In this document: positions 1-64,000 of the stretch, in pieces | How the letters are laid out: every line of letters begins with the position of its first letter | Numbering within the stretch: the first letter of the stretch is position 1 | Source: Elusimicrobiota bacterium | GTDB lineage: Bacteria; Elusimicrobiota; Elusimicrobia; UBA1565; UBA9628 | Length of the DNA: 64,000 nt | Assembly: GCA_028868375.1 (NCBI GenBank) | Contig: JAGWUP010000009.1 | Location: 32,538-96,537 of the forward strand | Direction: 5' to 3' | Notes under the pieces: model-generated | The model's input: the letters and a program-made list of their open reading frames with translations, nothing else | The model's database searches: none | Told to the model about the DNA's origin: nothing | Program-made: the position numbers and the translations under genes

Positions 1-42
1 GGCGCGCGCGATGGCCACCCGCTGGCGCTGCCCGCCGGAAAG

Positions 43-456
43 CTACTCCGGGTAGCGCTCGAGCTCCCGGCCCAGTCCCACGGACTGCAGCATCGCCGCG
101 CAGCGCCGGCGCTTCTCCTCGGCGCCCAGCGCCGCCTCCAAGTCCAGCGACATCTGCACGTTCTGGAGTGCCGTCAGCGAGCGCAGCAGATTGTGGGCCT
201 GGAAGATGAAGCCTATGCTCCCGCGCGCGCCGACCAACTCGCCCAAGCCGGCGCCGTTGAGCTCGCGGCCCAGCACGCGCACGCTGCCTTTCTCGACGGA
301 GCGCAGGGCCCCGGCCAAGGTCAGCAAGGTGGTCTTTCCGGAGCCGGAGGGGCCGGTCAGGATGACGATCTCCCCGGCCTCGATCTCCAACGAGACCTCC
401 CGCAAGACCTGGCGTCGCAACTCTCCCCGGCCGTAGAAGTAATCGACGCCGGACAT
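43..456 (-). CDS. ABC transporter ATP-binding protein, DevA/LolD/MacB-like (exporter ATPase); possibly inactivated by an in-frame TAG at 40-42, after which the same frame continues as LSGGQRQRVAIARA to the window edge
   Basis: Walker A GPSGSGKTT, Q-loop and conserved ABC fold. The start at internal Met MSGVDYFYG was chosen by operon context (a permease and HlyD-like protein lie upstream). An amber codon interrupts the ABC signature motif. The gene is truncated by the window start. Confidence 0.7.
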   Translation of the reverse strand: MSGVDYFYGRGELRRQVLREVSLEIEAGEIVILTGPSGSGKTTLLTLAGALRSVEKGSVRVLGRELNGAGLGELVGARGSIGFIFQAHNLLRSLTALQNVQMSLDLEAALGAEEKRRRCAAMLQSVGLGRELERYPE

Positions 457-476
457 CGAGATGACCCGCTCCACGG

Positions 477-1634
477 CTAGAAGATCTCCGCCGGATCGGC
501 CAGCCTGAGGCGGCGCGTCGCCAGGACGCCGGAGGCCGCGCACATCAGCGCCGTCAGCGCGTAGACCGCCAGCAGCCGGCCGGGCGTCATGCGCAGGGGC
601 AGCAAGGTCGCGCTGGCGGCGACGCCGTAGACGCACTGGGACACGAGCGCTCCCGGCAGGAAGCCCAACAGCGACAGGATCAGGGCCTCCTGAAGGACCA
701 GGAAGAAGAAGTAGCGGTCCGGATAACCCATCGCCTTCAGGGTCGCGTATTCGCGCAGGTGGTCCGACACGTCCGTGTAGAGGATCTGGTAGACGATGAT
801 GCAGCCGACGATAAGGCCCATCAGCACCCCCAGGTTGAAAATGAAGCCTACGGGCGTGTTCTCGACCCAGTAGCTCCTCTCCAGCGCCATGAACTGCTCC
901 CGCGTCAGGACGCGCGCGCCGCGGGCAAGCCGCGCCGCCAGCGCATCCCGAACCTTGCCCGCGTCGACCCCGGGCCGCAGGTCGATGAGGCCCAGGCTGA
1001 TCCTGCCCGTTTTCCAGCCGGGAGCCAGGCGCGCGAAGTTCAGGTCGCCGGTCAGGACGGTTCCATCGACGCCGAAGGAGGTGCCGATCCTAAACAAGCC
1101 GGCGACGCGCACCCGCCGCCCCTCGATCTCGGTCGTCGGCGGGCGCCCCGCGCGGAACTCCTCGGCCACCGGCCCGAATTCGGAGCGGCTTCCGGAATCA
1201 AAGAGCACGGCCTCCGGATCGCGCAAGGCCAGCGCGCCCCGATCGATGTCCGGCAGGTCGAAGACCCCGGCTCGCGGCTTAAAGCCCAGCAGCAGGATCA
1301 CCCTGTCCTCGAGCGTGCTCGGATTCTTCCAGGAGACCAACGCCGCGTTCAGGAAGGAGACGGACTCGACTCCGGGAAAGCCCAGGGCCTGATAGAGGCG
1401 ATGCTGATCGAAGGTGCCGGTGGCCAGGACGTACTCATACTCCGGGCTGATCATCACCAAGTCGCAGGTCAGATGGGAATAGAGCAGGGAGGCGCTCTGG
1501 ATCAAGGTCTGCTTGAAGCCGAGCTGGACCAGCATCAACACGACGGCGAAGGCGATGCCGGCGATGGCGGCGGCCAGGCGGCGCTTCTCCCTGGAGAGCT
1601 GCAGCCAGGACAAGAAGACGCGGCCCGTCCTCAC
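477..1634 (-). CDS. ABC exporter permease, DevC/FtsX-like (MacB-type transmembrane domain)
   Basis: 385 aa with an N-terminal TM helix, a large periplasmic domain and a C-terminal 3-TM FtsX-like segment. ATGA start/stop overlap with the upstream HlyD gene. Confidence 0.8.
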   Translation of the reverse strand: MRTGRVFLSWLQLSREKRRLAAAIAGIAFAVVLMLVQLGFKQTLIQSASLLYSHLTCDLVMISPEYEYVLATGTFDQHRLYQALGFPGVESVSFLNAALVSWKNPSTLEDRVILLLGFKPRAGVFDLPDIDRGALALRDPEAVLFDSGSRSEFGPVAEEFRAGRPPTTEIEGRRVRVAGLFRIGTSFGVDGTVLTGDLNFARLAPGWKTGRISLGLIDLRPGVDAGKVRDALAARLARGARVLTREQFMALERSYWVENTPVGFIFNLGVLMGLIVGCIIVYQILYTDVSDHLREYATLKAMGYPDRYFFFLVLQEALILSLLGFLPGALVSQCVYGVAASATLLPLRMTPGRLLAVYALTALMCAASGVLATRRLRLADPAEIF

Positions 1635-2545
1635 GGATGTATCACCACGTCCACTTTCCCGTTGAGGAGATGCTCCAGGGCGCGCGAGCTGGCCTCGGGC
1701 AGGGAGATGACGACCTTGACGATGCGGGAGTCGGAGAAGGCCTCGGGATCTTCTGGAAGGACCGAGTTCTTGGAGATCTCCAAGCCGATGCGCTGCACGC
1801 GCCCCTCGATCGCGGCGGGCAACAAATCCCCGCTGACGGTGGCGCGCTGGCCCAGGCGCAGCCTGGCGATGTCGGTCTCGTAGACCTCCGCCTTGACGAC
1901 CAGGCGCTCGGTGTCCCCGAAGTCCAGCAGCCCCAAGGGCCCGATCTCCTCGCCCGCCTTGGCGCGTATCTTGAGTATGCGTCCGCTCTCCGGCGCGCGT
2001 ACCGTCGCGGCCTCGGCCTGCGCGCTAGCGCGAGCCACGTCCGCTGAGGCGGCCCGCAGTTGCGAGCGGGCTGTCTCAAGGGCCAGGCGCCTAGCGTCCA
2101 GCTCCGATGAGGAGACGTCATGCGTCTTGTAAAGCGCCTTGTACCGCTTTTCCTCTGCGGCGGCGTTTTCAAGGCGGGCGCGCGCCATGGCCAACCGGGC
2201 CCGGCTTTGCCCCAGCTCAGCCTCCAGCCGCGGGGCGCTCTGCAGGACGGCCAGCGGCTGCCCCTTGCGCACCCAATCCCCCTCGCCGACCAGCAGCTTG
2301 GCGACCAGAGCCGGGCGGCCCTGATCGTACGGCGCCGACACGCGGATGACGCCTCCCTCCGGCTCGATGCGGCCCAGGCAGCCGATCCCCTGGTTCGGCT
2401 GCGCGCCGACCGGCGGCCCTCCCGCCCGGGAATGGAGAAGCCGAGCCGCCAGCGCGGCGAGGAGAAGGCAGCCCGCGGCCGCGGCGGCAAGCGGCAGGCC
2501 ACGCCTGCCCGCAAGCCGGAAGCGGCCGCCGTTTTCTTTTTCCAT
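1631..2545 (-). CDS. HlyD/DevB-family membrane fusion (periplasmic adaptor) protein
   Basis: N-terminal TM anchor followed by a coiled-coil rich in Ala/Arg/Glu and a C-terminal beta domain. Its position between TolC-like and DevC-like genes supports the call. Confidence 0.8.
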   Translation of the reverse strand: MEKENGGRFRLAGRRGLPLAAAAAGCLLLAALAARLLHSRAGGPPVGAQPNQGIGCLGRIEPEGGVIRVSAPYDQGRPALVAKLLVGEGDWVRKGQPLAVLQSAPRLEAELGQSRARLAMARARLENAAAEEKRYKALYKTHDVSSSELDARRLALETARSQLRAASADVARASAQAEAATVRAPESGRILKIRAKAGEEIGPLGLLDFGDTERLVVKAEVYETDIARLRLGQRATVSGDLLPAAIEGRVQRIGLEISKNSVLPEDPEAFSDSRIVKVVISLPEASSRALEHLLNGKVDVVIHP

Positions 2546-2548
2546 GCG

Positions 2549-3895
2549 CTAGCGCACCATCGAGCGTATCGTGCCCATGGCCAGCCAAAGATCGAGGCGG
2601 GCCTTCTCAAAGGCGAAGAGGGCGTCGGCCCGCCGTTCTTGCGCGCCGGCCAGGCGCGCCTGGGCGTCGACGACGTCGACGTTGTCGGCGACGCCGGCTT
2701 CGTAGCGCCGCCTGGCTTGCTCTAGCTCTTGTCGCGAGAGCTCCAGGCCCTCTTGGGCCACCTCCAACCGCTCTTGGGAGAGTTGTCGGGTTTGCAGGGC
2801 GTCCCTCAACTCCAGTTCAACCTGGTCCTCCAGGTCCTCGGCCCGTATCTCCTCGGTCTTTAACCGCGCCAGGCTCCGCGCGTCGCGGGCCTTCAAGCGG
2901 AAGCCCTCGAAAAGCGGCAGCCTCAGCGCCGCGCCGACGACATGCGTAGCCACCGGGCGCTCCGAGCCGGCCTTGATCGAGCCGTAATCGCCGTAAGCCT
3001 CAAGAGAGGGGAAGTGCTCCCAGCGGGAGGCGGAGTCCAGCAGCCGGGCCTGCCGCAAACGATCCGACTGCTCCCTCAAATCGGCGCGCGCGCCTCTGGC
3101 CTTGGCCAGGACCGCGGAGAAATCCGGCGCTTGGCCCGGCTCTTCCAGGCCCGGGTCGTCGCTTAATTCTAGCTCGGTGCCTAGATCGAGCCGCAAGGCC
3201 CGCAGTAGGAGCAGCCGGTCATGAGCTCCCAGGATGCGCGCTCCCAGCAGGCGCTCCTGGTCGTCGTCCAGACGCGCCTGCGCCCGCACGACGTCCAAGC
3301 GCGTTGCCTTGCCCGCCGATTCCCGGCGCCGGGAAAGCTCCAGCAGTACGCTTCCCCTTTTGACGTCCTCGGCGGCAGTCCCGACGACGGCATCGGCGCG
3401 CAGGGCCTCCAGATAGAGCTCGCCCACCCGCGCGGCCAACACGTCCTCAAGGCGCTCCAGCCGCCCCGCGGCCGCCCCCGTCGCGGCCGCGGCGGCCCGC
3501 GCCTTCTGGAGAGCCCCGATATCCAGCAGGGTCGCCGTGGCCGACAGACGGGCGTCCAGGGTGTTGAAGGAGCCGGAGGAAGCCGGGAAATTGACGCCGG
3601 GAATCGGGGAGGCTGTCAGGCCGGCCGCCTGCAGGCTCAACTCCTGGTTTTGCCCGGACAGGGAGCCGTCCAGACGCGGCAGGAGAAACGAGCGCGACTC
3701 CTCGCTTTGGGCCTCGGCCACGCGCAGGGCTTGCCGCGCCTGGCGGAGCCCGAGATTTCCGGAGGCGGAGAGGGCCATCGCGACGGCTCCTCCGAGGCTG
3801 AGCGTCATCGGCGCGGCGGCGGCCCGCGCGGACTGCGGGACGGCGGCGAGCATCATGAACGCCGCCAGGCTCCGTCGCCCGAGGCTGAGTGGCAT
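2549..3895 (-). CDS. TolC-family outer membrane efflux protein
   Basis: Signal peptide MPLSLGRRSLAAFMMLAAVPQSARA, then two long coiled-coil repeats typical of TolC/OprM. It is the first gene of the DevBCA-like operon. Confidence 0.8.
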   Translation of the reverse strand: MPLSLGRRSLAAFMMLAAVPQSARAAAAPMTLSLGGAVAMALSASGNLGLRQARQALRVAEAQSEESRSFLLPRLDGSLSGQNQELSLQAAGLTASPIPGVNFPASSGSFNTLDARLSATATLLDIGALQKARAAAAATGAAAGRLERLEDVLAARVGELYLEALRADAVVGTAAEDVKRGSVLLELSRRRESAGKATRLDVVRAQARLDDDQERLLGARILGAHDRLLLLRALRLDLGTELELSDDPGLEEPGQAPDFSAVLAKARGARADLREQSDRLRQARLLDSASRWEHFPSLEAYGDYGSIKAGSERPVATHVVGAALRLPLFEGFRLKARDARSLARLKTEEIRAEDLEDQVELELRDALQTRQLSQERLEVAQEGLELSRQELEQARRRYEAGVADNVDVVDAQARLAGAQERRADALFAFEKARLDLWLAMGTIRSMVR

Positions 3896-3985
3896 CTTGG
3901 GGTGAAAGGTAGCCGCCGTCGCGCAAAAAGTCAAGCATTCCTTGATTTCACCAGAGACCCTCGCATTTGGTAGCATCACTTCAAC

Positions 3986-5245
3986 ATGACCTCCAAACCC
4001 AGCGTCGCGCCCGCCGCAAAGAAGCAGGGACGCCTGCGCCGCGGCGTCGGGATGACCAACGAGGAGATGCGCCACGTCGGCGGCCTCTCGGGCATCTTCG
4101 CGCTGCGCCTGCTTGGCCTCTTCCTGGTCCTACCCGTTCTCAGCATCTACGCCTTGGGCCTGCGCGGCGCAACGCCCTTCCTGGCAGGTCTCGCCGTCGG
4201 CTTCTACGGCTTGGCCCAGACCGGCATGCAATTGCCCTTCGGGATGCTCTCCGACCGCTTCGGCCGCAAGCCCGTCATCGTGGCCGGCCTGCTCATCTAC
4301 GTCGTCGGCAGCGTGGTGGCCGCCCTTTCCCACGGCATCTACGGCCTGCTCCTGGGCCGATTCATGCAGGGCATGGGTGCCATCGCCTCGGTGCTTTTGG
4401 CCCTCATCGCAGACCTCACGCGCGAGGAGGTGCGCGGCCGGGCCATGGCCTTCGTCGGCATCTCCATCGGCTTAAGCTTCACCTTGGGCTTCGTCCTGGG
4501 CCCCATCCTCGCGGCGCGCCACGGCGTGCCCTTCTTGTTCTGGATCCTGGCCGGCCTGGACTCCTTCGCCGTCTTCTACCTGCTGACCTTCATTCCCACC
4601 TGCCCTCCCAAGCGCGCCGCCGCCGTCAAGCTCAAGGACCTGGGCGTCGTCCTGGGCGACCGCAACCTCGTCTGCCTCGACGGCGTGATGTTCCTGCTGC
4701 ACCTGGGCCTGACGGCCATCTGGGTCGTGACTCCGGCCATCCTGCTGCAGCACTGGGACCGCCACGACATCTGGCGCGTCTATCTGCCGATGATCCTGCT
4801 GGCCGGCTTCATCATGCTGCCGGCGATGGGCTTCGCCGAGGCCAAGCAGCGGCTGCGCACGCTGCTGGCCGCCGGCCTCCTCCTGGCCGGCGCGGGCTTC
4901 CTCATCCTCGCCCTGGCGCCGGGCCGCCCGCTGGCCGCGGCCGGCGGGCTCATCGTCTACTTCATCGGCTTCAACCTGATGGAGCCCTGCCTGCCCTCCC
5001 TGGTCTCGCGCTTCGCCCCCGAGGACTTGCGCGGCAGCGCCATGGGGCTGTTCAACATGTCCCAGTTCATGGGCGCATTCTGCGGCGGAGCGCTCGGCGG
5101 CTTCGCCCTCGGCCACGGCCGCTACGTCCTCTATTGGATGCTGCTGGCCGCCTGCCTGCCCTGGGCCTGGCTGGCTTCCCGCGTCGAGGCCCCGCCGAGG
5201 CGCAAGCCCGCGCAGGACCTGGAAGCCGACATCGCCGCCGCCTAG
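3986..5245 (+). CDS. MFS transporter
   Basis: 419 aa with 12 predicted TM helices and the MFS motif GMLSDRFGRKPV between TM2 and TM3. Confidence 0.85.
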   Translation: MTSKPSVAPAAKKQGRLRRGVGMTNEEMRHVGGLSGIFALRLLGLFLVLPVLSIYALGLRGATPFLAGLAVGFYGLAQTGMQLPFGMLSDRFGRKPVIVAGLLIYVVGSVVAALSHGIYGLLLGRFMQGMGAIASVLLALIADLTREEVRGRAMAFVGISIGLSFTLGFVLGPILAARHGVPFLFWILAGLDSFAVFYLLTFIPTCPPKRAAAVKLKDLGVVLGDRNLVCLDGVMFLLHLGLTAIWVVTPAILLQHWDRHDIWRVYLPMILLAGFIMLPAMGFAEAKQRLRTLLAAGLLLAGAGFLILALAPGRPLAAAGGLIVYFIGFNLMEPCLPSLVSRFAPEDLRGSAMGLFNMSQFMGAFCGGALGGFALGHGRYVLYWMLLAACLPWAWLASRVEAPPRRKPAQDLEADIAAA

Positions 5246-5324
5246 CCGCCTGGCTGTCCGCGCTTCTTGATTTGACCGCGGCAAGCAACGCATAATTCTC
5301 GAAGCGCCGCAAAGGAGGCCAGCC

Positions 5325-5879
5325 ATGCCGAAGGGATTCTTTGCCGGAGTTCTCGCCGCCGTCGCCGCCCTGCTGCTGGGGGCGTATTGCTTCGTGGCCA
5401 TGGGCCTCATGCCGGCCAACGCCGACGGCCGGCCTCCCGCCTTGGAGAAATGGGCCGCCCGCAAGTCGCTGCGCGCGACCATCGCTCGAGAAGCCCCCCA
5501 AGGCGAGGGGCCGCTCAAGCCCACCGAGGAGAACCTGCTGGCCGGGGTGAAAATCTACGCCGCCAACTGCGCCGTCTGCCACGGCGGCTCCGACGGCCGC
5601 GCCTCGAACATCGCCACGGGATTGTACCAGCACGCGCCGCAATTGGCGCGGCACGGCGTCGAGGACGATCCGGCGGGAAACACCTATTGGAAGGTCCGCC
5701 ACGGCATCCGGATGACCGGAATGCCCTCCTTCGGCAAGGCGCTGACCGAGGATCAACTCTGGCAGGTCACGCTGATGCTCAAGCACATGGACGCGCTACC
5801 GGGGCGCGCGAAGAAGGCTTGGCTGGCCCTGCCCAGCCAGGCGGCCGGCAGGGGCCGCGACACTTCCGGCAAGGCGTAA
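5325..5879 (+). CDS. monoheme c-type cytochrome (class I-like)
   Basis: N-terminal signal/anchor, a single CAVCH heme motif and a downstream Met ligand region (MTGMPSF). Confidence 0.75.
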   Translation: MPKGFFAGVLAAVAALLLGAYCFVAMGLMPANADGRPPALEKWAARKSLRATIAREAPQGEGPLKPTEENLLAGVKIYAANCAVCHGGSDGRASNIATGLYQHAPQLARHGVEDDPAGNTYWKVRHGIRMTGMPSFGKALTEDQLWQVTLMLKHMDALPGRAKKAWLALPSQAAGRGRDTSGKA

Positions 5880-5914
5880 GCGTCTCATCACCAAGAGACT
5901 TTACGGAGGGATTC

Positions 5915-6373
5915 ATGAAATATTGGATGCAAGCCGTTCTCATCGCGGCGCTGGCGCTTTGCCTGACGCCCCGACTGCGGGCGCAGGACGAGGGAGAGGC
6001 AAGCCAGCCCCCGGCGGCCGCAAGCCCCAGCCACAAGGACGACGGGGCGATGCGGCAAGCCTGGCAAGCCGAACGGGAGGCCCTCAAGCCCATGCGCCGC
6101 CAGCTGCGCGACGCGGTTTTAAAGCTCCGCGATCAGCTGCAGGACAACGCCTCCGACCAGGACCTGCTCGCCTCCATGAGCCGGGTCAAGCAGGCGCGCT
6201 CTGCGCTGCAGGAGCAACGGGAGAAATTCCTCGAGGAGCATTTCACCGTCAAGCAGCGCGCCCAGATGATGGTCCGCATGGCTCGGCGCGGTCAGCAAGC
6301 CATGGGCCATGGCCGCCGGATGCGGCAGGGACAGGGACGGCGCCCCATGCGCGCCCCCCAAAACGGCGACTAG
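5915..6373 (+). CDS. periplasmic Spy/CpxP-like (LTXXQ-type) helical protein
   Basis: Internal ATG with a GGAGGG RBS, a signal peptide (MKYWMQAVLIAALALCLTPRLRA), and a helical Gln/Arg-rich body carrying an FTVKQRAQM LTXXQ-like motif. Confidence 0.5.
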   Translation: MKYWMQAVLIAALALCLTPRLRAQDEGEASQPPAAASPSHKDDGAMRQAWQAEREALKPMRRQLRDAVLKLRDQLQDNASDQDLLASMSRVKQARSALQEQREKFLEEHFTVKQRAQMMVRMARRGQQAMGHGRRMRQGQGRRPMRAPQNGD

Positions 6374-7142
6374 CGCCAAAGGGACGCGACTCCTCGGCGT
6401 CGTCATCGGCTCCATTTTGGGGCTCGTTTTGAGCGCCGGGGAAGCGCGCGCCTTCCTGTGGTGGCGGGATTCCGTTCGTAGCCATTGGACGGACAAGCCT
6501 CCCGCGCTCAGCGGCGAGGATGCCGCTTGGTCCGGCGCAGAAGAAATCGAGGAACCCCAGCTCGACGTGCGCGTCCTCAACGACGGCGAGGCCGTTTACG
6601 TGAGGTTGATCGCCGACGGGATGGATGGACGCGCCCTGCTGGCGGGAGCGTATCGTCAAGACGTGACCTTGTGGTTTTTGAATCCCGACGGCAAGGCCAA
6701 GGCCTGGGGCGTCACCATTCCCTTCAGCGCTCTCGGGCCCTCCCCCTCCCCGCTACGTCTCAACGAGGCTCCCCCCGTCCCGGACGTGGAGCCGCAGCCG
6801 GCCTCCGCGGGAACGGACGCAGCCCCCGCGGCGGCCTTGCCGCCGGGCCTGCGGGTGCGATCGGCCCTCTCCGGCAAGACTCCCGTCCTCGAGGCCGCTA
6901 TTGCCTTGCGCAGCCTGAAAATCAAGGACGGCAAGGAGATATTGCTGGACCTGGTCTCATCGCCCGTCAATCCCGACATCCGGCGCCAGCTCCAAGCCCG
7001 TCCGAAGGCTGGCCGCAGGCGCGGCGGCCGCCGCGGCGAAACGGCCGGCCCGGAATCGGAAGTCGATTTGCCCAGCCCCCTGCACTTGCGCTTGTCCATA
7101 CGCCTGGCTGGACGGCCTGAAGCGGCAAAAATGGTACAGTAG
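6309..7142 (+). CDS. hypothetical secreted/lipoprotein-like protein (start uncertain; overlaps previous gene)
   Basis: ORF with a hydrophobic N-region (LLGVVIGSILGLVLSAGEARA) and a Pro/Ala-rich linker. No recognisable family. Confidence 0.35.
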   Translation: MAAGCGRDRDGAPCAPPKTATSAKGTRLLGVVIGSILGLVLSAGEARAFLWWRDSVRSHWTDKPPALSGEDAAWSGAEEIEEPQLDVRVLNDGEAVYVRLIADGMDGRALLAGAYRQDVTLWFLNPDGKAKAWGVTIPFSALGPSPSPLRLNEAPPVPDVEPQPASAGTDAAPAAALPPGLRVRSALSGKTPVLEAAIALRSLKIKDGKEILLDLVSSPVNPDIRRQLQARPKAGRRRGGRRGETAGPESEVDLPSPLHLRLSIRLAGRPEAAKMVQ

Positions 7143-7161
7143 GTTTTAAAGGAGGAACCAC

Positions 7162-7344
7162 ATGGAAGAGCAGAAAGGAAGCGGAAAGGAGTGCGGACGG
7201 CGTTGCGGCGGCTGCAAGTTCATGGCCGGCATCTTGGTGGGGCTCTTGCTCGCCGCGGCGGCCTTCGGGTTGTTCCTGGCGGGACATTGCTCGGGCTACG
7301 GCCACCGCTACTGCCCGATCACGTCCATGCCCGCGCCGAAGTAG
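7162..7344 (+). CDS. small Cys-rich single-TM membrane peptide (60 aa)
   Basis: Strong RBS AAGGAGGAACCAC before the ATG, CGRRCGGC and HCSGYGHRYC Cys/His clusters flanking one TM helix, and locally lower GC. It sits immediately upstream of the ABC-2 transporter. Confidence 0.4.
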   Translation: MEEQKGSGKECGRRCGGCKFMAGILVGLLLAAAAFGLFLAGHCSGYGHRYCPITSMPAPK

Positions 7345-7351
7345 CGCCGCG

Positions 7352-8167
7352 TTGACGGGACCTCTCCCCACCGGCGACGTCGTCGTCGCCGAGGATTTGA
7401 CGCGCCGCTTCGGCGAGATCCTCGCGGTGGATCGCCTCTCCTTGCGCGTCAAGTCCGGGCAGATCTTCGGCCTGCTCGGGCCCAACGGCGCCGGCAAGAG
7501 CACGACGATCAAGATGCTGACGACCTTGCTGGAGCCATCGGCCGGAACGGCCTCCGTGGCCGGCTTCGACATCCGATCCCAGCCGCGGCGGGTGCGCGGC
7601 CGCATCGGCTACGTTCCGCAGCTGGTGTCGGCCGACGGAGCGTTGACCGCCTATGAGAACCTGAACCTCTCGGCGCGGCTCTATGGAATCTCCTCCCGCC
7701 AGCGAAAGGCCAGGATCGCCGAGGGCCTGGAATTCATGGGCTTAAGCGAGCACGGCGGGCGGCTGGTCAAGACCTTCTCGGGCGGAATGATCCGCCGCCT
7801 GGAACTGGCGCAAGCCCTGCTGCACCGTCCGGACCTCCTCTTCCTGGATGAGCCGACGATCGGGCTCGATCCGATGGCGCGCCGGACCGTCTGGGACAAG
7901 CTCAAGGAGCTGCGGCGCTCCCTGAACCTGACCGTCCTGATCACGACCCACGACATGGAGGAGGCCGACCAGCTCTGCGACGAGCTGGCGATCATGCTCG
8001 ACGGGCGTGTCATGGCCCGCGGCGAGAGCGCGGCGCTGAAGGCCGGGCTTGGGCAGGCTGCGACGCTCAACGACGTCTTCGCCGCGGCCTGCGGCGGCGT
8101 CATCCGCGAGAGCGGAGACTACCGCGGCGTCGGCCAGAGGCGCCGGACGGCCAGTCAACTGGGATGA
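7352..8167 (+). CDS. ABC transporter ATP-binding protein (ABC-2 / DrrA-like)
   Basis: Walker A GPNGAGKST, signature FSGGMIRRLELA, Walker B LLFLDEP and an H-loop. TTG start. Confidence 0.85.
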   Translation: MTGPLPTGDVVVAEDLTRRFGEILAVDRLSLRVKSGQIFGLLGPNGAGKSTTIKMLTTLLEPSAGTASVAGFDIRSQPRRVRGRIGYVPQLVSADGALTAYENLNLSARLYGISSRQRKARIAEGLEFMGLSEHGGRLVKTFSGGMIRRLELAQALLHRPDLLFLDEPTIGLDPMARRTVWDKLKELRRSLNLTVLITTHDMEEADQLCDELAIMLDGRVMARGESAALKAGLGQAATLNDVFAAACGGVIRESGDYRGVGQRRRTASQLG

Positions 8168-8940
8168 TCGCGGGGCAATTCCTGGAGCAGGGTTTGGCGA
8201 TCGCCGACGTGGAGGCGCGCAAGGTCCTGCGCGATCCCACCGAGCTCTTCTCCCGCGCCGTGCAGCCGGTCCTCTGGCTCGTGATCTTCGGCCGGGTCTT
8301 CGGCCGGGTGAGGGGCATTCCGACCGGGCATCTCGACTATACGGCCTTCCTGGCGCCGGGCATCTTGGCGCAAAGCATACTCTTCAGCTCGATTTTCTAC
8401 GGCATAGGGGTCATCTGGGAGCGCGACCTGGGCATCGTGCACAAGCTCCTGGTCAGCCCCGCGCACCGCAGCGCGCTGGTGCTGGGCAAGGCCCTGGCGG
8501 CCGGCCTGCGCGGGCTGGCGCAAGCGGTCCTGATCTACGTTTTGGTCTGCCTGATGGGCATCGGGCTGCGCTGGAGCCCCCAAGCCTTGCTGGGCGTCGT
8601 GCTGATGGTCGCGGCGGCCTCCGCGCTGTTTTCGACCTTCTCGCTGATGATCGCCTGCATCGTCAAGACGCGGGAGCGCTTCATGGGCATCGGCCAATTG
8701 TTGACGATGCCCCTCTTTTTCGCCAGCAACGCGATCTATCCTATCGCGCTCATGCCCGGCTGGCTGCGGATCGCGGCCCGGCTCAATCCGCTCACCTACG
8801 TCACCGACGCGCTCCGCGGGCTGATGATCGCCGGAGGAGGCAGCGTCTACGGCTTGAGGTTGGACTTCGCCGTCATCGCCGCGGCGTTCTTGGCTCTGAC
8901 GGCGGCCACGAGTGTCCTCTATCCGACGATCATCCGCTAG
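8164..8940 (+). CDS. ABC-2 family transporter permease
   Basis: 258 aa with 6 TM helices. ATGA overlap with the upstream ATPase gene. Confidence 0.8.
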   Translation: MIAGQFLEQGLAIADVEARKVLRDPTELFSRAVQPVLWLVIFGRVFGRVRGIPTGHLDYTAFLAPGILAQSILFSSIFYGIGVIWERDLGIVHKLLVSPAHRSALVLGKALAAGLRGLAQAVLIYVLVCLMGIGLRWSPQALLGVVLMVAAASALFSTFSLMIACIVKTRERFMGIGQLLTMPLFFASNAIYPIALMPGWLRIAARLNPLTYVTDALRGLMIAGGGSVYGLRLDFAVIAAAFLALTAATSVLYPTIIR

Positions 8941-8950
8941 CAGGACTCCG

Positions 8951-9292
8951 CTAGCGCCGGCGGCGGCTATCCCAGCGCCGCGCCATCTCGTCGAAGCGCT
9001 TCTGCTGCTCGGGTGTCAGCATCGCTCGGATGTCGGAGCGCGTCTGGGCGCGGATGGCCTTGAACTTGGCCGCCGTCTCCTCGCGCAAGGAGCGCAGCCG
9101 CCCCGCGCTGGCCTCCAGGGCGGCCTGCACGGAGAGACGCTGGGGGTCGCTTAAACCCAGCTCCCGCGAGAAGCGCTGCGCCAAGCGCGCGGGATCCGGC
9201 GCGTGGCGGCGGTGGCGCAGCCGCGGCAGGGCCAGCATGGCCGCCGCACCCAGCAAGAATCCGAGCAGGACCGGCAGGATCGATTTTCTCAT
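8951..9292 (-). CDS. periplasmic Spy/CpxP-family LTXXQ-motif protein
   Basis: Internal Met with a GGAGGGGG RBS, a signal peptide (MRKSILPVLLGFLLGAAAMLA) and an LTPEQQKRF motif. Overlaps the anti-sigma stop (ATGA). Confidence 0.6.
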   Translation of the reverse strand: MRKSILPVLLGFLLGAAAMLALPRLRHRRHAPDPARLAQRFSRELGLSDPQRLSVQAALEASAGRLRSLREETAAKFKAIRAQTRSDIRAMLTPEQQKRFDEMARRWDSRRRR

Positions 9293-9759
9293 CTGGCCGC
9301 CCCCTCCATCAGCGATAAAGCGTCCGTGCGGGATGGAGGCGGACCGGAGAGCCAAGCGAAAAAGCCGGCGCCGTCCGGCTCTGTTAAGAGAAGCGCCACG
9401 GCCGGATCGCGCGGCGACGAGGCGGGCGCGGCCAGCAGGAGCGCTGCGGCCAGCCCCAGGCCGAAAGCGGGAGCCAGCCAGCGCGGCGCAAGCCAAGACC
9501 AGGCGGGCCTTGACTCCGCCTTGGCCTTTACGGCCGCCATCACGCGGCGCGCAAAGGCCGCCGTCTCCGCCTCGTTCGCCGGCGCCTGCGCCCTAAAAAG
9601 CCGGGAAGAAGCCTCCCTCCAAGCCGCCAACTCCTGCCGGCACTCGCCGCAAGCCGCCAGATGGCTCTCGAAGGAACTGCGCCTCTCTAGCGGCAGCTCG
9701 CCGTCGTAGAACTCCCAGAGCGCCTCTTGCGCTTCCTCGTGTTCCATTCCCCCCTCCAT
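9289..9759 (-). CDS. anti-sigma factor, zinc-finger (ZAS, HxxxCxxC) type with C-terminal TM segment
   Basis: HLAACGECRQEL motif, a C-terminal hydrophobic stretch, and a position 4 nt downstream of the ECF sigma gene. Confidence 0.65.
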   Translation of the reverse strand: MEGGMEHEEAQEALWEFYDGELPLERRSSFESHLAACGECRQELAAWREASSRLFRAQAPANEAETAAFARRVMAAVKAKAESRPAWSWLAPRWLAPAFGLGLAAALLLAAPASSPRDPAVALLLTEPDGAGFFAWLSGPPPSRTDALSLMEGAAR

Positions 9760-9762
9760 CGA

Positions 9763-10362
9763 TTAGACGTCCTCCGGGGCGACTAAGTGCCGCAGCCGCT
9801 CCAGCAGATCTCGCCGCGCCCTCTGGAGGCGGGCCTTGACGGAATCCAGGGAGCAGTCCATCGTCTCGGCGATCTCCTCATAGCTGAGCCCGTTGAGCTC
9901 GCGCAGGGTCAGGATCAGCCGATAGGCCCGCGGCAGGCCGCCCAAGGCCGCCTCGAGGAGCTGCCTGTCCGCCAGAGCCGGCTCCGGGCCGGGAGCGGCC
10001 GGCAGGCGCAAGGCCGCTCCGGGGTCCTCCAGGGCCGCGTCGAGAGAGCGCGCCCCGGAACGCCCCATGCGCCTGCGCCAGTCGAGGCATTTGTTGGCGG
10101 CGATGCGGTAAAGCCAGCTAGAGAAGGCGCAGTCGCCGCGAAAATCTCCCAGGGCGGAGTAGGCCTTGAGAAAGGCCTCCTGCGCCGCGTCCTCGGCAGC
10201 CTCGGGCAGCAGCGAGCGGCACAGGGCGATGATCCGCGGGTGGTGGCGCCTGATCAGCTCGGCATAGGCGCCGTCGTCTCCCGCCTTGACCCGAGCGACG
10301 AGTTCCAAATCGGTGATGAGAGGGATATTACTATATGCCGATGATGGACGCCCGCCGCTCAA
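9763..10362 (-). CDS. ECF-type RNA polymerase sigma factor (sigma-70 family)
   Basis: Region 2 (AQEAFLKAYSALGDF, WLYRIAANKCLDWRRR) and region 4 (LSYEEIAETMDCSLDSVKARLQRAR). Start is uncertain (a TTG at 10362 or downstream). Confidence 0.85.
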   Translation of the reverse strand: MSGGRPSSAYSNIPLITDLELVARVKAGDDGAYAELIRRHHPRIIALCRSLLPEAAEDAAQEAFLKAYSALGDFRGDCAFSSWLYRIAANKCLDWRRRMGRSGARSLDAALEDPGAALRLPAAPGPEPALADRQLLEAALGGLPRAYRLILTLRELNGLSYEEIAETMDCSLDSVKARLQRARRDLLERLRHLVAPEDV

Positions 10363-11015
10363 AGCGCTACAGTGTCTGCATGCGCGACGATCGCGGCAAG
10401 GACAAGGGCGGCGTGCTCGCCGAGCATGGAAGCTGGGAGGCGGTCTATCGCGACCTCAAGCCGGAGGAGCTTCCCTGGAATGCGGGGGGACCGGACCCGG
10501 AGCTCGTCTCGCTCGTGGACTCCGGGGCGATCCCCGTCGGCCGCGCCATCGACATCGGCGCCGGGCCGGGTCACGACGCGATTTTCCTGGCCAAGCGCGG
10601 CTTCCGCGTGCTCGCCTTAGACATCGCCGCCTCCGCCATAGAGCTGGCGAAAGCCAACGCCAAGAAAGCCCGCGTAGGGGTCGCCATCGATTTCAGGGTC
10701 GAGGACGTCCTCAAGCTCTCCTCGCCTCCCGGCTCGGCCACCTTCGTCAACGACCGCGGCTGTTTTCACGTCCTGCCGGAACACCAGCGACGCGACTACC
10801 TGCGGCGGATCGGCGACGTCCTGGTCCGCGGCGGCCAGCTGCTGCTGAGGACCTTCAGCGAGAAGGAGCCGCCGGGTCCCGGGCCGCATCGCTTCACCGG
10901 CGAGCAGTTGGAGCGGATATTCTTTCCCCGCTTCGACTTCCTGCGCATGAAGGAAGGCCTCTTCGAGGGACCCCGCAAGCCCAAGGCACTGGTCTGTCTG
11001 CTGCGCAAAAAGTAG
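10335..11015 (+). CDS. class I SAM-dependent methyltransferase (TehB/TPMT-like)
   Basis: SAM-binding motif I AIDIGAGPGHDAIFLAKRG and post-I acidic LALDIA. The true start may be the ATG at 10379, which would avoid overlap with the divergent sigma gene. Confidence 0.7.
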   Translation: MPMMDARRSKRYSVCMRDDRGKDKGGVLAEHGSWEAVYRDLKPEELPWNAGGPDPELVSLVDSGAIPVGRAIDIGAGPGHDAIFLAKRGFRVLALDIAASAIELAKANAKKARVGVAIDFRVEDVLKLSSPPGSATFVNDRGCFHVLPEHQRRDYLRRIGDVLVRGGQLLLRTFSEKEPPGPGPHRFTGEQLERIFFPRFDFLRMKEGLFEGPRKPKALVCLLRKK

Positions 11016-11020
11016 CCGCG

Positions 11021-11896
11021 CTAGGGCGTTCCCGGCTCAGGCCGTCCCGCCGTCCCCACGCTCAACACCGGAAGACTCGAGTAGCGCAAGAGGCGCTGGA
11101 CCGTCATACCGAATCTCCATTCGCGCCAGAAGGGCTTGCGGTGCGCGGCCATGACGATGAGGTCGTAGCCGCCCAGCTCCGCCTCGCGCAGGATGGCTTC
11201 GGCAGGCTCGTAACGCGAGTGCTGGGCGATGAAGAGCGCCGAGCCGGCCGTCAGTTCTTCGACGTGCCGCCGCAGCTCATGCGCGGATTGCTCTTCCAGG
11301 GCTGATTCCGCCACATGGAGGACCCCTAGCGAAGCCTTCACGCTGCGCGCGAAAGCATCGGCATAAAGCAGGGCGCGGTCAGCGTAGTCTGTGAACTTCA
11401 TCGGGACCAGGACCTTCCTGGGCCAGCCGCCGTCGCTCCAGCGCGGCACGACCAACACCGGCACCCCGGTCTCGGCGATGACGGCCTCGGCGGTGGAGCC
11501 CAACACGGCCCTCGAAATGCCGGAGCGGCCGTGCGTGCCCATGGCGATCAATCCGCAGGAGCGCTCCCGTGCCGCTTCGACGATGGCCTCATCCGCGGGC
11601 CCATCCCTCACCCAGCAGGGTAAATCCGTTCCGGCGAATGTCTGCATCCTCATTTGCAGGCGACGGCGAAAGTCATCCAATTGCCGTCGTTCCTCCTGCG
11701 TGCCCTCGTTCTGGTTGAGGAAGGCCGGGATGTCCGCCGCACAGAGCAGCTCCAAGCGCGCGCTCCAGCGCTCCGCCAAGGCGCGCGCGGCGCACAGGGC
11801 AGCCACGGAGCGCCGACGGAGGTCGACGGCGCAGAGTATCCTCTCCGCCGGAGCCGTGACCATCGCCTCCTTGGAGGCTTGAGTCTGAGTCGTCAT
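11021..11896 (-). CDS. universal stress protein, tandem UspA domains
   Basis: Two USP domains with the G-x2-G-x9-G(S/T) ATP motifs HGRSGISRAVLGSTAE. Start set at MTTQTQ. Confidence 0.75.
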   Translation of the reverse strand: MTTQTQASKEAMVTAPAERILCAVDLRRRSVAALCAARALAERWSARLELLCAADIPAFLNQNEGTQEERRQLDDFRRRLQMRMQTFAGTDLPCWVRDGPADEAIVEAARERSCGLIAMGTHGRSGISRAVLGSTAEAVIAETGVPVLVVPRWSDGGWPRKVLVPMKFTDYADRALLYADAFARSVKASLGVLHVAESALEEQSAHELRRHVEELTAGSALFIAQHSRYEPAEAILREAELGGYDLIVMAAHRKPFWREWRFGMTVQRLLRYSSLPVLSVGTAGRPEPGTP

Positions 11897-11909
11897 GGAC
11901 CCCCCTCGC

Positions 11910-12806
11910 TCAACTGCTGGCGCCCAGGGCCTCCAGGCGTCGCTCCACTTGGGCCGCGCGCCCGGCCTGCCCGCAGCGCATAAATCCATCCCGCGCCTCC
12001 TGCAGGCATATGCGGGCCAAACGCGTCGTCTCCCGAGGATCCGGTTGGCAGGAGGCTAATTGGAGATAGCCGCCGGCCCGATTGAGTTGGGTGGCGGCGT
12101 ACTCGCAAGGATATCGGCTCTTTGAGCGTACCCTCAAGGCACGCTCAAAATGGCGCAGAGCGCGGCAGGCGTTTTGTTGCGGCCGTGCCGCGCCAGCGCA
12201 AAGACCCAAGAATGCGCTGCCCAAACCGTCGTGCAATCGCGCGTTTTTAAGCGGCATCAGCTGGAATGTAAAGACGCGCAGTGCTCTCCGGTAGCAGTCG
12301 ATCGCCTTAAGCGTGCTGGCCTTCCGGTCCTTAGAGGGCAGCTCGCGATATGCGATCGCCAAATTCTCAAGCGCGTCCGCGTAGAGCGCCGGAACCTGCC
12401 GGCGCGTCAACACCACCAAGGCCGCCTCGTAATGAAACACCGCATCCTCCCATGCCTTGGGAAAACCAGCCCCGGCCAAGCGGCGGCAAGCCTCGCCCTG
12501 CTTGCAGCGCTGCCGGGCCCAAGCGTCGATTTCTTCTTTCCTCATATATATCGCAGCCGCCGCTCCAAAACAAAGAATCGCCTCGCCGAAGCGCTCCTCC
12601 GGCTCTAGCCCCAGCCCCAGCGAGGCGCGGCCAAGCAGGTCGAGAAGCCTGGCTCTGGGCAAGCCCCCCCCGCCGGAAGCCAATCGCCGGCGCATGCCGC
12701 GCAGAAGCGTCAGCGCGACTCCACTCAGACGCCCCAGCATCCTCTCGCGCATATGCCTCCAGCGCGTCACGTTATTGAAGCCCGCAACGCGCCTGCCAGG
12801 GCGCAA
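11910..12806 (-). CDS. hypothetical protein, helical/TPR-like repeats
   Basis: ORF with repeated A-x-x-Y/AL-R helical hairpin patterns. No confident family. Confidence 0.35.
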   Translation of the reverse strand: MRPGRRVAGFNNVTRWRHMRERMLGRLSGVALTLLRGMRRRLASGGGGLPRARLLDLLGRASLGLGLEPEERFGEAILCFGAAAAIYMRKEEIDAWARQRCKQGEACRRLAGAGFPKAWEDAVFHYEAALVVLTRRQVPALYADALENLAIAYRELPSKDRKASTLKAIDCYRRALRVFTFQLMPLKNARLHDGLGSAFLGLCAGAARPQQNACRALRHFERALRVRSKSRYPCEYAATQLNRAGGYLQLASCQPDPRETTRLARICLQEARDGFMRCGQAGRAAQVERRLEALGASS

Positions 12807-12836
12807 GTTGCTCGCTAGGCCGCGGCCTTAGAGCCT

Positions 12837-13109
12837 ATCCCATAACTACAAGGCCACTCGGAGGGCCGAGTCCGCGACGATTTCGAGAAGCGAGGAGGGA
12901 GCATAGCGATAGCTATGTGACCGACGAGCGACGAAGAAATCGGCCGGAATCGGCCCTCCCTTCCCTTAAATCAAAAAAGAGGGGTCGAGCGCTTTCGGTC
13001 CCTGGCTGCATTGCTCATCGCTTACATGCCTATCGGCATGCTCGCTCTTCGCGCCTTGCCAGAAACCAAAAGCGCTCGACCAAGTGGCCTTGTAGTTATG
13101 GGATAGGCT
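12837..13109. repeat. 29-bp perfect inverted repeat (AGAGCCTATCCCATAACTACAAGGCCACT) flanking a ~222-bp spacer, immediately 3' of actF
   Basis: Left arm at 12840-12868 and its reverse complement at 13082-13110, read directly from the sequence. An inner small hairpin catgcc-tatc-ggcatg lies near 13026. Confidence 0.7.
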
Positions 13110-13110
13110 C

Positions 13111-14268
13111 TTAGGCGTGGTGGTGGAGGCTTTCGACGAGGTAGGGATCGCGCAGAGCCACCGGGGGAGCGGCGCTGAAGGTTCGGTCGAAGAGCAGGAT
13201 GAAGAGTCCGCCCGCCCCCAAGAATGCCCCCACCTCAAGCCAGCCGAACTGCGGATGAATGGTGACGGAGGGGCCGACCAAAAGGTAGAGATCGAGGCAG
13301 CGGCCGAAGAGCAGCAAAATGCAAACGGAAAATAAGCGGCGGATGCGCTTCTTTTGTCCGGCCGGCAAAAGAAGGGCGAAGGGCAAGGCGAAATTCACGA
13401 TCGGGTTGAGCCAGAAAAGAGGCTTCCAGCCGTTCGCCATGCGCGTGACGTAGTGGGCCGTCTCCTCGGGGAGATTGGAATACCAGATCAGAAGGTACTG
13501 GCAGAACCAAAGGTAGGCCCAGAAACAAGAAAAGGCGAAGAGGTACTTGCCAAGATCGTGGAAGTGGTGGGAGTTGAGCTCCCGATAGAGGCCGCGGCGA
13601 TGCAACAGCAGAAGAAGAAGGACCATCACGGCCAGCCCGGCCATGAACAAGCCGGAGAAAAGGTACCAAGGATAGATCGTGCTGTACCAGTCCGGCTCCA
13701 GGGACATGATCCAGAGAATCGCCGCCGCGGTGAAGGTCAGGGAAAAGGCGACGAGAAAGGCGGCGGAGACGCGCATCGCCCGCTCGCTTAAGTCCGCGCC
13801 GTCCCGCTCGTCCTGCGCCCGGGAAAGGCGGATCAAGGAGCGCGAGAGTCCGTACCAGACGGCGAAGCAGACGGCGGAGATGATGAAGAAGGAGACGGGA
13901 TTGAGAAACGCCGTCTTGGCGCGCAAAACGGGGTCTGCGGCCACCGTGGCGCTGTCGGCCCAAGGATAAAGCTTGCCGACGCCGAAGCATTGCAGGGCCA
14001 TCAACGCGGCGCCGACCGGCAGGTAGGCGCCCATGGCCTCCGGCACGCGGCAGAAGAGCGCCGACCAGCCGGCGCTGGACAGACGCTGGATCGCGGCGAA
14101 GACGAGCCCCCCCAAAGCCACGCAAACGAAGAAAAAGTTCGCCATCAGCAGAGCGCTCCAGGCGCGCCTCGGCTCCAGGAGCAAGCCCGCCGCCAGCACG
14201 GCGGCTGCCGCCGCCGCCAGAATGCCGAGCGTCCTCCTCTGATTTTCGTCCAATAGTCTAGCGGTCAT
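13111..14268 (-). CDS. actF: alternative complex III subunit ActF (NrfD-like integral membrane subunit)
   Basis: About 10 TM helices with NrfD/PsrC-like hydropathy, as the last gene of the act cluster. The ATG at 14268 overlaps the upstream stop (ATGA). Confidence 0.7.
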   Translation of the reverse strand: MTARLLDENQRRTLGILAAAAAAVLAAGLLLEPRRAWSALLMANFFFVCVALGGLVFAAIQRLSSAGWSALFCRVPEAMGAYLPVGAALMALQCFGVGKLYPWADSATVAADPVLRAKTAFLNPVSFFIISAVCFAVWYGLSRSLIRLSRAQDERDGADLSERAMRVSAAFLVAFSLTFTAAAILWIMSLEPDWYSTIYPWYLFSGLFMAGLAVMVLLLLLLHRRGLYRELNSHHFHDLGKYLFAFSCFWAYLWFCQYLLIWYSNLPEETAHYVTRMANGWKPLFWLNPIVNFALPFALLLPAGQKKRIRRLFSVCILLLFGRCLDLYLLVGPSVTIHPQFGWLEVGAFLGAGGLFILLFDRTFSAAPPVALRDPYLVESLHHHA

Positions 14269-16610
14269 GATGAGGGCTTCCCCGTTTCCCATGTCCTGAG
14301 GTATGCCACGATCTCGCGAATCTCGTCGGCCGACAGGGCCCGCACGCCCGGAGCGCCCAAGGCGAAAGGAGGCATCGGCGTGCCCGGACGCCCCATCGCG
14401 ATCGTCGCCAGCAGGAAGTTGTCGTCAGCCGCCTTTAGGAAGCCTGGATTATGCAAAGAGGGTCCGTAGTCGCCAGCTTCCAAGCCGTGCTTGCCCAATC
14501 CCCCCTCGCCGTGGCAGCGGGCGCAGTTCTGCTTGAAAAGGGCGCGGCCGCGCAGCGCCAGGGCCGGGGAGCGGTCGACCTCGCGCCGCTCGACGGGCGG
14601 ATGCCCGGAAAAGCTCATGAGATAGGTCGCCACGCTTTCGATGTCGTCTTCCGACAAATGGACCTTGCCGCTGTAAAAGGACGGCATGGGGGTATGATCG
14701 CGCCCGAGAACGAGGGTCGCCGCGATGAAACCGGCCGAGGCCACCCGCTGGAAGCCGGGCGCCCCCAGAGACGGCCCGCTGCCGCCCTGGGCGTGCTCGC
14801 CATGGCATTTCGCGCAGCCGGCCTTGCTGTGGAAGATCTCGTTGCCGTCGTCGGCGAAGGACCAGGAGAAGGTCGGCTTGAGGATCTCGGCGGGCGGATG
14901 CCTTTGAATTTGGCGCAAGTAGGCGATGACGTTATCGATATCGCCGACGCTCAGGGGATCGCGATCCCGATGCAGGAAGCCCTTCATCTCCGTTCCCCGC
15001 TTGCCGTGGGCGATCGTCTGGAAGAGGAAATCGTCGCTGACTTGGGTGCCGAAGGTGGGATTGCCGATCTGGGCGCCGACGTCGCCGGAGCCTCCGGCCA
15101 TGTGGCACTTCTGGCAGTTCGCCTTAAAGAGCGCCTGGCCAAGCTTCGGATCCCCGGAGATCGTCTTATTGGAGAGCGCGACGGAGGGCTCCGTCTGCCA
15201 GGAGCGGATGTGCGTGATGACGGCCGCAAGCTCCGCGGCGGAGAGCTGGCGCCAAGCGGGCATCGCGGTCTGCGGCCTTCCCTCGGTGATCACGTTATAA
15301 AGGAAGTGGTTGTCGGCCATCGAAAGGAAAGAGGGGCTGTTGAGGCGCGAGCCGATGCCGCCATCCCCATTCTGGCCGTGGCAGCCGGCGCAGCGCATCG
15401 CGAAGACGCGCGCTCCCTGGGCATTGGTGACGCGCGGCAGGAGGCGCTGGACCCGGGACCAGGACGGCGGCCTCGAGCGCCAGCTCTGGATCGCGGCGGA
15501 CAGATCGGCGACATCGGAAGCCTTCAAGCCGTAGGCCGCCGGCATCGCGGTATGGGGGCGTCCCCAAGCGATCGTCTCCCGCAGGAAACGCTTGGAGGCG
15601 ATGGAAAGGAAGGCGGGGCCGTTGAGGGAATTGCCGATGCCGCCCTGGCCGTTGCGGCCATGGCAGCCGGCGCAGCGCTTGGCAAAAAGGGCCTTCCCTT
15701 GAACGGCGTCGCCTCGGGCGGCCACCAGGCTGGCCGCGCTCGGGGCCGGCGTCGCCCAGGAGCGGATGTAGCGGACCAAGCTTTCGATCTGCGTCGGCGT
15801 CAAGGCCCCGCCCCAAGCCGGCATCGCGGTCCCCGCCCGCCCATGGGTTATGGTCTGACGGTAGTAATTATTGTCGGCGACGGCCAAGACGCTGGGCTGA
15901 TGCAGCGTCGGCACGCCATGCTGCGGATGAAGCCCTTCTTGGCCGTGGCAGACGGCGCAATGCTGGGCGAAGAGCTCCTTGCCGTAGCCGGCGGAGACGA
16001 GGGAGTCGCGGCGGGAGTCCTCCAAGGGGCTGCGCGGATAGGCGTGTCTGGCGATCTCCTGGCGCTGCAGGTTGCGCAGGTAGAGGATGATCTTCCAGCG
16101 ATCCTTCTGGGGAATTTGCGAGCCGTGCGCCGGCATCATGTTGAAGCCGTAGGTGATGACGTCGAAGATCGTGCCGTCCTTGAGGGCGTAGACCGATGGG
16201 GTCGCGATCGGAAAGGAAAAGGCCGGAAACAACTTGGCGACCGGACCGTCGCCCAGCCCCTCCTGCCCATGGCAGTGGGAGCAGTAGGCCTGGAAAAGCT
16301 GTTTGCCCTGGATCAGATTCTGGTAGGTCGGCAGCAATGGGTTCTTGAGCTCGCGGCCGGCAAGCTCGCGCCCCGCCGCGCCCGGACCGTAGGGCAGGGG
16401 CATGTAGCCGCGCGGGATGGTGCCGGGAACCGGCGGCTGCTCGGTGCGTCCGCCGGGCAAAACGGAATTTGGCATCTGGGATTTGTAGGCCTTCGAGTAG
16501 ACCATGTCGTTGAAAAGCCGCCAATGCGGCTCCTGCAAATCCCGCCGCACGGCCAGCACCATCGCCACCGCCGCCAGGACCAGGGCCGCCGGAGCCAGGA
16601 AACGCTTCAT
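14265..16610 (-). CDS. heptaheme c-type cytochrome built of seven tandem class-I cytochrome c domains, occupying the ActE position of ACIII
   Basis: Signal peptide, then seven CxxCH motifs: CSHCH, CAVCH, CAGCH, CAGCH, CQKCH, CAKCH and CARCH. Each is preceded by G..LF and followed by GxGG and a Met-ligand region (TAMPAW, TEMKGF, TPMPSF, TPMPPF). Confidence 0.8.
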   Translation of the reverse strand: MKRFLAPAALVLAAVAMVLAVRRDLQEPHWRLFNDMVYSKAYKSQMPNSVLPGGRTEQPPVPGTIPRGYMPLPYGPGAAGRELAGRELKNPLLPTYQNLIQGKQLFQAYCSHCHGQEGLGDGPVAKLFPAFSFPIATPSVYALKDGTIFDVITYGFNMMPAHGSQIPQKDRWKIILYLRNLQRQEIARHAYPRSPLEDSRRDSLVSAGYGKELFAQHCAVCHGQEGLHPQHGVPTLHQPSVLAVADNNYYRQTITHGRAGTAMPAWGGALTPTQIESLVRYIRSWATPAPSAASLVAARGDAVQGKALFAKRCAGCHGRNGQGGIGNSLNGPAFLSIASKRFLRETIAWGRPHTAMPAAYGLKASDVADLSAAIQSWRSRPPSWSRVQRLLPRVTNAQGARVFAMRCAGCHGQNGDGGIGSRLNSPSFLSMADNHFLYNVITEGRPQTAMPAWRQLSAAELAAVITHIRSWQTEPSVALSNKTISGDPKLGQALFKANCQKCHMAGGSGDVGAQIGNPTFGTQVSDDFLFQTIAHGKRGTEMKGFLHRDRDPLSVGDIDNVIAYLRQIQRHPPAEILKPTFSWSFADDGNEIFHSKAGCAKCHGEHAQGGSGPSLGAPGFQRVASAGFIAATLVLGRDHTPMPSFYSGKVHLSEDDIESVATYLMSFSGHPPVERREVDRSPALALRGRALFKQNCARCHGEGGLGKHGLEAGDYGPSLHNPGFLKAADDNFLLATIAMGRPGTPMPPFALGAPGVRALSADEIREIVAYLRTWETGKPSS

Positions 16611-17137
16611 GAGCCGGCTCCCGTCTCCACGACCCTGGACGCCCCCTGCTCCTCGAGGAAGCGCTGCACGACGCCCTCGCCGACCCCATCCGGCCCCTCG
16701 CGAAAGGTCAGCAGGAAGCGATCGTCAAGGGCGCCCAAGCCCTCCATGGCAGGACGGCGGCCGGGATGGAGGCGGCGCATGCGCATGAAGGTGGCGACCG
16801 TCCCCAGGCCGGCGATCAGCACGGTCAGCTCGAAGGCGATCGGGATGAGCGCTGGAGAGGCGTCGTAGGACTTGCCGCCGATGTTCAACGGCCAGTCGAA
16901 GACGCTGACCCAATATTGAAAGGAAAGGGCGGCGGTCAAGCCGATGGCGCCGAAGAGGAGGCAGAAGCGCGGCAAGGGCGAGGGCGCAAGACCCAGGGCC
17001 TCGTCCATGCCGTGGACCGGATAGGGCGTATAAGCGTCATGGACCGGCAGGCCGGCGGCTCGCGCCAGGCGGGCCGCGCGAAGCAGCTTCGTCTCCGATT
17101 CGAAGACGCCGACCACGAAACGATGCGGATGCGTCAT
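16607..17137 (-). CDS. actD: alternative complex III subunit ActD (DUF3341 membrane protein)
   Basis: 176 aa with two TM helices and the ActD-like PYPVHGMDEALG segment. Translationally coupled to both neighbours. Confidence 0.7.
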   Translation of the reverse strand: MTHPHRFVVGVFESETKLLRAARLARAAGLPVHDAYTPYPVHGMDEALGLAPSPLPRFCLLFGAIGLTAALSFQYWVSVFDWPLNIGGKSYDASPALIPIAFELTVLIAGLGTVATFMRMRRLHPGRRPAMEGLGALDDRFLLTFREGPDGVGEGVVQRFLEEQGASRVVETGAGS

Positions 17138-18507
17138 GCCTCCACCCCGGGGGCGTCCTTGGCGTAATGCAGCACGCTCTTGACCTCGCTCATCGCGATG
17201 ACCGGCAGCACGCGGCAGAAGAGGAAGAAGCAGGTGAAGAACAGCCCGAAGCTGCCGATGAGAGTGCCCACCTCGATATAGGTCGGATAGTACATCCGCC
17301 AGCTCGAGGGCAGGAAATCGCGATGCAGGGAGACCGTGATGATGACCCAGCGCTCAAGCCACATGCCGACGTTGATGAGGATCGAGATCACCCAGACCTT
17401 CCAAGGCGTCCTGCGCACGCGCTTGAACCAAAGGGCCTGCGGCGCGAAGACGTTGCAGAACACCATCGTCCAGTAGAAGGGCCAGTAGGGCCCGCGCATC
17501 CGGTTGACCGTCGAGAAGCGCTCGAAGGGATTGACGCTGTACCAGGAGGTGAACAGCTCCGTGGCGTAGGCCAAGCCCACGATCAGCGAGGTCAAGAGGG
17601 TGATCTTGCACATGGCGTCGATGTGCTCGATGGTGATGTAGGCCTCCAGGCGCATCACCTTGCGGGCGATGATCAAGAGGGTCAGGACCATCGCGAAGCC
17701 CGAGAAGATGGCCCCGCAGACGAAATAGGGCGGAAAGATGGTGCTGTGCCAGCCGGGCAAGATCGAGGTCGCGAAGTCGAAGCTGACGATGGTGTGCACC
17801 GAGAAGACCAGCGGGGTCGCCAGGCCGGCCAGCAGGAGGTACATCGACTCGTAGTGAGACCAGGTCCGCTGCGAGCCGTCCCAGCCGAGGCTCAGGCCCC
17901 GATAGAGCGTCTTACGCCAGCCCCGCGGCAGCCGCGCGGCCAGCGTCGCCAAGTCGGGCAGCAGACCGATGTACCAGAAGGTCGCCGAGATCGTGAAGTA
18001 GGTGCTGATGGCGAAGAAATCCCATAGCAGCGGGGAGCGGAAGTTGACCCAGAGAGGACCCCTGGGGTTGGGGTAGGGCACCACCCAATAGGCCAGCCAG
18101 GGACGGCCCATGTGGATCAATGGGAAAAGCGCGGCGCACATGACGGCGAAGAGGGTCATCGCCTCGGCCGAGCGGTTGATGGAGTTGCGCCAGCGCTGGC
18201 GGAACAGGAAAAGAATGGCGGAGATGAGCGTGCCGGCATGGCCGATACCGACCCAGAATACGAAGTTGGTGATGTCGAAGGACCAGCCGATCGTCTTGTT
18301 GAGGCCCCAGGTGCCGATGCCGGTCCACACCTGGTCGATGACCATGATCAGGCCCGTGAGCAGGGCCGTGGACGACAGGCCGAAACCCAGCCACCACAGG
18401 CGCGTCGGGGTGCGGTCCAGTGGATCGCAGACGTCGCGCGTGACGTCCGCGCAGGTCTTGTCGCCCTCGACCAGCGGCTTTCTCAACAGAGACAGGGTTG
18501 AGGTCAT
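17134..18507 (-). CDS. actC: alternative complex III subunit ActC (NrfD/PsrC-family quinol-interacting membrane subunit)
   Basis: MTSTLSLLRKPLVEG start (TGATG overlap with actB), then about 10 TM helices with polysulfide-reductase NrfD-like conservation (WGLNKTIGWSFDITNFVFWVGIGHAGT). Confidence 0.85.
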   Translation of the reverse strand: MTSTLSLLRKPLVEGDKTCADVTRDVCDPLDRTPTRLWWLGFGLSSTALLTGLIMVIDQVWTGIGTWGLNKTIGWSFDITNFVFWVGIGHAGTLISAILFLFRQRWRNSINRSAEAMTLFAVMCAALFPLIHMGRPWLAYWVVPYPNPRGPLWVNFRSPLLWDFFAISTYFTISATFWYIGLLPDLATLAARLPRGWRKTLYRGLSLGWDGSQRTWSHYESMYLLLAGLATPLVFSVHTIVSFDFATSILPGWHSTIFPPYFVCGAIFSGFAMVLTLLIIARKVMRLEAYITIEHIDAMCKITLLTSLIVGLAYATELFTSWYSVNPFERFSTVNRMRGPYWPFYWTMVFCNVFAPQALWFKRVRRTPWKVWVISILINVGMWLERWVIITVSLHRDFLPSSWRMYYPTYIEVGTLIGSFGLFFTCFFLFCRVLPVIAMSEVKSVLHYAKDAPGVEA

Positions 18508-21419
18508 CAGGCCTTCTCGCTGTCGTTGCGCACCTTGGTCTGGTAGAACACGGAGGGGCCGACGCCGAGCTCCGCCAGCACGCGATAGCTGCGCGAGCGC
18601 CGCGCCACCTTGGCCACGCGGCTGTCCGGATCGTTCATGTCTCCGAAGACGATCGCCTGCGCCGGGCAGCTTTGGGCGCAGGCCGGGGTGATGTCGCCGT
18701 CCTTGAGGACGCGATCGTCCTCGCGCGCCTGGAACTTGCCGGAATAAATCCTCTGGACGCAGAAGTTGCACTTTTCCATGACGCCGCGCTGGCGGACGGT
18801 GACGTCCGGATTGAGGGCGAGATTCTGGACCAGGTCCTGATGCGCGTAGTCGAACCAATTGAAGCGCCGGACCTTGTAGGGGCAGTTGTTCTCGCAGTAG
18901 CGGGTTCCCACGCAGCGGTTGTAGACCTGCATGTTGAGGCCCTCGCTGGAATGGACGGTGGCCAGCACCGGACAGACCGTCTCGCAGGGGGCGTTGTCGC
19001 AGTGCTGGCAGAGCATCGGCTGGAAAGCGACCTGCGGGCTTGCCTGCGGCTGTCCCGGAGCGCCGGAGTAATAGCGGTCGATGCGGATCCAGGACATGTC
19101 GCGGCCCTTGCGCACCTCGGCCTTGCCGACGACGGGGACATTGTTCTCCACCTGGCAGGCGATGACGCAGGCGGAGCAGCCGGAGCAGGAGTTCAAGTCG
19201 ATGGCCATGCCCCACTTATGCCCCGGGTACTTATGCCGCGGCCAAAGCTCTTCTTCTTTTTTCGGCGGTGGATTTCCGCTGTGCGGATCCAGGCGGTAGG
19301 CCGACTCCGTCGTCTCTTGCACGATATTCCGCTTCTGTCCCAGCAGCGGATCGGTCTCGAAATCGTAGATCTGGACCTTCGACAAGGGGCTGGTCCGGTC
19401 CGTCGCGGCAAGCGTCACCGCGCCCGAGGCGACGAAGGGCCGGATGTTCGCTCCCGCGAGGAGATCCTTCTCGATGGGGAACAGCTTGACGGTCGGGTAA
19501 TTCGCCGCGACCTTGCCCGCCCCCGTGCGGCCGTAGCCGAAGGCGACGGCCGCCACCCCCGGGGTCTGTCCCAGCTGCACGTAGGCCGGCAGCTCCGCCG
19601 AGCGGGCGCCATCGGACAGCCGCAGGACGCGGCCCTCCTCGACGCCCATGCGCTTGGCATCCTCGGGGGCCAGGCAGACGTAATTGCCCCAGGAGGCGCG
19701 GGTGACCGGATCGGAGAGCTCCTGGAGCCAGGGGTTGTTCGCCTGACGCCCATCGGCCAAGGCCACCGAGGCATAGGCAGCCAACTCAAAGGCTCCCGCC
19801 GCGGCGGGCTTGCGCGCCGGCTTCAAGCTGGAGACGGCACGGGCGGAGAAGTGCGCGGCCGGCATCCTAGGCTCGTCGGCCAGCACGACGCCTTTCTGCA
19901 GGGAGTCGCGCCAAAAAGCCTCGAAGCCATGGGCGCCATGGACATGGGGATAGACCTTGCGGCGCCAGAAGCCCTTGATGAAATCGTGGCCGCTGCTTCG
20001 ATCGCCGGACCAGCGCAGCACCGCCTCCAAGGCCGGACGGCTGTCGAAAAGCGGGGCGATCGTGGGCTGCTGGAGGCTGTAGACTCCGGAAACGGGCCGA
20101 GAGTCCCCGAAGGCTTCAAGCGAGTGCGAAAGCGGGGCGGCGATGCGGCAGAGGGAAGCCGTCTCGTCCAGGCGGTCGGCGAGGGCCACGGACAGCCCGA
20201 CTTTCTTGAGCCCTTCCTTGAACTCCTCGGCGCGGCCCAAATCGTAGACGGGATTGGCGTCGAGAACGATCAGGACGTCGACGGCGCCGCGGCCCATCTG
20301 CGCCAGCAGCTCGGAGACCGCGGAGTCGTCTCCTTGCGCCTGGCGGGAGGGGCGCTCGATGTCGATCGTCCTGCCGTAGGCGCCGAGCATCGCGTTGATC
20401 CAATTGACCAGTATCTGAACCGCCGGATCGTTGGAGCCGCTGACGACCAAAGCGTTCCTGCCGGCCTTGGAAAGAGCCCCCGCCGTCCGCTCGAGCGTCC
20501 CCTGATCCACCCCGCAAGCGCCTTCGACGGCGGGAAGCGGTCCTGTCCAGCCGGTATGGCTGGCGACCAAGCGGCCCAGGGCCGCCACGGCCGAGAACTC
20601 CTGGGAGGGCAGAAGTCCGGCGCGCAAATCGGCGTTAGCCCCCGTCACGGAGAGGCGGGGCTCGAACTGGGCATGCCACGACATTCCGCCCTGAGGCTGA
20701 TCCGGGCGGCGCCCCTTGGACCAGCCGCGGATGAATTCCACGGGGAAAAGCCACGCCCCCAGGAAATCCGCGTCGAAGCCGACGATGGCGCGCGCCTCGT
20801 CGAAGCGATAATGCGGCACGACGGCGCGGCCGTGGGTGCGGCGATGCGCCTCGGCGATCGCCCAGGAGGAAATGGGATCGTAAACGACCCGGCGAAGCGA
20901 CGGATAACGGCGCGCCATCCGTTCGATGGCCGCGTCCAGCGAGGGGCTGGTCGAGGTCCGGCCAAGGATGCGGACGGATTTAGCCGACCTCAGGCGCCGC
21001 CGGACCTCGGCGTCCACCGTCGCCCAGCTCGCCTCGCCGCCTCCGATGAGCGGCTGGCGCAGGCGCTCCGAATCGTAGAGGTCCAGGATCGTAGCCTGTC
21101 CCCGCGCGCACAAGCCGCCGCGCGACAAGGGATGGTCGGGATTGCCCTCCAGCTTGATCGGCCTGCCGTCCCGGCTCTTGACCAGGACGCCGCAGGCGGA
21201 ACTGCAGCCGCCGCAGGTGGAGGCGAACCACAAGGCCTTGCCGGCGACAGCGTCCTCGGGCTGCCGGACGTAGGGCAGAATCTTCTCGACCGGGGTGCGC
21301 AGCTTGCAGCCCGCCATCGATAGGGCGGCGAAGCTCGCTCCCAAGAACTCCAGAAAATCGCGGCGCGTCAGGCCGTCAGCCTTGTCGTCGGCGCCGGCCT
21401 TGGCGGCATCGTCTTCCAT
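18507..21419 (-). CDS. actB: alternative complex III subunit ActB (molybdopterin-oxidoreductase-like plus 4Fe-4S ferredoxin-like fusion, Tat-exported)
   Basis: Twin-arginine signal TRRDFLEFLGASFAAL, a MopB-like domain, then a C-terminal polyferredoxin region with repeated CxxCxxCxxxCP motifs (CSGCSACVIAC, CQHCDNAPCETVCP, CNFCVQRI). Start chosen at Met39 of the ORF. Confidence 0.85.
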   Translation of the reverse strand: MEDDAAKAGADDKADGLTRRDFLEFLGASFAALSMAGCKLRTPVEKILPYVRQPEDAVAGKALWFASTCGGCSSACGVLVKSRDGRPIKLEGNPDHPLSRGGLCARGQATILDLYDSERLRQPLIGGGEASWATVDAEVRRRLRSAKSVRILGRTSTSPSLDAAIERMARRYPSLRRVVYDPISSWAIAEAHRRTHGRAVVPHYRFDEARAIVGFDADFLGAWLFPVEFIRGWSKGRRPDQPQGGMSWHAQFEPRLSVTGANADLRAGLLPSQEFSAVAALGRLVASHTGWTGPLPAVEGACGVDQGTLERTAGALSKAGRNALVVSGSNDPAVQILVNWINAMLGAYGRTIDIERPSRQAQGDDSAVSELLAQMGRGAVDVLIVLDANPVYDLGRAEEFKEGLKKVGLSVALADRLDETASLCRIAAPLSHSLEAFGDSRPVSGVYSLQQPTIAPLFDSRPALEAVLRWSGDRSSGHDFIKGFWRRKVYPHVHGAHGFEAFWRDSLQKGVVLADEPRMPAAHFSARAVSSLKPARKPAAAGAFELAAYASVALADGRQANNPWLQELSDPVTRASWGNYVCLAPEDAKRMGVEEGRVLRLSDGARSAELPAYVQLGQTPGVAAVAFGYGRTGAGKVAANYPTVKLFPIEKDLLAGANIRPFVASGAVTLAATDRTSPLSKVQIYDFETDPLLGQKRNIVQETTESAYRLDPHSGNPPPKKEEELWPRHKYPGHKWGMAIDLNSCSGCSACVIACQVENNVPVVGKAEVRKGRDMSWIRIDRYYSGAPGQPQASPQVAFQPMLCQHCDNAPCETVCPVLATVHSSEGLNMQVYNRCVGTRYCENNCPYKVRRFNWFDYAHQDLVQNLALNPDVTVRQRGVMEKCNFCVQRIYSGKFQAREDDRVLKDGDITPACAQSCPAQAIVFGDMNDPDSRVAKVARRSRSYRVLAELGVGPSVFYQTKVRNDSEKA

Positions 21420-21439
21420 GATCTTTTCGCCTGTCTCGC

Positions 21440-22330
21440 TCACCAGTGGCATGCCGCGCAGTCGGTCGGCCCCCCCACGCGTTTCCAATGCGTCGGCGCC
21501 TGTCCGGGACGCAGGCGATGGCATTGGATGCACCAGCCCATCGACAGACTAGCCGCCTGCCTCACCCGATCCATTTTCTGGATCGGTCCGTGGCACTCCT
21601 GGCACTGGATGCCGTTGGCGATGTGGACACGGTGGCTGAAATGGGCGAAGTCCGGAAGATGGTGCACCCGCACCCACGGGATCGTCGCCGCCTCGGGAGT
21701 GGCGCGGGCATCCCAAAAATGGAGCAGCTTCGCGATCTCGGCGGACGGCTCCTTGGATCCCGCCATCCCCTTGACCACGTTATGGCAGTTCATGCAGACG
21801 CTGACCGCCGGCACCCCCGCCACGTCGCTGCTGCGAGCCCCATAGTGGCAATAGAAACAGGAAATCTTGAGCTTCCCCGCATGGATGGCGTGCGAAAAGG
21901 CGATCGGCTGCACCGGCTCGTAGCCTTGCTGATTGCCGAGCAGATGGAAATAGCGGCGCCCGCCCAAGGACAGGTAGGCGCAGAGTATCGCCAGCAAGGC
22001 CAGCACCAATGGAGCGCCTCGGACGCCGAACTGCCAGGCCCAAATCATCCCCGCCAGCAGCACCAAGGAAAAGGCGATGCCGGGCCAATAAATCGAGAAG
22101 CCCTCGTCGGGCGTCTTCACCTTGTCGGCCAGCGGCTCTTGCGGCAAGAGCTGCTGATCCAGGGAAGCCGCCGGGTCGCGATGACCCGGGACGACCGCAT
22201 GGTAGCGCAAGGTCTGCGCGCTCTTTCGTTTCGGGGCGTGACCCGTCCCCGCGACCGCTGGCCCCGCGGCCGCCAAGACGAGGAGCCAGGCCCACTTCAT
22301 TCGCCGAGTTCTCGCATGTCGCCTACCCAT
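21440..22330 (-). CDS. actA: alternative complex III subunit ActA, pentaheme c-type cytochrome
   Basis: Five CxxCH motifs (CFYCH, CMNCH, CQECH, CIQCH, CAACH) and an N-terminal signal/anchor. The start may be Met11 at 22300, given the position of the sigma-54 promoter. Confidence 0.85.
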   Translation of the reverse strand: MGRRHARTRRMKWAWLLVLAAAGPAVAGTGHAPKRKSAQTLRYHAVVPGHRDPAASLDQQLLPQEPLADKVKTPDEGFSIYWPGIAFSLVLLAGMIWAWQFGVRGAPLVLALLAILCAYLSLGGRRYFHLLGNQQGYEPVQPIAFSHAIHAGKLKISCFYCHYGARSSDVAGVPAVSVCMNCHNVVKGMAGSKEPSAEIAKLLHFWDARATPEAATIPWVRVHHLPDFAHFSHRVHIANGIQCQECHGPIQKMDRVRQAASLSMGWCIQCHRLRPGQAPTHWKRVGGPTDCAACHW

Positions 22331-22348
22331 TGATGCGTGGGGGTATCA

Positions 22349-22364
22349 GGCAACACTCTTGCCA
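22349..22364 (-). promoter_or_regulatory. sigma-54 (-24/-12) promoter TGGCAagagtgTTGCC upstream of actA
   Basis: Exact GG-N10-GC spacing with TGGCA and TTGC elements on the minus strand, 20-50 nt upstream of the candidate actA start codons. Confidence 0.6.
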
Positions 22365-22414
22365 TCGAACGCGGCAAATAAACGCATTTATTCTGAAATT
22401 ATTCTAAAAGCGCA

Positions 22415-22447
22415 GGAATAGATTCCAAGGGATTTAAAATAAATCCC
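22415..22447. promoter_or_regulatory. two adjacent palindromes (GGAATAGATTCC and GGGATTTAAAATAAATCCC) in an AT-rich region 50-85 bp upstream of the actA sigma-54 promoter; candidate activator (UAS) sites
   Basis: Perfect inverted repeats read from the sequence, in the position expected for bacterial enhancer-binding protein sites. Confidence 0.4.
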
Positions 22448-22478
22448 GGTCCGATACCGGCAGTCGCGAGGCCCGATC

Positions 22479-23024
22479 TCACTTGCTGGATCCCTTCGCC
22501 TCCGGTCCCTTCGTTTTCTCTTTGGCCTCCGGTTTCTTTGCTTCCTCCTTGAGCTTCTGCTTGATCAGGTCCGCCTTGCGAACCGATGAATCGTAGATCA
22601 AGAAGGCTGTGATCTTGTCTTCGTCCTTGTCGCTGATCCCGGAATGCCTCTTATGCCGCATCTTGCTCACGTAAGCCTTCCATTCCTCCGGCAAGGCGTA
22701 ATGCGAGTTGATCGGACGCGCCAAGGTATGGCAGCGCGAGCATTTTTGGGCGAAGACCTTGTAATTCTTCTGCTGCTCGGGCGGATACTTGGAGACGTCG
22801 ATGGTGTCCGGTCCGTTGTCGAACGGACAGACGCTGTTGCCGTCCTCGTCGAGCTTGCACTCGCTGCCCGGAATCGGCGTCAGCTTCTGCGCCGCCTGCC
22901 CGGAGTCGCCGTCGGCCCAAGCCGTCCCGCGGCCAACCGCCAGCCAGCCGCCGGCAAGCAAGACCGCGGCGACTCCGACGCTCTTTACAGTCCGCCAACC
23001 GCTAGAAGTCATCCTTCCCTCCAT
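22479..23024 (-). CDS. small secreted monoheme cytochrome c-like protein with Lys-rich C-terminal tail
   Basis: Signal peptide, a single CSRCH motif and a tail KEEAKKPEAKEKTKGPEAKGSSK. Lies 26 nt downstream of the cyc2-like gene. Confidence 0.55.
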   Translation of the reverse strand: MEGRMTSSGWRTVKSVGVAAVLLAGGWLAVGRGTAWADGDSGQAAQKLTPIPGSECKLDEDGNSVCPFDNGPDTIDVSKYPPEQQKNYKVFAQKCSRCHTLARPINSHYALPEEWKAYVSKMRHKRHSGISDKDEDKITAFLIYDSSVRKADLIKQKLKEEAKKPEAKEKTKGPEAKGSSK

Positions 23025-23049
23025 GCATCCCGCTGGCCGCGACGCCGGC

Positions 23050-24417
23050 CTAGAAGCCCACCTCCACCTGCAGGCTGGCCCGATCGCCGTGCACCGCCAG
23101 AGTGCCCGCGGTTGCGGTCAGCGTCCCGCCCTGGTAACCCCGCGTCGTGTCCACGGAGTACTCGGCGAAAGCCTTCACGTTGGGCTGGAAATAATGCGCC
23201 AGGTGGAAGGTGATGTAATTGAACTGCTGCGTGCCGTTGAAGGTCGTGTACCAGTTCTCGCGAATCAACGGCATCAGGAACGGATATGCCTCGTTGCCCC
23301 TCTTGTAGGCATAGGCCAACTCGGCGTAGGCCGCGCGATCCGTCGCAGTGGCCCCGTCGAAGGAGGGATCGCCCTCATGAGTGTAGGCGAAGGCTCCGCG
23401 CGCGGCGAAGTTGCCGATCTCCCAAAGGGCGTCGAAGCCGGTCCAGACGAACTGCTGCTTGGACAAGACTCCCGCCGTGCCCCCAGTGAAGCCGCTGGCG
23501 TCGCGAGGCCCCTCGTGGCCGTAGGACCCGAAGGCTCCGACCATCAGCCCGGAGTTGTTGTCGAAGGCCAGCCGCAGGTCTCCGTTGGTCGGCGCGTTGG
23601 CCTGCCGGCCCAGGTCGTCATCCTTGCTGGCGCCCGCCGCATAATAAAGGAACGCGGCGTTCGGCAGCGGAACCTGTCCGTAGACGTACATCGTCTGCTG
23701 CGTGCCGGTCAGGGAATTGCCGGCCACCGAGCTCTGATCCGGCTGCAGCAGGTCCGTCGCCCGGTTTGCGATCGTCGGGCTCTCCGCCGCGGACAGCGTC
23801 TGGTAGGGATCGTCGACGAAGAAACCGCGGCGCGCCAGCACCACGTTGAGCTGGTCATAGGGATGATAGCCGAAGCGCAGGTCGCCCAAACCCGGAGCGA
23901 AGCCGCCCGCTGCGTTGGCGTCCATCTCGCCGAAGTAGGAGATTTGCCTGGCCGCGTCTCCCCCCGCCACGAAGAAATCCACGTCGTTGAGCGGCTGGGA
24001 CTTGAAGCCGCCCGTGTTGGGACTCGCCGTGCCGCCCATCTGGCCTCCGGCGTTCGCGATGTTGCCGCGCCCGTTGTCGAAAGGCCGAGAGCGCACGATC
24101 ACCGCCCAGGGGAATATCTTCTCGATGCTCATCTGCTTATCGGAGCTCTTGAGCACGCCGACGTCGGAGTCCTTATCCCGGACGTAGCCGTTCATCTTGA
24201 ACTGCCGGCCGTAGGCGTTGAGGATCGGGAAGGCGTAATGGCATTGCGAGCAAGAGACTCCGTACTTGCGCGCGAAGGACGGAAGGGCCTGGACCGACTC
24301 GACGGCGCTGCGGCGCAGCGGGCAGAGGTGCTCGCACGTCTGATGCAGGGGCGGCAGCAGCCAAGCGACGGCCAATAGGACCGCCGCCAGAGCCGGGATC
24401 ATGAATTTCTTGGACAT
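23050..24417 (-). CDS. Cyc2-like fused monoheme cytochrome c / outer-membrane beta-barrel porin (candidate Fe(II) oxidase / extracellular electron transfer protein)
   Basis: GAGGAG RBS, signal peptide MSKKFMIPALAAVLLAVAWLL and the N-terminal motif LPSFARKYGVSCSQCHYAFPILNAYGRQFK carrying one CxxCH. About 400 aa of Gly/Tyr/Asp-rich amphipathic beta-strand sequence end in a terminal Phe (QVEVGF). Confidence 0.6.
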   Translation of the reverse strand: MSKKFMIPALAAVLLAVAWLLPPLHQTCEHLCPLRRSAVESVQALPSFARKYGVSCSQCHYAFPILNAYGRQFKMNGYVRDKDSDVGVLKSSDKQMSIEKIFPWAVIVRSRPFDNGRGNIANAGGQMGGTASPNTGGFKSQPLNDVDFFVAGGDAARQISYFGEMDANAAGGFAPGLGDLRFGYHPYDQLNVVLARRGFFVDDPYQTLSAAESPTIANRATDLLQPDQSSVAGNSLTGTQQTMYVYGQVPLPNAAFLYYAAGASKDDDLGRQANAPTNGDLRLAFDNNSGLMVGAFGSYGHEGPRDASGFTGGTAGVLSKQQFVWTGFDALWEIGNFAARGAFAYTHEGDPSFDGATATDRAAYAELAYAYKRGNEAYPFLMPLIRENWYTTFNGTQQFNYITFHLAHYFQPNVKAFAEYSVDTTRGYQGGTLTATAGTLAVHGDRASLQVEVGF

Positions 24418-24456
24418 AGTCTCCTCACTCGATGGATGATGTTGTTCTGCGCACAC

Positions 24457-24472
24457 AGCAACATTTTTGCCA
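24457..24472 (-). promoter_or_regulatory. sigma-54 (-24/-12) promoter TGGCAaaaatgTTGCT upstream of the cyc2-like gene
   Basis: Consensus spacing, located about 40 nt upstream of the ATG and directly downstream of the NtrC-family regulator gene. GATTCC...GGAATTTC repeats lie 40-75 bp further upstream (24509-24534). Confidence 0.6.
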
Positions 24473-24552
24473 AAGAACGCGTCAAAATATCATATTTCCC
24501 GACTGGATGATTCCAATCCAAAGAGAGGAATTTCTAAAAAGCTTGAAAAAGC

Positions 24553-25926
24553 TCAGCGGTAGAGCCGCGGCTGGAGGCCGTATTTCTTAAGGTACCAATA
24601 CAAGTTGCTCAGCGGCAGGGCCGCGGCCTGGGCCGCCGCCTTGGCGTTGCCGTGGTGTTCCTTAAGGAGAGCGTCGAAGTATTCCCGCTCGAAGGCCTGG
24701 ATGCCCTGCCTCTTTCGCTCCACGAACCCCCCCCGCGCCTCGAGCGGCTCCGTCGGAGCCGAGACGAGGTTCTCGGGAAGGTCCTCGGGCCGCAGGAGGC
24801 TGCGGCCGCACAGCAGGATGGAGCGCTTGAGGACGTTCTGCAGCTCGCGGATGTTTCCGGGCCAGGAGTAGCTCGTCAAAATCTCCAGCGCCGCGGGGTC
24901 GACGCGCAAAACGTTCGAGTCCAGCTCCTTGGAGTAGCGCGGCAGGAAATGCTCCAGCAGCAGCCGTATGTCGTCCGGGCGCTCGCGCAGCGGAGGCACG
25001 CGGATGGCGACCACGTTCAAGCGATAGAAGAGATCGGAGCGGAAGCGCCCCGCCGCGACGTCCGCCTTCAAGTCGCGATTGGTGGCGGCGACGACGCGCA
25101 CGTCGACGCTTTGGACCTCGTTGCCTCCGACCCGGCGAAATTGCCGCTCCTGGAGCGCGCGCAGGAGCTTGGCCTGCAGCCCTCCCGGCAATTCCCCCAC
25201 CTCGTCCATGAAGAAAGTGCCGTGGTCGGCGAACTCCAGGAGCCCCGGAGCGGCCTCTCCCGCGTCGGTGTAGGCCCCGCGCTCGTGGCCGAAGAACTCG
25301 TTTTCAAGCAGGTTCTCCGGGATCGCGCCGCAGTCCACCGGCACGAAGCGCCCACGCCTGCCGGAGCGCGCGTGCAGGCGCCGCGCGATGAGCTCCTTGC
25401 CGGTTCCCGACTCGCCCAGGATCAGCACGTCCGCCGCCGTCGCCGCCACCTTGTCGACCAGCGCCAAGACCTCCAGAATGCTGGGGCTGGCGCCCACGAT
25501 GCCGTCGGTAGCGTATTCCCGGGTGAGGTGCCTGGTGAGCAGGCGATGCTCCCCCTTGAGCCGCCTCTGCTCCAAGGCGCGCGCCACCTTCAGGCGCAGG
25601 TCGTCGGGGTGGAAGGGCTTGATCAAGTAGTCCAGCGCCCCGTCGCGCAGCGCCTGCACGGCGGATTCGACGCCCGGGAAAGCCGTGATCAGGATGAAGG
25701 GAAGCTCGGCGTCCGTCTTCTTGGCGGCGCGCAAAAGCTCCAGGCCGCTTAAACCCGGCATGTTGATGTCGGCCACCACCGCGTCGAACGTTCCCCGGGT
25801 CAAGCGCTCCAGGGCGCGCGGCGCATCCGCCTCCAGCACGACGTTGACGGCCTCCCGCGAGAGCGCGGCCTTGCAGGTCGAGAGCATGTCCCTCTCGTCG
25901 TCGACGACGAGGACGCTCTGGGTCAC
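24553..25926 (-). CDS. sigma-54-dependent response regulator (NtrC/AtoC family: REC + AAA+ + Fis HTH)
   Basis: REC domain (VLVVDDERDM, phospho-Asp), AAA+ Walker A GESGTGKE, the GAFTGA-like ENEFFGHERGAYTDA sigma-54 contact loop, and a C-terminal HTH. Confidence 0.9.
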   Translation of the reverse strand: MTQSVLVVDDERDMLSTCKAALSREAVNVVLEADAPRALERLTRGTFDAVVADINMPGLSGLELLRAAKKTDAELPFILITAFPGVESAVQALRDGALDYLIKPFHPDDLRLKVARALEQRRLKGEHRLLTRHLTREYATDGIVGASPSILEVLALVDKVAATAADVLILGESGTGKELIARRLHARSGRRGRFVPVDCGAIPENLLENEFFGHERGAYTDAGEAAPGLLEFADHGTFFMDEVGELPGGLQAKLLRALQERQFRRVGGNEVQSVDVRVVAATNRDLKADVAAGRFRSDLFYRLNVVAIRVPPLRERPDDIRLLLEHFLPRYSKELDSNVLRVDPAALEILTSYSWPGNIRELQNVLKRSILLCGRSLLRPEDLPENLVSAPTEPLEARGGFVERKRQGIQAFEREYFDALLKEHHGNAKAAAQAAALPLSNLYWYLKKYGLQPRLYR

Positions 25927-27287
25927 GGCGCCGGAGCCCCCGGAGCGGGAAAGCGGATGGTGAAGCTCGCCCCCCGGCCGACGCCCCCGTCCACCAGGAT
26001 TTCCCCGCCGTGCGCCTTGACGAAGGACAGGGAGATCGGCAGGCCCAGGCCGGTCCCGTGGTCGGCCGTCTTGGTCGAGAAAAGGGGCTCGAAGATCTTG
26101 CGCAGATGCTCCGGCGCGATGCCTTCCCCGGTGTCCGAGATCACCGTCTCGATCCAGCCGCCCGCCTCGCGCGTGGCGGCGCCGAGCCGGCCCCCGCGAG
26201 GCATGGCCTCGATCGCGTTATGGATCACGTTCAGGTAGGCATGAAAGAGGTCGTCGTAGCTGGCCCGCACCGGCGCGACGGCGCGCAAATCGCGGCGGAC
26301 CTCTATGCCGCGGGCGCGCGCCTGCGCCGCGCTCGTGGCCAAGGCGTCGCAGAGCACCTCGTTGACGTCCACCTCGCCGCGCGGCTCGGAGGAAGGCTTG
26401 AGCAGGCGCAGCAGGCGCTGCACGACCCGGCCCACGCGATCGCTCTGGCGGTCGACGATCTCCAGGGACTCCTCAAGGAACTCCCCGGAGCGAAACTCCG
26501 GGGAGCCGGAGCGCAGCAGCTTCATGCGCGCGGAGATGATCCCGATGGGGTTATTGACCTCGTGCGCGATGAAGCCGACGATCTGCCCCAAAGCGCCCAG
26601 CCGCTCGGCCTTGAGCAGCCGCTCCTGGCTGTCGCGCAGCCTGCCCATGATCGTCGTGATGAAGTAGGCCGTGCCGGCCAATAGCCCCAGGAAGGTCGCC
26701 GTCATGCCCACGACCTCCCTCAGCCGCTCCGGGCTGGCGAACGCCAGCAGGCGGTAGTGAGGCCAGAGGCCGGCGTACTCGCCGAAGCTCAGGCAGCAGA
26801 AGAGGCCCCCCGCCATGGCGGTCACCAGCCAGGCGTCGGAGACCGACAGGAGAATCCCCGCCATCAAAACGTGGAAGACGTAGAGAACGTACAGGGGGTT
26901 CTCCAGCCCTCCTGAAAAATGGAGCAGAAAGGTCAGCAAGACCAGGTCGAAGGCCATCTGCGCCAGCAGGAATGGGCGCTGCCGGCGCAGCCTGGAGCGC
27001 AGGGACAGGAAAGCGAAATTCCCGAGCAGGATGGCCGCCACGCATGTCCAGAGCGGCGCGGCCAAGGAGGGATCGACCCAGCCCAGGACGTGGGCGGCTA
27101 AAAAGACCGTCACGCCGGCCGCGGTCGCCGCCACGCCGCGCATGCGGATAAGCCAATCGGCCGGGCCGCGGCCGCTGCCGGCCGCCTCGGCGCCGATGAT
27201 CAGGGGAAGCTCCGGCGCCAGCCGCCGTCCCATCACCGCCGCGCCGACGGCCACCAGGCAGAGCAGGACGCCTAGGCCTTCGAGCAT
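25923..27287 (-). CDS. membrane sensor histidine kinase
   Basis: About 6 N-terminal TM helices, H-box FIAHEVNNPIG, and an HATPase_c with N, G1 (DTGEGI) and G2 (GTGLGL) boxes. Overlaps the regulator gene start. Confidence 0.85.
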   Translation of the reverse strand: MLEGLGVLLCLVAVGAAVMGRRLAPELPLIIGAEAAGSGRGPADWLIRMRGVAATAAGVTVFLAAHVLGWVDPSLAAPLWTCVAAILLGNFAFLSLRSRLRRQRPFLLAQMAFDLVLLTFLLHFSGGLENPLYVLYVFHVLMAGILLSVSDAWLVTAMAGGLFCCLSFGEYAGLWPHYRLLAFASPERLREVVGMTATFLGLLAGTAYFITTIMGRLRDSQERLLKAERLGALGQIVGFIAHEVNNPIGIISARMKLLRSGSPEFRSGEFLEESLEIVDRQSDRVGRVVQRLLRLLKPSSEPRGEVDVNEVLCDALATSAAQARARGIEVRRDLRAVAPVRASYDDLFHAYLNVIHNAIEAMPRGGRLGAATREAGGWIETVISDTGEGIAPEHLRKIFEPLFSTKTADHGTGLGLPISLSFVKAHGGEILVDGGVGRGASFTIRFPAPGAPAP

Positions 27288-27346
27288 ATCTGGCGGTTAT
27301 TTTAGCGAAATTCCCCCAACCGCGGCCAGACACGGACGCAAGCCGG

Positions 27347-28165
27347 CTACGCCTGCGTGGAGCCTCGGCGGCGGCTTGTCGCTAGCAGCAGAAGCAGGAA
27401 GACGGCCAGCATGATCAGGACGATCGTGCCGCCGGTCGAGAGATTCAGATAGAAGGAGGCGAGCATCCCGCAGACCACCGAGAACAGGGAGATCGCCTCC
27501 GCGTAGGCGATCGTGGCGGCGAAGCTGCGGCGCAGCTGCAGGGCGGCCACGACCGGCACCACGATCAGGGCCGCGATCAGCAGAACCCCTATGATGGGAA
27601 TCGACAGGGTGATGGTCAAGGCGGAGAGCAGTATCAGGATCACGTTGATCGCCCGCGTCGGCAAGCCGGAGACCCGCGCCGATTCCTCGTCGAACGTGAT
27701 GTAGACCAGCTCCTTATAAAGGAAGGCGACGGCGGCGGCGACGATGACGGCCAAGACGGAGATCGTCAGGACGTCCCCCCTGGTGACCGTGACGATGCTT
27801 CCAAAAAGATAGTTGAAGAGGCTGGTGTTGAAGCCCCGGCCCAGGCTGAGCAGGATGGTCGCCAAGGCCAGGCTGCCGGACAAGAACAGGGCCAGCGCCG
27901 ACTCGCCGTAGACGCGTCGGGTCAGCCTGAGGCTCTCGATGCCGAGGCTGGCCAGCACGGTGACGGCCAGGGCGGCGAGGATGGGGTTAAAGCCCAGCAG
28001 CAGGCCCAGGGCGATGCCGGCCAAGGAGACGTGCGCCAGGGTGTCGGCGATCAAGGAGTAGCGCCGCAGCACCAAAAAGGTGCCGATCAAGGGGGCCACC
28101 AGGGCGACGATGATCCCGGCCTCGAAGCCCCGCAGCACGAAGCCGTAATGGAAGAGGGCCAGCAC
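27347..28165 (-). CDS. metal ABC transporter permease (ZnuB/TroC/MntB family)
   Basis: GTG start overlapping the ATPase stop (TAGTG), with an AGGAGG RBS. 8 TM helices with ZnuB-like conservation (SLIADTLAHVSLAGIALG). Confidence 0.75.
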   Translation of the reverse strand: MLALFHYGFVLRGFEAGIIVALVAPLIGTFLVLRRYSLIADTLAHVSLAGIALGLLLGFNPILAALAVTVLASLGIESLRLTRRVYGESALALFLSGSLALATILLSLGRGFNTSLFNYLFGSIVTVTRGDVLTISVLAVIVAAAVAFLYKELVYITFDEESARVSGLPTRAINVILILLSALTITLSIPIIGVLLIAALIVVPVVAALQLRRSFAATIAYAEAISLFSVVCGMLASFYLNLSTGGTIVLIMLAVFLLLLLATSRRRGSTQA

Positions 28166-28932
28166 TAGGCCTCCTGGCCGCGGCGCTCGTGGGGATGGAT
28201 CTCCGCGTGGGTCTTGCGGAAATAATCGTCCAGGGACTCGTGAAAAAACAGGGTCCGGTCGACGCAGGCGACGTGCATCGCCTGATGCGCCATCCGCTCG
28301 ATGTCGTGGGTCACCAGGACGACCGTCAAGCGCAGCTCCTCGTTGAGGCGCCTGAGCAGCCGGTAGAATTCGTCCTTGACCGCCTGCTCGACTCCCACCG
28401 TGGGCTCGTCTAGAAACAGGACCTCCGGCTCGCCGGCCAGCGCGCGCGCGATGAAGACCCGCTGCTGCTGGCCGCCGGAGAGATCCCCGATGAGGCGTCC
28501 CCGCTGCGGCAACAGGCCCACCCGCTCGAGCGCCAGCTCGGCCTGGGCCCTGTCCTGCCTGCCCAGGCGCCGCAGCAGGCCCCGCCGCGCGAAGCGCCCC
28601 ATCAATACGACTTCCTCGACCGTGGCGGGAAAATTCTCGTCGAAGCTGGTCGCCTTCTGAGGCACGTAGCCGATCCGAAACCATTGCCGGAAGGCCGAGA
28701 TGTCCTGGCCGAAGAGCCGGACCGCGCCTGAGGAAGGCTTGAGCAGGCCCAGCGTGATCCGCAGCAGGGTCGTTTTTCCAGCCCCGTTGCCGCCGACGAT
28801 GCCGAGATAGTCGCCGCGATGAACCGCCAGGCTGACGTCGCTTAGAATCTCGCGGGCTCCGTAGGAAAAGGACGCGTGCGAGACCTCGATGATGTTGTCG
28901 CGATGATCGACGGCCGCGGCGGCTAGCGGCAT
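28165..28932 (-). CDS. metal ABC transporter ATP-binding protein (ZnuC/TroB family)
   Basis: Walker A GGNGAGKTT, signature LSGGQQQRVFIARA, Walker B LFLDEP and an H-loop. Start is 4 nt after the substrate-binding protein's stop. Confidence 0.85.
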   Translation of the reverse strand: MPLAAAAVDHRDNIIEVSHASFSYGAREILSDVSLAVHRGDYLGIVGGNGAGKTTLLRITLGLLKPSSGAVRLFGQDISAFRQWFRIGYVPQKATSFDENFPATVEEVVLMGRFARRGLLRRLGRQDRAQAELALERVGLLPQRGRLIGDLSGGQQQRVFIARALAGEPEVLFLDEPTVGVEQAVKDEFYRLLRRLNEELRLTVVLVTHDIERMAHQAMHVACVDRTLFFHESLDDYFRKTHAEIHPHERRGQEA

Positions 28933-29753
28933 CGCAGGGCCGTCCTGAGGGCGGCGAGGTTGGCCCTCATCCGCGCGAAATAGTCCTTTTGAGCGGGCAG
29001 GGTGGCCTCCAGCGAATCGAGGGACAGCGCCGTCGCTCCGGTCTCGCCGGCCACGGTGCGGGCCAGCTTGGGGGAGACCAGGGGCTCGAAAAAGACGGTC
29101 GTGACGCGGTGCTGCCGCGCGAAATCGACGACTCCGGCCAGGCGCCGAGGGGAGGGCTGGGAATCCGGGGACAGCCCTAAAATCGCGACCTGCCGCAGCC
29201 CGTAGGCCGCGGCGAGGTAGCCGAAGGCGGCATGGGAGACGACGATGTCGCGGCCGGCGCAGCGCGCCAGGCCTCGCCGATAGTCCCCGTCCAAGGCCTC
29301 CAGGCGGGCGTGGAGGAGGCGCTCGTTGGCGGCGAAGAACGGCGCGTCGGCGGCGTCCGCCCCGGCCATGGCCCGCTCGATGTCCGCGGACAGGCGCTCG
29401 GCCAGCCTCGCAGACAGCCAGACATGGGGATCCGGATCGCCGAAGCCGACGCGCGCCGAGCGGGAGCGCCGCGACTTGAGGGACTCGGCGAGGCGCTCTC
29501 CCCACGGTTCCACGACGCCGTCGAAAAGAAACAGCCCGCTGCCCTCGATGCGGGCGACGTCGCGAGCCGTCGGCTCGTAGTCGTGCGGCTCGGCGCCGGC
29601 CGGAGTGACGTTGAACACCGCGGCGCGGCGTCCCCCGATCGAAGAGGCGAAAAACCAGATCGGATAAAAGCTGGCCGCGACCGTCAAGCGGGGCGCGGCG
29701 GCCGCCGGAGCGCCCAAGGCCAGCAGCGCGGCCAGGAGCGCCGAGGGCCTCAT
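28923..29753 (-). CDS. metal ABC transporter substrate-binding protein (ZnuA/TroA cluster-9 family)
   Basis: Signal peptide MRPSALLAALLALGAPAAA, conserved HAAFGYL and DPHVWL metal-site motifs. ATGA overlap with the upstream yceI-like gene. Confidence 0.8.
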   Translation of the reverse strand: MRPSALLAALLALGAPAAAAPRLTVAASFYPIWFFASSIGGRRAAVFNVTPAGAEPHDYEPTARDVARIEGSGLFLFDGVVEPWGERLAESLKSRRSRSARVGFGDPDPHVWLSARLAERLSADIERAMAGADAADAPFFAANERLLHARLEALDGDYRRGLARCAGRDIVVSHAAFGYLAAAYGLRQVAILGLSPDSQPSPRRLAGVVDFARQHRVTTVFFEPLVSPKLARTVAGETGATALSLDSLEATLPAQKDYFARMRANLAALRTALRCR

Positions 29754-30364
29754 GGCGCGCGAGCGCCCTTGCCCGCCGCGACCGCCTCGACGTCGATGCG
29801 GATTTGGACCTCGTCGCCGACCATCACCCCGCCGCTCTCCAGGACCTTGTTCCAGACCAAGCCGAAATCCCTGCGGTCGATCTTCGTCGTGGCGGAGGCC
29901 CCCAATCGCTCGTGGCCCCACGGATCCTTGACGGTGCCGCCCACCTCCAGCGCCAGCGCCACCGGCCTGCTCACCCCTCTGATCGTCAGCTCGCCGTAGA
30001 GCGTGCCGGAGCCGTCCTTGCCGAGCGCGGCGCGCCGGCTCTCAAAGACGACCTCGGGAAACTTCTCGACGTCCAGGAAATCCGCCGAGCGCAGATGCTT
30101 GTCGCGCGCCGCCACCCCGGTGTCGATGGAGGCGGCGTCGATCTTCGCCTGAGCCCCCCAAGCCGAGGGCTTGCCCTTCTCGTAGTCGATGCTCCCCGAG
30201 AAGCGGCTAAAATGCCCGTTGACCTCGCTGATCACCAGGTGCTTGACCCGGAAGCTCACCGCGCTGTGCTGCGGATCGATCTCGTAGCGCTCGGCCCGGG
30301 CCAGCCCCGGCAGAAGGGCCAGCGACAAGCCCAGCGGCAGCCAAATTCCAGCCCTGATCCCCAT
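29750..30364 (-). CDS. YceI-family periplasmic protein
   Basis: Signal peptide, YEIDPQHSAVSFRVKH N-terminal motif and a YceI-like 8-strand barrel length. It is the first gene of the metal ABC operon. Confidence 0.8.
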   Translation of the reverse strand: MGIRAGIWLPLGLSLALLPGLARAERYEIDPQHSAVSFRVKHLVISEVNGHFSRFSGSIDYEKGKPSAWGAQAKIDAASIDTGVAARDKHLRSADFLDVEKFPEVVFESRRAALGKDGSGTLYGELTIRGVSRPVALALEVGGTVKDPWGHERLGASATTKIDRRDFGLVWNKVLESGGVMVGDEVQIRIDVEAVAAGKGARAP

Positions 30365-30462
30365 AAATCCCTTTCTCCTCGGTGCGGCAGGTGGAAGCCT
30401 CCTTAAGCGTAGCAGAAAGGAAGCCGCGTCTTCACCTGCACGCCGCAGCGGCTCTGGTTGGC

Positions 30463-31170
30463 TTATCGGGAGCGCGGACTCAAATGGCGCCGTTGGATGG
30501 CCCGCCAGAGATTGGAGGGCTTGATGCAGAGGTTCTGGCGAGTGATGTTAGGACGGCCCTCGTACTCGTTCTCCAGAAGGCCGATGAAAGCGTCGTCGAA
30601 CTTGAACAAGAAGCGGGAGCCGCCGCTCTCGGCCCTGTAGAGGCCCTTCAAGACCAAACCGGGGACCACGACACCGACGGCTGACTCGCGCGAGGAATAA
30701 AGCGGCTCCATGGCGCCCCCGTCGTAGAGCCTGAGCTCGAAGCCCGGCTCCGACTGCAGGAACAAGCGTGAGGGCCCGTCCCCCGAGCTCGGAGGCTGTA
30801 GCTTGCCCTGGATGTCTCGGCACAGGTCACGCTTGAGGCGCGGGTAGTCGCCGTCGGGGGAAGCGAGGATCGCCCGCAGGGCTTCATCCGGGCTGTCGCT
30901 GCCCAAGCCGGGGAACAGACCCTGCCTGCGCTGGGCCAGGACAAATAGAGAGCGCAACCCCTCTTCCACCCTGGGAACGACCTGCACTCCGGGAGAACAA
31001 AATAAACCCTCCTGCTCCCGCAGCCAGGCTTTATCTTCTAGCGGGCGATGCGCGGAAAGATAGTTGAGCCGGACCCAAATGGCGACTTGGCCTAAGGGAT
31101 CGTCCTGCGCCGGCGCCGGCATGGCCGCCGCGCCGAAGGCCAAGGCGAGCAGGAGAGATGCCGTCTTCAC
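30463..31170 (-). CDS. hypothetical periplasmic protein
   Basis: GTG start giving the signal peptide VKTASLLLALAFGAAAMPAPA. No family recognised. Confidence 0.35.
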   Translation of the reverse strand: MKTASLLLALAFGAAAMPAPAQDDPLGQVAIWVRLNYLSAHRPLEDKAWLREQEGLFCSPGVQVVPRVEEGLRSLFVLAQRRQGLFPGLGSDSPDEALRAILASPDGDYPRLKRDLCRDIQGKLQPPSSGDGPSRLFLQSEPGFELRLYDGGAMEPLYSSRESAVGVVVPGLVLKGLYRAESGGSRFLFKFDDAFIGLLENEYEGRPNITRQNLCIKPSNLWRAIQRRHLSPRSR

Positions 31171-31241
31171 GCCCTCAGTGTAGGGCGTCGGGCCCGCCCC
31201 GTCAAGCGTCCCAAGCGGCGGCAACCTGGTAGAATGGTGGC

Positions 31242-31796
31242 ATGCCGAGCTGGCTGTCCCACTCCTGGAAGGTGCTGACGCTGTTCTTGATCCCGGTCGG
31301 GGGCGGCATCCCCGCCGGGGTGCTGCTGGCGCGCCATTACGCCCTGCCCTGGCCGGCCACGACGGCCCTCTACTGGCTTTCCGACGTCATCCTCGCCTGC
31401 CTCTTCGAGCCCTTGCTTAAGCTCATGGTCGTCGCCGGCCGGCACGTCGCGCTGCTGGGCCGCTTGGCGCAGGGCCTGCGGGAGGCGGTGCGCCGCACGA
31501 CCGCCCTTTATGGAGAAAGCAACGGCCCCCTGGGCCTGATCCTGGTCGCCTTCGGGGTCGATCCGATGACAGGGCGGGCCGCCGCCGCCGCGGCCGGACA
31601 CGGCTTTCTGTCCGGCTGGACCTTGTCGATCACCGGGGACATGCTCTATTTCTTCGTCATCATGGCCTCGACCCTCTGGCTCAGTTCAATCCTGGGAAAC
31701 GGAACCGTGGCGACGACGACGATCTTGGTCGTGATGACGCTCGTTCCCCCTCTCCTCGATCGCTGGCGCCGCCGCCGGCGCCTGGTCAGTAGCTGA
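31242..31796 (+). CDS. small integral membrane protein (COG2426 small multidrug-export-like)
   Basis: 184 aa with 4-5 TM helices and an N-terminal LIPVGGGIPAG motif. Confidence 0.4.
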   Translation: MPSWLSHSWKVLTLFLIPVGGGIPAGVLLARHYALPWPATTALYWLSDVILACLFEPLLKLMVVAGRHVALLGRLAQGLREAVRRTTALYGESNGPLGLILVAFGVDPMTGRAAAAAAGHGFLSGWTLSITGDMLYFFVIMASTLWLSSILGNGTVATTTILVVMTLVPPLLDRWRRRRRLVSS

Positions 31797-32802
31797 ACTT
31801 CCCCAGCTCGACGCGGCCGCGGAAGACCCAGTAGATGACGGCCGTATAGGCCAGCACGAAGGGCATGCCGCAGAGGGCGATCACGGCCATGATGCCCAGG
31901 GTCTTGGCCGAGGAGGAGGCGTTGACGACGGTCAGGCTCCAGTCCGGATTGAGGCTGGAGACGATCAGGTTGGGATAGAGGGCCGCCCCGAAGAGGGCGA
32001 TGAGCGCCGCGATGGACGCCGCCGAGGAGAGGAAGGCCTGGCCGGGGCGCCGCAAAAACAGGGAGCGCGGGATGTTGGCCAAGGCCAGCACGTTGACAGC
32101 CACCGCTCCCCACAGCCAGGGCAGCCGCTGGAAGTTGGCGATGGCGCGCGGCAGGCTCACGAGCGTGACGATGGTCGTAAAAAGGTAGAGCGTCAGGAAA
32201 ATCCCGAAGGCATGCCAGGCCCAGCGGCGCACGCGCCGCTGCAGCTCCCCGCCGGTCTTGAGGTTCAGGTAGATGGCGCCGTGCAGCGTAAAGAGGGAGA
32301 CGTTGAGCGCTCCCACCAGCAGGGCGTAGGGACGCAGGAGGTCCAAAAAACCGCCGGCGAACTCGTGGCCGCGGGCGATCGGGATGCCGAGCATGGAGTC
32401 GCCCACCGCCACGCCGAAGAGCAGCGCCGCCAGAAAGCTCGCCGCCGAGAAGGAGACGTCCCAGGCCCCGCGCCAGAGCGGGGAGGAGCGCTTGCCGCGA
32501 AACTCCATCGACACGGCCCGGAAGATCAGCGCGAAGAGCAGCAGCATGAAGGGCAAATAGAAGGCGGAGAAGGCGGTGGCGTAGGCCTCCGGGAAGGCCG
32601 CGAACAGAGCCCCGCCGAAGGTCACCAGCCACACCTCGTTGCCGTCCCACAACGGGCCGATCGAGTTCATGAACAGGCGGCGCTCCCGATCGTCGCGCGC
32701 GCCCAGATGGAGGATGCCGACGCCCAGGTCGAAGCCGTCGAGGATGGCGTAGCCGGAAAGCAGTATCCCCAGCAGGACGAACCAGAGAGCGCGCAGATCC
32801 AT
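31786..32802 (-). CDS. cydB: cytochrome bd ubiquinol oxidase subunit II
   Basis: [32 protein letters not shown]-terminus and 8-9 TM helices. ATGA overlap with cydA. Confidence 0.9.
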   Translation of the reverse strand: MDLRALWFVLLGILLSGYAILDGFDLGVGILHLGARDDRERRLFMNSIGPLWDGNEVWLVTFGGALFAAFPEAYATAFSAFYLPFMLLLFALIFRAVSMEFRGKRSSPLWRGAWDVSFSAASFLAALLFGVAVGDSMLGIPIARGHEFAGGFLDLLRPYALLVGALNVSLFTLHGAIYLNLKTGGELQRRVRRWAWHAFGIFLTLYLFTTIVTLVSLPRAIANFQRLPWLWGAVAVNVLALANIPRSLFLRRPGQAFLSSAASIAALIALFGAALYPNLIVSSLNPDWSLTVVNASSSAKTLGIMAVIALCGMPFVLAYTAVIYWVFRGRVELGKFSY

Positions 32803-34217
32803 CAGGGCTCCTCCTTCGCCTCGGTCAGCGAGCCCCCGGCGGGATCGGCGAGCTGGGCGGCCGACTCCAGCCAGCCGCGGGCGGGGACGGCGGCTGGCAG
32901 CTCCTCCGGGCCGCGCCGGATCTTGTCGTCGAGCACGCTCAACCAGACGGCCAAGAGCAGGGCGTAGATGAGCGCGAACAGGGTGATCGACAGCAATACC
33001 TCGGGAGCCGGAACCGAGCGGGAGACGGCGTCGCGCGTGCGCAGCAGGCCGTAGACGATCCAAGGCTGTCGGCCGACCTCCGCCGCGCACCAGCCCAGCT
33101 CGTTGGCCGCCAAGGCCGGCACCACGGAGCCGACCAGCGCCTTGAGCAGCCAGCGCTGCCCGTAGAGGCGGCCGCCGCGCAGCCCCCAAGCCGCCGCGCA
33201 GAACAAGGCGGCCAGCAGGAGCCCGCAGCCCACCATGGAGTGGAAGAGCCAATACGACGCCGCCACCGGCGGGCGGTCCCCCGGAGGGAAGGCGTCCAGG
33301 CCGGTGACCGGGGCGTCGAGGCGCCGATGGACTAGCCAGCTCAGCAGGCCGGGAACGGCAAGCTCTGCGCGGAGCTTTTGCCGCTTGCCGTCCGGAATGC
33401 CGAAGAGCGTCAAGGGGGCGCGGGGCTGGCTGCGGTAGAGCCCCTCGAAGGCGGCCAGCTTGGCCGGCTGCAGGCGCGCGATCAGCCGCGCCTGGACGTC
33501 TCCGGAGAGCGGCAAGAGCAGGGAGGCGCTCGCCCCGAGGAGCACCGAGACCGCCAGCGACTTGCGCGCCAGCGAGGGTCCGCGGCCCTTGAGCAGGTAG
33601 AAGGCCGAGACGCTGGCCACGAAGGCCGCGCCCAGCATCCAGGCTCCCAGGACGGTATGGACGAGGCGCGGAATGCTGGAGGGATTAAAGACCACCGCCC
33701 AGAAGCTTGCGACCTCGGCGCGCAGCACTCCCCCGTGGGACACCAGGACGTAGCCGGCGGGGGTCTGCTGCCAGGAATTGGCGACGATGATCCAGACCGC
33801 CGAGAACAGGGCCCCCAGGGCGACCAGGCAGGTCGAGAGAAAATGCATCCGCGCCGAGACCCGATCCCAGCCGAAGACCAGCACCGCCAGGAAGCCGGAC
33901 TCGAGGAAGAAGGCGAAGATGCCCTCCGCCGCCAGGGCCGAGCCGAAGACGTCGCCGACGAAACGCGAGTAGACCGCCCAATTCGTGCCGAACTGGAACT
34001 CCATCACGATTCCGCTGGCCACGCCCATGGCGAAGTTCACGGCGAAGATCTTGGTCCAGAAGCGCGCCAGGCTCTCCCATTCCTTGTCGCCGGTCCGCAG
34101 GTAGGCGCCTTCCATCAGCACCAGCAGCAGGCCCAGACCGATGGAGAGGGGCGGGAACAGGTAGTGGAACATGATCGTCAGCGCGAACTGCAGCCGCGAC
34201 AGCGTGACGATGCTCAT
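32802..34217 (-). CDS. cydA: cytochrome bd ubiquinol oxidase subunit I
   Basis: Conserved [14 protein letters not shown], heme-ligand region, a Q-loop and 9 TM helices. Confidence 0.9.
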
Positions 34218-34320
34218 GACCAGGCCCTCCCGGCTCTCATTCTAGCTCTTTGTGCGCGGCAAGCCGCCCCACGCAACGGAGGAGCCGGAATCCTTTTTGT
34301 TGCGGGAGCATCTAAAGGTC

Positions 34321-35691
34321 ATGGCGGTTTTACTGGCGATTTTGTTGGCGGCGTCCTTGCCGCCGGCTCTCTGCGCGGCCCCGGCCGCCCAGCGCTGGAG
34401 CCTGACGCAGGCAGTCGAGGAGGTCCTCTCCGCGAGCCCCGAGCTGGCCCAGGCCAGGGAGCGGCGAGAAGCGGCCGCGGCCGGCCTGGCCCAAGCGAGG
34501 CTGGAGGCCCTGCCGCGCCTGACGGCCCGGGCGCAGGTCGCGCGCGGCGACGACCCGGTCTACGTTTTTTCCTCCCTCTTGCAGCAGCGCCGCTTCGAGG
34601 CCCGGAACTTCGCGCTCGACGCGCTCAACCACCCGGGCGATCTGACCGCGATCCACGGCGCCCTGGAGCTGGGGCTGCCGCTGTTCACCGCCTATGCCTT
34701 GACCACCGAGCGCTTAAAGGCGCGCGCGGGGCTTTCAGCGGCGCGGGCCGCTGGCGAGGCCTCCCTGCAGGCGGAGCGCGCTCAGGCCGTGGAGGCCTAC
34801 CTGCGCATCCTGCTGGCGAGCTCCCTGCTGGCCAACGACAGCAAGCGCGTCGAGGCGGCGAAAACCGAGATCGAAGAGGCTGACCGCCTGCGCGAGCGCG
34901 GGCTGGTGCTGGGCGCGGATTTCTACGCGGCCCGGGCGCTGCTGGCCGGGCTGCGCGCCTCGCAATCGCGCCGGCGAAGCGAGCTGGCCTCGGCTCAGGC
35001 GACGCTGGCTCTATTGGCCGGGCGCGGGGAGGAGGAGGCGATCGAGACGACGGGCCGCCTGGACGGGACGGACTCTCCGGAGGTCTCCCTGCGAAGCTTG
35101 ACGGAGGAGGCGCTGCAAAGACGCGGCGAGCTGCTGCGGGCGCGGGCCGACGAGATTTCGGCCGCCGCCGGCCTGCGGCGCGCGCGCCTAAGCGCCCTGC
35201 CGAGCCTGGAGGCCTTCGCGGCCCTCTCGGCTGACTCCTCCGATCTGTCCTCCAGCGCCTCCAGCCGCCTCGTCGGCCTGCGCGCCTCCCTGCCGCTGGG
35301 CGACCCAAGCTATTTCGAGCGGCGCCGCCGCGCCGCAGCCCAGCTCGGCGCCGCGCGCGCCGACTCCAAGACCCTGGAGCGCTCCATCCGCATAGAGCTT
35401 GCCCAGCGCTACCAGGACTACGAGTCCGCCCGCGCGCAACTCCCCCTGGCGCGCTCGGCCGCCCAGGAGGCGGCCAGCTCGCTGCGGCTTCTGCGCCCCC
35501 TCTATCGCGAGGGCCGAGAGAGCATCCTCGACGTCCTAAAGGGAGAGAGGGCGCTCGAGGAGGCGCGCGCGGCCGCCCTGCAGGCGGCGTTTTCGGCGCA
35601 TCTGGGCTACGCCAGGCTGCGGGCGGCGGCCGGGACCCTCGATGAGGCCGCCGTCGGCGAGATCGCCGCGCGGCTGGGAGAGGCACGATGA
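34321..35691 (+). CDS. TolC-family outer membrane efflux protein
   Basis: Signal peptide MAVLLAILLAASLPPALCAAPAA and duplicated coiled-coil/beta repeats. Confidence 0.75.
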   Translation: MAVLLAILLAASLPPALCAAPAAQRWSLTQAVEEVLSASPELAQARERREAAAAGLAQARLEALPRLTARAQVARGDDPVYVFSSLLQQRRFEARNFALDALNHPGDLTAIHGALELGLPLFTAYALTTERLKARAGLSAARAAGEASLQAERAQAVEAYLRILLASSLLANDSKRVEAAKTEIEEADRLRERGLVLGADFYAARALLAGLRASQSRRRSELASAQATLALLAGRGEEEAIETTGRLDGTDSPEVSLRSLTEEALQRRGELLRARADEISAAAGLRRARLSALPSLEAFAALSADSSDLSSSASSRLVGLRASLPLGDPSYFERRRRAAAQLGAARADSKTLERSIRIELAQRYQDYESARAQLPLARSAAQEAASSLRLLRPLYREGRESILDVLKGERALEEARAAALQAAFSAHLGYARLRAAAGTLDEAAVGEIAARLGEAR

Positions 35692-38600
35692 GCGGCGAGG
35701 GCCGCCGCCTGGGCGCCGCCGGAGCCCTGGCGCGCGCCTTCGTCGACTCCAAGCTCACCTTGCTCTTGGTCCTGGGCTCGCTGCTTCTGGGGCTCTTCGC
35801 CATCCTGCGGCTGCCGCGCGAGGAGGAGCCGCAGATCGACGTCCCCTTCTTCGACATCTTCGTGCCCTTCCCCGGGGCCGGGGCCAAGGAGGTCGAGCGC
35901 CGCGTCGTCGACGTAGGGGAGCGCAAGCTTTGGGAAATCCCGGGCGTCGAGTACGTCTACTCCACCGCCCAGCCGGGCTCGGCGCTCTTCATCGTCCGCT
36001 TCAAGGTCGGAATGGACCCGGACGAGGCGATGACCCGGGTCTACACCAAGGTCTTCTCCAACCTCGACCTGCTGCCCGCGGGGGCGCTGCCTCCCCTCAT
36101 CAAGCCCCGGTCGATCGACGACGTCCCCATCCTGGCGCTGACCCTCTCCGGCCCCGGCCTGGACGGCCTGGCCCTGCGGCGCGCGGCCGCGACTCTGCGC
36201 GAGAAGATCAGCTCGGCGGAAAACGTCTCCGACATAGAGATCATCGGGGGGCGGCGCCGGCAATTCTCCGTGCGCTTCAGTCCTGAGGCCCTGGCGCGCC
36301 GCCGGCTGACCCCCGAGAGGATCGCCGCCATCATCCGCGGCTCCAACGCGCGCCTGTCGGCCGGCAGGATCGACGAGGGGATGCGCTCGCTGGATGTGGA
36401 GACGGACTCTTTCATCCGCACGGCCGATGACCTGCGCCAGGTCGTGCTCGGAGTCTCCGCTGGCCGGCCCATCCGCCTGGGCGAGGTGGCGCAAGTCTTA
36501 GACTCCGTCGACGAGACCCAGCATGAGGTCCTGCTCGACGGGCATCCCGCCGTCACCCTGGCCGTCTCCAAGCGCCGCGGCTCCAACGCCACGACCGTCT
36601 CGCGCGAGGCTCTGGCGCGAGTGGCGCAAGCCCGGCCCGAGCTGCCGCCCCAGCTCAAGATCGCGGTCACGCGCGACTACGGCCGCAGCGCCAAGGAAAA
36701 GTCGGACGAGCTGCTCTTTCACATGGCGCTGGCCACGCTCTCCGTGGCCCTTCTCATCGCCCTGGCCCTGGGCCCGCGCGAGGCCGCCGTCGTCTTGGTG
36801 GCCATCCCGGTCACGCTGAGCCTGACCCTGCTGGTCTACTTCCTGCTGGGCTACACCCTCAACCGCATCACCCTCTTCGCCCTGATATTCTCCATCGGCA
36901 TCCTGGTCGACGACGCCATCGTGGTCGTAGAGAACATCCACCGCCATTTCGCGATGGCAGACGAGCGCCCCCTGTCCGCGCTGGCCGTGGAGGCCGTGGC
37001 CGAGGTGGGAAACCCGACCATCCTCGCCACCTGGGCCGTGATCGCCGCGATCCTGCCCATGGCCTTCGTGGGCGGCCTGATGGGCCCCTACATGCGCCCG
37101 ATCCCCGTGGGGGCCTCCTGCGCGATGCTCTTCTCCCTGGCGGTCGCCTTCGTCGTCTCCCCCTGGGCCTTCACGCGCGTGCTGGCGGTCTGGAAGCCGA
37201 ATCGAGACGGCTGCCGCGGCAAGGAGGGCCGCCTGGACCGGCTCTACCGCCGCGGCATGCGCGCCCTGCTCGAGCGCCCCGGATTGCGCCGCGCCTACTT
37301 CGCGGCGACGGCGCTGCTTCTCATCGGGGCGGGCGCCTTGGTGCTGGCGGGCAAGGTCGTCGTCAAGATGCTTCCCTTCGACAACAAGGACGAGTTCGAG
37401 GTCGTTCTCAATCTGCCGGAGGACGCCAGCTTCGCGGCCACGCGCAAGGCCAGCGCCGAGATCGCGGGCTACCTAAAGACAATCCCGGAGGTCCGGCGCG
37501 TCGTCTCCTACGTCGGCGCCTCCGCGCCCTACAACTTCAACGGCCTGGTGCGGCATTACTTCCTGCGCCGAAACCCCAACCAGGCCGACATCGCCGTCCA
37601 GCTGCTGCCGCGCTCCCGGCGCCGCCGCCAAAGCCACGAGATCGCCCGCGCCGCGCGCGCTCCGCTCTCGGCGATCGCCAGGCGCTACGGCGCCCGGCTG
37701 CAGGTCGCCGAGGTCCCCCCCGGCCCGCCGGTGCTCTCGACCCTGGTGCTGGAGCTCTACGGCCCGAGGCGGCGAGAGCTCGCCCGCAAGGTCCTGGCCC
37801 TGCTTCAATCGGCTCCCGGAATCGTCGATGTAGACACCTACGAGGCCGGCCCCCAGCCGTTGGAGCGATTGCTCGTCGATCGCCAGAAGAGCGCCTTGAA
37901 CGCGATCGCCCCCGCCCGAATCGCCCAGGCGGCGCGGCAGGCCGTCTCGGGCGAGCTGGTGGATCTGGCCCACACCGAGGCGGACAAGGAGCCGGTCGAG
38001 ATCAGGCTGCGCCTGCCGCAGGCCAGGCGCCACGATCTCTCCGCGCTGCTGCGCACCTCCCTGATCTCCCGCTCCGGCTCTCCCCTGTCGATCGGAGCCC
38101 TGACGAGCGCGCGCCGAGCTTTCCAGGACGAACCGATTGACCACAAGAACCTCCGTTCCGTCTCCTACGTGCTGGCCGACGTCTCCGGCCCTCAGGAATC
38201 CCCCATCTACGCCATGCTTAACCTCCAGCCCAAGATCCGCGCCCTGGGGGTCGCGCAATACTTCGCGCGGCAGCCCTCGGACTCGCGGCAGCCGGCGCTC
38301 AAGTGGGACGGGGAATGGCAGATCACCTACGAGGTCTTTAGAGACCTGGGCCTGGCCTTCCTCCTGGCGCTCCTGCTCATCTACGCCCTGGTGGTGGCTT
38401 GGTTTGAGTCCTTCTCGATTCCGCTGGTCATCATGGCTCCCATCCCCCTGACACTGATCGGCATCCTCCCGGCGCATTGGCTGCTGGGGGCCTTCTTCAC
38501 CGCCACCTCGATGATCGGCTTCATCGCTGGGGCGGGCATCGTGGTGCGCAACTCCATTATCCTTGTCGACTTCATCGAATTGCGGCGCCGCCAGGGCGTC

Positions 38601-38822
38601 GGATTGCGCGAGGCTGTCGTCGACGCCGGCGCCGTCCGCTTTCGGCCGATGCTGCTGACCGCCGCGGCGGTGGCGGTGGGCGCCGGGGTGATCCTGTTCG
38701 ACCCCATCTTCCAGGGCCTGGCCATCTCCCTGATCGCCGGGGAAGCCGCCTCGACTCTCTTGTCGCGCACGGCCGTGCCGATCCTCTATTTCCTGCTCAA
38801 GCGCCGCCAGGAGGCCTCATGA
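35688..38822 (+). CDS. RND family efflux transporter permease (AcrB/CzcA superfamily)
   Basis: 1044 aa with 12 TM helices, two large periplasmic loops, and conserved VVENI and FDPIFQG-like motifs. ATGA overlap with the upstream TolC-like gene. No adaptor gene lies between them. Confidence 0.85.
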   Translation: MSGEGRRLGAAGALARAFVDSKLTLLLVLGSLLLGLFAILRLPREEEPQIDVPFFDIFVPFPGAGAKEVERRVVDVGERKLWEIPGVEYVYSTAQPGSALFIVRFKVGMDPDEAMTRVYTKVFSNLDLLPAGALPPLIKPRSIDDVPILALTLSGPGLDGLALRRAAATLREKISSAENVSDIEIIGGRRRQFSVRFSPEALARRRLTPERIAAIIRGSNARLSAGRIDEGMRSLDVETDSFIRTADDLRQVVLGVSAGRPIRLGEVAQVLDSVDETQHEVLLDGHPAVTLAVSKRRGSNATTVSREALARVAQARPELPPQLKIAVTRDYGRSAKEKSDELLFHMALATLSVALLIALALGPREAAVVLVAIPVTLSLTLLVYFLLGYTLNRITLFALIFSIGILVDDAIVVVENIHRHFAMADERPLSALAVEAVAEVGNPTILATWAVIAAILPMAFVGGLMGPYMRPIPVGASCAMLFSLAVAFVVSPWAFTRVLAVWKPNRDGCRGKEGRLDRLYRRGMRALLERPGLRRAYFAATALLLIGAGALVLAGKVVVKMLPFDNKDEFEVVLNLPEDASFAATRKASAEIAGYLKTIPEVRRVVSYVGASAPYNFNGLVRHYFLRRNPNQADIAVQLLPRSRRRRQSHEIARAARAPLSAIARRYGARLQVAEVPPGPPVLSTLVLELYGPRRRELARKVLALLQSAPGIVDVDTYEAGPQPLERLLVDRQKSALNAIAPARIAQAARQAVSGELVDLAHTEADKEPVEIRLRLPQARRHDLSALLRTSLISRSGSPLSIGALTSARRAFQDEPIDHKNLRSVSYVLADVSGPQESPIYAMLNLQPKIRALGVAQYFARQPSDSRQPALKWDGEWQITYEVFRDLGLAFLLALLLIYALVVAWFESFSIPLVIMAPIPLTLIGILPAHWLLGAFFTATSMIGFIAGAGIVVRNSIILVDFIELRRRQGVGLREAVVDAGAVRFRPMLLTAAAVAVGAGVILFDPIFQGLAISLIAGEAASTLLSRTAVPILYFLLKRRQEAS

Positions 38823-39004
38823 CCATCGAGCACCGCATCCGCTTCATCGCCGGGACCGCGATCCTGGCCAGCCTCGCGCTGGCCCATTGGGTCAGCCCCT
38901 ACTTCCTCTGGCTGACCGCCTTCGTCGGGGCCAATCTGCTGCAGTCCTCCATCACCAAATGGTGCCTGATGGAGGACATCCTGCGCGCCCTGGGCTATCG
39001 TTGA
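38819..39004 (+). CDS. DUF2892 (YgaP-like) small inner membrane protein
   Basis: 61 aa MTIEHRIRFIAGTAILASLALAHWVSPYFLWLTAFVGANLLQSSITKWCLMEDI, overlapping the RND stop. Confidence 0.55.
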   Translation: MTIEHRIRFIAGTAILASLALAHWVSPYFLWLTAFVGANLLQSSITKWCLMEDILRALGYR

Positions 39005-40995
39005 AGCGGCCGGGCCGGCTCGACCTCGTAGAGCTTGCGTCCTCCGCCTTGGTCCAGCAGCCGCAAGGGCCAGCGAGAGACGACCCGCAGCAGCGCCGGC
39101 GGCTGCTTGGGATCGACGAGCACGTAGCGGACCCTCGACTGGCGCAGCCAGCGCGAGGCGCGCGCGTCGCTCAGCACCGCCGCGGGCGCGGCTCCAGCCT
39201 GCGCGGCGACCAGCGCGGTCAGGAATGGGTCGCCCCGCATGGCGTCGTAAGTCAGTCGCGAGACCCGCGTCAGATAGCCTCCGACGATCGGCTTCTCGTG
39301 GATCATCTGGTAGATGGGGTCGAAAGCCCGTCCCATCCCTCCCTCGGCGGAGAGTCCGTTGAAGATCGCCCCCGCCGGAATGCGCAGCAGCGCCCCATAG
39401 GGCCTTTGGCGCAGCCGCGCGTAGAGGGGCGGCACGCTCAAGCCGATCATGCTGACCCTCGCGGCGCTCTCGAAGGCCAGCAGGCCCAGCGTCACGGCCA
39501 GCAGCGCCGCGCGCTCGCGCGAGGGCAGGCGGCCGCGCAGGCGGTCGTAGGCCGCAGCGAAGATCAGGCAGAGAAACAACATGATGAAGACATGGAAGCG
39601 CATCCCCGTTTGCATGCCGTCGAAAAACGGCAGCAGATGGGCGAAATAAAACGGCATCGGCAGGTAGGTGTCGACGCCGAAGATTTTGATCCAGGGCCCC
39701 AGGGTCATCGCGAAACTGAAGGCCGCGGCCGCGTACCACAGCCGCACCTGCCGCCGCTCCGGCTTCTGGCGCCACAGCCACCAGGCCGCCAGCAGCGGCA
39801 AGAAGCCAAGAGAAGAGCCGCTGTAGGAGGCGCCGGCGGGCCCCCCCATGGGCACATAGCCCAGATGGAGCCAGGCGCCGAGGCGCCGGACCGCGCCGCC
39901 CCACAACGGATTGTAATAGCCGGGCAAGAACATCCAAGCGATCTCGGTGGCGTTTCCGCCGCCGCGCCAGGGGCTCAGCGGGGCGGCCAGATCGCCGTTG
40001 CGCCAAAAATGCAGCACGCAGACGATGAAGGGCAGGTTCATCGCCGCGTAGATCGAGATCAAGGCGACATACGGCGAGAGGCTAGGCCACGAGAAGGCGG
40101 CGCGCTTAAGACGCAAGCGCGGCTTGTAGCGGACGGCCAGAGCCGCCAGCGCGCAGCCCCAGAAGCCGGCGTAGGGAGCGACATAGCGCAGCAACTCCAG
40201 GGCGCCGCCGCGGCCATGAAACTGCCGCTGGCCGCTCCTCCAGGCCAGCCAGGCGCAGGCGGCCGCCGCCAGCGCCAGGACAGCCAGCGCCGCGCGCGCC
40301 GGCCCAGAGGACGCCCGTCGCTGCGCCGAAGCCGACAGCGGCCGCTCGTTCCAAAAGTAAAGGAAGGCGATGAGCAGCAGGCAGAACATGAAGTAGTAGT
40401 AGTTCGACAGCCAGACCCAGGTCAGGCACAGGGCCGCCAGCGCCGCGTCGCGCAAGGCGCGCGTGCGCAGGGCGCGCGTCAGGGTCCAGACGAAGAACGG
40501 CAGCACGTGCAGGCAGCTGTAGTCGAGGCAGGAGATCGCCTCCAGCACCCGGATGCTGCCCGGGCCGAAGGCGAAAAGCCCTCCCGCCAGCAGGCTCGCC
40601 GGCCAGCTTAAGCCATTGTCGCGGCAGAGCAACAGCGTCCCCCAGCCGGCCAGAACCAGCGAGAAGAGGCTGATCGCGTTATAGGTCGCGGTCATCCCCC
40701 AGCGCGGCAGCAAGAAGTAGCCGATGGCGTCGTAGAACAGTGTGTCGTGGTGCAGCAGGAGGTTGGCGCCGTAGGGCCAGTATTGATAGTCGGTCCAGAG
40801 CAGATTGCCGCCGAAGCGCAGGGCATGGCGGAAGTACCAGATGTTCCAGGCTCCGGTCGTTATGTCGCCGTTGCCCAGGTACATGCTGGAAAAATGCCGG
40901 GCCAAGGGCCACGTGAAGGCGACGGCCAGCAGCGCGTAGGCGGCCAGGGCGGCCAGGTGGCGCGACGACTCGGCGAGGGACGCTCGAAATCTCAC
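38995..40995 (-). CDS. polytopic GT-C-like membrane glycosyltransferase (ArnT/PMT/YfhO-like), putative
   Basis: GTG start overlapping the GT2 stop (GTGA). About 12 TM helices plus a C-terminal periplasmic domain, in a GT2 + epimerase operon context. Confidence 0.5.
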   Translation of the reverse strand: MRFRASLAESSRHLAALAAYALLAVAFTWPLARHFSSMYLGNGDITTGAWNIWYFRHALRFGGNLLWTDYQYWPYGANLLLHHDTLFYDAIGYFLLPRWGMTATYNAISLFSLVLAGWGTLLLCRDNGLSWPASLLAGGLFAFGPGSIRVLEAISCLDYSCLHVLPFFVWTLTRALRTRALRDAALAALCLTWVWLSNYYYFMFCLLLIAFLYFWNERPLSASAQRRASSGPARAALAVLALAAAACAWLAWRSGQRQFHGRGGALELLRYVAPYAGFWGCALAALAVRYKPRLRLKRAAFSWPSLSPYVALISIYAAMNLPFIVCVLHFWRNGDLAAPLSPWRGGGNATEIAWMFLPGYYNPLWGGAVRRLGAWLHLGYVPMGGPAGASYSGSSLGFLPLLAAWWLWRQKPERRQVRLWYAAAAFSFAMTLGPWIKIFGVDTYLPMPFYFAHLLPFFDGMQTGMRFHVFIMLFLCLIFAAAYDRLRGRLPSRERAALLAVTLGLLAFESAARVSMIGLSVPPLYARLRQRPYGALLRIPAGAIFNGLSAEGGMGRAFDPIYQMIHEKPIVGGYLTRVSRLTYDAMRGDPFLTALVAAQAGAAPAAVLSDARASRWLRQSRVRYVLVDPKQPPALLRVVSRWPLRLLDQGGGRKLYEVEPARPLQR

Positions 40996-41711
40996 GCGGA
41001 GCGGAACAGGCGCCAGTATTCGGCCAGATTCGCGAGGACCTTCATGCTGCTGGCGCCGCGCTTGAGATCGTAGCGGTAGACCATGGGGACCTCGCCGCAG
41101 CGGACCGGTCCCGCGCGCTGGACCTTCAGCAGGATCTCGCAGTTGGCGCAAAAGCCCCGGCGCTCGATGAAGCGCGGCCCGCAGCGCGCCAGCGCGCGCT
41201 TCAAGACCTCCGCCCGATAGGCCCGACAGAAGAGGGTGTAGTCCTTGACCCCCGGAATCCCGATGATCCAGCGCGCGGCCAGGTTGGCGCCCAAGCTTAG
41301 AATCCGGCGCTTGAGGGGAAAGCCCACGTAGGCCCCGCCGCGGGCGTAGCGGGAGGCGCAGACGACGTCGCAGCCTTGGCGGAGGCGCTCGATCATGCTC
41401 GGGACGCAGGCGGGATCGTTGGTCATGTCCCCCTCGAGGGTGACCACGATGTCGTCGTCCGAGGCTTCGGCGCAGGCCCGGCGCAGGCCGGTGTCGAAGG
41501 CCCGGCCGACGCCCTGGTTGACCGGATGGCCGAGCAGGGTCACCGGCAGAGACCGGGCGGCCTGCCGCGCCGCCGCGGCGGTGCCGTCGCGCGAGCCGTC
41601 ATCGACCACGAGAAATCGGTGGGGCTCTCCCGCCAAGCGCTCCTCAAGCGCCCGCAGCAAGCCGGGCAGGGCCGCCTCCTCGTTGTAAGCCAGGATGACG
41701 GCGAAGATCAT
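40992..41711 (-). CDS. family 2 glycosyltransferase, polyprenyl-phosphate sugar synthase-like (DPM1/ArnC/GtrB-like)
   Basis: IFAVILAYNEE, VVDDGSRDGT and DxD-like TLEGDMTNDP motifs. ATGA overlap with the epimerase gene. Confidence 0.8.
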   Translation of the reverse strand: MIFAVILAYNEEAALPGLLRALEERLAGEPHRFLVVDDGSRDGTAAAARQAARSLPVTLLGHPVNQGVGRAFDTGLRRACAEASDDDIVVTLEGDMTNDPACVPSMIERLRQGCDVVCASRYARGGAYVGFPLKRRILSLGANLAARWIIGIPGVKDYTLFCRAYRAEVLKRALARCGPRFIERRGFCANCEILLKVQRAGPVRCGEVPMVYRYDLKRGASSMKVLANLAEYWRLFRSA

Positions 41712-42745
41712 CGCCGCGAAGCGGCGACGCGCGGGGCAAGCCAGCGCCACAGCCGCTCCAACCCGCGCTCAAGCCCGATCTCGGGGCGCCAGCCCAGGAG
41801 CCTCGCGGCCTTGGAGACGTCGGAGACGTAGACCTTCTGATCCCCCGGCCGCCACTCGCGAAAGCTCAGGGGCGGCTTGACGCCGTGGCGCAGCCGCATC
41901 CAGTCCAGCAGCTCCAGCAGAGAAAGGGTGCGCCCCGGCCCGCCGCCGGCGTTGAAGACCTGGCCGGAGCAGGCGGCGGAGCGCTGCCAGGCGCGGTCGT
42001 AGAGCGCAAGCAGGTCGTCGACATCGAGCGCGTCGCGGACCTGCTTGCCGTCGCCGTAGACGACGATGGGGAGCCCGCCCTGCGCGGCGATCATGAACCA
42101 CGCCACCCAGCCCTGGTCCGTCTCGCCGTACTGCCAGGGCCCGTAGATGCAGGACTGGCGAAAGACCACCGTCGAGAGGCCGTAGACGCGGGCGTAGTCG
42201 CGCACGTACTGGTCGGCCGCTCCCTTCGAGCAGCCGTAGGGGGAATGGAAATCGAGCGGGGCGCTCTCGTCGATGCCGCCGCGCGGCCGCCGCAGGGCGT
42301 AGCGGGTACGGCCCTCGACGAGGGCGGTTTTTAGCCCGCCCAGCTCTCCGTAGACCTTGTTGGTCGAGGCGAAGATCACGAAGGCCTTCGGGCTTAGGCG
42401 GCGGACGGCCTCCAGCAAGTTCAGGGTCCCGCGGGCGTTGATATCGAAGTCGGGCTCCGGATCGGCGACGGAGGCGGTGACGGCGACCTGGGCCGCGAGA
42501 TGGACGACCAGATCGAAGGGGCCGTGCCGGTTAAAGAGGGCGCGCAGGGCCGCCGCGTCCCGGATGTCTCCGCGCACCAGGCGGGTCCGGGGAGGCGGGG
42601 AGCGCCGGAACTCGGCCAAGTTGCGGCGCGCCGTGCCGCGGGAGACGTCGTCGAAGAGGATCACCGAGCGGCCGCGGCGGGAGTGGCGCAAGGCCGCGTT
42701 GTAGCCCACGAAGCCCAATCCCCCGGTAATCAGGCACTTTTTCAT
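41708..42745 (-). CDS. NAD-dependent epimerase/dehydratase (SDR family)
   Basis: Rossmann motif ITGGLGFVGYN and a catalytic YGCSK (YxxxK). Confidence 0.85.
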   Translation of the reverse strand: MKKCLITGGLGFVGYNAALRHSRRGRSVILFDDVSRGTARRNLAEFRRSPPPRTRLVRGDIRDAAALRALFNRHGPFDLVVHLAAQVAVTASVADPEPDFDINARGTLNLLEAVRRLSPKAFVIFASTNKVYGELGGLKTALVEGRTRYALRRPRGGIDESAPLDFHSPYGCSKGAADQYVRDYARVYGLSTVVFRQSCIYGPWQYGETDQGWVAWFMIAAQGGLPIVVYGDGKQVRDALDVDDLLALYDRAWQRSAACSGQVFNAGGGPGRTLSLLELLDWMRLRHGVKPPLSFREWRPGDQKVYVSDVSKAARLLGWRPEIGLERGLERLWRWLAPRVAASRR

Positions 42746-42782
42746 GGACGCCCAATGTAACAAATTTAGCTAGAATCCGCCC

Positions 42783-44042
42783 ATGAAGTCACTCCTGCTC
42801 GCCGCGTCCTTGGCGGCCGGCGCGCTGGCCTCGCCGATCGCGCGTCACTTCAAGAGCGGCTGGACCAAGATCGAAGCCGGCGCGCTGCCCCCGGCGCCGA
42901 CGGTCCACGGCCTCAGGACAGACCTGGGTCAACCGGCGAGAGCAGCCTACAACGTCGTCACGCATATCTATTTGACCCGCCAGGCCTACCGCCTCTACGC
43001 CAGCCGCTACGACTGCGGAGAGCTGGCCCGCTACATCGGCGGCATCCAAGCCAATCGCCCCTCCACGGACGAGCCGACCAACGTGATCGCCGGCTCCTAC
43101 GATGAGGACATCCCCTTTGAAAACCCTTGGAGCCAGCTAGTCCCGGAATTGCGGCACTTCTGGGACTACCGCAAGGGGCGCACGGAAGGCTTCGCCGGCT
43201 ACGACAGCTCGGTCGACAGGGCCTACAAGTATTTCACCGGCGGCTTCGGCTACAACGGCAGGTACGATGACGGCTGGTCGCACGGCGGGCAAAGGGGCGC
43301 GGGCGCCGTCGCCCTCTATAAGAGCGGGAACAAGGCCCTGGCCTTCTGGTATCTCGGCCATGCGAGCCACCTGCTCGAGGACCTGAGCGTGCCCGCGCAC
43401 GCGCTGCTCTGGCCGCACCCCGTTCGCGGGGTGGACGCCTACGAGACCTTCATCGGCAAGCGCGTCTCCGGCTGGCCGGCGCTGGACGGGGAGCCGGTCG
43501 AGCGCTTCAACACCCTCTACGACCTCTTCCTGCGCACCGGTCAAGTCTCGGCCGGATTCGACGCCGGCTACGGGCCGGGGCCGATGGAAGGCGTCGACGG
43601 CACCAGGGACCGCGGCCGGCGGCGCGCGGAGGGCTTCCCGCGGCCGGCCCTCCTCCAGGAGGAGTCCGTCCTCATCCCCCTGGCCATCCGCAGGATCGCC
43701 GCCCTCTTCCGGCTTTTCTACGCCCAAGTCGATCATGCTCCGCCGACGGTCTCCCTGCGGGTGCTGCGCCGAGGCCGCCGCGCGCGGCTGACCGCCCTGG
43801 CGCGCGATGCGCAAAGCGGGGTCGATCGCCGCGGCTTCCGCTTTCAATACCGACTGCTCGGGACAAGACCTTGGCGGGAAGCCTCCGCGGGGCCCACGGG
43901 GCCGGTCAGGTATTTGCCGTTGCGGCCGCAAGCCGCCTACGCCTTCCGCGTCCGGGCCGTCGACTCCGTCGGCAACGCCGCCTACTCGCCGATCGTCGTT
44001 TCCTTGCCCCGAACGAGGCCCGCGCTGCTGGCCGTACGCTGA
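42783..44042 (+). CDS. secreted protein with zinc-dependent phospholipase C/S1-P1 nuclease-like N-domain and C-terminal Ig/FN3-like domain, putative
   Basis: Signal peptide MKSLLLAASLAAGALASP, an HASHLLEDLSVPAHA His/Asp metal-site-like segment, and a C-terminal beta-rich domain. Confidence 0.35.
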   Translation: MKSLLLAASLAAGALASPIARHFKSGWTKIEAGALPPAPTVHGLRTDLGQPARAAYNVVTHIYLTRQAYRLYASRYDCGELARYIGGIQANRPSTDEPTNVIAGSYDEDIPFENPWSQLVPELRHFWDYRKGRTEGFAGYDSSVDRAYKYFTGGFGYNGRYDDGWSHGGQRGAGAVALYKSGNKALAFWYLGHASHLLEDLSVPAHALLWPHPVRGVDAYETFIGKRVSGWPALDGEPVERFNTLYDLFLRTGQVSAGFDAGYGPGPMEGVDGTRDRGRRRAEGFPRPALLQEESVLIPLAIRRIAALFRLFYAQVDHAPPTVSLRVLRRGRRARLTALARDAQSGVDRRGFRFQYRLLGTRPWREASAGPTGPVRYLPLRPQAAYAFRVRAVDSVGNAAYSPIVVSLPRTRPALLAVR

Positions 44043-44046
44043 CGAG

Positions 44047-45192
44047 CTACTCCGAGCGGGGCAGGCTGACGACGAACTCGCCGCCGCGCCCGGGCCTGGA
44101 GCGGGCGGCGATGGAACCGCCCATCAGCTCCAGGGCTTGCCGGCAGAAAGCCAATCCCAGGCTGGCGCCGCAGCGAGTCTCCCCAAGCTGCGCCTCAGCC
44201 CCGCGATAACGCTCGAAGAGACTAGGCAGATCCTCCTTGGGAACGCCGCGACCTGAATCCCGGAAGGACAGGGAGACGGCGGCCCCGGAAGCGGCGGCCT
44301 CGATTCGCGCGCTCCCCGAGACGGGCGAGAACTTGATGGCGTTGTTGAGAAGGTTCTCGACGACTCGCCGCAGCAGCGCCGCGTCGGCCCTGGCGCTCAA
44401 ACCGGAGGGCACGGCGAGGCTGACGGAAATCTTGCGCGAGGAGGCCAGCGGGGCCTGGGCCTCGGCCACGGAGCGCACCAGGGGCTCCAGCTCGACGTCC
44501 TCGACGGACACCGCCACCTCCTTGGCGTCCAGGCGCGAGACCTCCAGATAGAGGTCTAAAAGCTCCATCATCCTCCGGCAACTCGACAAGCCGGCCGCAA
44601 TGATTTTGCGCTCGTCCGAGGAGCCCGTGGCGCGCTCCTCTTGCAGCAGCAGCAAACTGGAGTATACGCTGCTCAACGGCGCGCGCAAGTCATGGGCGAC
44701 CATCCCGCGCCAGCCCGCGCGGCGGCGCTCCAGCTCCAGCGCCGAGGCCGCGTCCTCGATGAAAACCAGATGGACCTCCTCGAGGCCGCCCCGCTTCCCA
44801 GGCAAGCCGGCGCGCAGGCAGCGCACGCGCAGGTCGCGCCAACGCTGCGCGCGCTCGACGTGGTCGTCGCGCCAGTTGAACTCAGAGCGGGGACCATGGC
44901 GCCCGGAAAAGGTGACGGCTCTCTCTTGACGCTCGGCGGCCGCTCGGCGCAGCGGGCAGTCACGGATGGGGATGGAAAGGCCGTTCTCCCCCTCCAGCCT
45001 GCCGCAAAGCGTCTCGCAGATATTGGCCAGTCCTCGCGCGGAGGTGTCCGCCAACAATCGGACGGCCGCCCTATTCGCGTAGATGACCTTGCCGGAGGCG
45101 TCCGCCACGCAGACTCCATCCTCGACCTGTTCGAAGAGGGCGAACAGGCCGCCCCATTGCTGCCAGCCCGTCTCGGTCCCGGCATTCTCCAT
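44047..45192 (-). CDS. PAS-domain sensor histidine kinase (soluble)
   Basis: PAS (GVCVADASGKVIYANRAAVRLL), H-box MVAHDLRAPL and HATPase_c (NLLNNAIKF, DSGRGV, GASLGL). Confidence 0.8.
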   Translation of the reverse strand: MENAGTETGWQQWGGLFALFEQVEDGVCVADASGKVIYANRAAVRLLADTSARGLANICETLCGRLEGENGLSIPIRDCPLRRAAAERQERAVTFSGRHGPRSEFNWRDDHVERAQRWRDLRVRCLRAGLPGKRGGLEEVHLVFIEDAASALELERRRAGWRGMVAHDLRAPLSSVYSSLLLLQEERATGSSDERKIIAAGLSSCRRMMELLDLYLEVSRLDAKEVAVSVEDVELEPLVRSVAEAQAPLASSRKISVSLAVPSGLSARADAALLRRVVENLLNNAIKFSPVSGSARIEAAASGAAVSLSFRDSGRGVPKEDLPSLFERYRGAEAQLGETRCGASLGLAFCRQALELMGGSIAARSRPGRGGEFVVSLPRSE

Positions 45193-45286
45193 GCGGACGT
45201 CTTTAGGCCCGCAACGCAAAGACCAGCGCTCCGGCCGCAAGCCGGAGCGCCGACGCTGGCTGACGCCCAAGCCGGCTGGCGCCGGC

Positions 45287-46675
45287 TTAGAACATGAACT
45301 GGAACAGCATCCGAGCCTCCACCACCGTTCGCCGGGCCGTTCCGTTGCCTTTGGTGGCCAGCACCGAATTCTGCGTCGTGGCGGTCGGATCGGGGAAGGC
45401 GTAGGCGCCCAGGGGGGTCGGGGCCGCCTCGGTGCCCTTGCCGATGTTGTCGTACCAGATGGGGCAGTTCAGCGTCACCGGGAGGTCGGCGACGATCTTC
45501 ATGTGATTGCCCCGGAAATGCCAGCTTAGGGACGGCGTGATCTCGTGGATCGCCGTGCCGAGATCATTGTTGACCACCGGTCCCAGGATCTGCGGAGGGC
45601 CGGCCTTGGCCGTGCTCAGGAACCCAGACTTGGTGTCCATGGACAGGACCGCGTAGCGCAGCCCCACCGCGAAGCGGCCGACTCTATAGTCGCCCTGGAC
45701 CCTGGCGTTCGCCAGATGGATGACGCCGTAGCGGTTCTGATAGCCGCCCCAGTTGGCCTCGATCTCCCCCTCCAGGGCCGAGCCGACGCCCAGGGGGTGG
45801 CGCAGGACGGCATCCCCGCCCAGCCAGTAGAGGTTGCCGCGCTGCATGTTCGCCGTGTTAGCCGCCGTGTCTCCGGGGCCCGCGCCGATGTAGGGGTTGA
45901 AGCCGGAATCGACCAGCAGGTTCTTGTCGATGGTCCGGACCTGGAGGGCCGAGGAATGGCCGATCAAGGTGTCCTGCATGTAGATGGCGTCGAAGTAAGC
46001 CGCCTTGGTCGTGCGCGTCAGATGGTCGTCGGTGCCGACGACGTGGTAGATGTCCTCGTCGACGCCGTCGTTGTAGCCGAAGCGCGCGGCCAAGTACGGC
46101 ACGCCCAGACGCTCCGGCAGGAAGCGCTGCGGCACGTCCCGCCCGCCGGAGGAAAACGTGCCGAGCGTCCCGGTCCACTTGCCGCTGGCGGCCAGCAAAG
46201 CCAAGCCGTAGTCCCGGCTCTGGTAGGAGCCGAGGTTGGCGATCGAGCGGGAGGTGAAGAGGGCGTAGCCCTGATCGGTCAAGCCCTCGCGGCTGTAGGG
46301 AACCCGAAACTGGCCGATCTTCAGGATCGTGCCCTTCGGGCCGAAGTCCAAGGGGACGTCGGCCACGAAATCCAGCAGCGAGAGGTCGGTGTTGCTGCCG
46401 TTGGCGTCCTCGCCGCCGAAGGCGAACTGCGCGTCGTAGCGGAAGGCGTCCTCGTAATGCCCCTTGAAGCCGATGCGGGCCTGCTTCTGGAACAGATAGA
46501 GCCGGTTATGGTCTCGGTAGGGGTCGGGAACGTTCTCGAGCACGCCCAACATCTGCTCGCGCCCGTAGACGTCGAGGCCGAAGGCGTCATTGTTTACGAT
46601 CTCGACCGCCTGGGCCGGCAGGATCAAGGCGAGAAGCGCGGCCAGCGCCAGCCACGGCCATTTTTTTGTGATCAT
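45287..46675 (-). CDS. outer membrane porin (OprO/OprP-like beta-barrel), putative
   Basis: Signal peptide MITKKWPWLALAALLALILPAQA, alternating beta-strand pattern, and a C-terminal Phe (MLFQFMF). Confidence 0.6.
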   Translation of the reverse strand: MITKKWPWLALAALLALILPAQAVEIVNNDAFGLDVYGREQMLGVLENVPDPYRDHNRLYLFQKQARIGFKGHYEDAFRYDAQFAFGGEDANGSNTDLSLLDFVADVPLDFGPKGTILKIGQFRVPYSREGLTDQGYALFTSRSIANLGSYQSRDYGLALLAASGKWTGTLGTFSSGGRDVPQRFLPERLGVPYLAARFGYNDGVDEDIYHVVGTDDHLTRTTKAAYFDAIYMQDTLIGHSSALQVRTIDKNLLVDSGFNPYIGAGPGDTAANTANMQRGNLYWLGGDAVLRHPLGVGSALEGEIEANWGGYQNRYGVIHLANARVQGDYRVGRFAVGLRYAVLSMDTKSGFLSTAKAGPPQILGPVVNNDLGTAIHEITPSLSWHFRGNHMKIVADLPVTLNCPIWYDNIGKGTEAAPTPLGAYAFPDPTATTQNSVLATKGNGTARRTVVEARMLFQFMF

Positions 46676-47301
46676 GATTTTTTCTCCTTGTCGGAATGCG
46701 CCTTCTCCAGAACCAGATGAAACCGGATGACGACCCGGTCCGCTGTCTTGATCGCGCCGAAGGCCAAGCGCGGCGGCCGCACGCCGAAATCGGTCATGAG
46801 CAGAGGCTGTTGACCGTCGATGATGATGCGACCCTCTTTAAAGGAAAGCGCGGCCTCGATTCGCTCCGGCCGCGTCCGGCCCGCCACGGACAGCTCGCCG
46901 TAGGCCGTTACCGTCGCCGCACCGCTCTCAAGCCGCCCGGCGACGCTGTAGCGATCCATCGCGAACACGATCTCCGGAAAGCGCTCAGCCTTGAGCGCCC
47001 GGGCCATGTTTTTATCGAGCAAGCGATGCGGCGAGCGCAGGGCGGCGACCGGGATGCTCAGCGTCAGGCGCGCGGGAAGCTCGGAGACGACGGCAGAGGA
47101 CAACGATTCCAGGGAAGAAGCGCTCGAAAAGACCAGCTCTAAATCGCTGAAGGTCGCCTGGCTCTCGTAGGCGTGCAGGGTGGACTCCCCCTCCAGCCAA
47201 ATCTTGCTGCCCTCCGCCAGCCCGGCTTGAAAGGCGGCCTGAGCCGCCGGAACCAGGATGATGGCCAAAGAAACGATAACGAATTGGATTATCTTTTTCA
47301 T
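46672..47301 (-). CDS. YceI-family periplasmic protein
   Basis: Signal peptide, YceI-like length and motifs. ATGA overlap with the porin gene. Confidence 0.65.
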   Translation of the reverse strand: MKKIIQFVIVSLAIILVPAAQAAFQAGLAEGSKIWLEGESTLHAYESQATFSDLELVFSSASSLESLSSAVVSELPARLTLSIPVAALRSPHRLLDKNMARALKAERFPEIVFAMDRYSVAGRLESGAATVTAYGELSVAGRTRPERIEAALSFKEGRIIIDGQQPLLMTDFGVRPPRLAFGAIKTADRVVIRFHLVLEKAHSDKEKKS

Positions 47302-47328
47302 CTTATTTTAATCTGGCTAATTTGATTA

Positions 47329-47344
47329 ATGCAACAAAATAGCC
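47329..47344 (-). promoter_or_regulatory. sigma-54 (-24/-12) promoter TGGCTattttgTTGCA upstream of yceI-porin operon
   Basis: Perfect GG-N10-GC spacing in an AT-rich intergenic region, about 28 nt upstream of the yceI ATG. Confidence 0.55.
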
Positions 47345-47380
47345 AAAACAATAAGACGACTTACTTTCGCTAGCCTTGAA

Positions 47381-48337
47381 TCAGCGCCCGAGGCTGGAGA
47401 GGTAGCGGGCCAGGTCCTCGATCTGCAGATCGGTCAACTGGCCGCGGAAGGCAGGCATGCCGGACTTGGGATTGGTCTTGGCGGGATCTTCGATGTAGCG
47501 GACGATGAAGGACTTGTCTCGCGCCGAGCCGATCGTGGAGAGATCGGGACCGACCTCCCCTCCCTGGCCGCGGATCTTATGGCAGACGGCGCAGTTCTCG
47601 GCGAAAAGCTTCGGCGCCTCCTGGGTGAAGGGCTCGTTGGCGATCGACTTAAGGTAGGCCGTCAGGGCCTTGATCTCGTCGTCCAGCAGGCCCAGGCGCG
47701 GCATCGCGGAATGGGGCGTGACGGCGCTGGGATCGCGGAAATGCCGCTCCAGCCACTCGGGCGACTCGGCGCCGACGACCCGGTCGAGCTGGGGCCCGAC
47801 GACGCCGCCCTTGCCGCGAATCTTGTGGCAGTAGGCGCAGTTAAGCTGCCGGTAGAGGCGCGCGCCCTCCACGACCTCGGGGTTTTTCTCGACGACCGGG
47901 TTGACCAAGGGGCTGCGGTAGCCCTCCACCGTCAGGGCCGTGACGCCGGCGATCGCCAAGACCCCCAAGCCGGTCAAAAACGGGCGATCCAGGGGATGGC
48001 GCTTGTGGCCTCGGTCGAACAAGGGCAGGAAAAACAAGGCCGCGAAGACGGCTCCCGGCAGCACCACGGCGGCCACCGACTCCAAGCTGCCGGGGAAGGC
48101 CTTCAAAGCCTGGAACAGAAAGAGGAAATACCATTCCGGCCTCGGGTTGTAGGAGGTGTCGGTGGGGTCGGCCAAGCTCTCCAGATGGGCCCCCAACTTC
48201 CAGGCCAGGAAGGCCAGCAGCCCGAAGAGGAGGAAGGCCACGAGGCAATCCTTGAAGACCGCGTACGGAAAGAAGGACTTGCCCTTCTGCTTGAGCTCCT
48301 TATAGCGGCGCTCGTAGTCCTGATGCCAATCAGCCAA
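47381..48337 (-). CDS. cytochrome bc complex subunit: cytochrome b C-terminal (subunit IV-like) domain fused to diheme cytochrome c
   Basis: N-terminal 3-TM PetD-like segment (FPYAVFKDCLVAFLLFG), then two CxxCH motifs (CAYCH, CAVCH). Confidence 0.8.
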   Translation of the reverse strand: MADWHQDYERRYKELKQKGKSFFPYAVFKDCLVAFLLFGLLAFLAWKLGAHLESLADPTDTSYNPRPEWYFLFLFQALKAFPGSLESVAAVVLPGAVFAALFFLPLFDRGHKRHPLDRPFLTGLGVLAIAGVTALTVEGYRSPLVNPVVEKNPEVVEGARLYRQLNCAYCHKIRGKGGVVGPQLDRVVGAESPEWLERHFRDPSAVTPHSAMPRLGLLDDEIKALTAYLKSIANEPFTQEAPKLFAENCAVCHKIRGQGGEVGPDLSTIGSARDKSFIVRYIEDPAKTNPKSGMPAFRGQLTDLQIEDLARYLSSLGR

Positions 48338-49037
48338 GAGGGTTTCCCTCCCCGCGCCGCCGGGCGCGCTCCGGAGGCTCGGAGATGCCGTGCCAGACCA
48401 CCAGGAAGAGGTGGATGCCGATGAGGAGGAGGACGACGGCCGGCAGCACCAGCACGTGCAGGGCGTAGAAACGGGTCAAAGTCGAGGCCCCCATCTCGCC
48501 GCCGCCCTTGAGGATCTTGGAGACGAGGGGACCCACAAAAGGAGTCTGCCCGGCGATGTTGGTGCCCACCATCGTGGCCCAATACGCCTTCTGGTCCCAC
48601 GGCAAGAGGTAGCCGGTGAAGCCGAAGCCGATGACGACGAGCAGCAGGACGACGCCGACCATCCAGGTGCCCTCGCGCGGGTATTTGTAGGCGCCCATGA
48701 AGTAGACGCGCAGCATGTGCAGCACGACCAGCACGACCATGAAGCTGGCGCCGAAATGATGGAGGCCGTGGATGAAGGAGCCGCAGAGGACCTTCTCGTT
48801 GATGAAGCGCACGGAATCGTAGGCGTGGTCCGGCGAGGGCACGTAGTTCATCGCCAGCAGCGCCCCGGTGACGGCCTGGACCACGAAGATGAAGAGTGTG
48901 GCGCTGCCCAAAGTGTAGAGCCAGGCCGTCGGTCCCTCGGCCTCCGGGATGTGGCGGGCGAAGAGGGTCTCCCAGACCCGGTCGCAGCCCGTGCGCCGGC
49001 GCAGCCACTCCCCGACGGCGCGGCAGCGGCGCTTCAC
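48330..49037 (-). CDS. cytochrome b6-type (N-terminal four-helix) subunit of a cytochrome bc complex
   Basis: Four TM helices with conserved heme-ligand His pairs (FIHGLHHFGASFM and YALHVLVLP). ATGA overlap with the Rieske gene. Confidence 0.85.
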   Translation of the reverse strand: MKRRCRAVGEWLRRRTGCDRVWETLFARHIPEAEGPTAWLYTLGSATLFIFVVQAVTGALLAMNYVPSPDHAYDSVRFINEKVLCGSFIHGLHHFGASFMVVLVVLHMLRVYFMGAYKYPREGTWMVGVVLLLVVIGFGFTGYLLPWDQKAYWATMVGTNIAGQTPFVGPLVSKILKGGGEMGASTLTRFYALHVLVLPAVVLLLIGIHLFLVVWHGISEPPERARRRGEGNPLG

Positions 49038-49564
49038 GCGGCCCCCTTCTCGTCAACCGGGCGTATGAGCAGGCGGCCGGAGACGACCTTGACCGGGAAG
49101 CGGTCCAGCGGCCGCGGCGGAGGCCCGGAGAGCACCTTCCCCTCCCGGTCGAAGACCCCCGCGTGGCAGGGGCAGAGAAACTCCTGCTTGCCCTGGTCCC
49201 AGCGGTAGGGGCAGCCCAAATGCGTGCAGCGCGGATCGAAGGCGATGAAGCGCCCCCCTCCGAGATTCGACAGCCAGACCGAGGACCTCTTCTCGGTGAC
49301 GACCCAGGCGTCCCGCTTGCGGGCCACGTAGTCCACCTTGACCGGAGCGCCGGTCCTCAGCTCGGAGGCCCTGCCGACGTCGATCCAATTCTCATCCTCC
49401 TTCTCGAAGGCGGGAGAGACGAAATAAGACAGGCCGGCGGCTCCGAGGACCGAGGCGATCGTCCCCGCGAGGAGGGCCGCCGCGCCGGCCAAGAAGCCTC
49501 GGCGCGTGACCCCCTGCTCCTCCGCCTCCGATTCGCAGGGGCAGCGGCCCAGGCCCGTCGTCAT
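49034..49564 (-). CDS. Rieske [2Fe-2S] iron-sulfur protein, Tat-exported
   Basis: Tat signal TRRGFLAGAAALLAG and Rieske boxes CTHLGC and CPCHAG. Confidence 0.9.
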   Translation of the reverse strand: MTTGLGRCPCESEAEEQGVTRRGFLAGAAALLAGTIASVLGAAGLSYFVSPAFEKEDENWIDVGRASELRTGAPVKVDYVARKRDAWVVTEKRSSVWLSNLGGGRFIAFDPRCTHLGCPYRWDQGKQEFLCPCHAGVFDREGKVLSGPPPRPLDRFPVKVVSGRLLIRPVDEKGAA

Positions 49565-49565
49565 C

Positions 49566-49943
49566 CTACTCGACGTCCTTCTTGACGGCCTTCCGGGATT
49601 CCGTCTTGGCGCCGAACGCCCTCAAATAGGCCACGACGTCCGCTATCTCCGCATCCTTGAGCTTTCCCTTGAACGCCGGCATGGTCTTCCTGCCCGCCTC
49701 GTTGCTCACACCCTCGGAAACGGCCGAGGCGAGCTTCTCATCGGAGAGTCCCTGAATCCTTGCCGAGCCCAGGTTGAGGTCCTCCAGCTTGGCCTTGAAC
49801 AGCCTGGCGATCCCCGGATTGCCCTTGCCGTCCTTGGCATGGCATGCGGAGCATTTGGCGAGGAACAGATTCCGACCTTCCGTCTTGGAGGCGGGAGCGG
49901 CGGCAGCGCAGACGGCCAACAACAGGATGACGATTGATTTCAT
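49566..49943 (-). CDS. monoheme class I cytochrome c (c6/c553-like)
   Basis: Signal peptide, CSACH and a Met ligand region KTMPAF. Confidence 0.8.
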   Translation of the reverse strand: MKSIVILLLAVCAAAAPASKTEGRNLFLAKCSACHAKDGKGNPGIARLFKAKLEDLNLGSARIQGLSDEKLASAVSEGVSNEAGRKTMPAFKGKLKDAEIADVVAYLRAFGAKTESRKAVKKDVE

Positions 49944-49976
49944 TGCTTCTCCTTTAAGTCTAGCAAGTCTCGAATC

Positions 49977-51020
49977 TCAGGCCACCGCCTCTCGCGGCCG
50001 AGCGAAAGCGGCCGCCTTGTCTAGCTCCAGGGCGCAGCGGGAGGCCGCCTCCGAGACCAAGCTCTCGGCCGCGGCCTTGTCCTTCGCCTTGGCCTCGACG
50101 CTGCGGGCCACGACCTGCTTGAGGTCGTCCAGATCGTAGAGATACGCCCCGCTGACCGCAGCGCAGCCGGGATCGACGTTCCTGGGCATGCCCAGGTCGA
50201 TCAAGAAAAGCGGCCGCCTCCGGCGCGCGACGATGCCGCGCAGCATTTCGGCCTGCAGCAGCGCCGCCGGGCTGGCGGTGGAGAAGACGCCGACCTCGGC
50301 GCGGGCCAAAAGCTCCAGCCCCTCCGCAAACGTCATCGGCCGCCCCCCGATCCTGCGCGCCAGCTCCTCCGCCCGCTCCGGCGTCCGGTTGGCCACGCTG
50401 ATGTCCTTGAAATTCTTGACGGCCAAATGACGCGCCACGGCCTCCGCCGCCTCCCCCGCCCCGAAGACGACGATGGAGCCGTCGTCGCGCGAGCCGAAAA
50501 TCTGCCGCGCCAGCGCGGCCGCTGCCCCCCCGATCGAGGACACCCCGTTCTGGATGCCGGTGCGCGCGCGCGCCGACTTGCCGGCGGCCAGGGCGCTTTG
50601 AAAGCACCGGTTAAGCCAAGGCCCCGTCATTTTAGCCGCGCGAGCCGCCTCGTAGGCCCGCTTGACCTGCCCCAGCACCTCGGATTCGCCGATGATCCAG
50701 GAATCCAAGCCGGCGGCCACCCGGAAGAGATGCCCCAGCGCGGCATTGCCGAGCAGGCTGCCCAGGCTGCCCTCAAGCCCGGGTCCGCCGCGCCGCAAGA
50801 ACCATGCTCTCGCCCGACCGGCGGCTTGCCCGGCGCGCGGCGCAACTCCGTAGATCTCAAGCCGGCTGCAGGTCGACAGCAACACCAGCTCCGAAACCCC
50901 CAGCTCGCGGGCCAGCCCGGGCAATTGCGCCGCCACTTCAACCTCCGGCACGGAGGCCCGCTCCCGCTCCTTTAAGGGCGCCGACAAGTGGCTGAAGCCG
51001 ACCTTGAAGAGCTCGCTCAT
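49977..51020 (-). CDS. hemA: glutamyl-tRNA reductase
   Basis: Conserved catalytic LSTCSRLE (Cys), NADPH-binding VFGAGEAAE, and typical HemA order of domains. Confidence 0.85.
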   Translation of the reverse strand: MSELFKVGFSHLSAPLKERERASVPEVEVAAQLPGLARELGVSELVLLSTCSRLEIYGVAPRAGQAAGRARAWFLRRGGPGLEGSLGSLLGNAALGHLFRVAAGLDSWIIGESEVLGQVKRAYEAARAAKMTGPWLNRCFQSALAAGKSARARTGIQNGVSSIGGAAAALARQIFGSRDDGSIVVFGAGEAAEAVARHLAVKNFKDISVANRTPERAEELARRIGGRPMTFAEGLELLARAEVGVFSTASPAALLQAEMLRGIVARRRRPLFLIDLGMPRNVDPGCAAVSGAYLYDLDDLKQVVARSVEAKAKDKAAAESLVSEAASRCALELDKAAAFARPREAVA

Positions 51021-51069
51021 GTTCGGATTGTTCTTCGATTAAGCAACCAAGCAACGCTACGGCCAAATC

Positions 51070-51085
51070 TCTAAAAAGCGAGGGA
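51070..51085 (-). promoter_or_regulatory. sigma-54 (-24/-12) promoter TGGCCgtagcgTTGCT upstream of the hemA-bc complex operon
   Basis: Perfect spacing, about 50 nt upstream of the hemA ATG. Confidence 0.5.
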
Positions 51086-51112
51086 GAGCGCCGCGGCGCC
51101 CCCCTCGTCGGA

Positions 51113-53080
51113 TCAGAACTTCGCCGACAACGACAGCTCGCTGACGCCTATGCGGCCGTTCTGCGAGCCGTCCAGCTTATCGACCCACTGCTCCTCGTCG
51201 TAGGAGGCCCGGGCGCTGAGGTTCTTGTAGAGCTCGCGCGCCAGGGACACCGTCCAGTGCGTGATCCGGACCTCGGTGGGAGCCAGGTCCGAGAGATGGA
51301 CGCCGACGGAGGCCCCCGTGAAGTAGGGGTCGAAGGCCGTCACGAACCAGTGCGCGTTGGAGATCGTATACGACAGATTCGCGCGCGCCGTCAACTTCAG
51401 GGGCAAGCATGCCATGCCGTTGGCCGAGATGACATGGTTTTCGTAGTCGTAGCTGGAATCCGGGATGTGGATCAGGTTGACGACGTTGTTGCCGTTAAAC
51501 GCGACGTTGCTGGCTCCGAAGTAGGCGTCGATGGTGTCTTTGCCTCGCTCGTAGGCGTAGCCGCCTCCCAGGGAGGCCTTGCCGTCCTGGCGGGACCACT
51601 GCAGGTCGAAGAGCACCCGGTTGAGCCGCTGCTTGAAGTTGTTCGGCGAGCGGTCGCTGTCCTCGCCGATGCCGTCCCAGTTGGCGTTGAAGGCCAGCGT
51701 CTCCGCCAGGGGAACGTAGATCGCGACGGTCTCGTAGTGGCCGAGGGTCGGCGAGTTCTCGTAGGCGGCGCGGTTCGCGGTCAGGAAACGATAGCCCGCC
51801 GAGAGGCTGGCCCCGGCCGGCAGGTCGAAATCCGCCATCAACTCGACCTGATGCTTGGTGTCCTTCGTCTGCGGTCCGTAGAACTGCGTCTCGGCCGGCT
51901 GGAAGGTGCCGTCCTGGTAGAGGGCGTCGTCGCCGTAATCGCCCGGCCTCTGGTCGGCGTTGCGCCGATAATTGTACTCCGGCTTGTAGCCCAGGGAGAG
52001 GGCCACGTGCTCTATGCCGGTGTAGCGCGCCTTGACGTCGGCCCGCATCTGGTAGAAGTCGATGCGCGGGTCCGGCGGGCTGGCGTTGTCGAAGGCCGCG
52101 AAGCTGTTGTTGACCGCGGTGTTCATCACGTGGTCGTAGAGCCGCGCGGAGATCGAGAAGTCCTTGGCCGGCAAATACAGCGTCCCGAGGTTGCTGTCGA
52201 CGACTTTCACCTTGTAGCCGTTGGTCTCTCCGACTCGCTCGCGGTAATCCACACCGCCGGCCGCGTTGATGTCGGCCGTCAGCGGGAAGTGGAAGGCCGC
52301 CTGGTGTATGTCCGTGCGCTGCTCGGAGACCCAGCTTAAGTCGGCGGTCGGATAGCCGCTGAAGGTGCCCGCGATCTTCGAGTCCACTGAGCTCGGGGCC
52401 TTGTCCGCGAACTTGCGCGCCGTGTAGGTGTAGCTGACCTCGCCCTTGCCGACATCCGCCTGGGCGCCCACCGTCACGTCCCTGGTGAAGCGGTCGATCT
52501 GCTGGGAGGTCACGTCCTCCTTGGTCGCCCCGGTCGTGCCGTCATAGCCCAGGGGCTGGGTGCCCTTCTCCGTTTCCTGCCAGTAGCCGGCCAGCAGGCG
52601 CAGGGCCGGCATGCGCGGGCAGGACAGCCACAGGTCGGCGTTCTCCTCGGTCCTTTTGAAGAGAAGGTCCTCGCCGCCGTAGTCGACCTTGGTCTGCGTA
52701 TTAGGAGTCCACTGGCCGTCCTGGATGATGCCGTTGGTGACGATGGGTTGGCGATGGGTCAGGATGCCGAAGCTGGAGTCCAGGCCCAGATAGCCGCCGA
52801 CGTTGAGGTCAAGACGCCCGCTCTCGTTGGAGCTGCCGACGTCGTTGATCCCCAGGTCCAACAAGGCGTTGCCGAAGTCGGACTTCACCCAAGCGCTGCC
52901 CTCCAGCGGATTGTACAGGTTTCCGTCATACTCGCGGACGTTGCCCTGGAATCCCCTGCGATCCGCCGAGAAGAACTTAGCCTCGGCCCCCGCCGAGCCC
53001 TCCGCCGCACGCAGCGGCCAGGCCAACGCGAGCAGCATCCCTCCCAATCCGGCGGCTACCGCCGCCTTGATGAACCTCAT
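51113..53080 (-). CDS. MtrB/PioB/MtoB-family outer membrane beta-barrel protein (porin partner of a decaheme cytochrome), putative
   Basis: GAAGGAGG RBS, signal peptide MRFIKAAVAAGLGGMLLALAWPLRA, about 630 aa of Asp/Gly/Tyr-rich alternating strands, and a terminal Phe (SLSAKF). Lies 55 nt downstream of the decaheme gene. Confidence 0.55.
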   Translation of the reverse strand: MRFIKAAVAAGLGGMLLALAWPLRAAEGSAGAEAKFFSADRRGFQGNVREYDGNLYNPLEGSAWVKSDFGNALLDLGINDVGSSNESGRLDLNVGGYLGLDSSFGILTHRQPIVTNGIIQDGQWTPNTQTKVDYGGEDLLFKRTEENADLWLSCPRMPALRLLAGYWQETEKGTQPLGYDGTTGATKEDVTSQQIDRFTRDVTVGAQADVGKGEVSYTYTARKFADKAPSSVDSKIAGTFSGYPTADLSWVSEQRTDIHQAAFHFPLTADINAAGGVDYRERVGETNGYKVKVVDSNLGTLYLPAKDFSISARLYDHVMNTAVNNSFAAFDNASPPDPRIDFYQMRADVKARYTGIEHVALSLGYKPEYNYRRNADQRPGDYGDDALYQDGTFQPAETQFYGPQTKDTKHQVELMADFDLPAGASLSAGYRFLTANRAAYENSPTLGHYETVAIYVPLAETLAFNANWDGIGEDSDRSPNNFKQRLNRVLFDLQWSRQDGKASLGGGYAYERGKDTIDAYFGASNVAFNGNNVVNLIHIPDSSYDYENHVISANGMACLPLKLTARANLSYTISNAHWFVTAFDPYFTGASVGVHLSDLAPTEVRITHWTVSLARELYKNLSARASYDEEQWVDKLDGSQNGRIGVSELSLSAKF

Positions 53081-53135
53081 GGCTTGCCTCCTTCTGTCGC
53101 TTCGTCCATACGCCTTGAGCGTTTCCATGGCGGCC

Positions 53136-54077
53136 TCAATGCGGAATGAACCGCATATGGCGGTCCGAGCCGTGGATCTCGCGGTGGCAGTTGACGCAGC
53201 GGCCGCGCTGCAGCAACAGGGCGCTGCTGGTGTATGCGTTGGCGTTATTAACGGTGCCGGTGTGCGGGAACTTGTGGCACTGCAGGCACAAGAACGGCAG
53301 CGCCTGCTTGAGCATGCGGTCGTTGATGCTGCCGTGCGGATCGTGGCAGTTGAGGCAGTTCTCGGTGACCGGCGGATGCTCGTAGGCGAACGGCCCCAGC
53401 TTCTCGGCGTGGCACTTGCCGCAGAGCTCCGGCACGCTGCCGGCCCGGATATTGCCGGACTCGCCCCCGTGCGGGTTGTGGCAGCTGGCACAGCTCATCT
53501 TGCCCTCCATCACGGGATGATGGGAGGGAAGGTTCATGCCCAGCTTCTTGGTCTTGTGGCACTTAAGGCAGGTCTCCGTCTCCGCCAGATACTCGTTGGA
53601 ATTCTCGACCTTCAGGTTGCGCGGGCCGTGGCCCTGATGGACGCTGTGGCAGGTCAGGCAGGAGAGGCCGTTGGCCGCATGCGGGCCGATGTTCCAATAC
53701 ATGACCTCCTGCTGCTTGTGGCAGTTGAGGCAGAACTTGCTCTGCTCGGCCGGCGGCAGCTTCAGGGGATCGATGATGGTGGCAAACCCCGGATTGCTCC
53801 TGTCTCCCGCGGCGGCCGCATGCAGGGAGCCGGGGCCGTGGCAGGTCTCGCAGCTCTTCTCGAAGTCGATGCCCTTGACCACCGGCAGGCGCTTTCCGTG
53901 CATCGACTGCTTGAACTGCTCCGCCTTGTCGGAATGGCAGGCGATGCAAGTCGAGGCGCCGACGTACGTCGGCTCGTCTACGGCGCGCGCCGCGCCGGCC
54001 AGGCAGAAGGCGAGCGCTCCCGCAAGCGCAGCCGTCCCCAGCCCCCTCATCCCCTCTCGGCCCGTCCTTGATCTCAT
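53136..54077 (-). CDS. periplasmic decaheme c-type cytochrome, MtrA/DmsE/PioA/MtoA family
   Basis: AAGGAG RBS, signal peptide and ten CxxCH motifs in 313 aa (CIACH, CETCH, CLNCH, CLTCH, CLKCH, CASCH, CGKCH, CLNCH, CLQCH, CVNCH). Confidence 0.8.
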   Translation of the reverse strand: MRSRTGREGMRGLGTAALAGALAFCLAGAARAVDEPTYVGASTCIACHSDKAEQFKQSMHGKRLPVVKGIDFEKSCETCHGPGSLHAAAAGDRSNPGFATIIDPLKLPPAEQSKFCLNCHKQQEVMYWNIGPHAANGLSCLTCHSVHQGHGPRNLKVENSNEYLAETETCLKCHKTKKLGMNLPSHHPVMEGKMSCASCHNPHGGESGNIRAGSVPELCGKCHAEKLGPFAYEHPPVTENCLNCHDPHGSINDRMLKQALPFLCLQCHKFPHTGTVNNANAYTSSALLLQRGRCVNCHREIHGSDRHMRFIPH

Positions 54078-54883
54078 CGCGCTTCTCCTTGCCAGGGATA
54101 TCGCCGCTGGCCTTTCCCGTCTTTTAAATTCTGCCCGTTGTCGGGATCGCGCCGCGATGACCGAAGTGCCGCGCGGTCTTGATAAAAGTCATCCGCGGCC
54201 GCGGGCAGGCAGGCCGCGGCGCGCAGCCGCCGTTGGTCGAGCACGCGGGCGACGCGCCCCTCGAGGGCGAGGATCCCGCCGCGCTCCAGTTGCGCCAGGG
54301 CGCGGCAGACGACCTCGGGAGCGGTCCCCAGGCGCTTGGCCAGCTGCTGGCGCGAGGCTCCCAGATCGGCCAGGCGCGAGCCGGGGGCGCGCTCCAATTC
54401 GCGGGCGATCAGCCTGGCCAAGCGCTCGCGCAGCGGGCGCAGGCCGAGCTCGGCGCAAAGATCCTGGACCTGCCCCAAGCGCTCGGCCAGACGGCGGGCC
54501 AGGGCGCGCACCAAGGCCGGCTCCCCCTCCCAGAGGCGGCGGAAGCGGGAGGCGTCGAGAAAGCAGATGCGCGAGTCCTCGGCGGCCTCGGCCGTGGCCT
54601 CGTAGGGCCGTCCCGCGATCAAGGCCCGCTCGCCCAAAACATCAGGCCCCGAGGCGAAGCGCACGATCTGCTGGCGGCCGCTGCCGGCGCTCTGCGACAA
54701 GGCGACTCGTCCGGAGCAGACGAAGTAGAGGCCCTGCGGCTCGTTGCCTTGGTAGAAGAGGATATCTCCGCGGCGGTAATCGTTGCCGCGCCAGCCCTGG
54801 CACAGCCTGTCCGCTGCCGTCCGCGGCAGGGCCAGCGAGGCGGGCCAGCGCAACAGGCCGCAGCGCCCGCGCATGCCCCTCAT
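54074..54883 (-). CDS. Crp/Fnr-family transcriptional regulator
   Basis: cNMP-binding beta-roll (DILFYQGNEPQGLYFVCSGRVAL), a C-terminal HTH (RQQLAKRLGTAPEVVCRAL) and an ATGA-type overlap with the decaheme gene. Start approximate (ORF extends to 55078). Confidence 0.75.
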   Translation of the reverse strand: MRGMRGRCGLLRWPASLALPRTAADRLCQGWRGNDYRRGDILFYQGNEPQGLYFVCSGRVALSQSAGSGRQQIVRFASGPDVLGERALIAGRPYEATAEAAEDSRICFLDASRFRRLWEGEPALVRALARRLAERLGQVQDLCAELGLRPLRERLARLIARELERAPGSRLADLGASRQQLAKRLGTAPEVVCRALAQLERGGILALEGRVARVLDQRRLRAAACLPAAADDFYQDRAALRSSRRDPDNGQNLKDGKGQRRYPWQGEAR

Positions 54884-54979
54884 CCCGCAGGGACCACGAT
54901 CGCATTCATGCCAGCTTCGCGCCATTGAACGGCGCGAAGCAACACAATGGCCCGGCAGATTCGTTGCTTTTAACCGATC

Positions 54980-55624
54980 ATGGCCGCGCGCGGCGAGCTC
55001 GCCTACCTTTATAAGGGGCGTCTCTACCTCAACCTGACCAATCGCTGCCCCACCGCCTGCCGCTTCTGCGCCAAGCACGCCTGGGACTGGAATTATCGGG
55101 GCTCACGGCTGCTGCTTGGGCGCGAGCCGACGGTCGGCGAGCTGCTGGACGCGGCGCGCTGCAGGCTGCCCGACGCCCCGTCGCGGGAAATTATTTTTTG
55201 CGGCTTCGGCGAGCCCACGGAGCGCCTGGCGACCTTGCTCGACCTCTCGGAGGCCCTGCGCAGCGGCCAGCCCGGCCTGTCGCTGCGCCTCAACACCGTG
55301 GGCCTGGGCACCCTCTCCAACCGCCGCGACATCGTCCCGGAGCTGGCGGCGGTCCTCGACTCGGTCTCGGTCAGCCTCAACACGGCCGACGCCGCTCAAT
55401 GGCGCTTCCTGCACCGCCCGCGCGCCAATCTCGCCGCGGCCGGGTTTTGCGCCGTCTGCGACTTCATCCGCGGCTGCGTCCAAGCGAAGCTGGAGACGAC
55501 GGTCACGGCCGTCGAGCAGCCCGGCGTCGACTTGGCGGCCGTGGCGGCGCTCTCCCGCCGCTTGGGGGCCGGCTTCCGCCTGCGCCCGCAGCTCGTCGAT
55601 CGCCCTCAGCGGGCCGGCTCGTAG
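54980..55624 (+). CDS. small radical SAM protein
   Basis: CxxxCxxC motif NRCPTACRFC near the N-terminus, 214 aa. Confidence 0.6.
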   Translation: MAARGELAYLYKGRLYLNLTNRCPTACRFCAKHAWDWNYRGSRLLLGREPTVGELLDAARCRLPDAPSREIIFCGFGEPTERLATLLDLSEALRSGQPGLSLRLNTVGLGTLSNRRDIVPELAAVLDSVSVSLNTADAAQWRFLHRPRANLAAAGFCAVCDFIRGCVQAKLETTVTAVEQPGVDLAAVAALSRRLGAGFRLRPQLVDRPQRAGS

Positions 55625-56667
55625 AGGCAGCCCGGATCGGAGGCCAGGTAATCGCCCGTCATCGCGTGGGCGCGGGCGCGGGAGCCGGAGCAGACGACGC
55701 GGAACTCGCAGGCGCCGCATTTGCCCTTGAGCCGAGAGGGATCGCGCAGGGCCAAGAAAAGATCGGAGTCGCGGTAGACCTTCGCGATGGAGTCCGTGCG
55801 CACGTTGCCGGCCGCCAGCGGCAAGAAGCCGGAGGGGCAGATGTCGCCGCGGTAATCCACGAAAGCGAAGCCCTTGCCGGCGTTGACGGCCACCTTGGTG
55901 GCCGTCGCCCCTCCTCTAATGCCGGGGCCCTTGGCCGCGCCGGCCGCAAGCCCGCCATGCTGAGCCAAGTACCTGCGGTAATGCTGCCCCTCGGTCAGCT
56001 TGACGACGAAGCCGGCCCCCGCTTCAAGCTGGCGCAAGCGCTCGAAGGCGTCCTCGAACTCTTGGGGCGAGAGCCCGCCCAGCTCCACTCCGCGTCCGAC
56101 CGGAATCAGGAAGAAGACCTCCCAGAACACCACGCCCAGGCGGCAGACCAGCTCGATCATCGCCTCGAGGGCGTGGGCGTTGGAGCGAGAGAAGCAGGTG
56201 TTGATCTGCAGGGGCAGCCCCAGCTCACGCGCCCAGCCCGCCGCCTCCAGGGTGCGCTCGAAGGCTCCCGGCACCCCGCGCAGGCTGTCGTGCAGCGCCG
56301 CGTCCGGGCCGTCGAGGCTCAGGGCCAGCTGATCGAGGCCCAGATCGCGCAGGCCCTCCAGCCGGCGGCGCGTCAAATTCGGCGTGGCCGCCGGGATCGT
56401 GCCCATGCGCAGGCCTCGCTCCTTGCCGCGCGCCACCAAAACCTCCAGGTCGGGGCGATTGAAGGGGTCTCCACCGGAGAGGATCATGATCGGGGTGCCC
56501 ATCCCGGCCACCGCGTCGATGAGCCCGCGGCCCTCCTCGCTCGTCAACTCCTGCGGCGAGCGCCCCAGCTCGGCTGAGGCGCGGCAATGTCGGCAGGCCA
56601 GGGCGCAGGAGCGAGTCGTCTCCCAGATGACCAAGAGCGGCGCGACGCCGAAATCAGGCGCCTTCAT
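55606..56667 (-). CDS. radical SAM/SPASM-domain protein (NirJ/AhbC/AhbD/PqqE-like)
   Basis: N-terminal LLVIWETTRSCALACRHC (CxxxCxxC) and a C-terminal SPASM Cys cluster (CPSGF, CGACEFRVVCSGSRARAH). Confidence 0.75.
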   Translation of the reverse strand: MKAPDFGVAPLLVIWETTRSCALACRHCRASAELGRSPQELTSEEGRGLIDAVAGMGTPIMILSGGDPFNRPDLEVLVARGKERGLRMGTIPAATPNLTRRRLEGLRDLGLDQLALSLDGPDAALHDSLRGVPGAFERTLEAAGWARELGLPLQINTCFSRSNAHALEAMIELVCRLGVVFWEVFFLIPVGRGVELGGLSPQEFEDAFERLRQLEAGAGFVVKLTEGQHYRRYLAQHGGLAAGAAKGPGIRGGATATKVAVNAGKGFAFVDYRGDICPSGFLPLAAGNVRTDSIAKVYRDSDLFLALRDPSRLKGKCGACEFRVVCSGSRARAHAMTGDYLASDPGCLYEPAR

Positions 56668-57046
56668 GGCCCAGATTCGCCACGAGCGACCGGAGGATGT
56701 CCATCGCCGAGACGATGCCGACCAGCCGCCCCCCGCGCGTGACCAGCAGGCGGTGGATGCGGCGCTCGAGCATCACGCGCGCCACCTCCTCCGTGGGCGT
56801 GTCCTCCTCGCAGCAAACCGGCTTGTTGGTCATCACCGAGGCCACCGAGGCGCCGGCGGCCGGGCCGCCCTGCCCCTGGAAACGCGTCAGGTCGGTCTGG
56901 GAGACCACGCCCAACAGCCTCCCTTCCGCGTCGACGACCGGAGCGCCGCTGATGCGGCTCTCGCTCAGCAGCCGCGCCGCCTCCGAGATATCGGCATCGG
57001 GCGGCAGCGTGATCAGCTCGCGGCTCATGATGTCCTTGGCGTTCAT
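56654..57046 (-). CDS. CBS domain pair protein
   Basis: MNAKDIMSRELITL start and two CBS repeats (ARLLSESRISGAPVVD, ARVMLERRIHRLLVT). Confidence 0.7.
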   Translation of the reverse strand: MNAKDIMSRELITLPPDADISEAARLLSESRISGAPVVDAEGRLLGVVSQTDLTRFQGQGGPAAGASVASVMTNKPVCCEEDTPTEEVARVMLERRIHRLLVTRGGRLVGIVSAMDILRSLVANLGHEGA

Positions 57047-57110
57047 GAAGGATTCGCCCTTATCTTGCAACAGGTCTGCCATCGGCCGGGTTGTTGCTGC
57101 GGTTTTCATC

Positions 57111-57917
57111 ATGATGATCCACGTTCCCCCTCGACGGCTGCTGGTCGCCTATGATTTTTCGCGGCGCGCCGCCTTGGCCTGGCGCGCCGCCCTGGCCTTG
57201 GGGCGGCTGTGGGGCTGCGGGGTGGAGGCCCTGCACGTCGTCGATCCGATGGAATCTCCCGGACGCGCCCCGCTGACTCTCGCGCCATCGAGGCGCGGCC
57301 TGCTGCGCCGCCGCCTGGAACAAGCCATCCCGGGCGCTTCCTCCTATTTCATCGCCCTGGGCGACCCTGCCTTCTGCATCCTCGAGCACGCCCGCTGGCG
57401 CCGCCCGGACTTGATCGTGCTGCCCTACGAGGGCAGGCGCGGCGTCGCTCGGCTGCTGAAAGCCTCGGTCGCCGAGATCGTCGCCGGGCAGGCCTGCGCC
57501 CCGGTCCTTGTCTTGAAAGGCTGCCCCCGACGAGTGCGCTCGGTCCTCTTTCCGATCCTCGCCGCGGACGCCGAGCATTCCGCGCTGCGCCAGGCGGCGG
57601 GGATCGCGGCGGCCCTATCGGCCCACATGACGGTGATGCGCGTGCGGCGCGCGCCTTGGCCGCGGCCAAGGGCGCTCTCGAAGCTGGAAAGCGTCCTGGA
57701 GACGCTGGACCCGGCCGTCCGAGCCGTCGTCAAGCCGGACATGCGACTGGCCGCCGGCAGCCCGGCGCGGCGCCTTGCCGAGGAGTCCGGGCGCCATGAC
57801 CTGCTCGTGCTGCCCCTGGCGCCTGGCCGCGCCGGCTCTCAAGCGCTGCGGCTCTCCGAAGCGCGCCGTCTCATGCGCCTCTCTCGGGCCGCGGTGCTTA
57901 CCTTGCCTTCTGAGTGA
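57111..57917 (+). CDS. universal stress protein (tandem UspA-like)
   Basis: Internal ATG start MMIHVPPRRLLVAYDFS and two USP-like halves (VLPYEGRRGVARLLKASVAEIV). Confidence 0.55.
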   Translation: MMIHVPPRRLLVAYDFSRRAALAWRAALALGRLWGCGVEALHVVDPMESPGRAPLTLAPSRRGLLRRRLEQAIPGASSYFIALGDPAFCILEHARWRRPDLIVLPYEGRRGVARLLKASVAEIVAGQACAPVLVLKGCPRRVRSVLFPILAADAEHSALRQAAGIAAALSAHMTVMRVRRAPWPRPRALSKLESVLETLDPAVRAVVKPDMRLAAGSPARRLAEESGRHDLLVLPLAPGRAGSQALRLSEARRLMRLSRAAVLTLPSE

Positions 57918-59244
57918 CCGCCACGCCGTAGGATTTAAGCTTGCGCCAGAGGGTGTTGCGCCCGACTCCGAGCCGCCGGGCCGCCTCGGTGGCGTTGCCG
58001 CCGCAGGCCTCAAAGACGGCGAGAATATGCTTGCGCTCCAGCTCCTCCAAGGTCTCGGCCGCGACGCCGCTCGGCCCCTGCAGCTCCGCCGGCAAATCCG
58101 GCAAGGACACCGCGGGACCGGAGGCCATGATCAGGGCCCGCTCGATGGCGTGCTCCAGCTCCCGGACGTTCCCCGGCCAAGAGTAGGCCGCAAGCGCCGA
58201 GGCCGCCTCCGGGGCCAGCCGCACGGCCGAGCCCCCCGTCTTCTTCTTGGCCTTGCGCAAGAAATGCTCGGCCAGCGGCAGGATGTCCTCCCGGCGCTGG
58301 CGCAGCGGCGGAATCTCGATGGGAAAGACCTTCAGCCGGTAGTAGAGATCTTCCCGGAATTTCCCCTCTTTGACGCGCTGGGCCAGGTCCTTGTTGGTGG
58401 CCGCGACCAGGCGGCCGGACACCTTGATGGGGTGGTTGTCGCCGACGCGCCGCACCTCCCCCTCCTGCAGCGCGCGCAGGAGCTTGACCTGCAGGGCCAA
58501 GCTCGTCTCGCTGATCTCGTCGAGAAACAGGGTCCCGCCGCTGGCCTCCTCGAAGAGCCCGCGCTTGTTGCGGTCCGCGCCCGTAAACGAGCCCTTGACG
58601 TGCCCGAAGAGCTCGCTCTCGAGCAGCCCCTCCGGCAGCGCGCCGCAGTTGATCGCCACGAAGGAGCCGCTGCGCCGGGGGCTGTTCTCGTGAATGGCGC
58701 GGGCGACGAGCTCCTTTCCGGTGCCGGACTCCCCGCAGACCAGCACCGTCGCCTCGGTGACGGCGACTTTCTTGACTAACTCCAGCACCCGGTGCATCTG
58801 GGGCGAGCCGTAGACGATGCCCTCGAAGCTGTACTTGCCCTTCACCTCCTCGCGCAGCCGGCGCACCTCTCCCAGCAGGCTTCTGCGCTCCAAAGCCTTG
58901 TGCAGCACCAGCGCCAACTGCTCGGTCTCGATCGGCTTGGTCAGGAAATCGAAGGCCCCCGCCTTCATCGCGGCCACGGCCGAGGAAATCGAGCCGTGCC
59001 CGGTGACCACGACGACCTCGGCGTCCGGCTGCTCGCGCTTGGAGGCGCGCAGCACCTCGAGGCCATCGCTGTCTGCCAAGCGCAGATCGGTCAGCACCAG
59101 CTCGTAGTTGTCTCGCGCCAGATGCGCGAGCGCCTCGGATGCCGATTTCGCTGCGGTCACCGCGTAGCCTCGCCCCTTGAGCTCGAAGGAGAGCAGGGTC
59201 TGCTGCGAGGGATCATCCTCCACCAGCAATATCTTGAGCGCCAT
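57898..59244 (-). CDS. sigma-54-dependent response regulator (NtrC family)
   Basis: [17 protein letters not shown]+ [14 protein letters not shown]-like [15 protein letters not shown] and a C-terminal Fis-type HTH. TGATG overlap with the kinase gene. Confidence 0.9.
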
Positions 59245-60695
59245 CAGTCCCCCGAGAAGCCGAGCTGGACCTGGAAACGGGTGCGCCCCGGCCGAGTCTC
59301 CACGAAGATCGCCCCGCCGTGAGCCTTGACGATGCGCTCCGCGATCGCCAGCCCCAGGCCGGTGCCCTGCTGCTTGGTCGTCTGGAAGGGCTTGAACATC
59401 GAGGCGCGCATCGCCTCCGGAATGCCGGGGCCGGTGTCCTCGACCTCGAAGAAGGCGCGCCCGCCGCTGCGCCCCGTGCGCACGCTGAGCTTCCCCCCGC
59501 CGGCCAAGGCCTGCAGGGCGTTGATCATCAGATTCCAGACCACCTGCCGGAGCTGGTCGGCGTCCATCGGGAAGGGCTTGAGCTCCTTCGACAGGGAGAG
59601 GACGATCTGCGTGGAGGCCTTGAGCTCGGCGTTGGACTCGATCATGCGCGCCGTCTCCTCGATCAAGCCGTTGAGATCGGAGCGCGCCAGCTTCAGCTCC
59701 CGCGGCCGGGCGAAGGAGAGGAAGTTGGTGAGCGCCTCGTTGAGCCGTTGGCTTTCGTGGCGCAGCACGCGCATGACGACGTCCCTGTCCTCCGCGTTGA
59801 GCTCGGAGCCGGAGGCCAGCTCCTTGGCCGCCATCACGATGGAGCTTAAGGGATTGCGTATCTCGTGGGCGACGACGGCGGCCATCTCGCCCAGGGAGGC
59901 CAGGGCCTCCGAGTCGGCCACGCGCGCCTGCAGCGCCAAGTGCTCGGTCATGTCGACCGCGTTCGAGATGTAGCCCACGATCTCTCCGGCCCCGTCGCGC
60001 ACGGCGGTGATGGTCAAGACCAGCGGTATCTCGCGCCCGTCCTTGGCCTTGTTGATCATCTCGCCGCGCCAGTGGCCCTTGGTGAGGATCGCTTCCCACA
60101 TCCTCTTATAGAGCTCGTCGCTGGAGTGGCGCGAGCGCAGGATGCGGGGAGTGCGGCCGACCGCCTCCTCCCGCGACCAGCCGTAATGGCGGCTGAAGGC
60201 CTCGTTGACGTCGAGGATCGTCCCGTTGCGGTCGCAGTAGAACATCACCTCGTTGGAGCGGCGGAAGGCCTCGTAAAGGGTCAGGGCCAGCCGGCGGTCG
60301 CGCGCCTGCTCGCCGATGTCGCGCGCGGTCACGAGGACGGCCCGCTCCGCTCCCAGCCGCACCAGCCTGCCCTTCTGCTCGACGGCCACCGGCCGTCCGA
60401 TCTTGTCGCGCAGGGTCGCCGGAAAATCCCCGGAGCCCGCCGCCAGCACGCGGCGGATCCAGGCCTTGTCCAAGGCCGCGTCCTTGGGGTCATAATAGAA
60501 TTCCGAGATCGAGCGGCCGAGAAGCTCCCCCTTGTCGTAGCCGGTCCCGCGCAGAGCCGCCGCGTTGACGTCGAGCACCGTCCCCTCGGGATCGCGCAGC
60601 CAGACCCAATCCGGCAACAGCTCGAAGATGTCGAGCTCGTGGACCACGTTCTGGCGACGGACCATGCGTCTATTAAATATAATTTTGCGTTCCAT
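59244..60695 (-). CDS. tandem-PAS sensor histidine kinase (soluble)
   Basis: Two PAS domains, H-box VAHEIRNPL and HATPase_c (DTGPGI, GTGLGL). Confidence 0.85.
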   Translation of the reverse strand: MERKIIFNRRMVRRQNVVHELDIFELLPDWVWLRDPEGTVLDVNAAALRGTGYDKGELLGRSISEFYYDPKDAALDKAWIRRVLAAGSGDFPATLRDKIGRPVAVEQKGRLVRLGAERAVLVTARDIGEQARDRRLALTLYEAFRRSNEVMFYCDRNGTILDVNEAFSRHYGWSREEAVGRTPRILRSRHSSDELYKRMWEAILTKGHWRGEMINKAKDGREIPLVLTITAVRDGAGEIVGYISNAVDMTEHLALQARVADSEALASLGEMAAVVAHEIRNPLSSIVMAAKELASGSELNAEDRDVVMRVLRHESQRLNEALTNFLSFARPRELKLARSDLNGLIEETARMIESNAELKASTQIVLSLSKELKPFPMDADQLRQVVWNLMINALQALAGGGKLSVRTGRSGGRAFFEVEDTGPGIPEAMRASMFKPFQTTKQQGTGLGLAIAERIVKAHGGAIFVETRPGRTRFQVQLGFSGD

Positions 60696-60726
60696 TTCGG
60701 ATCAAACGGCATAGCGAAAACGATTT

Positions 60727-60742
60727 TGGCCGTTTTATTGCA
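60727..60742 (+). promoter_or_regulatory. sigma-54 (-24/-12) promoter TGGCCgttttaTTGCA upstream of the rpoN-like gene
   Basis: Perfect spacing, about 30 nt upstream of the ATG at 60773, in the AT-rich divergent intergenic region. Confidence 0.55.
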
Positions 60743-60772
60743 ATACCATCATGGAACATTCCGGCCAATGAC

Positions 60773-61861
60773 ATGAACAAACAACGTTTGGACGCGCGCT
60801 TGCGCCAGGAGCAACGATTGGCTCTCTTCGGCCGGATGCGGATGGCCGAATGGATCGAGATGCCGGAGCGGGACTTCGCCCGGGAGATCGAGCGGCTGGA
60901 GAAGGACGAGCTCTTCCGAAGGCTCTATTTCGGCTCCGGGCAGCGCGCGGGAGCCATCCGGCGGCAGCGCTGGCCGCGGGCGCGCTTCGCCGGCATCGGC
61001 GAGCTCAACGAGCGGGTGACGGCCGGGGGCGGGGAGCGGGTCAAGGTGGAGGAGCGCCTCGAGGACCAAGGCGAGATCGCCGAGACCATCCGCAGGCTGG
61101 GGCGCGAGAACTTCGAGCGCTACTTCCTCTACGCCGAGGAAGCCCTGCCGCTCTCGGAGATCGCCAAGCGCACCGGGCTGGACGAGGCCGCGATCAAGGC
61201 GATCAACGATTTCTTGGTCGAGATCGGCGCCGAGTCGGAGTTCTCCTCGCTGCCGCGCGCCTCCGGAGGGGTGGGCTGCTATTGCGTGGCGCGCCTGACC
61301 GTCGTCGACGAGGAGCCGGTCTTCGAGTTCTTCTCCCCCCACTGGGCGCGCGGCCTCTACCAGATCCGCTACGACATCATCGAGCAGATGAAGGACACCA
61401 GCGAGCTGGTCGGCGGCGACGTCAAGCGCCTGCCCAATCTCCTCAAGCGCATCGAGACGATCAACCTGCGCCAGAGCACGATGTTCCGCGTGCTGGAGAC
61501 CCTCTCCAAGGTGCAGGTCGGCTATCTGAAAACCAGGCGAGACGATCTCAAGCGCCCGATCAGCCTGCGCATGCTGGCCAAGAGGCTGGACCTGGCCCCC
61601 AGCACCGTCAGCCGCGCCCTTTCGGAGCGCTCCGTGCGCCTGCCCTGGGACAAGGAGGCTCCCTTAATCGAGCTCTTGCCCGGCCGCCGCCGGCAACTGC
61701 GGCTGATCCTCAACCGCTGGCTGTCCGAGGACGCCAGCCCCACCGACGCGGCGCTGACCTCCCGCCTGAAGCAGGAATACGGCATCGCCGTGTCCCGGCG
61801 CACCGTCAACGCCGTCCGCCATGAATTGCGCCCCGGCGGGACGAGGCGCGCTTCCCCCTGA
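60773..61861 (+). CDS. RNA polymerase sigma-54 factor-like protein, compact (362 aa)
   Basis: C-terminal DNA-binding domain with HTH (ISLRMLAKRLDLAPSTVSRA) and RpoN box (GIAVSRRTVNAVRHEL). A region upstream of it resembles INQRQQT (INLRQSTMFRV). The N-terminus has an L/Q/R-rich region-I-like segment. Shorter than typical RpoN. Confidence 0.65.
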   Translation: MNKQRLDARLRQEQRLALFGRMRMAEWIEMPERDFAREIERLEKDELFRRLYFGSGQRAGAIRRQRWPRARFAGIGELNERVTAGGGERVKVEERLEDQGEIAETIRRLGRENFERYFLYAEEALPLSEIAKRTGLDEAAIKAINDFLVEIGAESEFSSLPRASGGVGCYCVARLTVVDEEPVFEFFSPHWARGLYQIRYDIIEQMKDTSELVGGDVKRLPNLLKRIETINLRQSTMFRVLETLSKVQVGYLKTRRDDLKRPISLRMLAKRLDLAPSTVSRALSERSVRLPWDKEAPLIELLPGRRRQLRLILNRWLSEDASPTDAALTSRLKQEYGIAVSRRTVNAVRHELRPGGTRRASP

Positions 61862-61898
61862 GCGATCGCTTGGCCGTGGCGTTGCAGAGTAGACGGAC

Positions 61899-62096
61899 GT
61901 GGACTTGAACATCACCTCAGACATGACGATCCGCGACGTCATCGAGCGCTTCCCGGCCACGCGGAAGGTCTTCTTCAGGCACCGCTTGGAGGCCTGCTGC
62001 GGGGGCGCTCATTCGATCGCGGTGGCCGCCGTGGCCCGCGGCATCGACCCGGACCATCTGATCTCGGAGATTCGCCGGGCCGTCGAGGCGGCCTGA
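61899..62096 (+). CDS. DUF1858 domain protein (hybrid-cluster-protein-associated redox disulfide-like)
   Basis: 65 aa with TIRDVIERFPATRKVFFRHRLEACCGGAHSIAVAAVARGIDPDHL, typical of DUF1858/ScdA N-domain. Confidence 0.6.
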   Translation: MDLNITSDMTIRDVIERFPATRKVFFRHRLEACCGGAHSIAVAAVARGIDPDHLISEIRRAVEAA

Positions 62097-62191
62097 CGGG
62101 GAACCTGGCCACAAAAGACTTGCGCGAAACGACGGCGTATGCTATATAGATAGAAGAGTTTCGAACCTGAGACTAGAAATGTCAGGACCGA

Positions 62192-62223
62192 CCCGCCAAG
62201 AAAACGGCGGGTTTCGTGTTTTC
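62192..62223 (+). terminator. Rho-independent terminator (CCCGCC-loop-GGCGGG followed by TTTCGTGTTTT)
   Basis: GC stem plus T-tract about 100 nt downstream of the DUF1858 stop. A second GC hairpin (GGCCCGC-gta-GCGGGCC) follows. Confidence 0.5.
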
Positions 62224-62342
62224 TAGGCCCGCGTAGCGGGCCTGCCGGCGCCGTAAGGCCCGGTCCGCCTAGGTCCATCGTTCCTCCTCGCAGGGGCCGC
62301 TCGGCCCTTCCGCTCAAACGGCCTCCACGCTAAAATAATGTC

Positions 62343-63596
62343 ATGAGACTATTAGCCGTCTCGCTGGTCCTCGCTTGCCTGCCATGGACGGCTCCCGCCC
62401 GAGCGGGGATGAACGAGGCCGCTCCCGCCCCAGAGCTTTTGCTGCTCCCGTTTCCAGCCGCCGCGCCCCAGACCGTAATCCAGTTGCAAGCCTTCCTGAA
62501 AACTCAAGAGGGCCAGGGTTTGGCCTTCTTGGTTCCAGACTTGGCCGGCCTGGCCCAAGCCGATCCGAACGCCCTGATGACGCGGCAATTGGTCGGCGCC
62601 CTGTCGCAAACGCAAGCCTGGCGGCCGGGCTTCATCCGTCCGCTGTTCACTGTCCAGTTAAGCCAAGCCATGGCTAAGAGGGACCGTCGACTTCGGGAAG
62701 CAGCGGCCCGCAATCTCGAGCGCGCCTGCCGGCAAGCCAAGCCGTCCGTAACAGCCGCCCTGGAGGCATTGCGCCGACGCGTCAAGGATGAGGCCAAGAG
62801 CGACGGCTCATTGACGCCGGAGCAAGCCCGGGAAATTGCCGACCAGCTGGAGCAGGCCGGCCTCTTCGGCCAGCTGACCGGGAATCTGGCGCGAGACATC
62901 CGCGTTATGGCCATGGTCCAGCCGGCGCTGCAGACGCTGACAGGGGGCTGCGCCGAAAGCGAGGCCGCCGCGCCAAGCGAGCCGGTGCCGGCTCCGGCCG
63001 GAAAGACGGAAACAACTCGAAGCCGCCTTAGCGTGGTGGACGGTTTGAGAGCGGACCTGGATAATGCCCCCCCGCGCGAAGTCGCCCCGCTGGCGAGAGC
63101 TCTCTCCACGCTGATGGAGGTCCGCGGCAAGGTCGGGGAAGACGCCGTCAAGGCCCTGTTTTATCGCGTTTCCCTGGCCGCGAAGGCCGGCGATCAAGTG
63201 CGCGCCGTCACCTTGCTCGAGGCGGCCGTCCCCGAGGCGCCAAAGCTTGCCGAAATGGCGCGGAAAAATCCCGCTCTGCCGGGCCTGCTGCGCCATAGGC
63301 TGGCCGAGCGCCGGCATAATCTCCGCGGGGAGCAGACGGACTACGCGGCGGCGCTGGAAGCCGCCCGGCAAAGGCTGCAGGCGGCCCAAGAGCAGTTGGA
63401 TAATGACAAGGCTTCCGCCGCCGTCCTCGACTGGATCAAGCAAGAGGATGGGTCCCGGACGGAAACGACGCCTCCCCCCTCCGAGAAGGCCCCGGCCTGG
63501 CAAAGCATCCTCATCATGCTGTCCATATCGGCCCTCCTTTGGTGGGGAGCTGCGGAGCTACTGTCCTTGCTTGAGCGGCTGTTCCACCACCTCTAA
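62343..63596 (+). CDS. hypothetical exported helical protein with C-terminal TM anchor
   Basis: Signal peptide MRLLAVSLVLACLPWTAPARA, Ala/Leu/Arg/Glu-rich helical body and a C-terminal hydrophobic segment (ILIMLSISALLWWGAAELL). Confidence 0.4.
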   Translation: MRLLAVSLVLACLPWTAPARAGMNEAAPAPELLLLPFPAAAPQTVIQLQAFLKTQEGQGLAFLVPDLAGLAQADPNALMTRQLVGALSQTQAWRPGFIRPLFTVQLSQAMAKRDRRLREAAARNLERACRQAKPSVTAALEALRRRVKDEAKSDGSLTPEQAREIADQLEQAGLFGQLTGNLARDIRVMAMVQPALQTLTGGCAESEAAAPSEPVPAPAGKTETTRSRLSVVDGLRADLDNAPPREVAPLARALSTLMEVRGKVGEDAVKALFYRVSLAAKAGDQVRAVTLLEAAVPEAPKLAEMARKNPALPGLLRHRLAERRHNLRGEQTDYAAALEAARQRLQAAQEQLDNDKASAAVLDWIKQEDGSRTETTPPPSEKAPAWQSILIMLSISALLWWGAAELLSLLERLFHHL

Positions 63597-63603
63597 GAGC
63601 GGC

Positions 63604-64000
63604 TTAGTCCAGGAGGTCGGAGGGCTGGGCGAACAGGTTCTTGGCGGCGCCGGCCTGCTTGAGCAGGGGGTTGTCGGGGCGGCCGCGCTTGAGCAGCACG
63701 TGCTCGTGAACGTCCCGCTCTCCCTTCATCCCCTTATTGACGTTGATGGAGAGATCGGCGGTGATGTCGAGGGGATCGACCAACTGGATGAGCACGCGGA
63801 GCATGTCGTTGAAAGCCACGCCGGCGCCGTCACGGCCGGAGAGCAGGTCGACGAAGGCGCGGGCTTGCTTCTGCGGCGTGGGGCAGCGCCGGGCGGCGGC
63901 GATCGCGCGGACGATCGACTCGGCCTGGTAGGCGAGCAGATCGGCGCGGCCCGCGGCGTCGTCTCCGAAGCGATGCTCGCCTTCTAGAGCGGAGCGATCG
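63604..64000 (-). CDS. partial CDS (C-terminal ~130 aa; continues beyond window end), unidentified
   Basis: An open minus-strand frame with no stop up to the window edge, ending ...NLFAQPSDLLD. The family could not be identified. Confidence 0.4.
   Translation of the reverse strand, partial: DRSALEGEHRFGDDAAGRADLLAYQAESIVRAIAAARRCPTPQKQARAFVDLLSGRDGAGVAFNDMLRVLIQLVDPLDITADLSINVNKGMKGERDVHEHVLLKRGRPDNPLLKQAGAAKNLFAQPSDLLD

Follow-up and report, generated by a model that had tools for sequence, protein, structure and literature searches.

Which signals switch on the respiratory genes of this locus, and do they belong to one regulatory unit? We analysed 64,000 nucleotides of an Elusimicrobia contig (the window, by which we mean this whole stretch of DNA). 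On its minus strand, a membrane histidine kinase gene is followed by an NtrC-type activator gene, a first predicted promoter, a cyc2-like gene, a monohaem cytochrome gene, a second predicted promoter and then actA-B-C-D onward, the genes of alternative complex III (ACIII). Activation of sigma-54 promoters by NtrC-class proteins is a textbook mechanism. Judging from comparison of sequences, we consider it probable that the cis-regulatory core of a local two-component sigma-54 regulon lies here, with two promoters accompanied by paired activator sites. The genes concerned are as follows.

25923-27287, minus strand: membrane sensor histidine kinase, 454 aa (Pfam HisKA and HATPase_c)
24553-25926, minus strand: NtrC-type response regulator or bacterial enhancer-binding protein, 457 aa (Pfam Response_reg 1e-24, Sigma54_activat 1e-63 and AAA_lid_14)
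23050-24417, minus strand: cyc2-like gene, 455 aa (translation)
22479-23024, minus strand: p181, small monohaem c-type cytochrome with CSRCH (translation)
21440-22330, minus strand: actA, multihaem ACIII subunit (Pfam Cytochrome_C7 3e-12)
13111-21533, minus strand: rest of the ACIII operon, actB onward (Pfam domains), with the next five entries
18507-21533, minus strand: actB (Molybdop_Fe4S4 and Fer4 domains)
17134 to about 18510, minus strand: actC (NrfD)
16607-17137, minus strand: actD (ActD PF11821, 4e-47)
14265-16610, minus strand: 781-aa protein with seven cytochrome c domains (seven Pfam Cytochrome_CBB3)
13111-14292, minus strand: 393-aa membrane protein
60773-61861, plus strand: compact sigma-54 homologue, 362 aa (Sigma54_DBD 3e-12)

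The sequence-only reading had placed one sigma-54 promoter before the cyc2-like gene and another before actA. Both motifs are present where it put them.

24457-24472, minus strand (read 24472..24457): predicted sigma-54-type -24/-12 promoter of the cyc2-like operon, TGGCAAAAATGTTGCT (exact pattern match)
22349-22364, minus strand (read 22364..22349): predicted sigma-54-type -24/-12 promoter of actA, TGGCAAGAGTGTTGCC (exact pattern match)

As claimed, the GG-N10-GC spacing of the sigma-54 consensus (TGGCAC-N5-TTGCW) is exact and the orientation is that of the coding strand; both motifs match TGGCA-N6-TTGC without error. The first occupies part of the 135 bp that separate the regulator stop (24553) from the ATG of the cyc2-like gene (24417), and the second part of the 148 bp from the p181 stop (22479) to actA. 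Transcription is predicted to start at about 24446 and 22338, respectively. The cyc2 promoter stands 41 nt from ATG 24417, which has the ribosome-binding site GAGGAG. Four exact TGGCA-N6-TTGC matches occur in the 64-kb window against 0.44 expected, a count reached by none of 100 shuffles, and each of the four precedes a gene of its own strand. If one mismatch is allowed the excess disappears (16 found, 13.4 expected), so the weight falls on the exact matches. Just 5' of the two -24 elements are near-identical blocks, CGCGTTC-nn(n)-TGGCA.

The motifs could also be read as palindromic operators (TGGCA-N6-TTGCC as GGCAA-N5-TTGCC) bound by an unrelated dimeric repressor or activator, and the actA motif does have a near-match on the opposite strand (22348-22362, plus strand). 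However, neither the cyc2 motif nor most of its orthologous counterparts are palindromic. Promoter function agrees with the orientation, with the distances of 41-86 nt to start codons and with the linked sigma-54 activator and sigma-54 homologue, and we regard operators as extremely unlikely.

The adjoining regulator had been assigned to the NtrC family, and its domains bear this out: a complete REC domain and AAA+ sigma-54 activator domain, encoded next to the cyc2 promoter. Its phospho-acceptor, Asp53, is invariant in the orthogroup. The loop that contacts sigma-54 reads GAYTDA in the window instead of GAFTGA; eleven of the 12 orthogroup members have GAYTDA, GAFTDA or GAYTGA, and P0020 has GAHKGA. 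In HrpS the F-to-Y variant occurs naturally in active form (PMC3105312), and activity is reported for natural GAYTGA variants (PMC3105312, PMC6615313). Pfam HTH_8 was not detected in the window activator or its orthogroup (P0001-P0020). A C-terminal helix-like segment, GNAKAAA...LPLSN(L/F)YWYLKK, is conserved across the orthogroup, the window included.

The 362-aa homologue is a candidate for the sigma factor. Its AlphaFold model (pLDDT 85) has sigma-54 chains as all of its top 29 PDB matches, over up to 348 aligned columns. In sequence it has diverged strongly, scoring 51 bits where the TIGR02395 cutoff is 277. The family is confined to Elusimicrobia and annotated 'hypothetical protein'. It is thus a predicted sigma factor, of the kind that these promoters would require. 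Two orthologous loci (L013 and L014) have a sigma-54-like gene between the kinase and activator genes.

Orthologous activators are 56-63% identical to the window activator, the nearest being at 63%. Nine of the 10 loci that encode them (L010, L012, L013, L015, L016, L017, L018, L099 and L100) show a GG-N10-GC promoter together with a tandem pair of TTCCAA-N4/5-TTGGAA palindromes, 20-22 bp apart, between the activator gene and its downstream neighbour. A cyc2-like homologue comes next at eight of these nine, with one gene in between in L099; at L013 it is placed after cytochrome c maturation genes. When the cyc2 promoter is aligned with seven orthologous spacers, the GG, G and TGC columns are invariant. 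The half-site spacing of 20-22 bp holds in all 11 regions (nine orthologous and two window spacers). Distances from the proximal site to the GG fall into classes of 38-41, 49-52 and 62 bp, with steps of about one helical turn (9-12 bp). At both window promoters 38-39 bp separate the end of the proximal site from the GG. The kinase gene is preceded by a -24/-12 motif in all seven orthologues examined; in the window it has none upstream, and a near-match at 30954 is intragenic. Nine genome-collection relatives of the cyc2-like protein (L001-L009, 45-63% identity) have neither the regulator nor an upstream -24/-12 motif.

Inverted repeats upstream of each promoter had also been proposed as shared enhancer sites for the adjacent regulator. 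The repeats exist: GATTCC at 24509-24514, GGAATTTC at 24528-24535, GGAATAGATTCC at 22416-22427 and GGGATTTAAAATAAATCCC at 22430-22448. The idea of shared sites is supported by the orthologous loci and by a matrix built from them, but the proposed boundaries mis-paired halves of neighbouring sites. By this comparison the repeating unit is the palindrome TTCCAA-N4/5-TTGGAA, 16-17 bp long; two copies occur, and 21 bp separate their right half-sites. GATTCC...GGAATTTC joins halves of two different sites, GGAATAGATTCC is the junction of two adjacent sites, and the left arm of GGGATTTAAAATAAATCCC falls outside the palindrome and is conserved nowhere. On their own, such short arms of 5 bp would be weak evidence in AT-rich spacers; the repeats rise above chance because they coincide in part with sites fitting a motif that the orthologous loci supplied independently. 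The candidate sites are listed here.

24532-24548, minus strand: candidate distal enhancer site of the cyc2 promoter, TTTCAA-GCTTT-TTAGAA (orthologue-derived matrix, 11.5 bits)
24511-24526, minus strand: candidate proximal enhancer site of the cyc2 promoter, TCTCTT-TGGA-TTGGAA (21-bp half-site spacing)
22423-22438, minus strand: candidate distal enhancer site of the actA promoter, TTTAAA-TCCC-TTGGAA (orthologue-derived matrix, 15.2 bits)
22402-22418, minus strand: candidate proximal enhancer site of the actA promoter, TTCCTG-CGCTT-TTAGAA (three mismatches to the N5 pattern; 21-bp spacing)

The matrix was made from 14 sites of the seven orthologous loci with N4-spaced sites, without use of the window. 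Its best match in the whole 64 kb is 22423-22438, upstream of actA (3 of 5000 spacer shuffles as good, p ~0.0006), and its fourth best is 24532-24547, upstream of cyc2 (94 of 5000, p ~0.019). AT-rich spacers favour matches to AT-rich motifs. Read with N4, the cyc2 distal site is TTCAAGCTTTTTAGAA at 24532-24547 and aligns in register with the orthologous sites; its N5 form has a counterpart in L099. The distal site centres lie 67.5 bp (actA) and 68.5 bp (cyc2) from the GG, and each distal site is paired with a weaker one exactly 21 bp nearer the promoter, right half to right half. The window sites are degenerate, with one good half each. The cyc2 proximal site, with a perfect TTGGAA right half and a degenerate left half, is weak alone (0.2 bits), and the actA proximal site scores 2.4 bits. 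Palindromes with mismatches are not enriched across the window overall (2 against 0.8 expected, 9 against 8.6); what marks the enhancer sites is where they lie, not a window-wide excess. A profile made solely from the orthologous spacers gives weak nhmmer matches, with the actA region ranked first in the window (E = 0.058) and the cyc2 region fifth (E = 0.96). Together, the orthologous promoters and palindromes and the matrix matches in both spacers argue that the shared-enhancer reading holds.

TTGGAA(TC) might instead be the -35 box of sigma-70 promoters that drive both operons in place of the -24/-12 elements (TTGGAA-16-TATGAT and TTGGAA-16-TAGAAT). A consensus scan does find matches at 24516..24489 and 22428..22401, each 9/12, and five matches in a 7-kb region against 0.7 expected, but the shuffles behind that expectation drew on GC-rich DNA and understate chance matches in AT-rich spacers. 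In the orthologues TTGGAA is a palindrome half with no -10-like hexamer 16-18 bp further on, and the sigma-70 reading leaves the conserved GG-N10-GC element and the adjacent activator unexplained. We think it very improbable that sigma-70 accounts for both operons in this way; a weak basal sigma-70 promoter overlapping the enhancer is possible.

The comparative evidence bears on the cyc2 promoter, and the actA promoter is predicted from the window itself. Among relatives (80 metagenomic ActA loci, the nearest at 63% identity, plus L009 and L019) the actA motif has no orthologous counterpart: no metagenomic locus has an exact -24/-12 before actA, and seven of the 80 have a one-mismatch match within 700 bp. 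It may then be that only the cyc2 promoter works, that the actA motif is a relic or chance, and that actA-F is transcribed by read-through from the cyc2 promoter. The orthologous clusters are consistent with this, having cyc2-like and actA-like genes co-directional in one cluster; their spacers after the cyc2-like gene contain no -24/-12 of comparable quality, only a weak TGGCCGGTGAGGTGCG (L012) and an intragenic TGGCAAGGGAATTGCG (L018). So is the weakness of the one terminator-like element 3' of p181.

22446-22460, minus strand: weak terminator-like hairpin CCGGTATCGGACCGG, then GATTTATTTT (simple pattern scan)

The spacer between p181 and actA folds no more stably than shuffles (z = 0.11), and Rfam has no matches in 21000-28000. 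We rejected GGGATTT...AAATCCC both as a terminator and as a site: its RNA fold is no better than shuffles, and its right arm alone overlaps a site of the conserved type. Against read-through, the actA spacer holds the best enhancer-site match of the whole window and is the top match of the orthologue profile. Its site also lies at the same distance from the GG as at the cyc2 promoter, with an exact -24/-12 and a second site 21 bp away, and the two -24 elements share their near-identical 5' blocks. A single working promoter is thus unlikely in our view, and we favour two. An ancestral enhancer-promoter cassette seems to have been copied in this lineage to give the one at actA.

The actA promoter position had been taken to argue that ActA starts at Met11 (22300) rather than 22330. 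From the C of the -12 element there are 20 nt to ATG 22330 and 50 nt to ATG 22300. Elsewhere among the regulatory regions the -12 element is 41-86 nt from the start codon (45-86 nt in the orthologues), which favours Met11 and makes the start at ATG 22300 plausible. The N-terminus is not conserved among ActA homologues, and L009 and L019 carry an extra cytochrome c domain there; homology therefore does not settle the start codon.

What the two promoters would control is respiratory. The cyc2-like protein begins with a signal peptide (MSKKFMIPALAAVLLAVAWLL...), has a single CXXCH (CSQCH) near its N-terminus and continues in a long Gly/aromatic-rich C-terminal part that ends in ...LQVEVGF, as outer-membrane barrels do. 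It has no sequence matches in Pfam, NCBIfam or PDB, and we describe it from these features as a putative iron-oxidising outer-membrane cytochrome-porin. Homologues occur at 45-63% identity in nine Elusimicrobia-type genomes and at 32-43% downstream of the orthologous regulators. Cyc2 has been reported in a 67% GC Elusimicrobiota genome (PMC8357290). The p181 gene likely starts at ATG 23012, behind GGAGG. Its homologue directly follows the cyc2-like gene or is close downstream at 14 of the 16 loci examined; at L003 it is further off, and at L001 it was not detected. The assignment to ACIII follows from co-linear ActA (multihaem), ActB (molybdopterin-like and Fe-S), ActC (NrfD) and ActD.

The arrangement resembles NtrB/NtrC-glnAp2, AtoSC, ZraSR and DctBD in pairing a kinase with a regulator of REC, AAA+ and (here putative) DNA-binding domains, and NtrC-class systems at large in the tandem palindromes upstream of -24/-12 and in a target operon that adjoins the regulator gene. 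It departs from the NtrC-class norm in the GAYTDA loop and in having respiratory cytochromes as targets. The best NCBIfam matches of the activator are AtoC, NtrC and ZraR, all far under cutoff, and it is not orthologous to any named regulator (AtoC, 449 bits against a cutoff of 714). To our knowledge, TTCCAA-N4/5-TTGGAA differs from the motifs of NtrC, NifA, GlrR and TyrR. It also differs from the TGT-N10-12-ACA class, and the window sites, ~47 and ~68 bp from the GG, are nearer to it than in Clostridiales regulons, where 100-250 bp is typical (PMC6615313).

The kinase has a multi-pass transmembrane N-terminus without a soluble sensor domain. Pfam 6TM_PilS (PF25323) matches it at 1.9e-5, just under cutoff, so it recalls PilS/PilR in this sub-threshold PilS-6TM-like membrane domain, an NtrC-type partner and a sigma-54 target next door; unlike PilS/PilR, it has no pilin gene nearby and its targets are cytochromes. 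RegB/RegA is a further parallel: there too the kinase crosses the membrane several times and has no soluble sensor domain, and respiratory and iron-oxidation genes are the targets. RegA lacks an AAA+ domain and works with sigma-70 promoters. Of the NCBIfam models, the RegB-family profile alone spans the kinase membrane domain in its alignment, at 100 bits against a cutoff of 350. Ten kinase orthologues align, with a membrane-part motif LLHFSGG-EN-L that is invariant and a Pro present in nine of the 10; the window has GGLENPL. This resembles the RegB quinone-site motif GGXXNPF, located between membrane helices 3 and 4, whose final Phe is fully conserved in that family (PMC3000548), whereas the residue here is Leu. 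The kinase is thus similar to the RegB-type quinone-sensing kinases and not a member of them. By analogy with that motif, its signal could, speculatively, be the redox state of the membrane or quinone pool. Redox control by RegB/RegA (PrrB/PrrA, ActS/ActR) includes the Acidithiobacillus ferrooxidans rus operon, which contains cyc2 (PMC5506826).

If the regulon works as NtrC-class systems do, the kinase would phosphorylate Asp53 of the activator, whose dimers, bound at the tandem palindromes, would form an AAA+ ring. Across a bent AT-rich spacer this ring would reach the closed complex of RNA polymerase and sigma-54, and it would open the promoter by ATP hydrolysis. Joint activation of the cyc2-like/p181 and actA-to-actF operons would then yield a single electron-transfer chain, made up of the outer-membrane cytochrome-porin, the periplasmic cytochrome that partners it, and ACIII.

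We know of no earlier description of this regulator, of the motif it would bind or of the genes it would control. More tentatively, and with considerable doubt, we suggest an undescribed respiratory switch widespread in free-living Elusimicrobia: a RegB-like redox- or quinone-sensing kinase, an NtrC-type activator with its own motif and a compact sigma-54 that together control a Cyc2-type cytochrome-porin, a periplasmic cytochrome and ACIII, with the cassette duplicated here and the cluster split into two co-regulated operons. Cyc2 is the main genetic marker for inferring iron oxidation in uncultivated bacteria. Our literature search found no account of cyc2 regulation outside Acidithiobacillus, where it involves RegBA. 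The switch suggested above, if real, would be the first of its kind, dedicated to transcriptional control of Cyc2-type iron oxidation or electron uptake, to be proposed outside the acidophiles. Bacteria of this lineage need, and appear to possess, a sigma-54 hidden under a 'hypothetical protein' label. The cassette before the cyc2-like and ACIII genes gives independent support for placing the cyc2-like protein, p181 and ACIII in one pathway. The defined DNA motif provides a means to trace the regulon across other Elusimicrobia genomes, and the conserved kinase-activator-enhancer-promoter cassette yields a testable prediction of when the cyc2-like and ACIII genes would be expressed.

Every gene around the two promoters lies on the minus strand. 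In reading order, the features are:

27347-29921, minus: ZnuABC-type metal transporter
25923-27287, minus: membrane histidine kinase
24553-25926, minus: NtrC-type response regulator (Response_reg 1e-24, Sigma54_activat 1e-63)
135 bp: spacer between the regulator and cyc2-like genes
24472..24457, minus: cyc2 -24/-12 16-mer, exact, TGGCAAAAATGTTGCT
23050-24417, minus: cyc2-like gene, 455 aa
22479-23024, minus: p181, monohaem cytochrome, 181 aa
148 bp: spacer between p181 and actA
22364..22349, minus: actA -24/-12 16-mer, exact, TGGCAAGAGTGTTGCC
21440-22330, minus: actA, followed by actB, actC and actD
after actD, minus: 781-aa protein (seven cytochrome c domains), then a 393-aa membrane protein

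A partial NCBI protein, from a metagenome-assembled genome of Elusimicrobia, matches the regulator at 100% identity. The cyc2-like product carries a signal peptide and, near its N-terminus, one CSQCH motif; its last residues are ...VEVGF. The probable start of p181 is ATG 23012, with GGAGG ahead of it, rather than the first ATG (23024). The 781-aa protein (14265-16610, minus strand), whose seven monohaem domains are in tandem, takes the ActE position of the alternative complex III (ACIII) operon; a relative's locus, L101, has a 780-aa form.

Both 16-mers lie on the coding strand exactly where the sequence-only reading had placed its two sigma-54 promoters. In the 64 kb (67% G+C) there are four matches to TGGCA-N6-TTGC against 0.44 expected, and none of 100 shuffles gave four; with one mismatch allowed, the window shows no enrichment. 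The remaining two exact matches are also upstream of same-strand genes:

12798..12784, minus: TGGCAGGCGCGTTGC, 32 nt upstream of GGAGG and ATG 12752
57081..57067, minus: TGGCAGACCTGTTGCA, ahead of a CBS-domain gene (ATG about 57046)

The gene at ATG 12752 comes directly after the ACIII operon; its product has 280 aa, and next in line is a tandem-Usp gene (11021-11989). Between the operon and this gene, a 37-nt inverted repeat (12825-12861/13080-13116, 95% complementary) surrounds 218 nt with two more nested inverted repeats; it may represent a MITE-like element or else a structured RNA. Upstream of the 57081..57067 motif is a second kinase/activator module with the same logic (module region 55606-60695, minus strand): a PAS histidine kinase (59244-60695) and an HTH_8-containing activator (57898 to about 59240), with a radical SAM gene (55606-56667) past the CBS-domain gene. 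A near-consensus -24/-12 motif, TGGCTATTTTGTTGCA (47331-47345, minus), sits past a fused cytochrome b/c gene; the 79-bp spacer that holds it leads to a YceI-like gene (46672-47301) and, after it, a porin O/P-like gene (45287-46675). Overlapping opposed -24/-12-like motifs, CGGCAGATTCGTTGCT (plus) and GGGCCATTGTGTTGCT (minus), occupy 54937-54968, a few bases ahead of the radical SAM gene whose start is at 54980.

Comparison with relatives was anchored on the regulator. In the genome collection, the loci of cyc2-like relatives (45-63% identity) lacked both the regulator and any -24/-12 motif. With the regulator as query, a clear orthogroup emerged at 56-63% identity (next step, 53%); its named members are all from Elusimicrobia. 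We took 10 loci with a regulator orthologue. In nine, the regulator gene is followed by one and the same cluster: a cyc2-like gene (32-43% identity to the window's), a p181 homologue, and cytochrome c, Band_7, actA-like and actB-like genes. In all nine, the spacer that follows the regulator gene has a GG-N10-GC element reading (T/C)GG(C/A)N-N6-(T/A)TGC (e.g. TGGCCAATGTGTTGCC, CGGCCGAAACGTTGCC), and upstream of this element a palindrome of 16-17 bp, TTCCAA-N4/5-TTGGAA, occurs twice. When seven orthologous and both window spacers were aligned with MAFFT, the promoter GG, G and TGC columns were invariant and the palindromes in register. L101, the tenth locus, lacks these sites; its regulator gene is followed by a terminator. 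At one of the orthologous loci, L013 (8501-11660), enhancer and promoter precede resB and ccsA (cytochrome c maturation), with the cyc2-like gene after these, a layout that would suit a regulon dedicated to electron transfer through cytochromes.

We built a symmetrised enhancer matrix from 14 sites (seven loci with N4 spacing; uniform background) and scanned the whole window. The top match in 64 kb lies upstream of actA and the fourth upstream of cyc2; in each spacer, the next independent match is exactly 21 bp nearer the promoter:

22423-22438, minus: actA distal site, TTTAAATCCCTTGGAA, 15.2 bits
22402-22417/18: actA proximal site, TTCCTG-CGCTT-TTAGAA
24532-24547: cyc2 distal site, TTCAAGCTTTTTAGAA, 11.5 bits
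24511-24526: cyc2 proximal site, TCTCTT-TGGA-TTGGAA, right half perfect

Dinucleotide-preserving spacer shuffles reached these scores in 3/5000 (actA) and 94/5000 (cyc2) cases. Two of the four window sites have N5 spacing, as do sites in L099, whose regulator is the closest to the window's (63%), and L100. Transfer of the motif to the window is reasonable because the activator's C-terminal helix, LPLSN(L/F)YWYLKK, is kept from the orthologues to the window. The second-best match (TGCCAAGATCGTGGAA, 13548-13563, 14.6 bits) falls within the final gene of the ACIII operon and lies about 750 bp ahead of the promoter at 12798; it may be chance or a remote enhancer.

The geometry is regular. Distal site centres are 67.5 bp (actA) and 68.5 bp (cyc2) upstream of the first G of GG. 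Across 11 regulatory regions, right half-sites are 20-22 bp apart, and the gap from proximal site to GG forms three classes: 38-41, 49-52 and 62 bp. The steps are about one helical turn (9-12 bp), as expected if the activator needs a fixed helix face relative to polymerase. The window promoters, with gaps of 38 and 39 bp, share a class with L016 and L017.

The repeats that had been proposed as shared enhancers are present where reported, and their GGAAT/ATTCC pentamers do belong to the sites, as (T)TGGAA(T) and (A)TTCCA(A), but the pairing had crossed from one site into the next. At actA, GGAATAGATTCC marks where distal and proximal sites meet; GATTCC...GGAATTTC at cyc2 combines the right half of the proximal site with a displaced TTCC beside the distal site. 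A 19-bp hairpin, GGGATTTAAAATAAATCCC, was rejected: only one arm overlaps the distal site, and the hairpin is not conserved. The actA spacer RNA folds no better than shuffles of the same spacer.

The actA promoter is without an orthologous counterpart, and its support comes from the window alone. The spacer after the cyc2-like gene holds no comparable -24/-12 motif in the orthologous clusters, where L012 (weak) and L018 (intragenic) gave the only candidates, and 80 metagenomic ActA loci plus L009 and L019 gave no exact match. The case for it consists of the exact motif, the window-best enhancer match at the distance seen for the cyc2 promoter, its 21-bp partner site, a block immediately upstream of the -24 that is near-identical in both promoters (CGCGTTC-nn(n)-TGGCA), and its rank as top nhmmer match to a profile of orthologous spacers only (E = 0.058). 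The orthologous cyc2 spacers resemble the actA spacer more closely than they do the window's own cyc2 spacer (compare TAAATGCGTTTATTTGCCG at actA with TAAATCCGTTTTATCGCGG in L010 and TAAACCCGCTTTATTTGCCC in L013), and we infer a duplicated enhancer-promoter cassette. The actA operon might also be transcribed by read-through from the cyc2 promoter, since the hairpin after p181 is weak. A sigma-70 scan detects one element in each spacer (TTGGAA-16-TATGAT, TTGGAA-16-TAGAAT); in the orthologues, however, TTGGAA is a palindrome half with no -10 box after it, so we rate these elements as at most a basal promoter overlapping the enhancer. Reading the -24/-12 motif instead as a palindromic operator works for the actA copy alone.

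The -12 C of the actA promoter (22350) is 20 nt from the ATG at 22330 and 50 nt from that at 22300; other regulatory regions have 41-86 nt. ActA read from Met11 begins MKWAWLLVLAAAGPAVAG, a typical signal peptide. The earlier choice of Met11 is likely. The N-terminal end is not conserved in homologues.

The activator's sigma-54 contact loop is GAYTDA. Eleven of 12 aligned orthogroup members have GAYTDA, GAFTDA or GAYTGA, and one (P0020) has GAHKGA; HrpS is naturally active with GAYTGA, and Clostridiales activators tolerate this variant (PMC3105312, PMC6615313). In the kinase, a multi-pass membrane domain alone precedes HisKA. The motif LLHFSGGLENPL at residues about 118-132 is invariant in ten orthologues save two substitutions. 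The window's GGLENPL is like the RegB quinone-site motif GGXXNPF (PMC3000548), which hints that the kinase senses the quinone pool; as its last residue differs and a RegB-family profile scored far below cutoff, a quinone or redox signal is a lead only. A -24/-12 motif precedes the kinase (or tatA-kinase) operon in 7/7 loci (L010, L012, L013, L015, L016, L017, L018; e.g. TGGCAATTTCGTTGCA at L010 5410), with a clear enhancer-type site nearby only in L012 (CTCCAAAAAATTGGAA). This suggests autoregulation of the kinase-regulator operon in the orthologous loci; the window has no -24/-12 promoter in front of it.

A divergent sigma-54 homologue is encoded in the window:

60773-61861, plus: 362 aa, C-terminal third matching Sigma54_DBD (3e-12)

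By sequence, the Sigma54_DBD match is confined to that third, and TIGR02395 gives 51 bits (cutoff 277). An AlphaFold model (mean pLDDT 85; 38 sequences) has only sigma-54 chains among its best 29 PDB matches (probability 0.92-1.00, up to 348 aligned columns). By eye, the N-terminus is like sigma-54 region I, and the C-terminal SRRTVNAVRHE is RpoN-box-like. We predict that it acts as a sigma factor. A family of 223 members at E < 1e-5 includes it (named members all Elusimicrobia; 120 listed are 340-398 aa and 54-79% identical), labelled 'hypothetical protein' by NCBI; the window protein may be the unrecognised compact sigma-54 of this phylum. A 380-aa sigma-54-like paralogue (30% identity to the window's) sits between the orthologous kinase and regulator genes in L013 (5862-7004) and L014 (3123-4265), which suggests that some lineages have a sigma-54 copy specific to this system.

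Earlier work has reported Cyc2, and likewise ACIII, from genomes of Elusimicrobia (PMC8357290; bioRxiv 10.1101/765248). On how the two are regulated we found no report, and the one paper found with both 'cyc2' and 'sigma-54' is on RegBA in Acidithiobacillus. We judge the dual promoter-enhancer arrangement to be a real feature, and the two-component unit would work like a standard NtrC-class enhancer-dependent system. What is new is the regulator orthogroup, which is not orthologous to any named regulator, with its motif TTCCAA-N4/5-TTGGAA; the short, helically phased enhancer-promoter distance; and the predicted targets, a cyc2-like cytochrome and ACIII.

Follow-up and report, generated by a model that had tools for sequence, protein, structure and literature searches.

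Conserved, probable sigma-54-type promoters upstream of respiratory, iron-oxidation and haem genes in an uncultured Elusimicrobiota bacterium

In a 64,000-nt stretch (hereafter the window) of an Elusimicrobiota MAG, representing an uncultured groundwater bacterium, at least nine conserved sigma-54-type promoters appear, from their sequence, to switch on respiratory, iron-oxidation and haem genes. The predicted regulon includes the Cyc2 iron oxidase, alternative complex III and a Rieske/cytochrome b complex whose operon opens with an accessory hemA, and would also take in a Crp/Fnr regulator together with its decahaem cytochrome module, as well as YceI-porin, AhbD-like radical SAM, CBS, Usp and ScdA_N genes. 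We consider it probable that the sites are genuine promoters of the sigma-54 (-24/-12) class, forming an activator-dependent regulon of energy-metabolism islands that is most likely read by a compact sigma-54 homologue.

Motif statistics, distribution and conservation

The window contains 13 copies of the core TGGC-N7-TTGC, whereas 100 dinucleotide shuffles averaged 3.04 ± 1.8 and none reached 13; nine of the 13 copies fall in uncalled DNA (7% of the window). Scanning spacers from N3 to N12 showed enrichment for N7 alone (13 in total, nine in uncalled DNA), the other spacers giving 1-6 and 0-2, respectively. The Poisson expectation for the exact core is 0.185 (4.66 kb of uncalled DNA, both strands; P(≥8) = 3 × 10−11) against 8-9 sites observed, in agreement with a preliminary description of this DNA that put the chance expectation well below one. 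Eight exact sites lie 12-40 nt 5' of a co-oriented gene, namely cyc2, actA, yceI-porin, hemA-Rieske/cytochrome b, CBS-radical SAM, the sigma-54-like gene, ScdA_N and a weak one, while one-mismatch variants precede rSAM1, crp, usp and the HK2-bEBP2 operon. The five promoters initially described are real but too few, with further exact sites before the CBS, ScdA_N and (weakly) TPR-like genes. A PWM built solely from sites of related genomes, to which no window site contributed, gave its nine highest scores in the window to non-coding sites, each in the orientation of the gene that follows.

The sites are concentrated within 12-25 kb and 47-62 kb, the two respiratory islands, so that a sigma-54 regulon is supported but not its characterization as window-wide. 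In the PWM and exact scans, the transporter, efflux, glycosyltransferase and cydA genes of the window were without -24/-12 sites. Sigma-70-like promoters in 44-64 kb showed no enrichment (2 against 1.4 expected).

Among 26 related loci (416 kb), N7 gave 83 matches against 7-38 for other spacers, a density that is not a genome-wide estimate because the loci were chosen around hemA. Exact motifs in this set precede orthologues of hemA, the sigma-54-like gene, rSAM2, yceI, cyc2, crp and the decahaem gene, and in relatives also multihaem cytochromes, PFOR, porins and response regulators. The sites have the lineage consensus TGGCMGWWWYGTTGCT in common, and the lineage promoter consensus reads TGGCMG...YGTTGCT. 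In one subclade, start codons lie 12-15 nt after TTGC, which agrees with the distance from a -12 element to the transcription start. The -24/-12 reading, proposed from the outset, is therefore well founded: enrichment is specific to the exact spacing, and the placement and orientation of the sites, as well as their conservation before orthologues in the 26 loci, agree with it.

We disfavour, as barely credible, the view that the motif is no promoter and either arose by accident of base composition, belongs to a dispersed repeat or serves some unrelated transcription factor as operator. The sites at 12784 and 6295 are weak or without an assigned gene, and the promoter reading is drawn from sequence. 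However, enrichment is confined to a single spacer length, flanking sequence differs from site to site, strand and start-codon distance are constrained, and the motif is kept at orthologous positions although the proteins of the compared genomes are only 50-60% identical. The motif is also identical to the core consensus of sigma-54, and the neighbouring genes include bEBPs and a sigma-54 homologue.

Promoters and the units behind them

The features of the 12-25 kb island, with the two-component pair upstream of it, are as follows.

12784-12798, minus: weak candidate -24/-12 element TGGCAGGCGCGTTGC 5' of a TPR-like gene; exact match, lineage PWM score only 9.5
13111-22330: actA and alternative complex III operon
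22350-22364, minus: -24/-12 promoter TGGCAAGAGTGTTGC 5' of actA; exact motif, PWM
22367-22378: twin box TTTGCCGCGTTC, at the equivalent position before actA
23050-24417: cyc2
24458-24472, minus: -24/-12 promoter TGGCAAAAATGTTGC, 40 nt 5' of cyc2; top PWM match (26.4)
24475-24486, minus: box TTTGACGCGTTC, 2 nt 5' of the cyc2 -24 element
24553-27287, minus: HK1-bEBP1 pair, directly upstream of cyc2 (Pfam)

The boxes TTTGACGCGTTC and TTTGCCGCGTTC are the sole two copies in the window and have identical spacing, and the 8-mer TTGGAATC is common to the cyc2 and actA upstream regions alone. In two related loci (L001 and L006), cyc2 is likewise preceded by the motif.

The first part of the 47-62 kb island, with the yceI unit, contains the following.

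44047-47301, minus: yceI unit, comprising yceI (46672-47301), porin O/P (45287-46675) and a PAS histidine kinase (44047-45270) (Pfam)
47331-47345, minus: -24/-12 promoter TGGCTATTTTGTTGC, 29 nt 5' of the yceI start; exact motif, PWM
47381-51020, minus: hemA operon (Pfam, synteny)
51051-51065, minus: -24/-12 promoter TGGCCGTAGCGTTGC, 30 nt 5' of the hemA start; exact motif, PWM
51104-51083: intrinsic terminator before the hemA promoter
54074-54874, then 53136-54077, then 51113-53080: crp/fnr, decahaem cytochrome and 655-aa partner protein (protein families)
54939-54953, minus: variant -24/-12 element GGGCCATTGTGTTGC 5' of crp/fnr; PWM score 12.6
54953-54967, plus: variant -24/-12 element CGGCAGATTCGTTGC, 12 nt 5' of rSAM1; PWM score 17.1
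54980-55624: rSAM1 radical SAM gene
57067-57081, minus: -24/-12 promoter TGGCAGACCTGTTGC, 20 nt 5' of a CBS-pair gene; exact motif, PWM

A check of coordinates and sequences verified the yceI, hemA and sigma-54-like elements reported earlier: all three are present in non-coding DNA, in the orientation of the gene that follows. The positions first given for the yceI element (47329-47344) and the sigma-54-like element were sound, whereas that for hemA (51070-51085) was 20 nt off and coincides with the T-tail of the intrinsic terminator, where there is no motif.

The hemA operon runs from a short hemA through a cytochrome c, a Rieske protein and cytochrome b (N-terminal part) to a fusion of cytochrome b (C-terminal part) with a dihaem cytochrome c. 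Its first product is a glutamyl-tRNA reductase of 347 aa (NCBIfam TIGR01035 at 279 bits). At least 17 of the 26 related loci carry the motif 40-80 nt ahead of hemA, and most of the others have near matches. Promoter TGGCTATTTTGTTGC is predicted to drive yceI and the O/P-type porin gene, and probably also the PAS histidine kinase gene. L006 has this gene order too, and yceI orthologues of three loci (L006, L007 and L014) are preceded by the exact motif. Similarly, TGGCAGACCTGTTGC would drive the CBS gene together with the radical SAM/SPASM gene rSAM2 (55606-57046), an AhbD-like member of TIGR04053 whose orthologues are preceded by the motif in 10 related loci. For the units behind variant elements, exact motifs precede the rSAM1 orthologue of L006, crp of L001 and the decahaem gene of both L009 and L021.

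The sigma-54 homologue and its alternatives

The remainder of the 47-62 kb island holds the candidate regulators.

57898-60665, minus: HK2-bEBP2 pair (Pfam)
57898-59244, minus: bEBP2, NtrC-type, with receiver, sigma-54-interaction AAA+ domain with GSFTGA, and HTH_8
59244-60665, minus: HK2, histidine kinase with two PAS domains
60705-60676: sigma-70-like promoter near HK2-bEBP2
60727-60741, plus: -24/-12 promoter TGGCCGTTTTATTGC, 31 nt 5' of the sigma-54-like gene; exact motif, PWM
60753-60767, minus: opposite-strand element TGGCCGGAATGTTCC, -24/-12 consensus except G to C at -13; PWM score 18.6
60773-61861, plus: compact sigma-54 homologue, 362 aa, annotated as hypothetical protein
61871-61885, plus: -24/-12 promoter TGGCCGTGGCGTTGC 5' of a small ScdA_N/DUF1858 gene (61899 or 61923 to 62096); exact motif, PWM
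62190-62213: terminator past the ScdA_N/DUF1858 gene

Comparison shows that the 362-aa product of the gene first described as rpoN-like is truly homologous to sigma-54. Its N-terminus resembles region I, it has an HTH and an RpoN-box variant GIAVSRRTVNAVRHEL, and it lacks the acidic region II. The HTH and RpoN box (ELH-HTH-RpoN part) were recognized at E = 3 × 10−7 with a profile against PDB sequences, and the top 30 Foldseek matches are all sigma-54 (E down to 3 × 10−8). Aligning the wide family with canonical sigma-54 in hhalign gave 99.6% probability (E = 2.5 × 10−24) over 342 colinear columns, pairing residues 1-361 of the homologue with residues 2-474 of sigma-54; region I and the hairpin region PDV...LN...P..I..Y both fall within this alignment. 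Conservation is highest in the first 50 residues, which carry the region I pattern. When parts are tested alone, significant likeness to sigma-54 is confined to the C-terminal 150 residues: for the N-terminal half, hhalign against sigma-54 was not significant (E 0.003-0.04), Foldseek on a model of pLDDT 69.5 reached at best E 0.34, with winged-helix regulators, and a profile against PDB gave no sigma-54 match. Pfam Sigma54_AID and Sigma54_CBD were undetected in the 362-aa protein, which also fails TIGR02395, the NCBI rpoN model (51.5 bits; cut-off 277).

Such results leave some room for a protein that is no sigma factor but a DNA-binding regulator retaining the sigma-54 DNA-binding module, acting as repressor or competitor at -24/-12-like sites such as the conserved TGGC...TTCC on its own 5'UTR. 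The restriction of significant likeness to the C-terminal 150 residues, the weak resemblance of the isolated N-terminal model to winged-helix regulators, a weak sigma-70 region-4-like signal at residues 83-147 and the conserved inverted -24/-12-like elements either side of the transcription start region would fit this explanation. Nevertheless, we regard it as very unlikely, given the full-length colinearity that includes region I and the hairpin region, the strong conservation and region I pattern of the first 50 residues, and the constant adjacency to bEBPs, whose target is sigma-54 rather than a repressor. In the window lineage the sigma-54-like gene has an NtrC-type bEBP as its neighbour, as it does in four of six distant Elusimicrobiota contexts, the other two being flagellar clusters beside fliA.

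Upstream of the sigma-54-like gene, TGGCCGnnnnATTGC is unchanged in all eight orthologous intergenic regions, while in two low-GC relatives (L031 and L033) this region is without a -24/-12 motif. The GGAAC...GCCA of the TGGCCGGAATGTTCC element is invariant in the eight-locus alignment, and the element may either drive transcription of HK2-bEBP2 or, on the 5'UTR of the sigma-54-like gene, serve in autoregulation.

It is also conceivable, if unlikely, that the promoters are real and are read by a canonical RpoN encoded elsewhere, the 362-aa protein being either an accessory factor or a specialised second paralogue that serves a portion of the regulon. Expression of the 362-aa protein would then depend on the canonical RpoN, comparable to prxS-rpoN2 under NifA control in rhizobia, where rpoN2 lies behind a NifA-regulated promoter (PMC3538637). 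This possibility draws on the very divergent N-terminal half and on the gene's own -24/-12 promoter in 8/8 loci, as a bootstrapping problem would arise if the only sigma of this kind had to be expressed solely from a promoter that needs it. Conversely, the family comprises at least 258 clusters at 50% identity in varied genomic contexts, with all named members from Elusimicrobiota, as expected for the phylum's own rpoN; the two low-GC relatives lack the upstream motif; about 0.5 Mb of scanned Elusimicrobiota sequence held no canonical RpoN box (a weak test); and Elusimicrobium minutum is reported to lack both sigma-54 and bEBPs (PMC3162934).

Proposed mechanism and comparison with known systems

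Both NtrC-type activators noted at first are confirmed by their Sigma54_activat domains (E = 1 × 10−63 and 4 × 10−71). HK1 is a PilS-like membrane histidine kinase, and its NtrC-type partner bEBP1 has GAYTDA in place of GAFTGA. The HK2-bEBP2 pair is kept, divergent from the sigma-54-like gene, in seven related loci (L001, L004, L006, L009, L010, L014 and L044). We infer that the holoenzyme at these promoters most likely carries the compact sigma-54 homologue and would stay closed until remodelled by an NtrC-type AAA+ activator. Adjacency suggests, as likely activators, bEBP2 with the PAS kinase HK2 for the 47-62 kb promoters and bEBP1 with HK1 for cyc2 and actA; a search for a shared enhancer (UAS) palindrome among the 47-62 kb promoters found none. 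Since the sigma-54 homologue gene has its own -24/-12 promoter, the system would probably be self-amplifying once triggered, presumably by a redox or oxygen signal.

Sigma-54 control of haem synthesis and the bc complex had been called unusual. For the bc-type operon this needs tempering because such control, by sigma-54 and a bEBP, was shown experimentally in Geobacter (bioRxiv 10.1101/2021.04.15.440034), and with BccR-CbcBA, sigma-54 control of respiratory cytochromes as such has a known precedent. For hemA, no literature precedent was found. In Geobacter sulfurreducens cbcBA/BccR, as in the window, an NtrC-type response-regulator bEBP is encoded beside the -24/-12 promoter of a b/c-type cytochrome quinone oxidoreductase operon, which is used in extracellular electron transfer and whose expression is tuned to redox conditions (bioRxiv 10.1101/2021.04.15.440034; wider Geobacter RpoN regulon, PMC2725144). 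The window differs in phylum and in its targets, which are the Rieske/cytochrome b complex, alternative complex III, Cyc2 and the decahaem module rather than CbcBA. Here the operon begins with an accessory hemA, the promoter type recurs in many neighbouring units and the sigma gene itself lies inside the island; the activators are alike by type. The Desulfovibrio vulgaris Hildenborough sigma-54 regulome is comparable as a large network with many bEBPs in an anaerobe (PMC4641369).

Canonical sigma-54 (RpoN; TIGR02395; Sigma54_AID, Sigma54_CBD and Sigma54_DBD), including E. coli RpoN and the 398-aa Aquifex aeolicus sigma-N (PDB 5UI5), has in common with the Elusimicrobiota family an HTH, an RpoN domain, full-length colinearity, the region I pattern and the promoter core GG-N10-GC. 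In contrast, the window protein has 362 aa, no acidic region II, SRRTVNAVR instead of ARRTVAKYR as RpoN box, and a core-binding region too divergent for detection alone; it falls under every curated threshold and is annotated as hypothetical. The promoter consensus TGGCMG...YGTTGCT also departs from the canonical one, which Barrios et al. 1999 reportedly gave as TGGCACG...TTGCW.

Finally, in Mesorhizobium loti and Rhizobium etli prxS-rpoN2, an rpoN gene lies behind a NifA-dependent -24/-12 promoter, and thus, as here, a sigma-54 gene with a sigma-54-type promoter sits inside the island it helps express (PMC3538637). Rhizobial rpoN2 is a canonical full-length paralogue beside a chromosomal rpoN1 and serves a nitrogen-fixation regulon, whereas the regulon predicted in the window is respiratory.

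The -24/-12 motif in the window and in related loci

Here, we show that the -24/-12 motif TGGC-N7-TTGC is present in 13 copies in the window against 3.04 ± 1.8 in dinucleotide-preserving shuffles, none of which (0/100) reached 13. The core tested was GG and GC at a distance of exactly 10 nt. On a gene map built from codon-position GC and Pfam, 7% of the window DNA has no called gene, and 9 of the 13 sites fall within this 7%. Spacers of 3-6 or 8-12 nt gave 1-6 sites across the window, with 0-2 of them in uncalled DNA, showing that only N7 is enriched. In uncalled window DNA, a Poisson model predicts 0.185 occurrences of the exact core (P(≥8) ~3e-11); the preliminary description had put the chance expectation for its five placements well below one. 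Eight exact sites lie 12-40 nt ahead of start codons, are non-coding and are co-oriented with their transcription unit. Another exact copy (6295-6309, minus) lies inside a 1.5-kb stretch (5879-7352) without an ORF of coding-type GC or a Pfam match.

Predicted -24/-12 sites in the window
12784-12798: TPR-like gene, exact motif, weak
22350-22364: actA (head of the alternative complex III operon), exact motif
24458-24472: cyc2, exact motif
47331-47345, minus strand: yceI-porin, exact motif
51051-51065, minus strand: hemA, exact motif
57067-57081: CBS-pair gene, exact motif
60727-60741, plus strand: sigma-54-like gene, exact motif
61871-61885: ScdA_N gene, exact motif
54939-54953: crp, one-mismatch variant (PWM)
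54953-54967: first radical SAM gene (rSAM1), one-mismatch variant (PWM)
57083-57097: usp, one-mismatch variant (PWM)
60753-60767: kinase/activator pair divergent from the sigma-54-like gene (HK2-bEBP2), one-mismatch variant (PWM)

The PWM was trained on related-genome sites only, and its nine best matches in the window are all non-coding and directed at the next gene. Sigma-70-like promoters showed no enrichment in 44-64 kb. The preliminary description had proposed five promoters; this count was too low, as it lacked the CBS, ScdA_N and weak TPR-like sites and the one-mismatch variants. We re-located all three sites that it named besides cyc2 and actA (yceI-porin, hemA and the sigma-54-like gene). 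The hemA motif exists at the position listed here, whereas the coordinates originally assigned to it, 51070-51085, correspond to the T-tail of an intrinsic terminator. At the CBS pair, the database gene call begins at 57082, within the promoter motif (ATG of ATGGCA), and an alternative start ATG at 57046 (MNAKDIMSRELITL...) suits the domain and keeps the promoter non-coding.

A HemA protein scan yielded 26 Elusimicrobiota loci (HemA 45-61% identical; 416 kb in total), and the gene set recurs among related loci in shuffled order. We show that the motif is conserved with it: TGG[CT]-N7-[CT]TGC lies 40-80 nt upstream of hemA in at least 17 of the 26 loci, with one-mismatch forms in most others. 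Across the 416 kb, the N7 spacer gave 83 matches against 7-38 for other spacers and was again the only one enriched. The exact motif precedes the sigma-54-like gene orthologues in 8/8 loci (window included), rSAM2 (the second radical SAM gene) orthologues in 10 loci, yceI orthologues in three relatives and cyc2 orthologues in two, as well as orthologues of crp, the decahaem gene and cytochrome c. In relatives it is also found before more multihaem cytochromes, PFOR, an alginate-export porin, an HD-domain protein and a single-domain response regulator. The textbook sigma-54 consensus is TGGCACG-N4-TTGCW, from which the extended consensus of 49 sites, TGGCMGWWWYGTTGCT, departs by G at -21 and YG at -17/-16. 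Overall, the -24/-12 finding is real, conserved and wider than first described.

In one subclade, the start codons of the divergent hemA and rSAM2 genes lie 12-15 nt past TTGC, i.e., at the distance from -12 to +1, and the predicted hemA/rSAM2 transcripts would therefore be leaderless or near-leaderless. Such regions are found in loci L005, L008, L011, L012, L015-L019 and L023. At L005, AAGGAGG lies within the 12-nt gap, which is at odds with a leaderless reading.

Other origins of the motif were considered. A dispersed repeat or MITE was rejected because the flanks vary between sites, and Rfam returned no RNA family in the window, leaving an RNA-element reading unsupported. A housekeeping promoter of the phylum was also rejected: the motif is absent before the ABC transporter, efflux pump, glycosyltransferase, cydA and znuA units, and the sites are concentrated at 12-25 and 47-62 kb. 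This absence argues that the motif marks a regulon and not a general promoter type.

Gene content and other cis-elements of the motif-bearing blocks

The genes of the two blocks are as follows.

Gene blocks of the window
13-27 kb block: alternative complex III, cyc2, second kinase/NtrC-type pair
47-62 kb block, first unit: yceI, O/P porin, PAS kinase
47-62 kb block, next: short hemA, cytochrome c, Rieske protein, split cytochrome b with dihaem c
47-62 kb block, next: 655-aa protein, GSU2203/DmsE-type decahaem cytochrome, crp/fnr
47-62 kb block, next: two radical SAM genes, one AhbD-like (TIGR04053); CBS pair; Usp gene
47-62 kb block, end: PAS kinase and NtrC-type activator; sigma-54-like gene; ScdA_N

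Short HemA heads cytochrome-rich operons throughout these Elusimicrobiota, and its gene appears to serve as an accessory source of haem coupled to the expression of cytochromes. The window copy (49977-51020) is 347 aa long with no dimerisation domain detected. Two related loci each hold two hemA copies, each preceding a decahaem cytochrome gene (L004, 10001-10993 and 14683-15678; L010, 3693-4682 and 8654-9643). In the window, the GSU2203/DmsE-family decahaem cytochrome adjoins the 655-aa protein (51113-54077), which has no Pfam match except a short GSU2204-like CXXCH stretch. Many relatives have this pair, some of them twice, and it may form an outer-membrane electron conduit. The alternative complex III operon includes a gene (14265-16610) for a 781-aa protein containing seven cytochrome c domains of class I, which is conserved in L001, L005, L011 and L018. 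A 292-bp element (12825-13116) separates the ActF-like gene from the weak 12784 promoter. Its terminal inverted repeats are 37 nt long and 95% complementary, two further inverted repeats are nested, and Rfam gives no match; a MITE-like element and a structured RNA are both conceivable.

We found no palindromic enhancer common to all promoters, nor a palindrome shared by the 47-62 kb promoters, and the inverted repeats near individual promoters vary from site to site with none shared. At the yceI promoter (47314-47345, TGGCTAATTTG / CAAAATAGCCA) and the cyc2 promoter (24439-24464, ATGTTGTTCTG / CACAGCAACAT), an inverted repeat covers the predicted start region together with the -24 or the -12 element; these may be operator sites, differing between the two promoters. 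The recurring CTTTTTAGA upstream of hemA was rejected as a regulator site, being the T-tail of an intrinsic terminator, and by eye its copies at cyc2 and actA appear to be terminator T-tails as well. Both the cyc2 and actA promoters carry TTTGnCGCGTTC exactly 2 nt upstream of TGGC, together with TTGGAATC. No further copies of either exist in the window, suggesting common control of the two, perhaps by bEBP1, the NtrC-type activator encoded upstream of cyc2.

The intergenic region between HK2 and the sigma-54-like gene holds four conserved blocks.

Conserved blocks of the HK2/sigma intergenic region
Block 1: AT-rich -10-like box; in the window, with a sigma-70-like promoter for HK2
Block 2: GTTCCA-N4-GGAAC palindrome
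Block 3: -24/-12 promoter
Block 4: inverted TGGCYGRAWYGTTCC element, 11-12 nt past the -24/-12 promoter

The palindrome of block 2 is not repeated at other promoters. For the inverted element of block 4, two roles are conceivable: driving HK2-bEBP2 as a promoter, or acting as a site of auto-repression.

The sigma-54-like protein and its activators

The gene at 60773-61861 (plus strand) encodes a 362-aa protein annotated as hypothetical, and an identical sequence is encoded on JAGWKZ010000010.1 of Elusimicrobiota MAG GCA_028865065.1. Curated models capture it poorly: Pfam reports a partial Sigma54_DBD only (E 3e-12), with AID and CBD undetected, and the NCBIfam equivalog TIGR02395 stays below threshold, with 51.5 bits over the C-terminal part only against a cut-off of 277.35. 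A word-seeded search gave at least 223 homologues, and the full library yielded at least 258 clusters at E ≤ 1e-30; their lengths are ~345-390 aa throughout. All those named are Elusimicrobiota proteins, labelled hypothetical or generic HTH.

We show that the DNA-binding part of the protein is homologous, by sequence and predicted fold, to sigma-54. The family profile matches PDB sigma-54 chains (E 3e-7) over the ELH-HTH-RpoN part, sigma-54 residues 317-465, pairing GIAVSRRTVNAVRHEL with GIMVARRTVAKYRESL; the RpoN box is the variant SRRTVNAVR. In a Foldseek search with the AlphaFold model (pLDDT 86, pTM 0.84), the top 30 hits were all sigma-54 (E down to 3e-8). Against a canonical alignment of E. 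coli rpoN and six plasmid-borne rpoN genes, the close-family alignment matched in the C-terminal part only (hhalign E 1.2e-9), whereas a 132-sequence family alignment matched end to end (residues 1-361 to 2-474, 99.6% probability, E 2.5e-24), with both region I and the hairpin (PDV..LN..P..I..Y) in register but no region II. The core-binding domain is covered by this full-length alignment, to which the overall E of 2.5e-24 belongs. Region I, sought as an activator-interacting, Leu/Gln-rich N-terminus ending E-x-N-P-L-L-E, is colinear in hhalign, with ...EKDPLF opposite ...ESNPLLE, yet taken alone reaches only E 0.013-0.04. With the N-terminal 212 residues alone, Foldseek found no sigma-54 match (best E 0.34; model pLDDT 69.5), and neither did a sequence-profile comparison of the N-terminal part with PDB. 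Because the similarity of the N-terminal half alone to sigma-54 is not significant, region I and core binding are plausible, in contrast to the DNA-binding homology, which is shown.

Two further occurrences of related sequences were noted. In L006, which has a full sigma-54-like gene at 5233-6300, a second C-terminal RpoN-box fragment (…GIKVSRRTVNAVRNELRRRP*) at ~11646, downstream of hemA, could be a duplicated or truncated copy. On Paracoccus plasmids, annotated-hypothetical proteins (NZ_CP058691.1, 139625-140563; NZ_CP035286.1, 516089-516502) resemble E. coli RpoN with 25-30% identity to its C-terminal two thirds or its DNA-binding part, and divergent unannotated sigma-54 relatives may thus exist outside Elusimicrobiota as well.

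The two NtrC-type activators proposed from the window both carry Sigma54_activat. bEBP2 (E 4e-71) consists of receiver, AAA+ and HTH_8 domains, and its loop reads GSFTGA; in bEBP1 (24553-25926; E 1e-63) the usual GAFTGA is replaced by GAYTDA, which may indicate a weakened or altered sigma contact. An NtrC-type bEBP adjoins the sigma-54-like gene in the window lineage, L031, L041, L042 and L044. Among distant lineages, a bEBP neighbour is present in 4/6, and the remaining 2/6 are flagellar clusters beside fliA. This gene neighbourhood supports a working partnership of the sigma-54-like protein with bEBPs.

Proposed regulon and known sigma-54 systems

We read the pattern as a Geobacter-type respiratory regulon under sigma-54/bEBP control, here in another phylum and with a promoter consensus specific to the lineage. 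A compact, unannotated sigma-54 homologue, most likely the acting sigma, is coupled to it. Each -24/-12 site would hold a closed holoenzyme, most likely carrying this homologue. A redox- or oxygen-type signal would reach the PAS kinase HK2 or, for cyc2 and alternative complex III, the membrane kinase HK1; the kinase would then phosphorylate its NtrC-type partner, which would open the complexes at the promoters presumed to be its targets. Basal supply would come from the sigma-70-like promoter before HK2, and since the sigma homologue and possibly HK2-bEBP2 have the same promoter type, the response would be self-reinforcing.

A more far-reaching reading, held tentatively and judged somewhat short of probable, is that Elusimicrobiota have a ~360-aa form of sigma-54 of their own, so far unrecognised, in which region II is missing, the core-binding region is remodelled and the RpoN box is altered, and that it is the sole sigma-54 of these genomes. 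With a dedicated NtrC-type activator and the shifted consensus TGGCMG-N3-YGTTGC, it would in the high-GC groundwater lineage head a self-amplifying regulon serving respiration, accessory haem synthesis and iron oxidation/extracellular electron transfer, and part of the transcripts would be leaderless.

If the compact homologue is a working sigma, sigma-54 biology extends to Elusimicrobiota, and a naturally minimal sigma-54 (lacking region II, with a divergent core-binding region and an altered RpoN box) becomes available for structure-function studies. As to annotation, sigma-54 homologues forming at least 258 clusters escape the curated models. The motif and the PAS kinase/bEBP pair offer a regulatory handle on the expression of Cyc2, alternative complex III and multihaem cytochromes in uncultured groundwater Elusimicrobiota, and an accessory hemA is linked to cytochrome operons.

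The only Elusimicrobiota genome examined earlier, that of Elusimicrobium minutum, was reported to lack sigma-54 and bEBPs (Francke et al., PMC3162934), and our literature search found no paper connecting sigma-54 with Elusimicrobia, cyc2 or hemA. A sigma-54 gene under a sigma-54 promoter has precedent in rpoN2 of M. loti and R. etli, which lies behind a NifA-dependent promoter (PMC3538637). Sigma-54 control of a bc complex, considered unusual in the preliminary description, likewise has precedent: Geobacter cbcBA, encoding a bc-type respiratory complex, requires the sigma-54-dependent response regulator BccR, and its -24/-12 promoter has been mapped (bioRxiv 10.1101/2021.04.15.440034). The comparison with BccR-CbcBA covered the regulatory logic; the cytochrome complexes belong to different families. 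Our results thus extend, and do not overturn, the known pattern of sigma-54 control of respiratory cytochromes in Geobacter.

Follow-up and report, generated by a model that had tools for sequence, protein, structure and literature searches.

The window, as we call the whole 64-kb stretch of Elusimicrobiota DNA analyzed here, carries on its minus strand a gene for a decaheme c-type cytochrome and, directly after it, a gene for a large outer membrane beta-barrel protein (Table 1). A Crp/Fnr-family regulator gene precedes the pair, its stop sharing 4 nt (ATGA) with the decaheme start, and genes for glutamyl-tRNA reductase, a monoheme cytochrome c, and a Rieske/cytochrome b complex follow it. A sequence-only reading of this DNA had proposed that a Crp/Fnr regulator overlapping the decaheme start is followed by a porin-cytochrome module, consisting of a secreted 313-aa protein with ten CxxCH motifs and, 55 nt later, a 655-aa protein ending in Phe. 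The gene layout agrees with that description throughout, and the decaheme family, the barrel fold, and profile searches support its core.

Table 1. Features in and around the decaheme-barrel locus (positions in the window)
Feature	Position	Strand	Details
Sigma-54-like element GGGCcattgtgTTGCT (GGGCCATTGTGTTGCT)	54938..54953	minus	3 mismatches to TGGCAC-N5-TTGCW
Crp/Fnr-family transcription regulator	54074..54883	minus	cNMP_binding + HTH_Crp_2; NCBI start 54874
Decaheme c-type cytochrome, DmsE/MtrA/MtoA family, predicted periplasmic	53136..54077	minus	313 aa, ten CxxCH
Decaheme-barrel spacer	53081..53135	minus	55 nt; AGGAGG ribosome-binding site 6 nt before barrel ATG
Predicted outer membrane beta-barrel, remote MtrB/PioB superfamily member	51113..53080	minus	655 aa, ends in Phe
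Terminator-like hairpin + T-run	51073..51104	minus	GC-rich; 8 nt after barrel stop codon
Sigma-54 promoter core TGGCCGTAGCGTTGCT	51050..51065	minus	30 nt upstream of hemA
hemA (glutamyl-tRNA reductase)	49977..51020	minus	TIGR01035, 279.7 bits (cutoff, 209.55)
Class I monoheme cytochrome c	49566..49943	minus	125 aa; Pfam Cytochrome_CBB3, Cytochrom_C
b6c-type quinol:cytochrome c oxidoreductase genes	47381..49564	minus	Pfam families
Rieske protein	49034..49564	minus	Pfam
Cytochrome b, N-terminal part	48330..49037	minus	Pfam
Cytochrome b, C-terminal part fused to diheme cytochrome c	47381..48337	minus	Pfam
Cyc2-like gene	24416-23050		Adjoins Alternative Complex III cluster; with sigma-54 promoter

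The decaheme protein has exactly ten CxxCH motifs (residues 44, 76, 116, 140, 170, 196, 219, 241, 264, and 294) and a signal-like N-terminal segment that ends between ARA and VD, a predicted Sec-type signal peptide without a lipobox; an AAGGAG-type ribosome-binding site lies upstream of its start. Eight open reading frames (ORFs) of at least 100 aa contain any CxxCH in the six frames of the 64-kb window, and since the decaheme is the only one of them with ten, the motif pattern is not due to chance. The protein passes the curated TIGR03508 model of the DmsE/MtrA family (242.8 bits against a cutoff of 192.2) and matches MtrA in the solved Shewanella MtrCAB complex (chain 6r2q_A; E = 1.1e-45) with 39.5% identity, the ten heme motifs aligning column for column. 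Its best-scoring named family is that of Geobacter sulfurreducens GSU2203 (OmcK), although the score to that model, NF041028, was below the curated cutoff (254.8 versus 325 bits), and NrfB and NrfH models gave weak matches as well. These comparisons assign the protein on sequence grounds to the DmsE/MtrA family, as the MtrA-like label first given to it implied, and not to an NrfB-type decaheme lacking a porin-cytochrome partner.

The barrel gene starts with an ATG behind its ribosome-binding site and encodes a protein with a signal-like N terminus, a C terminus reading LSAKF, no CxxCH, and only two Cys residues (154 and 558). A mechanically called ORF of 792 aa reaching 53491 is an artifact of high GC content; all seven homologues begin at the barrel's own Met. 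The product is annotated as "hypothetical," and the protein had no Pfam matches. Neither PF11854 nor TIGR03509 matched it at an E value of ≤0.01, and a search of PDB sequences with a profile of the barrel's own clade returned nothing. Among named families, only NF041027 touches it directly, through a 39-residue local match in the IDRFTRD region (residues 192 to 230; 37.8 bits against a cutoff of 350); members of NF041027 have been described as barrels of the MtrB/PioB family (PMC13188914). The initial assignment of the pair needs a correction here: the decaheme passed TIGR03508, but the barrel failed all curated MtrB/PioB and GSU2204 models. MtrB/PioB membership of the barrel is remote and at the superfamily level only.

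An AlphaFold (AF2) model of the window barrel, made from only 7 input sequences (pLDDT of 70, with 188 residues below 50), has 26 long strands, in line with the approximately 26 anticipated by the sequence-only reading, and neither a plug nor an N-terminal domain. In fold comparisons, MtrB was the only full-length match, with 528 residues aligned versus 206 to 395 in the other matches listed, at ~10% identity in structural alignments; MtrB differs in having an N-terminal CXXC, which is absent from the window barrel. TonB-dependent transporters and LptD were also returned because large barrels share a general fold similarity. An exhaustive search with the profile of the Elusimicrobia barrel clade found 151 relatives. 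When the window barrel and 67 distant relatives were scanned (n = 68), NF041027 matched 65 sequences, PF11854 (MtrB_PioB) matched 42, and TIGR03509 matched 35. The hhalign link to MtrB/PioB had a probability of 100% (E = 3.7e-64) but is partly circular, since the distant relatives were gathered with the clade's own profile; the combined profile matched MtrB (6r2q_B) across the full length at an E value of 9e-28. The model and the profiles indicate that the window barrel has an MtrB-like fold and is remotely homologous to the MtrB/PioB superfamily, in an Elusimicrobia-specific clade, and is not an unrelated porin or autotransporter. The ~48 members of this clade have no CxxCH, whereas GSU2204-type barrels carry one ~190 residues into the barrel, with selenocysteine in some.

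All four related Elusimicrobia loci have a decaheme followed by a barrel, each with ten hemes, and the two genes are adjacent in five of five loci when the window is counted. Four distant relatives of the barrel (P0058, P0060, P0061, and P0113) are natural fusions, in which ten CxxCH motifs and then a barrel lie in a single polypeptide. The conserved adjacency and the fusions indicate a functional link between decaheme and barrel. Genes near the pair in the related loci encode fusions of an 11-heme cytochrome c to cytochrome b561 (CbcL/MtoC-like) and NrfH-like multihemes. The search for an MtrC/OmcA-like partner that had been suggested earlier came up empty: there was no MtrC/OmcA/UndA-type surface cytochrome in the 64-kb window or in the four related loci with flanks of up to 8 kb per side as far as the contigs extend, and PF22113 gave only weak matches, to ActA (a pentaheme) and to a small pentaheme of locus L005. 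The absence of such a gene nearby in any locus makes the module resemble MtoAB/PioAB.

The hairpin behind the barrel gene has a 9-pair stem with 7 GC pairs followed by CTCGCTTTTT; it is a consensus match only, and the region has 6 terminator-like sites versus 7.5 expected by chance. The sigma-54 core that follows belongs to a pattern, TGGC-N7-TTGCW, found 8 times in the window, in well-placed positions, versus 1.14 expected (at least 8 in 0 of 100 shuffles), and a nearly identical core stands at 13700 to 13715 in L005 ahead of pentaheme and Rieske genes. TGGCCGTAGCGTTGCT probably starts a separate transcript with hemA, the cytochrome c, and the bc complex. Given this hairpin and this good sigma-54 core between the barrel and the hemA/bc genes, the Crp/Fnr, decaheme, and barrel genes probably form a three-gene unit. 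The regulator matches Pfam cNMP_binding (5.4e-22) and HTH_Crp_2 (8.6e-11), its sequence shows no evident N-terminal Cys cluster of the FNR type, and two of the four related loci have a Crp homologue upstream that points the same way. The weak sigma-54-like element that the sequence-only reading placed before the regulator is present and correctly positioned, 55 to 64 nt before the crp start, but such matches occur at chance frequency: 207 matches with 3 mismatches to the consensus in the window versus 222 expected and, for the class of GGGCCATTGTGTTGCT (GGC-N7-TTGCW without the leading T), 5 versus ~5.3.

Among the downstream genes, hemA adjoins the pair in three of the four related loci and is probably a heme-supplying accessory outside the conduit proper. 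Homologues of the 125-aa monoheme cytochrome c adjoin the barrel in L005 and L007, and this protein is a candidate periplasmic partner of the decaheme. L005 has homologues of the Rieske/cytochrome b genes ~4.6 kb downstream of its barrel. We can propose this complex only tentatively as the inner membrane end of the pathway, since a hairpin precedes its genes, they have their own promoter, and bc-complex genes lie near the pair in just one of the four relatives.

We interpret the decaheme and barrel as a two-component porin-cytochrome conduit of the MtrAB/MtoAB/PioAB type, with a probability of roughly 0.8. The decaheme would be exported to the periplasm and thread through the interior of the 26-strand barrel, so that the ten hemes serve as an insulated wire through the outer membrane. 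Because there is no MtrC/OmcA-type surface cytochrome, electron exchange with the outside would fall to the outermost heme of the decaheme; the external substrate may be a partner cell, humics, iron minerals, or Fe(II). The likely periplasmic partners are the neighboring monoheme cytochrome c and the Rieske/cytochrome b complex, which CbcL/MtoC-like or NrfH-like quinol dehydrogenases would replace in related Elusimicrobia; in either arrangement, the wire would be coupled to the quinone pool. Cotranscription of the Crp/Fnr gene with the pair is probable, as is control of the unit by this regulator.

We set the pair beside MtoAB of Sideroxydans lithotrophicus ES-1 and PioAB of Rhodopseudomonas palustris TIE-1 by gene content and description. 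Those are two-component Fe(II)-oxidizing or electron-uptake conduits, and the window pair shares their decaheme-then-barrel order without an outer MtrC-type cytochrome, with an MtrA-sized decaheme bearing ten CxxCH. The MtoC/CbcL-like inner membrane cytochrome in related Elusimicrobia loci recalls mtoABC(D) clusters, where mtoC genes are known to lie with mtoAB (PMC6295460), and Sideroxydans, like the window organism, has Cyc2-like genes (PMC11429942). Against these likenesses, the window barrel is too divergent for PF11854 or TIGR03509, the host belongs to the Elusimicrobiota and not the Proteobacteria, the neighbors are Crp/Fnr, hemA, and the Rieske/b complex instead of MtoD/CymA or PioC, and the decaheme, at 313 aa in total, does not have PioA's long N-terminal extension. 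The OmaB-OmbB-OmcB and ExtABCD complexes of Geobacter also hold a periplasmic multiheme cytochrome within an outer membrane barrel. However, these Geobacter porin-cytochrome complexes are not MtrAB homologues: their periplasmic cytochrome is an octaheme, their barrel is smaller (~20 strands), and they include a lipoprotein cytochrome on the outer side; the DmsE/MtrA-family decaheme and 26-strand barrel of the window are set apart from them by general descriptions.

For the direction of flow, we lean slightly toward electrons moving inward, with oxidation of Fe(II) or of minerals, rather than outward, with reduction of metals. This preference follows from the lack of an MtrC/OmcA-like gene across all five loci and from the Cyc2-like gene noted in the sequence-only reading, which is present in the window with its sigma-54 promoter and the Alternative Complex III (ACIII) cluster. 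It also follows from the monoheme cytochrome c beside that gene, a homologue of which lies directly upstream of the L005 decaheme, and from the report of Cyc2 in an Elusimicrobiota MAG of 67% GC that came from mine drainage rich in Fe(II) (PMC8357290). Electrons can pass either way through Mtr-type conduits, and iron reducers as well as iron oxidizers have CbcL-type partners (PMC6295460).

The same hardware could run outward, a possible but less probable reading. Here, the inner membrane would be the site of quinol oxidation, and the electrons would travel by way of periplasmic cytochromes and the decaheme-barrel wire to an acceptor outside the cell, such as Fe(III)/Mn(IV) oxides, humic substances, or a syntrophic partner, with Crp/Fnr turning the module on in anoxia. 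Crp/Fnr regulators are classic activators of anaerobic respiration, but the FNR-type Cys cluster is not evident here. The CbcL-like and NrfH-like dehydrogenases adjoining the pair in relatives are quinol oxidases in Geobacter and Shewanella, whereas the complex next to the pair in the window is of the Rieske/b type with a class I cytochrome c, and such components usually hand on electrons at higher potentials than those of MtrA-type hemes. By score, the named family nearest to the pair is GSU2203 with GSU2204, from the iron reducer Geobacter, where both are upregulated with hematite and magnetite (PMC4070692). Inward flow is favored over this reading by the missing MtrC/OmcA/UndA-type cytochrome and by the Cyc2-like and ACIII genes, which point to an iron-oxidizer lifestyle.

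It is unlikely that the pair belongs to a three-component MtrCAB-like system with an extracellular multiheme partner encoded elsewhere in the genome. The inspected region is 64 kb of a 121.7-kb contig in a draft MAG, and Shewanella MtrAB, encoded in the order mtrC-A-B, operates with MtrC (structure 6R2Q); the window locus has no MtrC partner gene, however, MtrC/OmcA-type genes are missing from all five independent loci over flanks of up to 8 kb per side as far as the contigs extend, and MtoAB and PioAB function without such a partner (PMC6831781, PMC11429942). Very improbable is a soluble NrfB/DmsE-type periplasmic carrier or reductase subunit serving a periplasmic enzyme, beside an unrelated diffusion or uptake channel as a chance neighbor: the weak NrfB and NrfH matches, the barrel's lack of direct Pfam or TIGRFAM membership, and the general likeness of large barrels, TonB-dependent transporters and LptD included, would allow it, but it is opposed by the five-of-five adjacency, the natural fusions, the sole full-length fold match to MtrB, a 26-strand model without plug or N-terminal domain, the strong profile link to MtrB/PioB, and a window gene table with no periplasmic reductase gene adjoining the pair.

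The preferred reading, a two-component conduit, concerns a kind of structure that is already known; it is new for the phylum Elusimicrobiota, in a host that is uncultured, and was missed by standard annotation. The decaheme-barrel pair would give this organism the two-part wire that is used elsewhere to carry electrons to or from iron minerals across the outer membrane.

The best explanation for the decaheme cytochrome gene and the barrel gene that follows it is a two-component conduit of the MtrAB/MtoAB/PioAB type. Both genes, and the Crp/Fnr-family gene immediately upstream (crp), lie on the minus strand of the window, which has a GC content of about 67% and matches contig JAGWKZ010000010.1 of an Elusimicrobia metagenome-assembled genome, GCA_028865065.1. 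The 3' end of crp and the start of the decaheme gene share an ATGA overlap, and the spacer between the decaheme and barrel genes contains AGGAGG. The sequence-only reading had described a regulator, a ten-heme cytochrome, and a barrel protein ending in Phe, and this description was confirmed, with the count of ten CxxCH motifs, the 55-nucleotide (nt) gap, and the C-terminal Phe all present. Eight open reading frames (ORFs) of at least 100 amino acids (aa) in the window carry CxxCH, and only the decaheme ORF has ten such motifs. The barrel protein contains just two cysteines and no CxxCH. A mechanical ORF call of 792 aa for the barrel is an artefact of high GC, and the start Met that we assign is common to seven homologues.

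Features of the window, with positions in the window and strand
Feature	Position	Strand	Details
Crp/Fnr-family gene (crp)	54883 (or 54874) to 54074	-	cNMP_binding and HTH_Crp_2 domains
Decaheme cytochrome	54077-53136	-	313 aa; signal-like N terminus; exactly ten CxxCH motifs
Barrel	53080-51113	-	655 aa; signal-like N terminus; C terminus ...LSAKF
Terminator-like hairpin	51104-51073	-	8 nt past barrel stop
Sigma-54 core TGGCCGTAGCGTTGCT	51050	-	30 nt before hemA, after the hairpin
hemA	49977-51020		
TGGC-N7-TTGCW sites	6294, 14180, 24457, 47330, 51050, 57066	-	
TGGC-N7-TTGCW sites	60727, 61871	+	
Weak sigma-54-like element CGGCAGATTCGTTGCT	54954-54968	+	
Weak sigma-54-like element GGGCCATTGTGTTGCT	54938-54953	-	
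FNR/Crp-box-like ATGACTTTTATCAA	54179-54192		2 mismatches to TTGAT-N4-ATCAA
Sigma-54 activator/histidine kinase pairs	24553-27287; 57898-60695		
rpoN	60773-61861		
Radical SAM/SPASM protein	55606-56667		TIGR04053, 427 bits
Cytochrome bd quinol oxidase subunit I	32802-34217	-	Pfam E = 5.7e-167
Cyc2-like fused cytochrome-porin	24416-23050	-	455 aa; PSFARKYGVSCSQCH motif; no Pfam family; ends VEVGF
Monoheme c	23024-22479	-	181 aa; beside Cyc2-like gene
ActA pentaheme, Alternative Complex III	22330-21440	-	
ActB	21533-18507	-	
ActC, NrfD-like	about 19215-17134	-	
ActD	17137-16607	-	
Seven class I cytochrome c domains	16610-14265	-	781 aa

The decaheme protein scored 242.8 bits against TIGR03508, the DmsE/MtrA/MtoA family model (cut-off, 192.2), with residues 40 to 306 aligned to model positions 1 to 256 of 258. 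Its best match among solved structures was MtrA of the Shewanella Mtr complex (PDB 6R2Q, chain 6r2q_A; E = 1.1e-45), with 39.5% identity over 256 aligned positions and 10 of 10 heme motifs in the same columns. The ten CxxCH motifs, a length in the class of about 300 to 350 aa, and colinearity with MtrA agree with the size and motif pattern of the family. These results bear out the earlier proposal of an MtrA-like decaheme. The N terminus reads as a signal sequence ending in ARA, followed by VD, which predicts export; a lipoprotein was rejected because LAFC is not a lipobox. An NrfB or NrfH role was also rejected, with scores far under the cut-offs and nrfA absent nearby, as was a DmsEF-type system, since no molybdoenzyme gene lies beside the pair. 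The molecule names attached to 6R2Q in the structure search are misleading, as chain A, which is MtrA, is called "Cystathionine beta-synthase" and chain B, which is MtrB, "Uncharacterized protein."

Direct scans of the barrel failed. At E ≤ 0.01 the protein had no Pfam match, nor did it match TIGR03509, which leaves it outside curated MtrB/PioB membership. A word-index search returned seven barrel homologues, all of the organism-named ones being from Elusimicrobia metagenome-assembled genomes (MAGs), and a profile of this seven-homologue clade found nothing among PDB sequences at E ≤ 10. However, structure and profile links reached MtrB. An AlphaFold2 model built from the seven-sequence alignment (pLDDT 70, pTM 0.64) has 26 long strands and no plug, and a Foldseek search of this model against the PDB placed MtrB (6r2q_B) first at E = 6e-16, with TM scores of 0.62/0.62 and the next match at 6e-8. 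Run exhaustively against 1.84 billion cluster representatives, an hmmsearch with the clade profile recovered 151 proteins at E ≤ 1e-3, 45 of these at E ≤ 1e-30. When we scanned 68 proteins (the window barrel and 67 distant relatives), PF11854 (MtrB_PioB) matched 42, TIGR03509 matched 35, and NF041027, the GSU2204 family model, matched 65. The clade aligned to the distant relatives in hhalign at 100% (E = 3.7e-64, 584 columns), and a combined profile of the wider superfamily aligned to full-length MtrB (6r2q_B) at E = 9e-28. Homology of the barrel to the MtrB/PioB family is detectable by profile, on evidence that is partly circular, as is the hhalign result, because the relatives were gathered with the clade's own profile.

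Because the direct scans fail but the fold and profile links reach MtrB, we assign the barrel to the MtrB/PioB superfamily, as a remote branch specific to the phylum and outside all curated families as currently drawn. The claim of an MtrB/PioB-like barrel thus holds for the 26 strands, the top fold match, and the profile links but not for matches to curated models. Sampled organism-named members of the close clade all come from Elusimicrobia MAGs, and one more distant relative (E = 5e-35) is labelled Firmicutes. Every clade member (E < 1e-30) lacks CxxCH, nearly all end in Phe, and every named record is annotated "hypothetical protein." A TonB-dependent transporter, LptD, and an usher were rejected as identities of the barrel, since their folds overlapped it only in part and neither a plug nor an N-terminal domain is present in the model.

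The pairing of the two proteins recurs. A ten-heme homologue lies directly upstream of the barrel gene in the window and in all four related Elusimicrobia loci (L005 to L008), whose barrels are 26 to 42% identical to the window barrel. In addition, four distant metagenomic relatives of about 970 aa (P0058, P0060, P0061, and P0113) are natural decaheme-barrel single polypeptides, with ten CxxCH motifs within the first ~310 residues followed by a barrel with an eleventh CxxCH. Their decaheme half is of the GSU2203 type and their barrel half of the GSU2204 type. Judged from sequence, these fusions are Rosetta-stone evidence that decaheme and barrel are partners, and they would be useful for structural and synthetic studies of transmembrane wires. 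The window pair itself falls under the curated cut-offs of both families: the decaheme scored 254.8 bits against NF041028 (GSU2203; cut-off, 325) and the barrel 37.8 bits against NF041027 (cut-off, 350), the latter over a local match of 39 residues. GSU2204-type barrels also carry an internal CxxCH or selenocysteine motif, whereas the window barrel and its clade have no CxxCH.

The barrel gene is followed by genes for HemA, a 125-aa monoheme c, the Rieske protein, cytochrome b in two parts (the C-terminal one joined to a diheme c), YceI, and a porin of the phosphate type. Terminator-like sites between 45000 and 55200 occur at chance level. In the four relatives, hemA is kept beside the pair in three, the monoheme c in two, and the bc complex in one. 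Heme-synthesis genes accompany the module in the window and in three of four relatives. The radical SAM/SPASM protein encoded 1.5 kb upstream recurs in L008; it also scored 304 bits against the AhbD heme b synthase model, under that cut-off.

The 64-kb window and the L005 to L008 flanks contained no MtrC/OmcA-like gene or decaheme lipoprotein, so the adjacent extracellular decaheme of a three-component MtrCAB system is absent from both. The extra multihemes in the flanks of the relatives are CbcL-like or NrfH-like. Fusions of an 11-heme c to a cytochrome b561/FdnI-like domain, the CbcL/MtoC architecture, occur in L005 (10272-12104), L006 (577-2586), and L007 (875-2920), and NrfH-like 13-heme and 6-heme proteins lie beside the pair in L005 (12064-13686) and L008 (5102-6820). 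Neither type of gene was found within the 64-kb window, where the Rieske/b complex is nearby instead. Two CbcL/MtoC/MtrH homologues from Elusimicrobia were already in the count of Zhong and Shi, who also noted that mtoC is often clustered with mtoAB (PMC6295460).

In the conduit that we propose, the decaheme would sit inside the 26-strand barrel, and its hemes would make up a wire spanning the outer membrane. At the inner end, small cytochromes c would link the conduit to a quinone-pool enzyme, which may be the Rieske/b complex in the window and the CbcL-like or NrfH-like proteins in the relatives. We infer the insertion of the decaheme, its partners, and the direction of electron flow alike.

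A second candidate iron-oxidation cluster occupies 13111-24472 on the minus strand of the window, in the left part, for which we used a GC3-based gene call and targeted Pfam scans. Its Cyc2-like protein has a PSFARKY...CSQCH N terminus, which we take to be typical of Cyc2. This cluster is one of the reasons that we lean toward inward electron flow, that is, oxidation of Fe(II) or minerals, since the Cyc2-like gene has as neighbours a monoheme c gene and the full gene set of Alternative Complex III. The lean also follows from the lack of an outer cytochrome in the window and the L005 to L008 flanks, and from L005, where a homologue of the Cyc2-adjacent monoheme c is encoded directly upstream of the decaheme. 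Moreover, a Cyc2-bearing Elusimicrobiota MAG with a GC content equal to that of the window was reported from mine drainage rich in Fe(II) (PMC8357290). Outward flow, with metal reduction through the same decaheme-barrel wire, is a serious rival to uptake. Mtr-type wires are reversible, and the nearest named family, Geobacter OmcK/GSU2204, is induced with iron oxides (PMC4070692). The window also carries a cytochrome bd gene, so the organism can pass electrons from the quinol pool to O2, a capacity relevant to the direction of electron flow.

The window holds eight sigma-54 cores (TGGC-N7-TTGCW) versus 1.14 expected, and at least eight occurred in 0 of 100 shuffles. The cores before hemA and the Cyc2-like gene, read in the local sequence, lie a short way ahead of the start codon and point toward it. 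By coordinates, the others are at or just before same-strand gene starts, those at 14180 and 57066 being at ambiguous starts. The associated genes are the Cyc2-like gene, yceI, hemA, CBS/radical SAM genes, rpoN, and a gene for a small ScdA_N protein. Two relatives also have true cores ahead of the module, L005 before its cytochrome c-decaheme-barrel run and L006 before its hemA-decaheme-barrel run. Because of the L005 and L006 cores, the excess of cores in the window, and the activators and rpoN encoded there, sigma-54 control of the decaheme-barrel module appears plausible for the lineage and possible for the window copy.

The weak sigma-54-like element that the sequence-only reading had placed before crp (54953-54938) is sensible in position and orientation relative to that gene. 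It belongs to a three-mismatch class with 207 members in the window versus 222 expected by chance, and GGC-N7-TTGCW without the leading T occurs 5 times versus about 5.3 expected. This element, GGGCCATTGTGTTGCT, is back to back with CGGCAGATTCGTTGCT in the 96 nt that separate crp from a divergently oriented, TatD-linked radical SAM gene, and each faces its own gene. The two make up two of the five non-TGGC matches in the window, a suggestive share but one that falls short of significance. A sigma-70 promoter scan of 45000 to 55200 returned nothing, and the window has no perfect FNR/Crp box (TTGA-N6-TCAA). The box-like ATGACTTTTATCAA falls within crp, in the low-complexity stretch at its 3' end and some 100 nt ahead of the decaheme start codon, and from its sequence may mark an internal Crp-dependent promoter, which we offer only as a lead; matches to TTGAT-N4-ATCAA with at most two mismatches number 18 in the window versus 6 expected.

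This kind of system is already well known. What is new is the host phylum, the divergence of the barrel, whose clade the curated models miss, and the loss of the heme motif in the barrel relative to the nearest named family. Elusimicrobia were long viewed as fermenters and lately as organisms that respire oxygen or nitrate. Conservation of an MtrAB/MtoAB-type conduit across several of their MAGs would extend this repertoire to electron exchange with minerals or iron. The phylum's reference comparative study does not mention iron, multiheme, extracellular, or Mtr in its main text (10.1101/765248), and the one report that we found for the phylum concerns Cyc2 and mentions neither MtoA nor MtrB (PMC8357290). 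Iron-gene pipelines depend on Pfam and TIGRFAM models that do not recognise the barrel, so the clade shows that such surveys can miss conduits, and its alignment is a possible seed for a new hidden Markov model (HMM).

A broader reading, which we consider possible but doubtful, is that free-living members of the lineage live lithotrophically by oxidising iron or minerals and take up electrons through the outer membrane by two parallel routes, each leading to its own quinone-reducing complex and both under sigma-54 and Crp/Fnr control. If this were true, one route would be the Cyc2-like fused cytochrome-porin beside Alternative Complex III, and the other a heme-less MtrB-like barrel, specific to the phylum, around an MtoA-like decaheme, beside the Rieske/b complex. 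The capacity of the phylum for extracellular electron transfer would then be systematically under-counted, since current HMM-based iron-gene surveys do not see the barrel clade.
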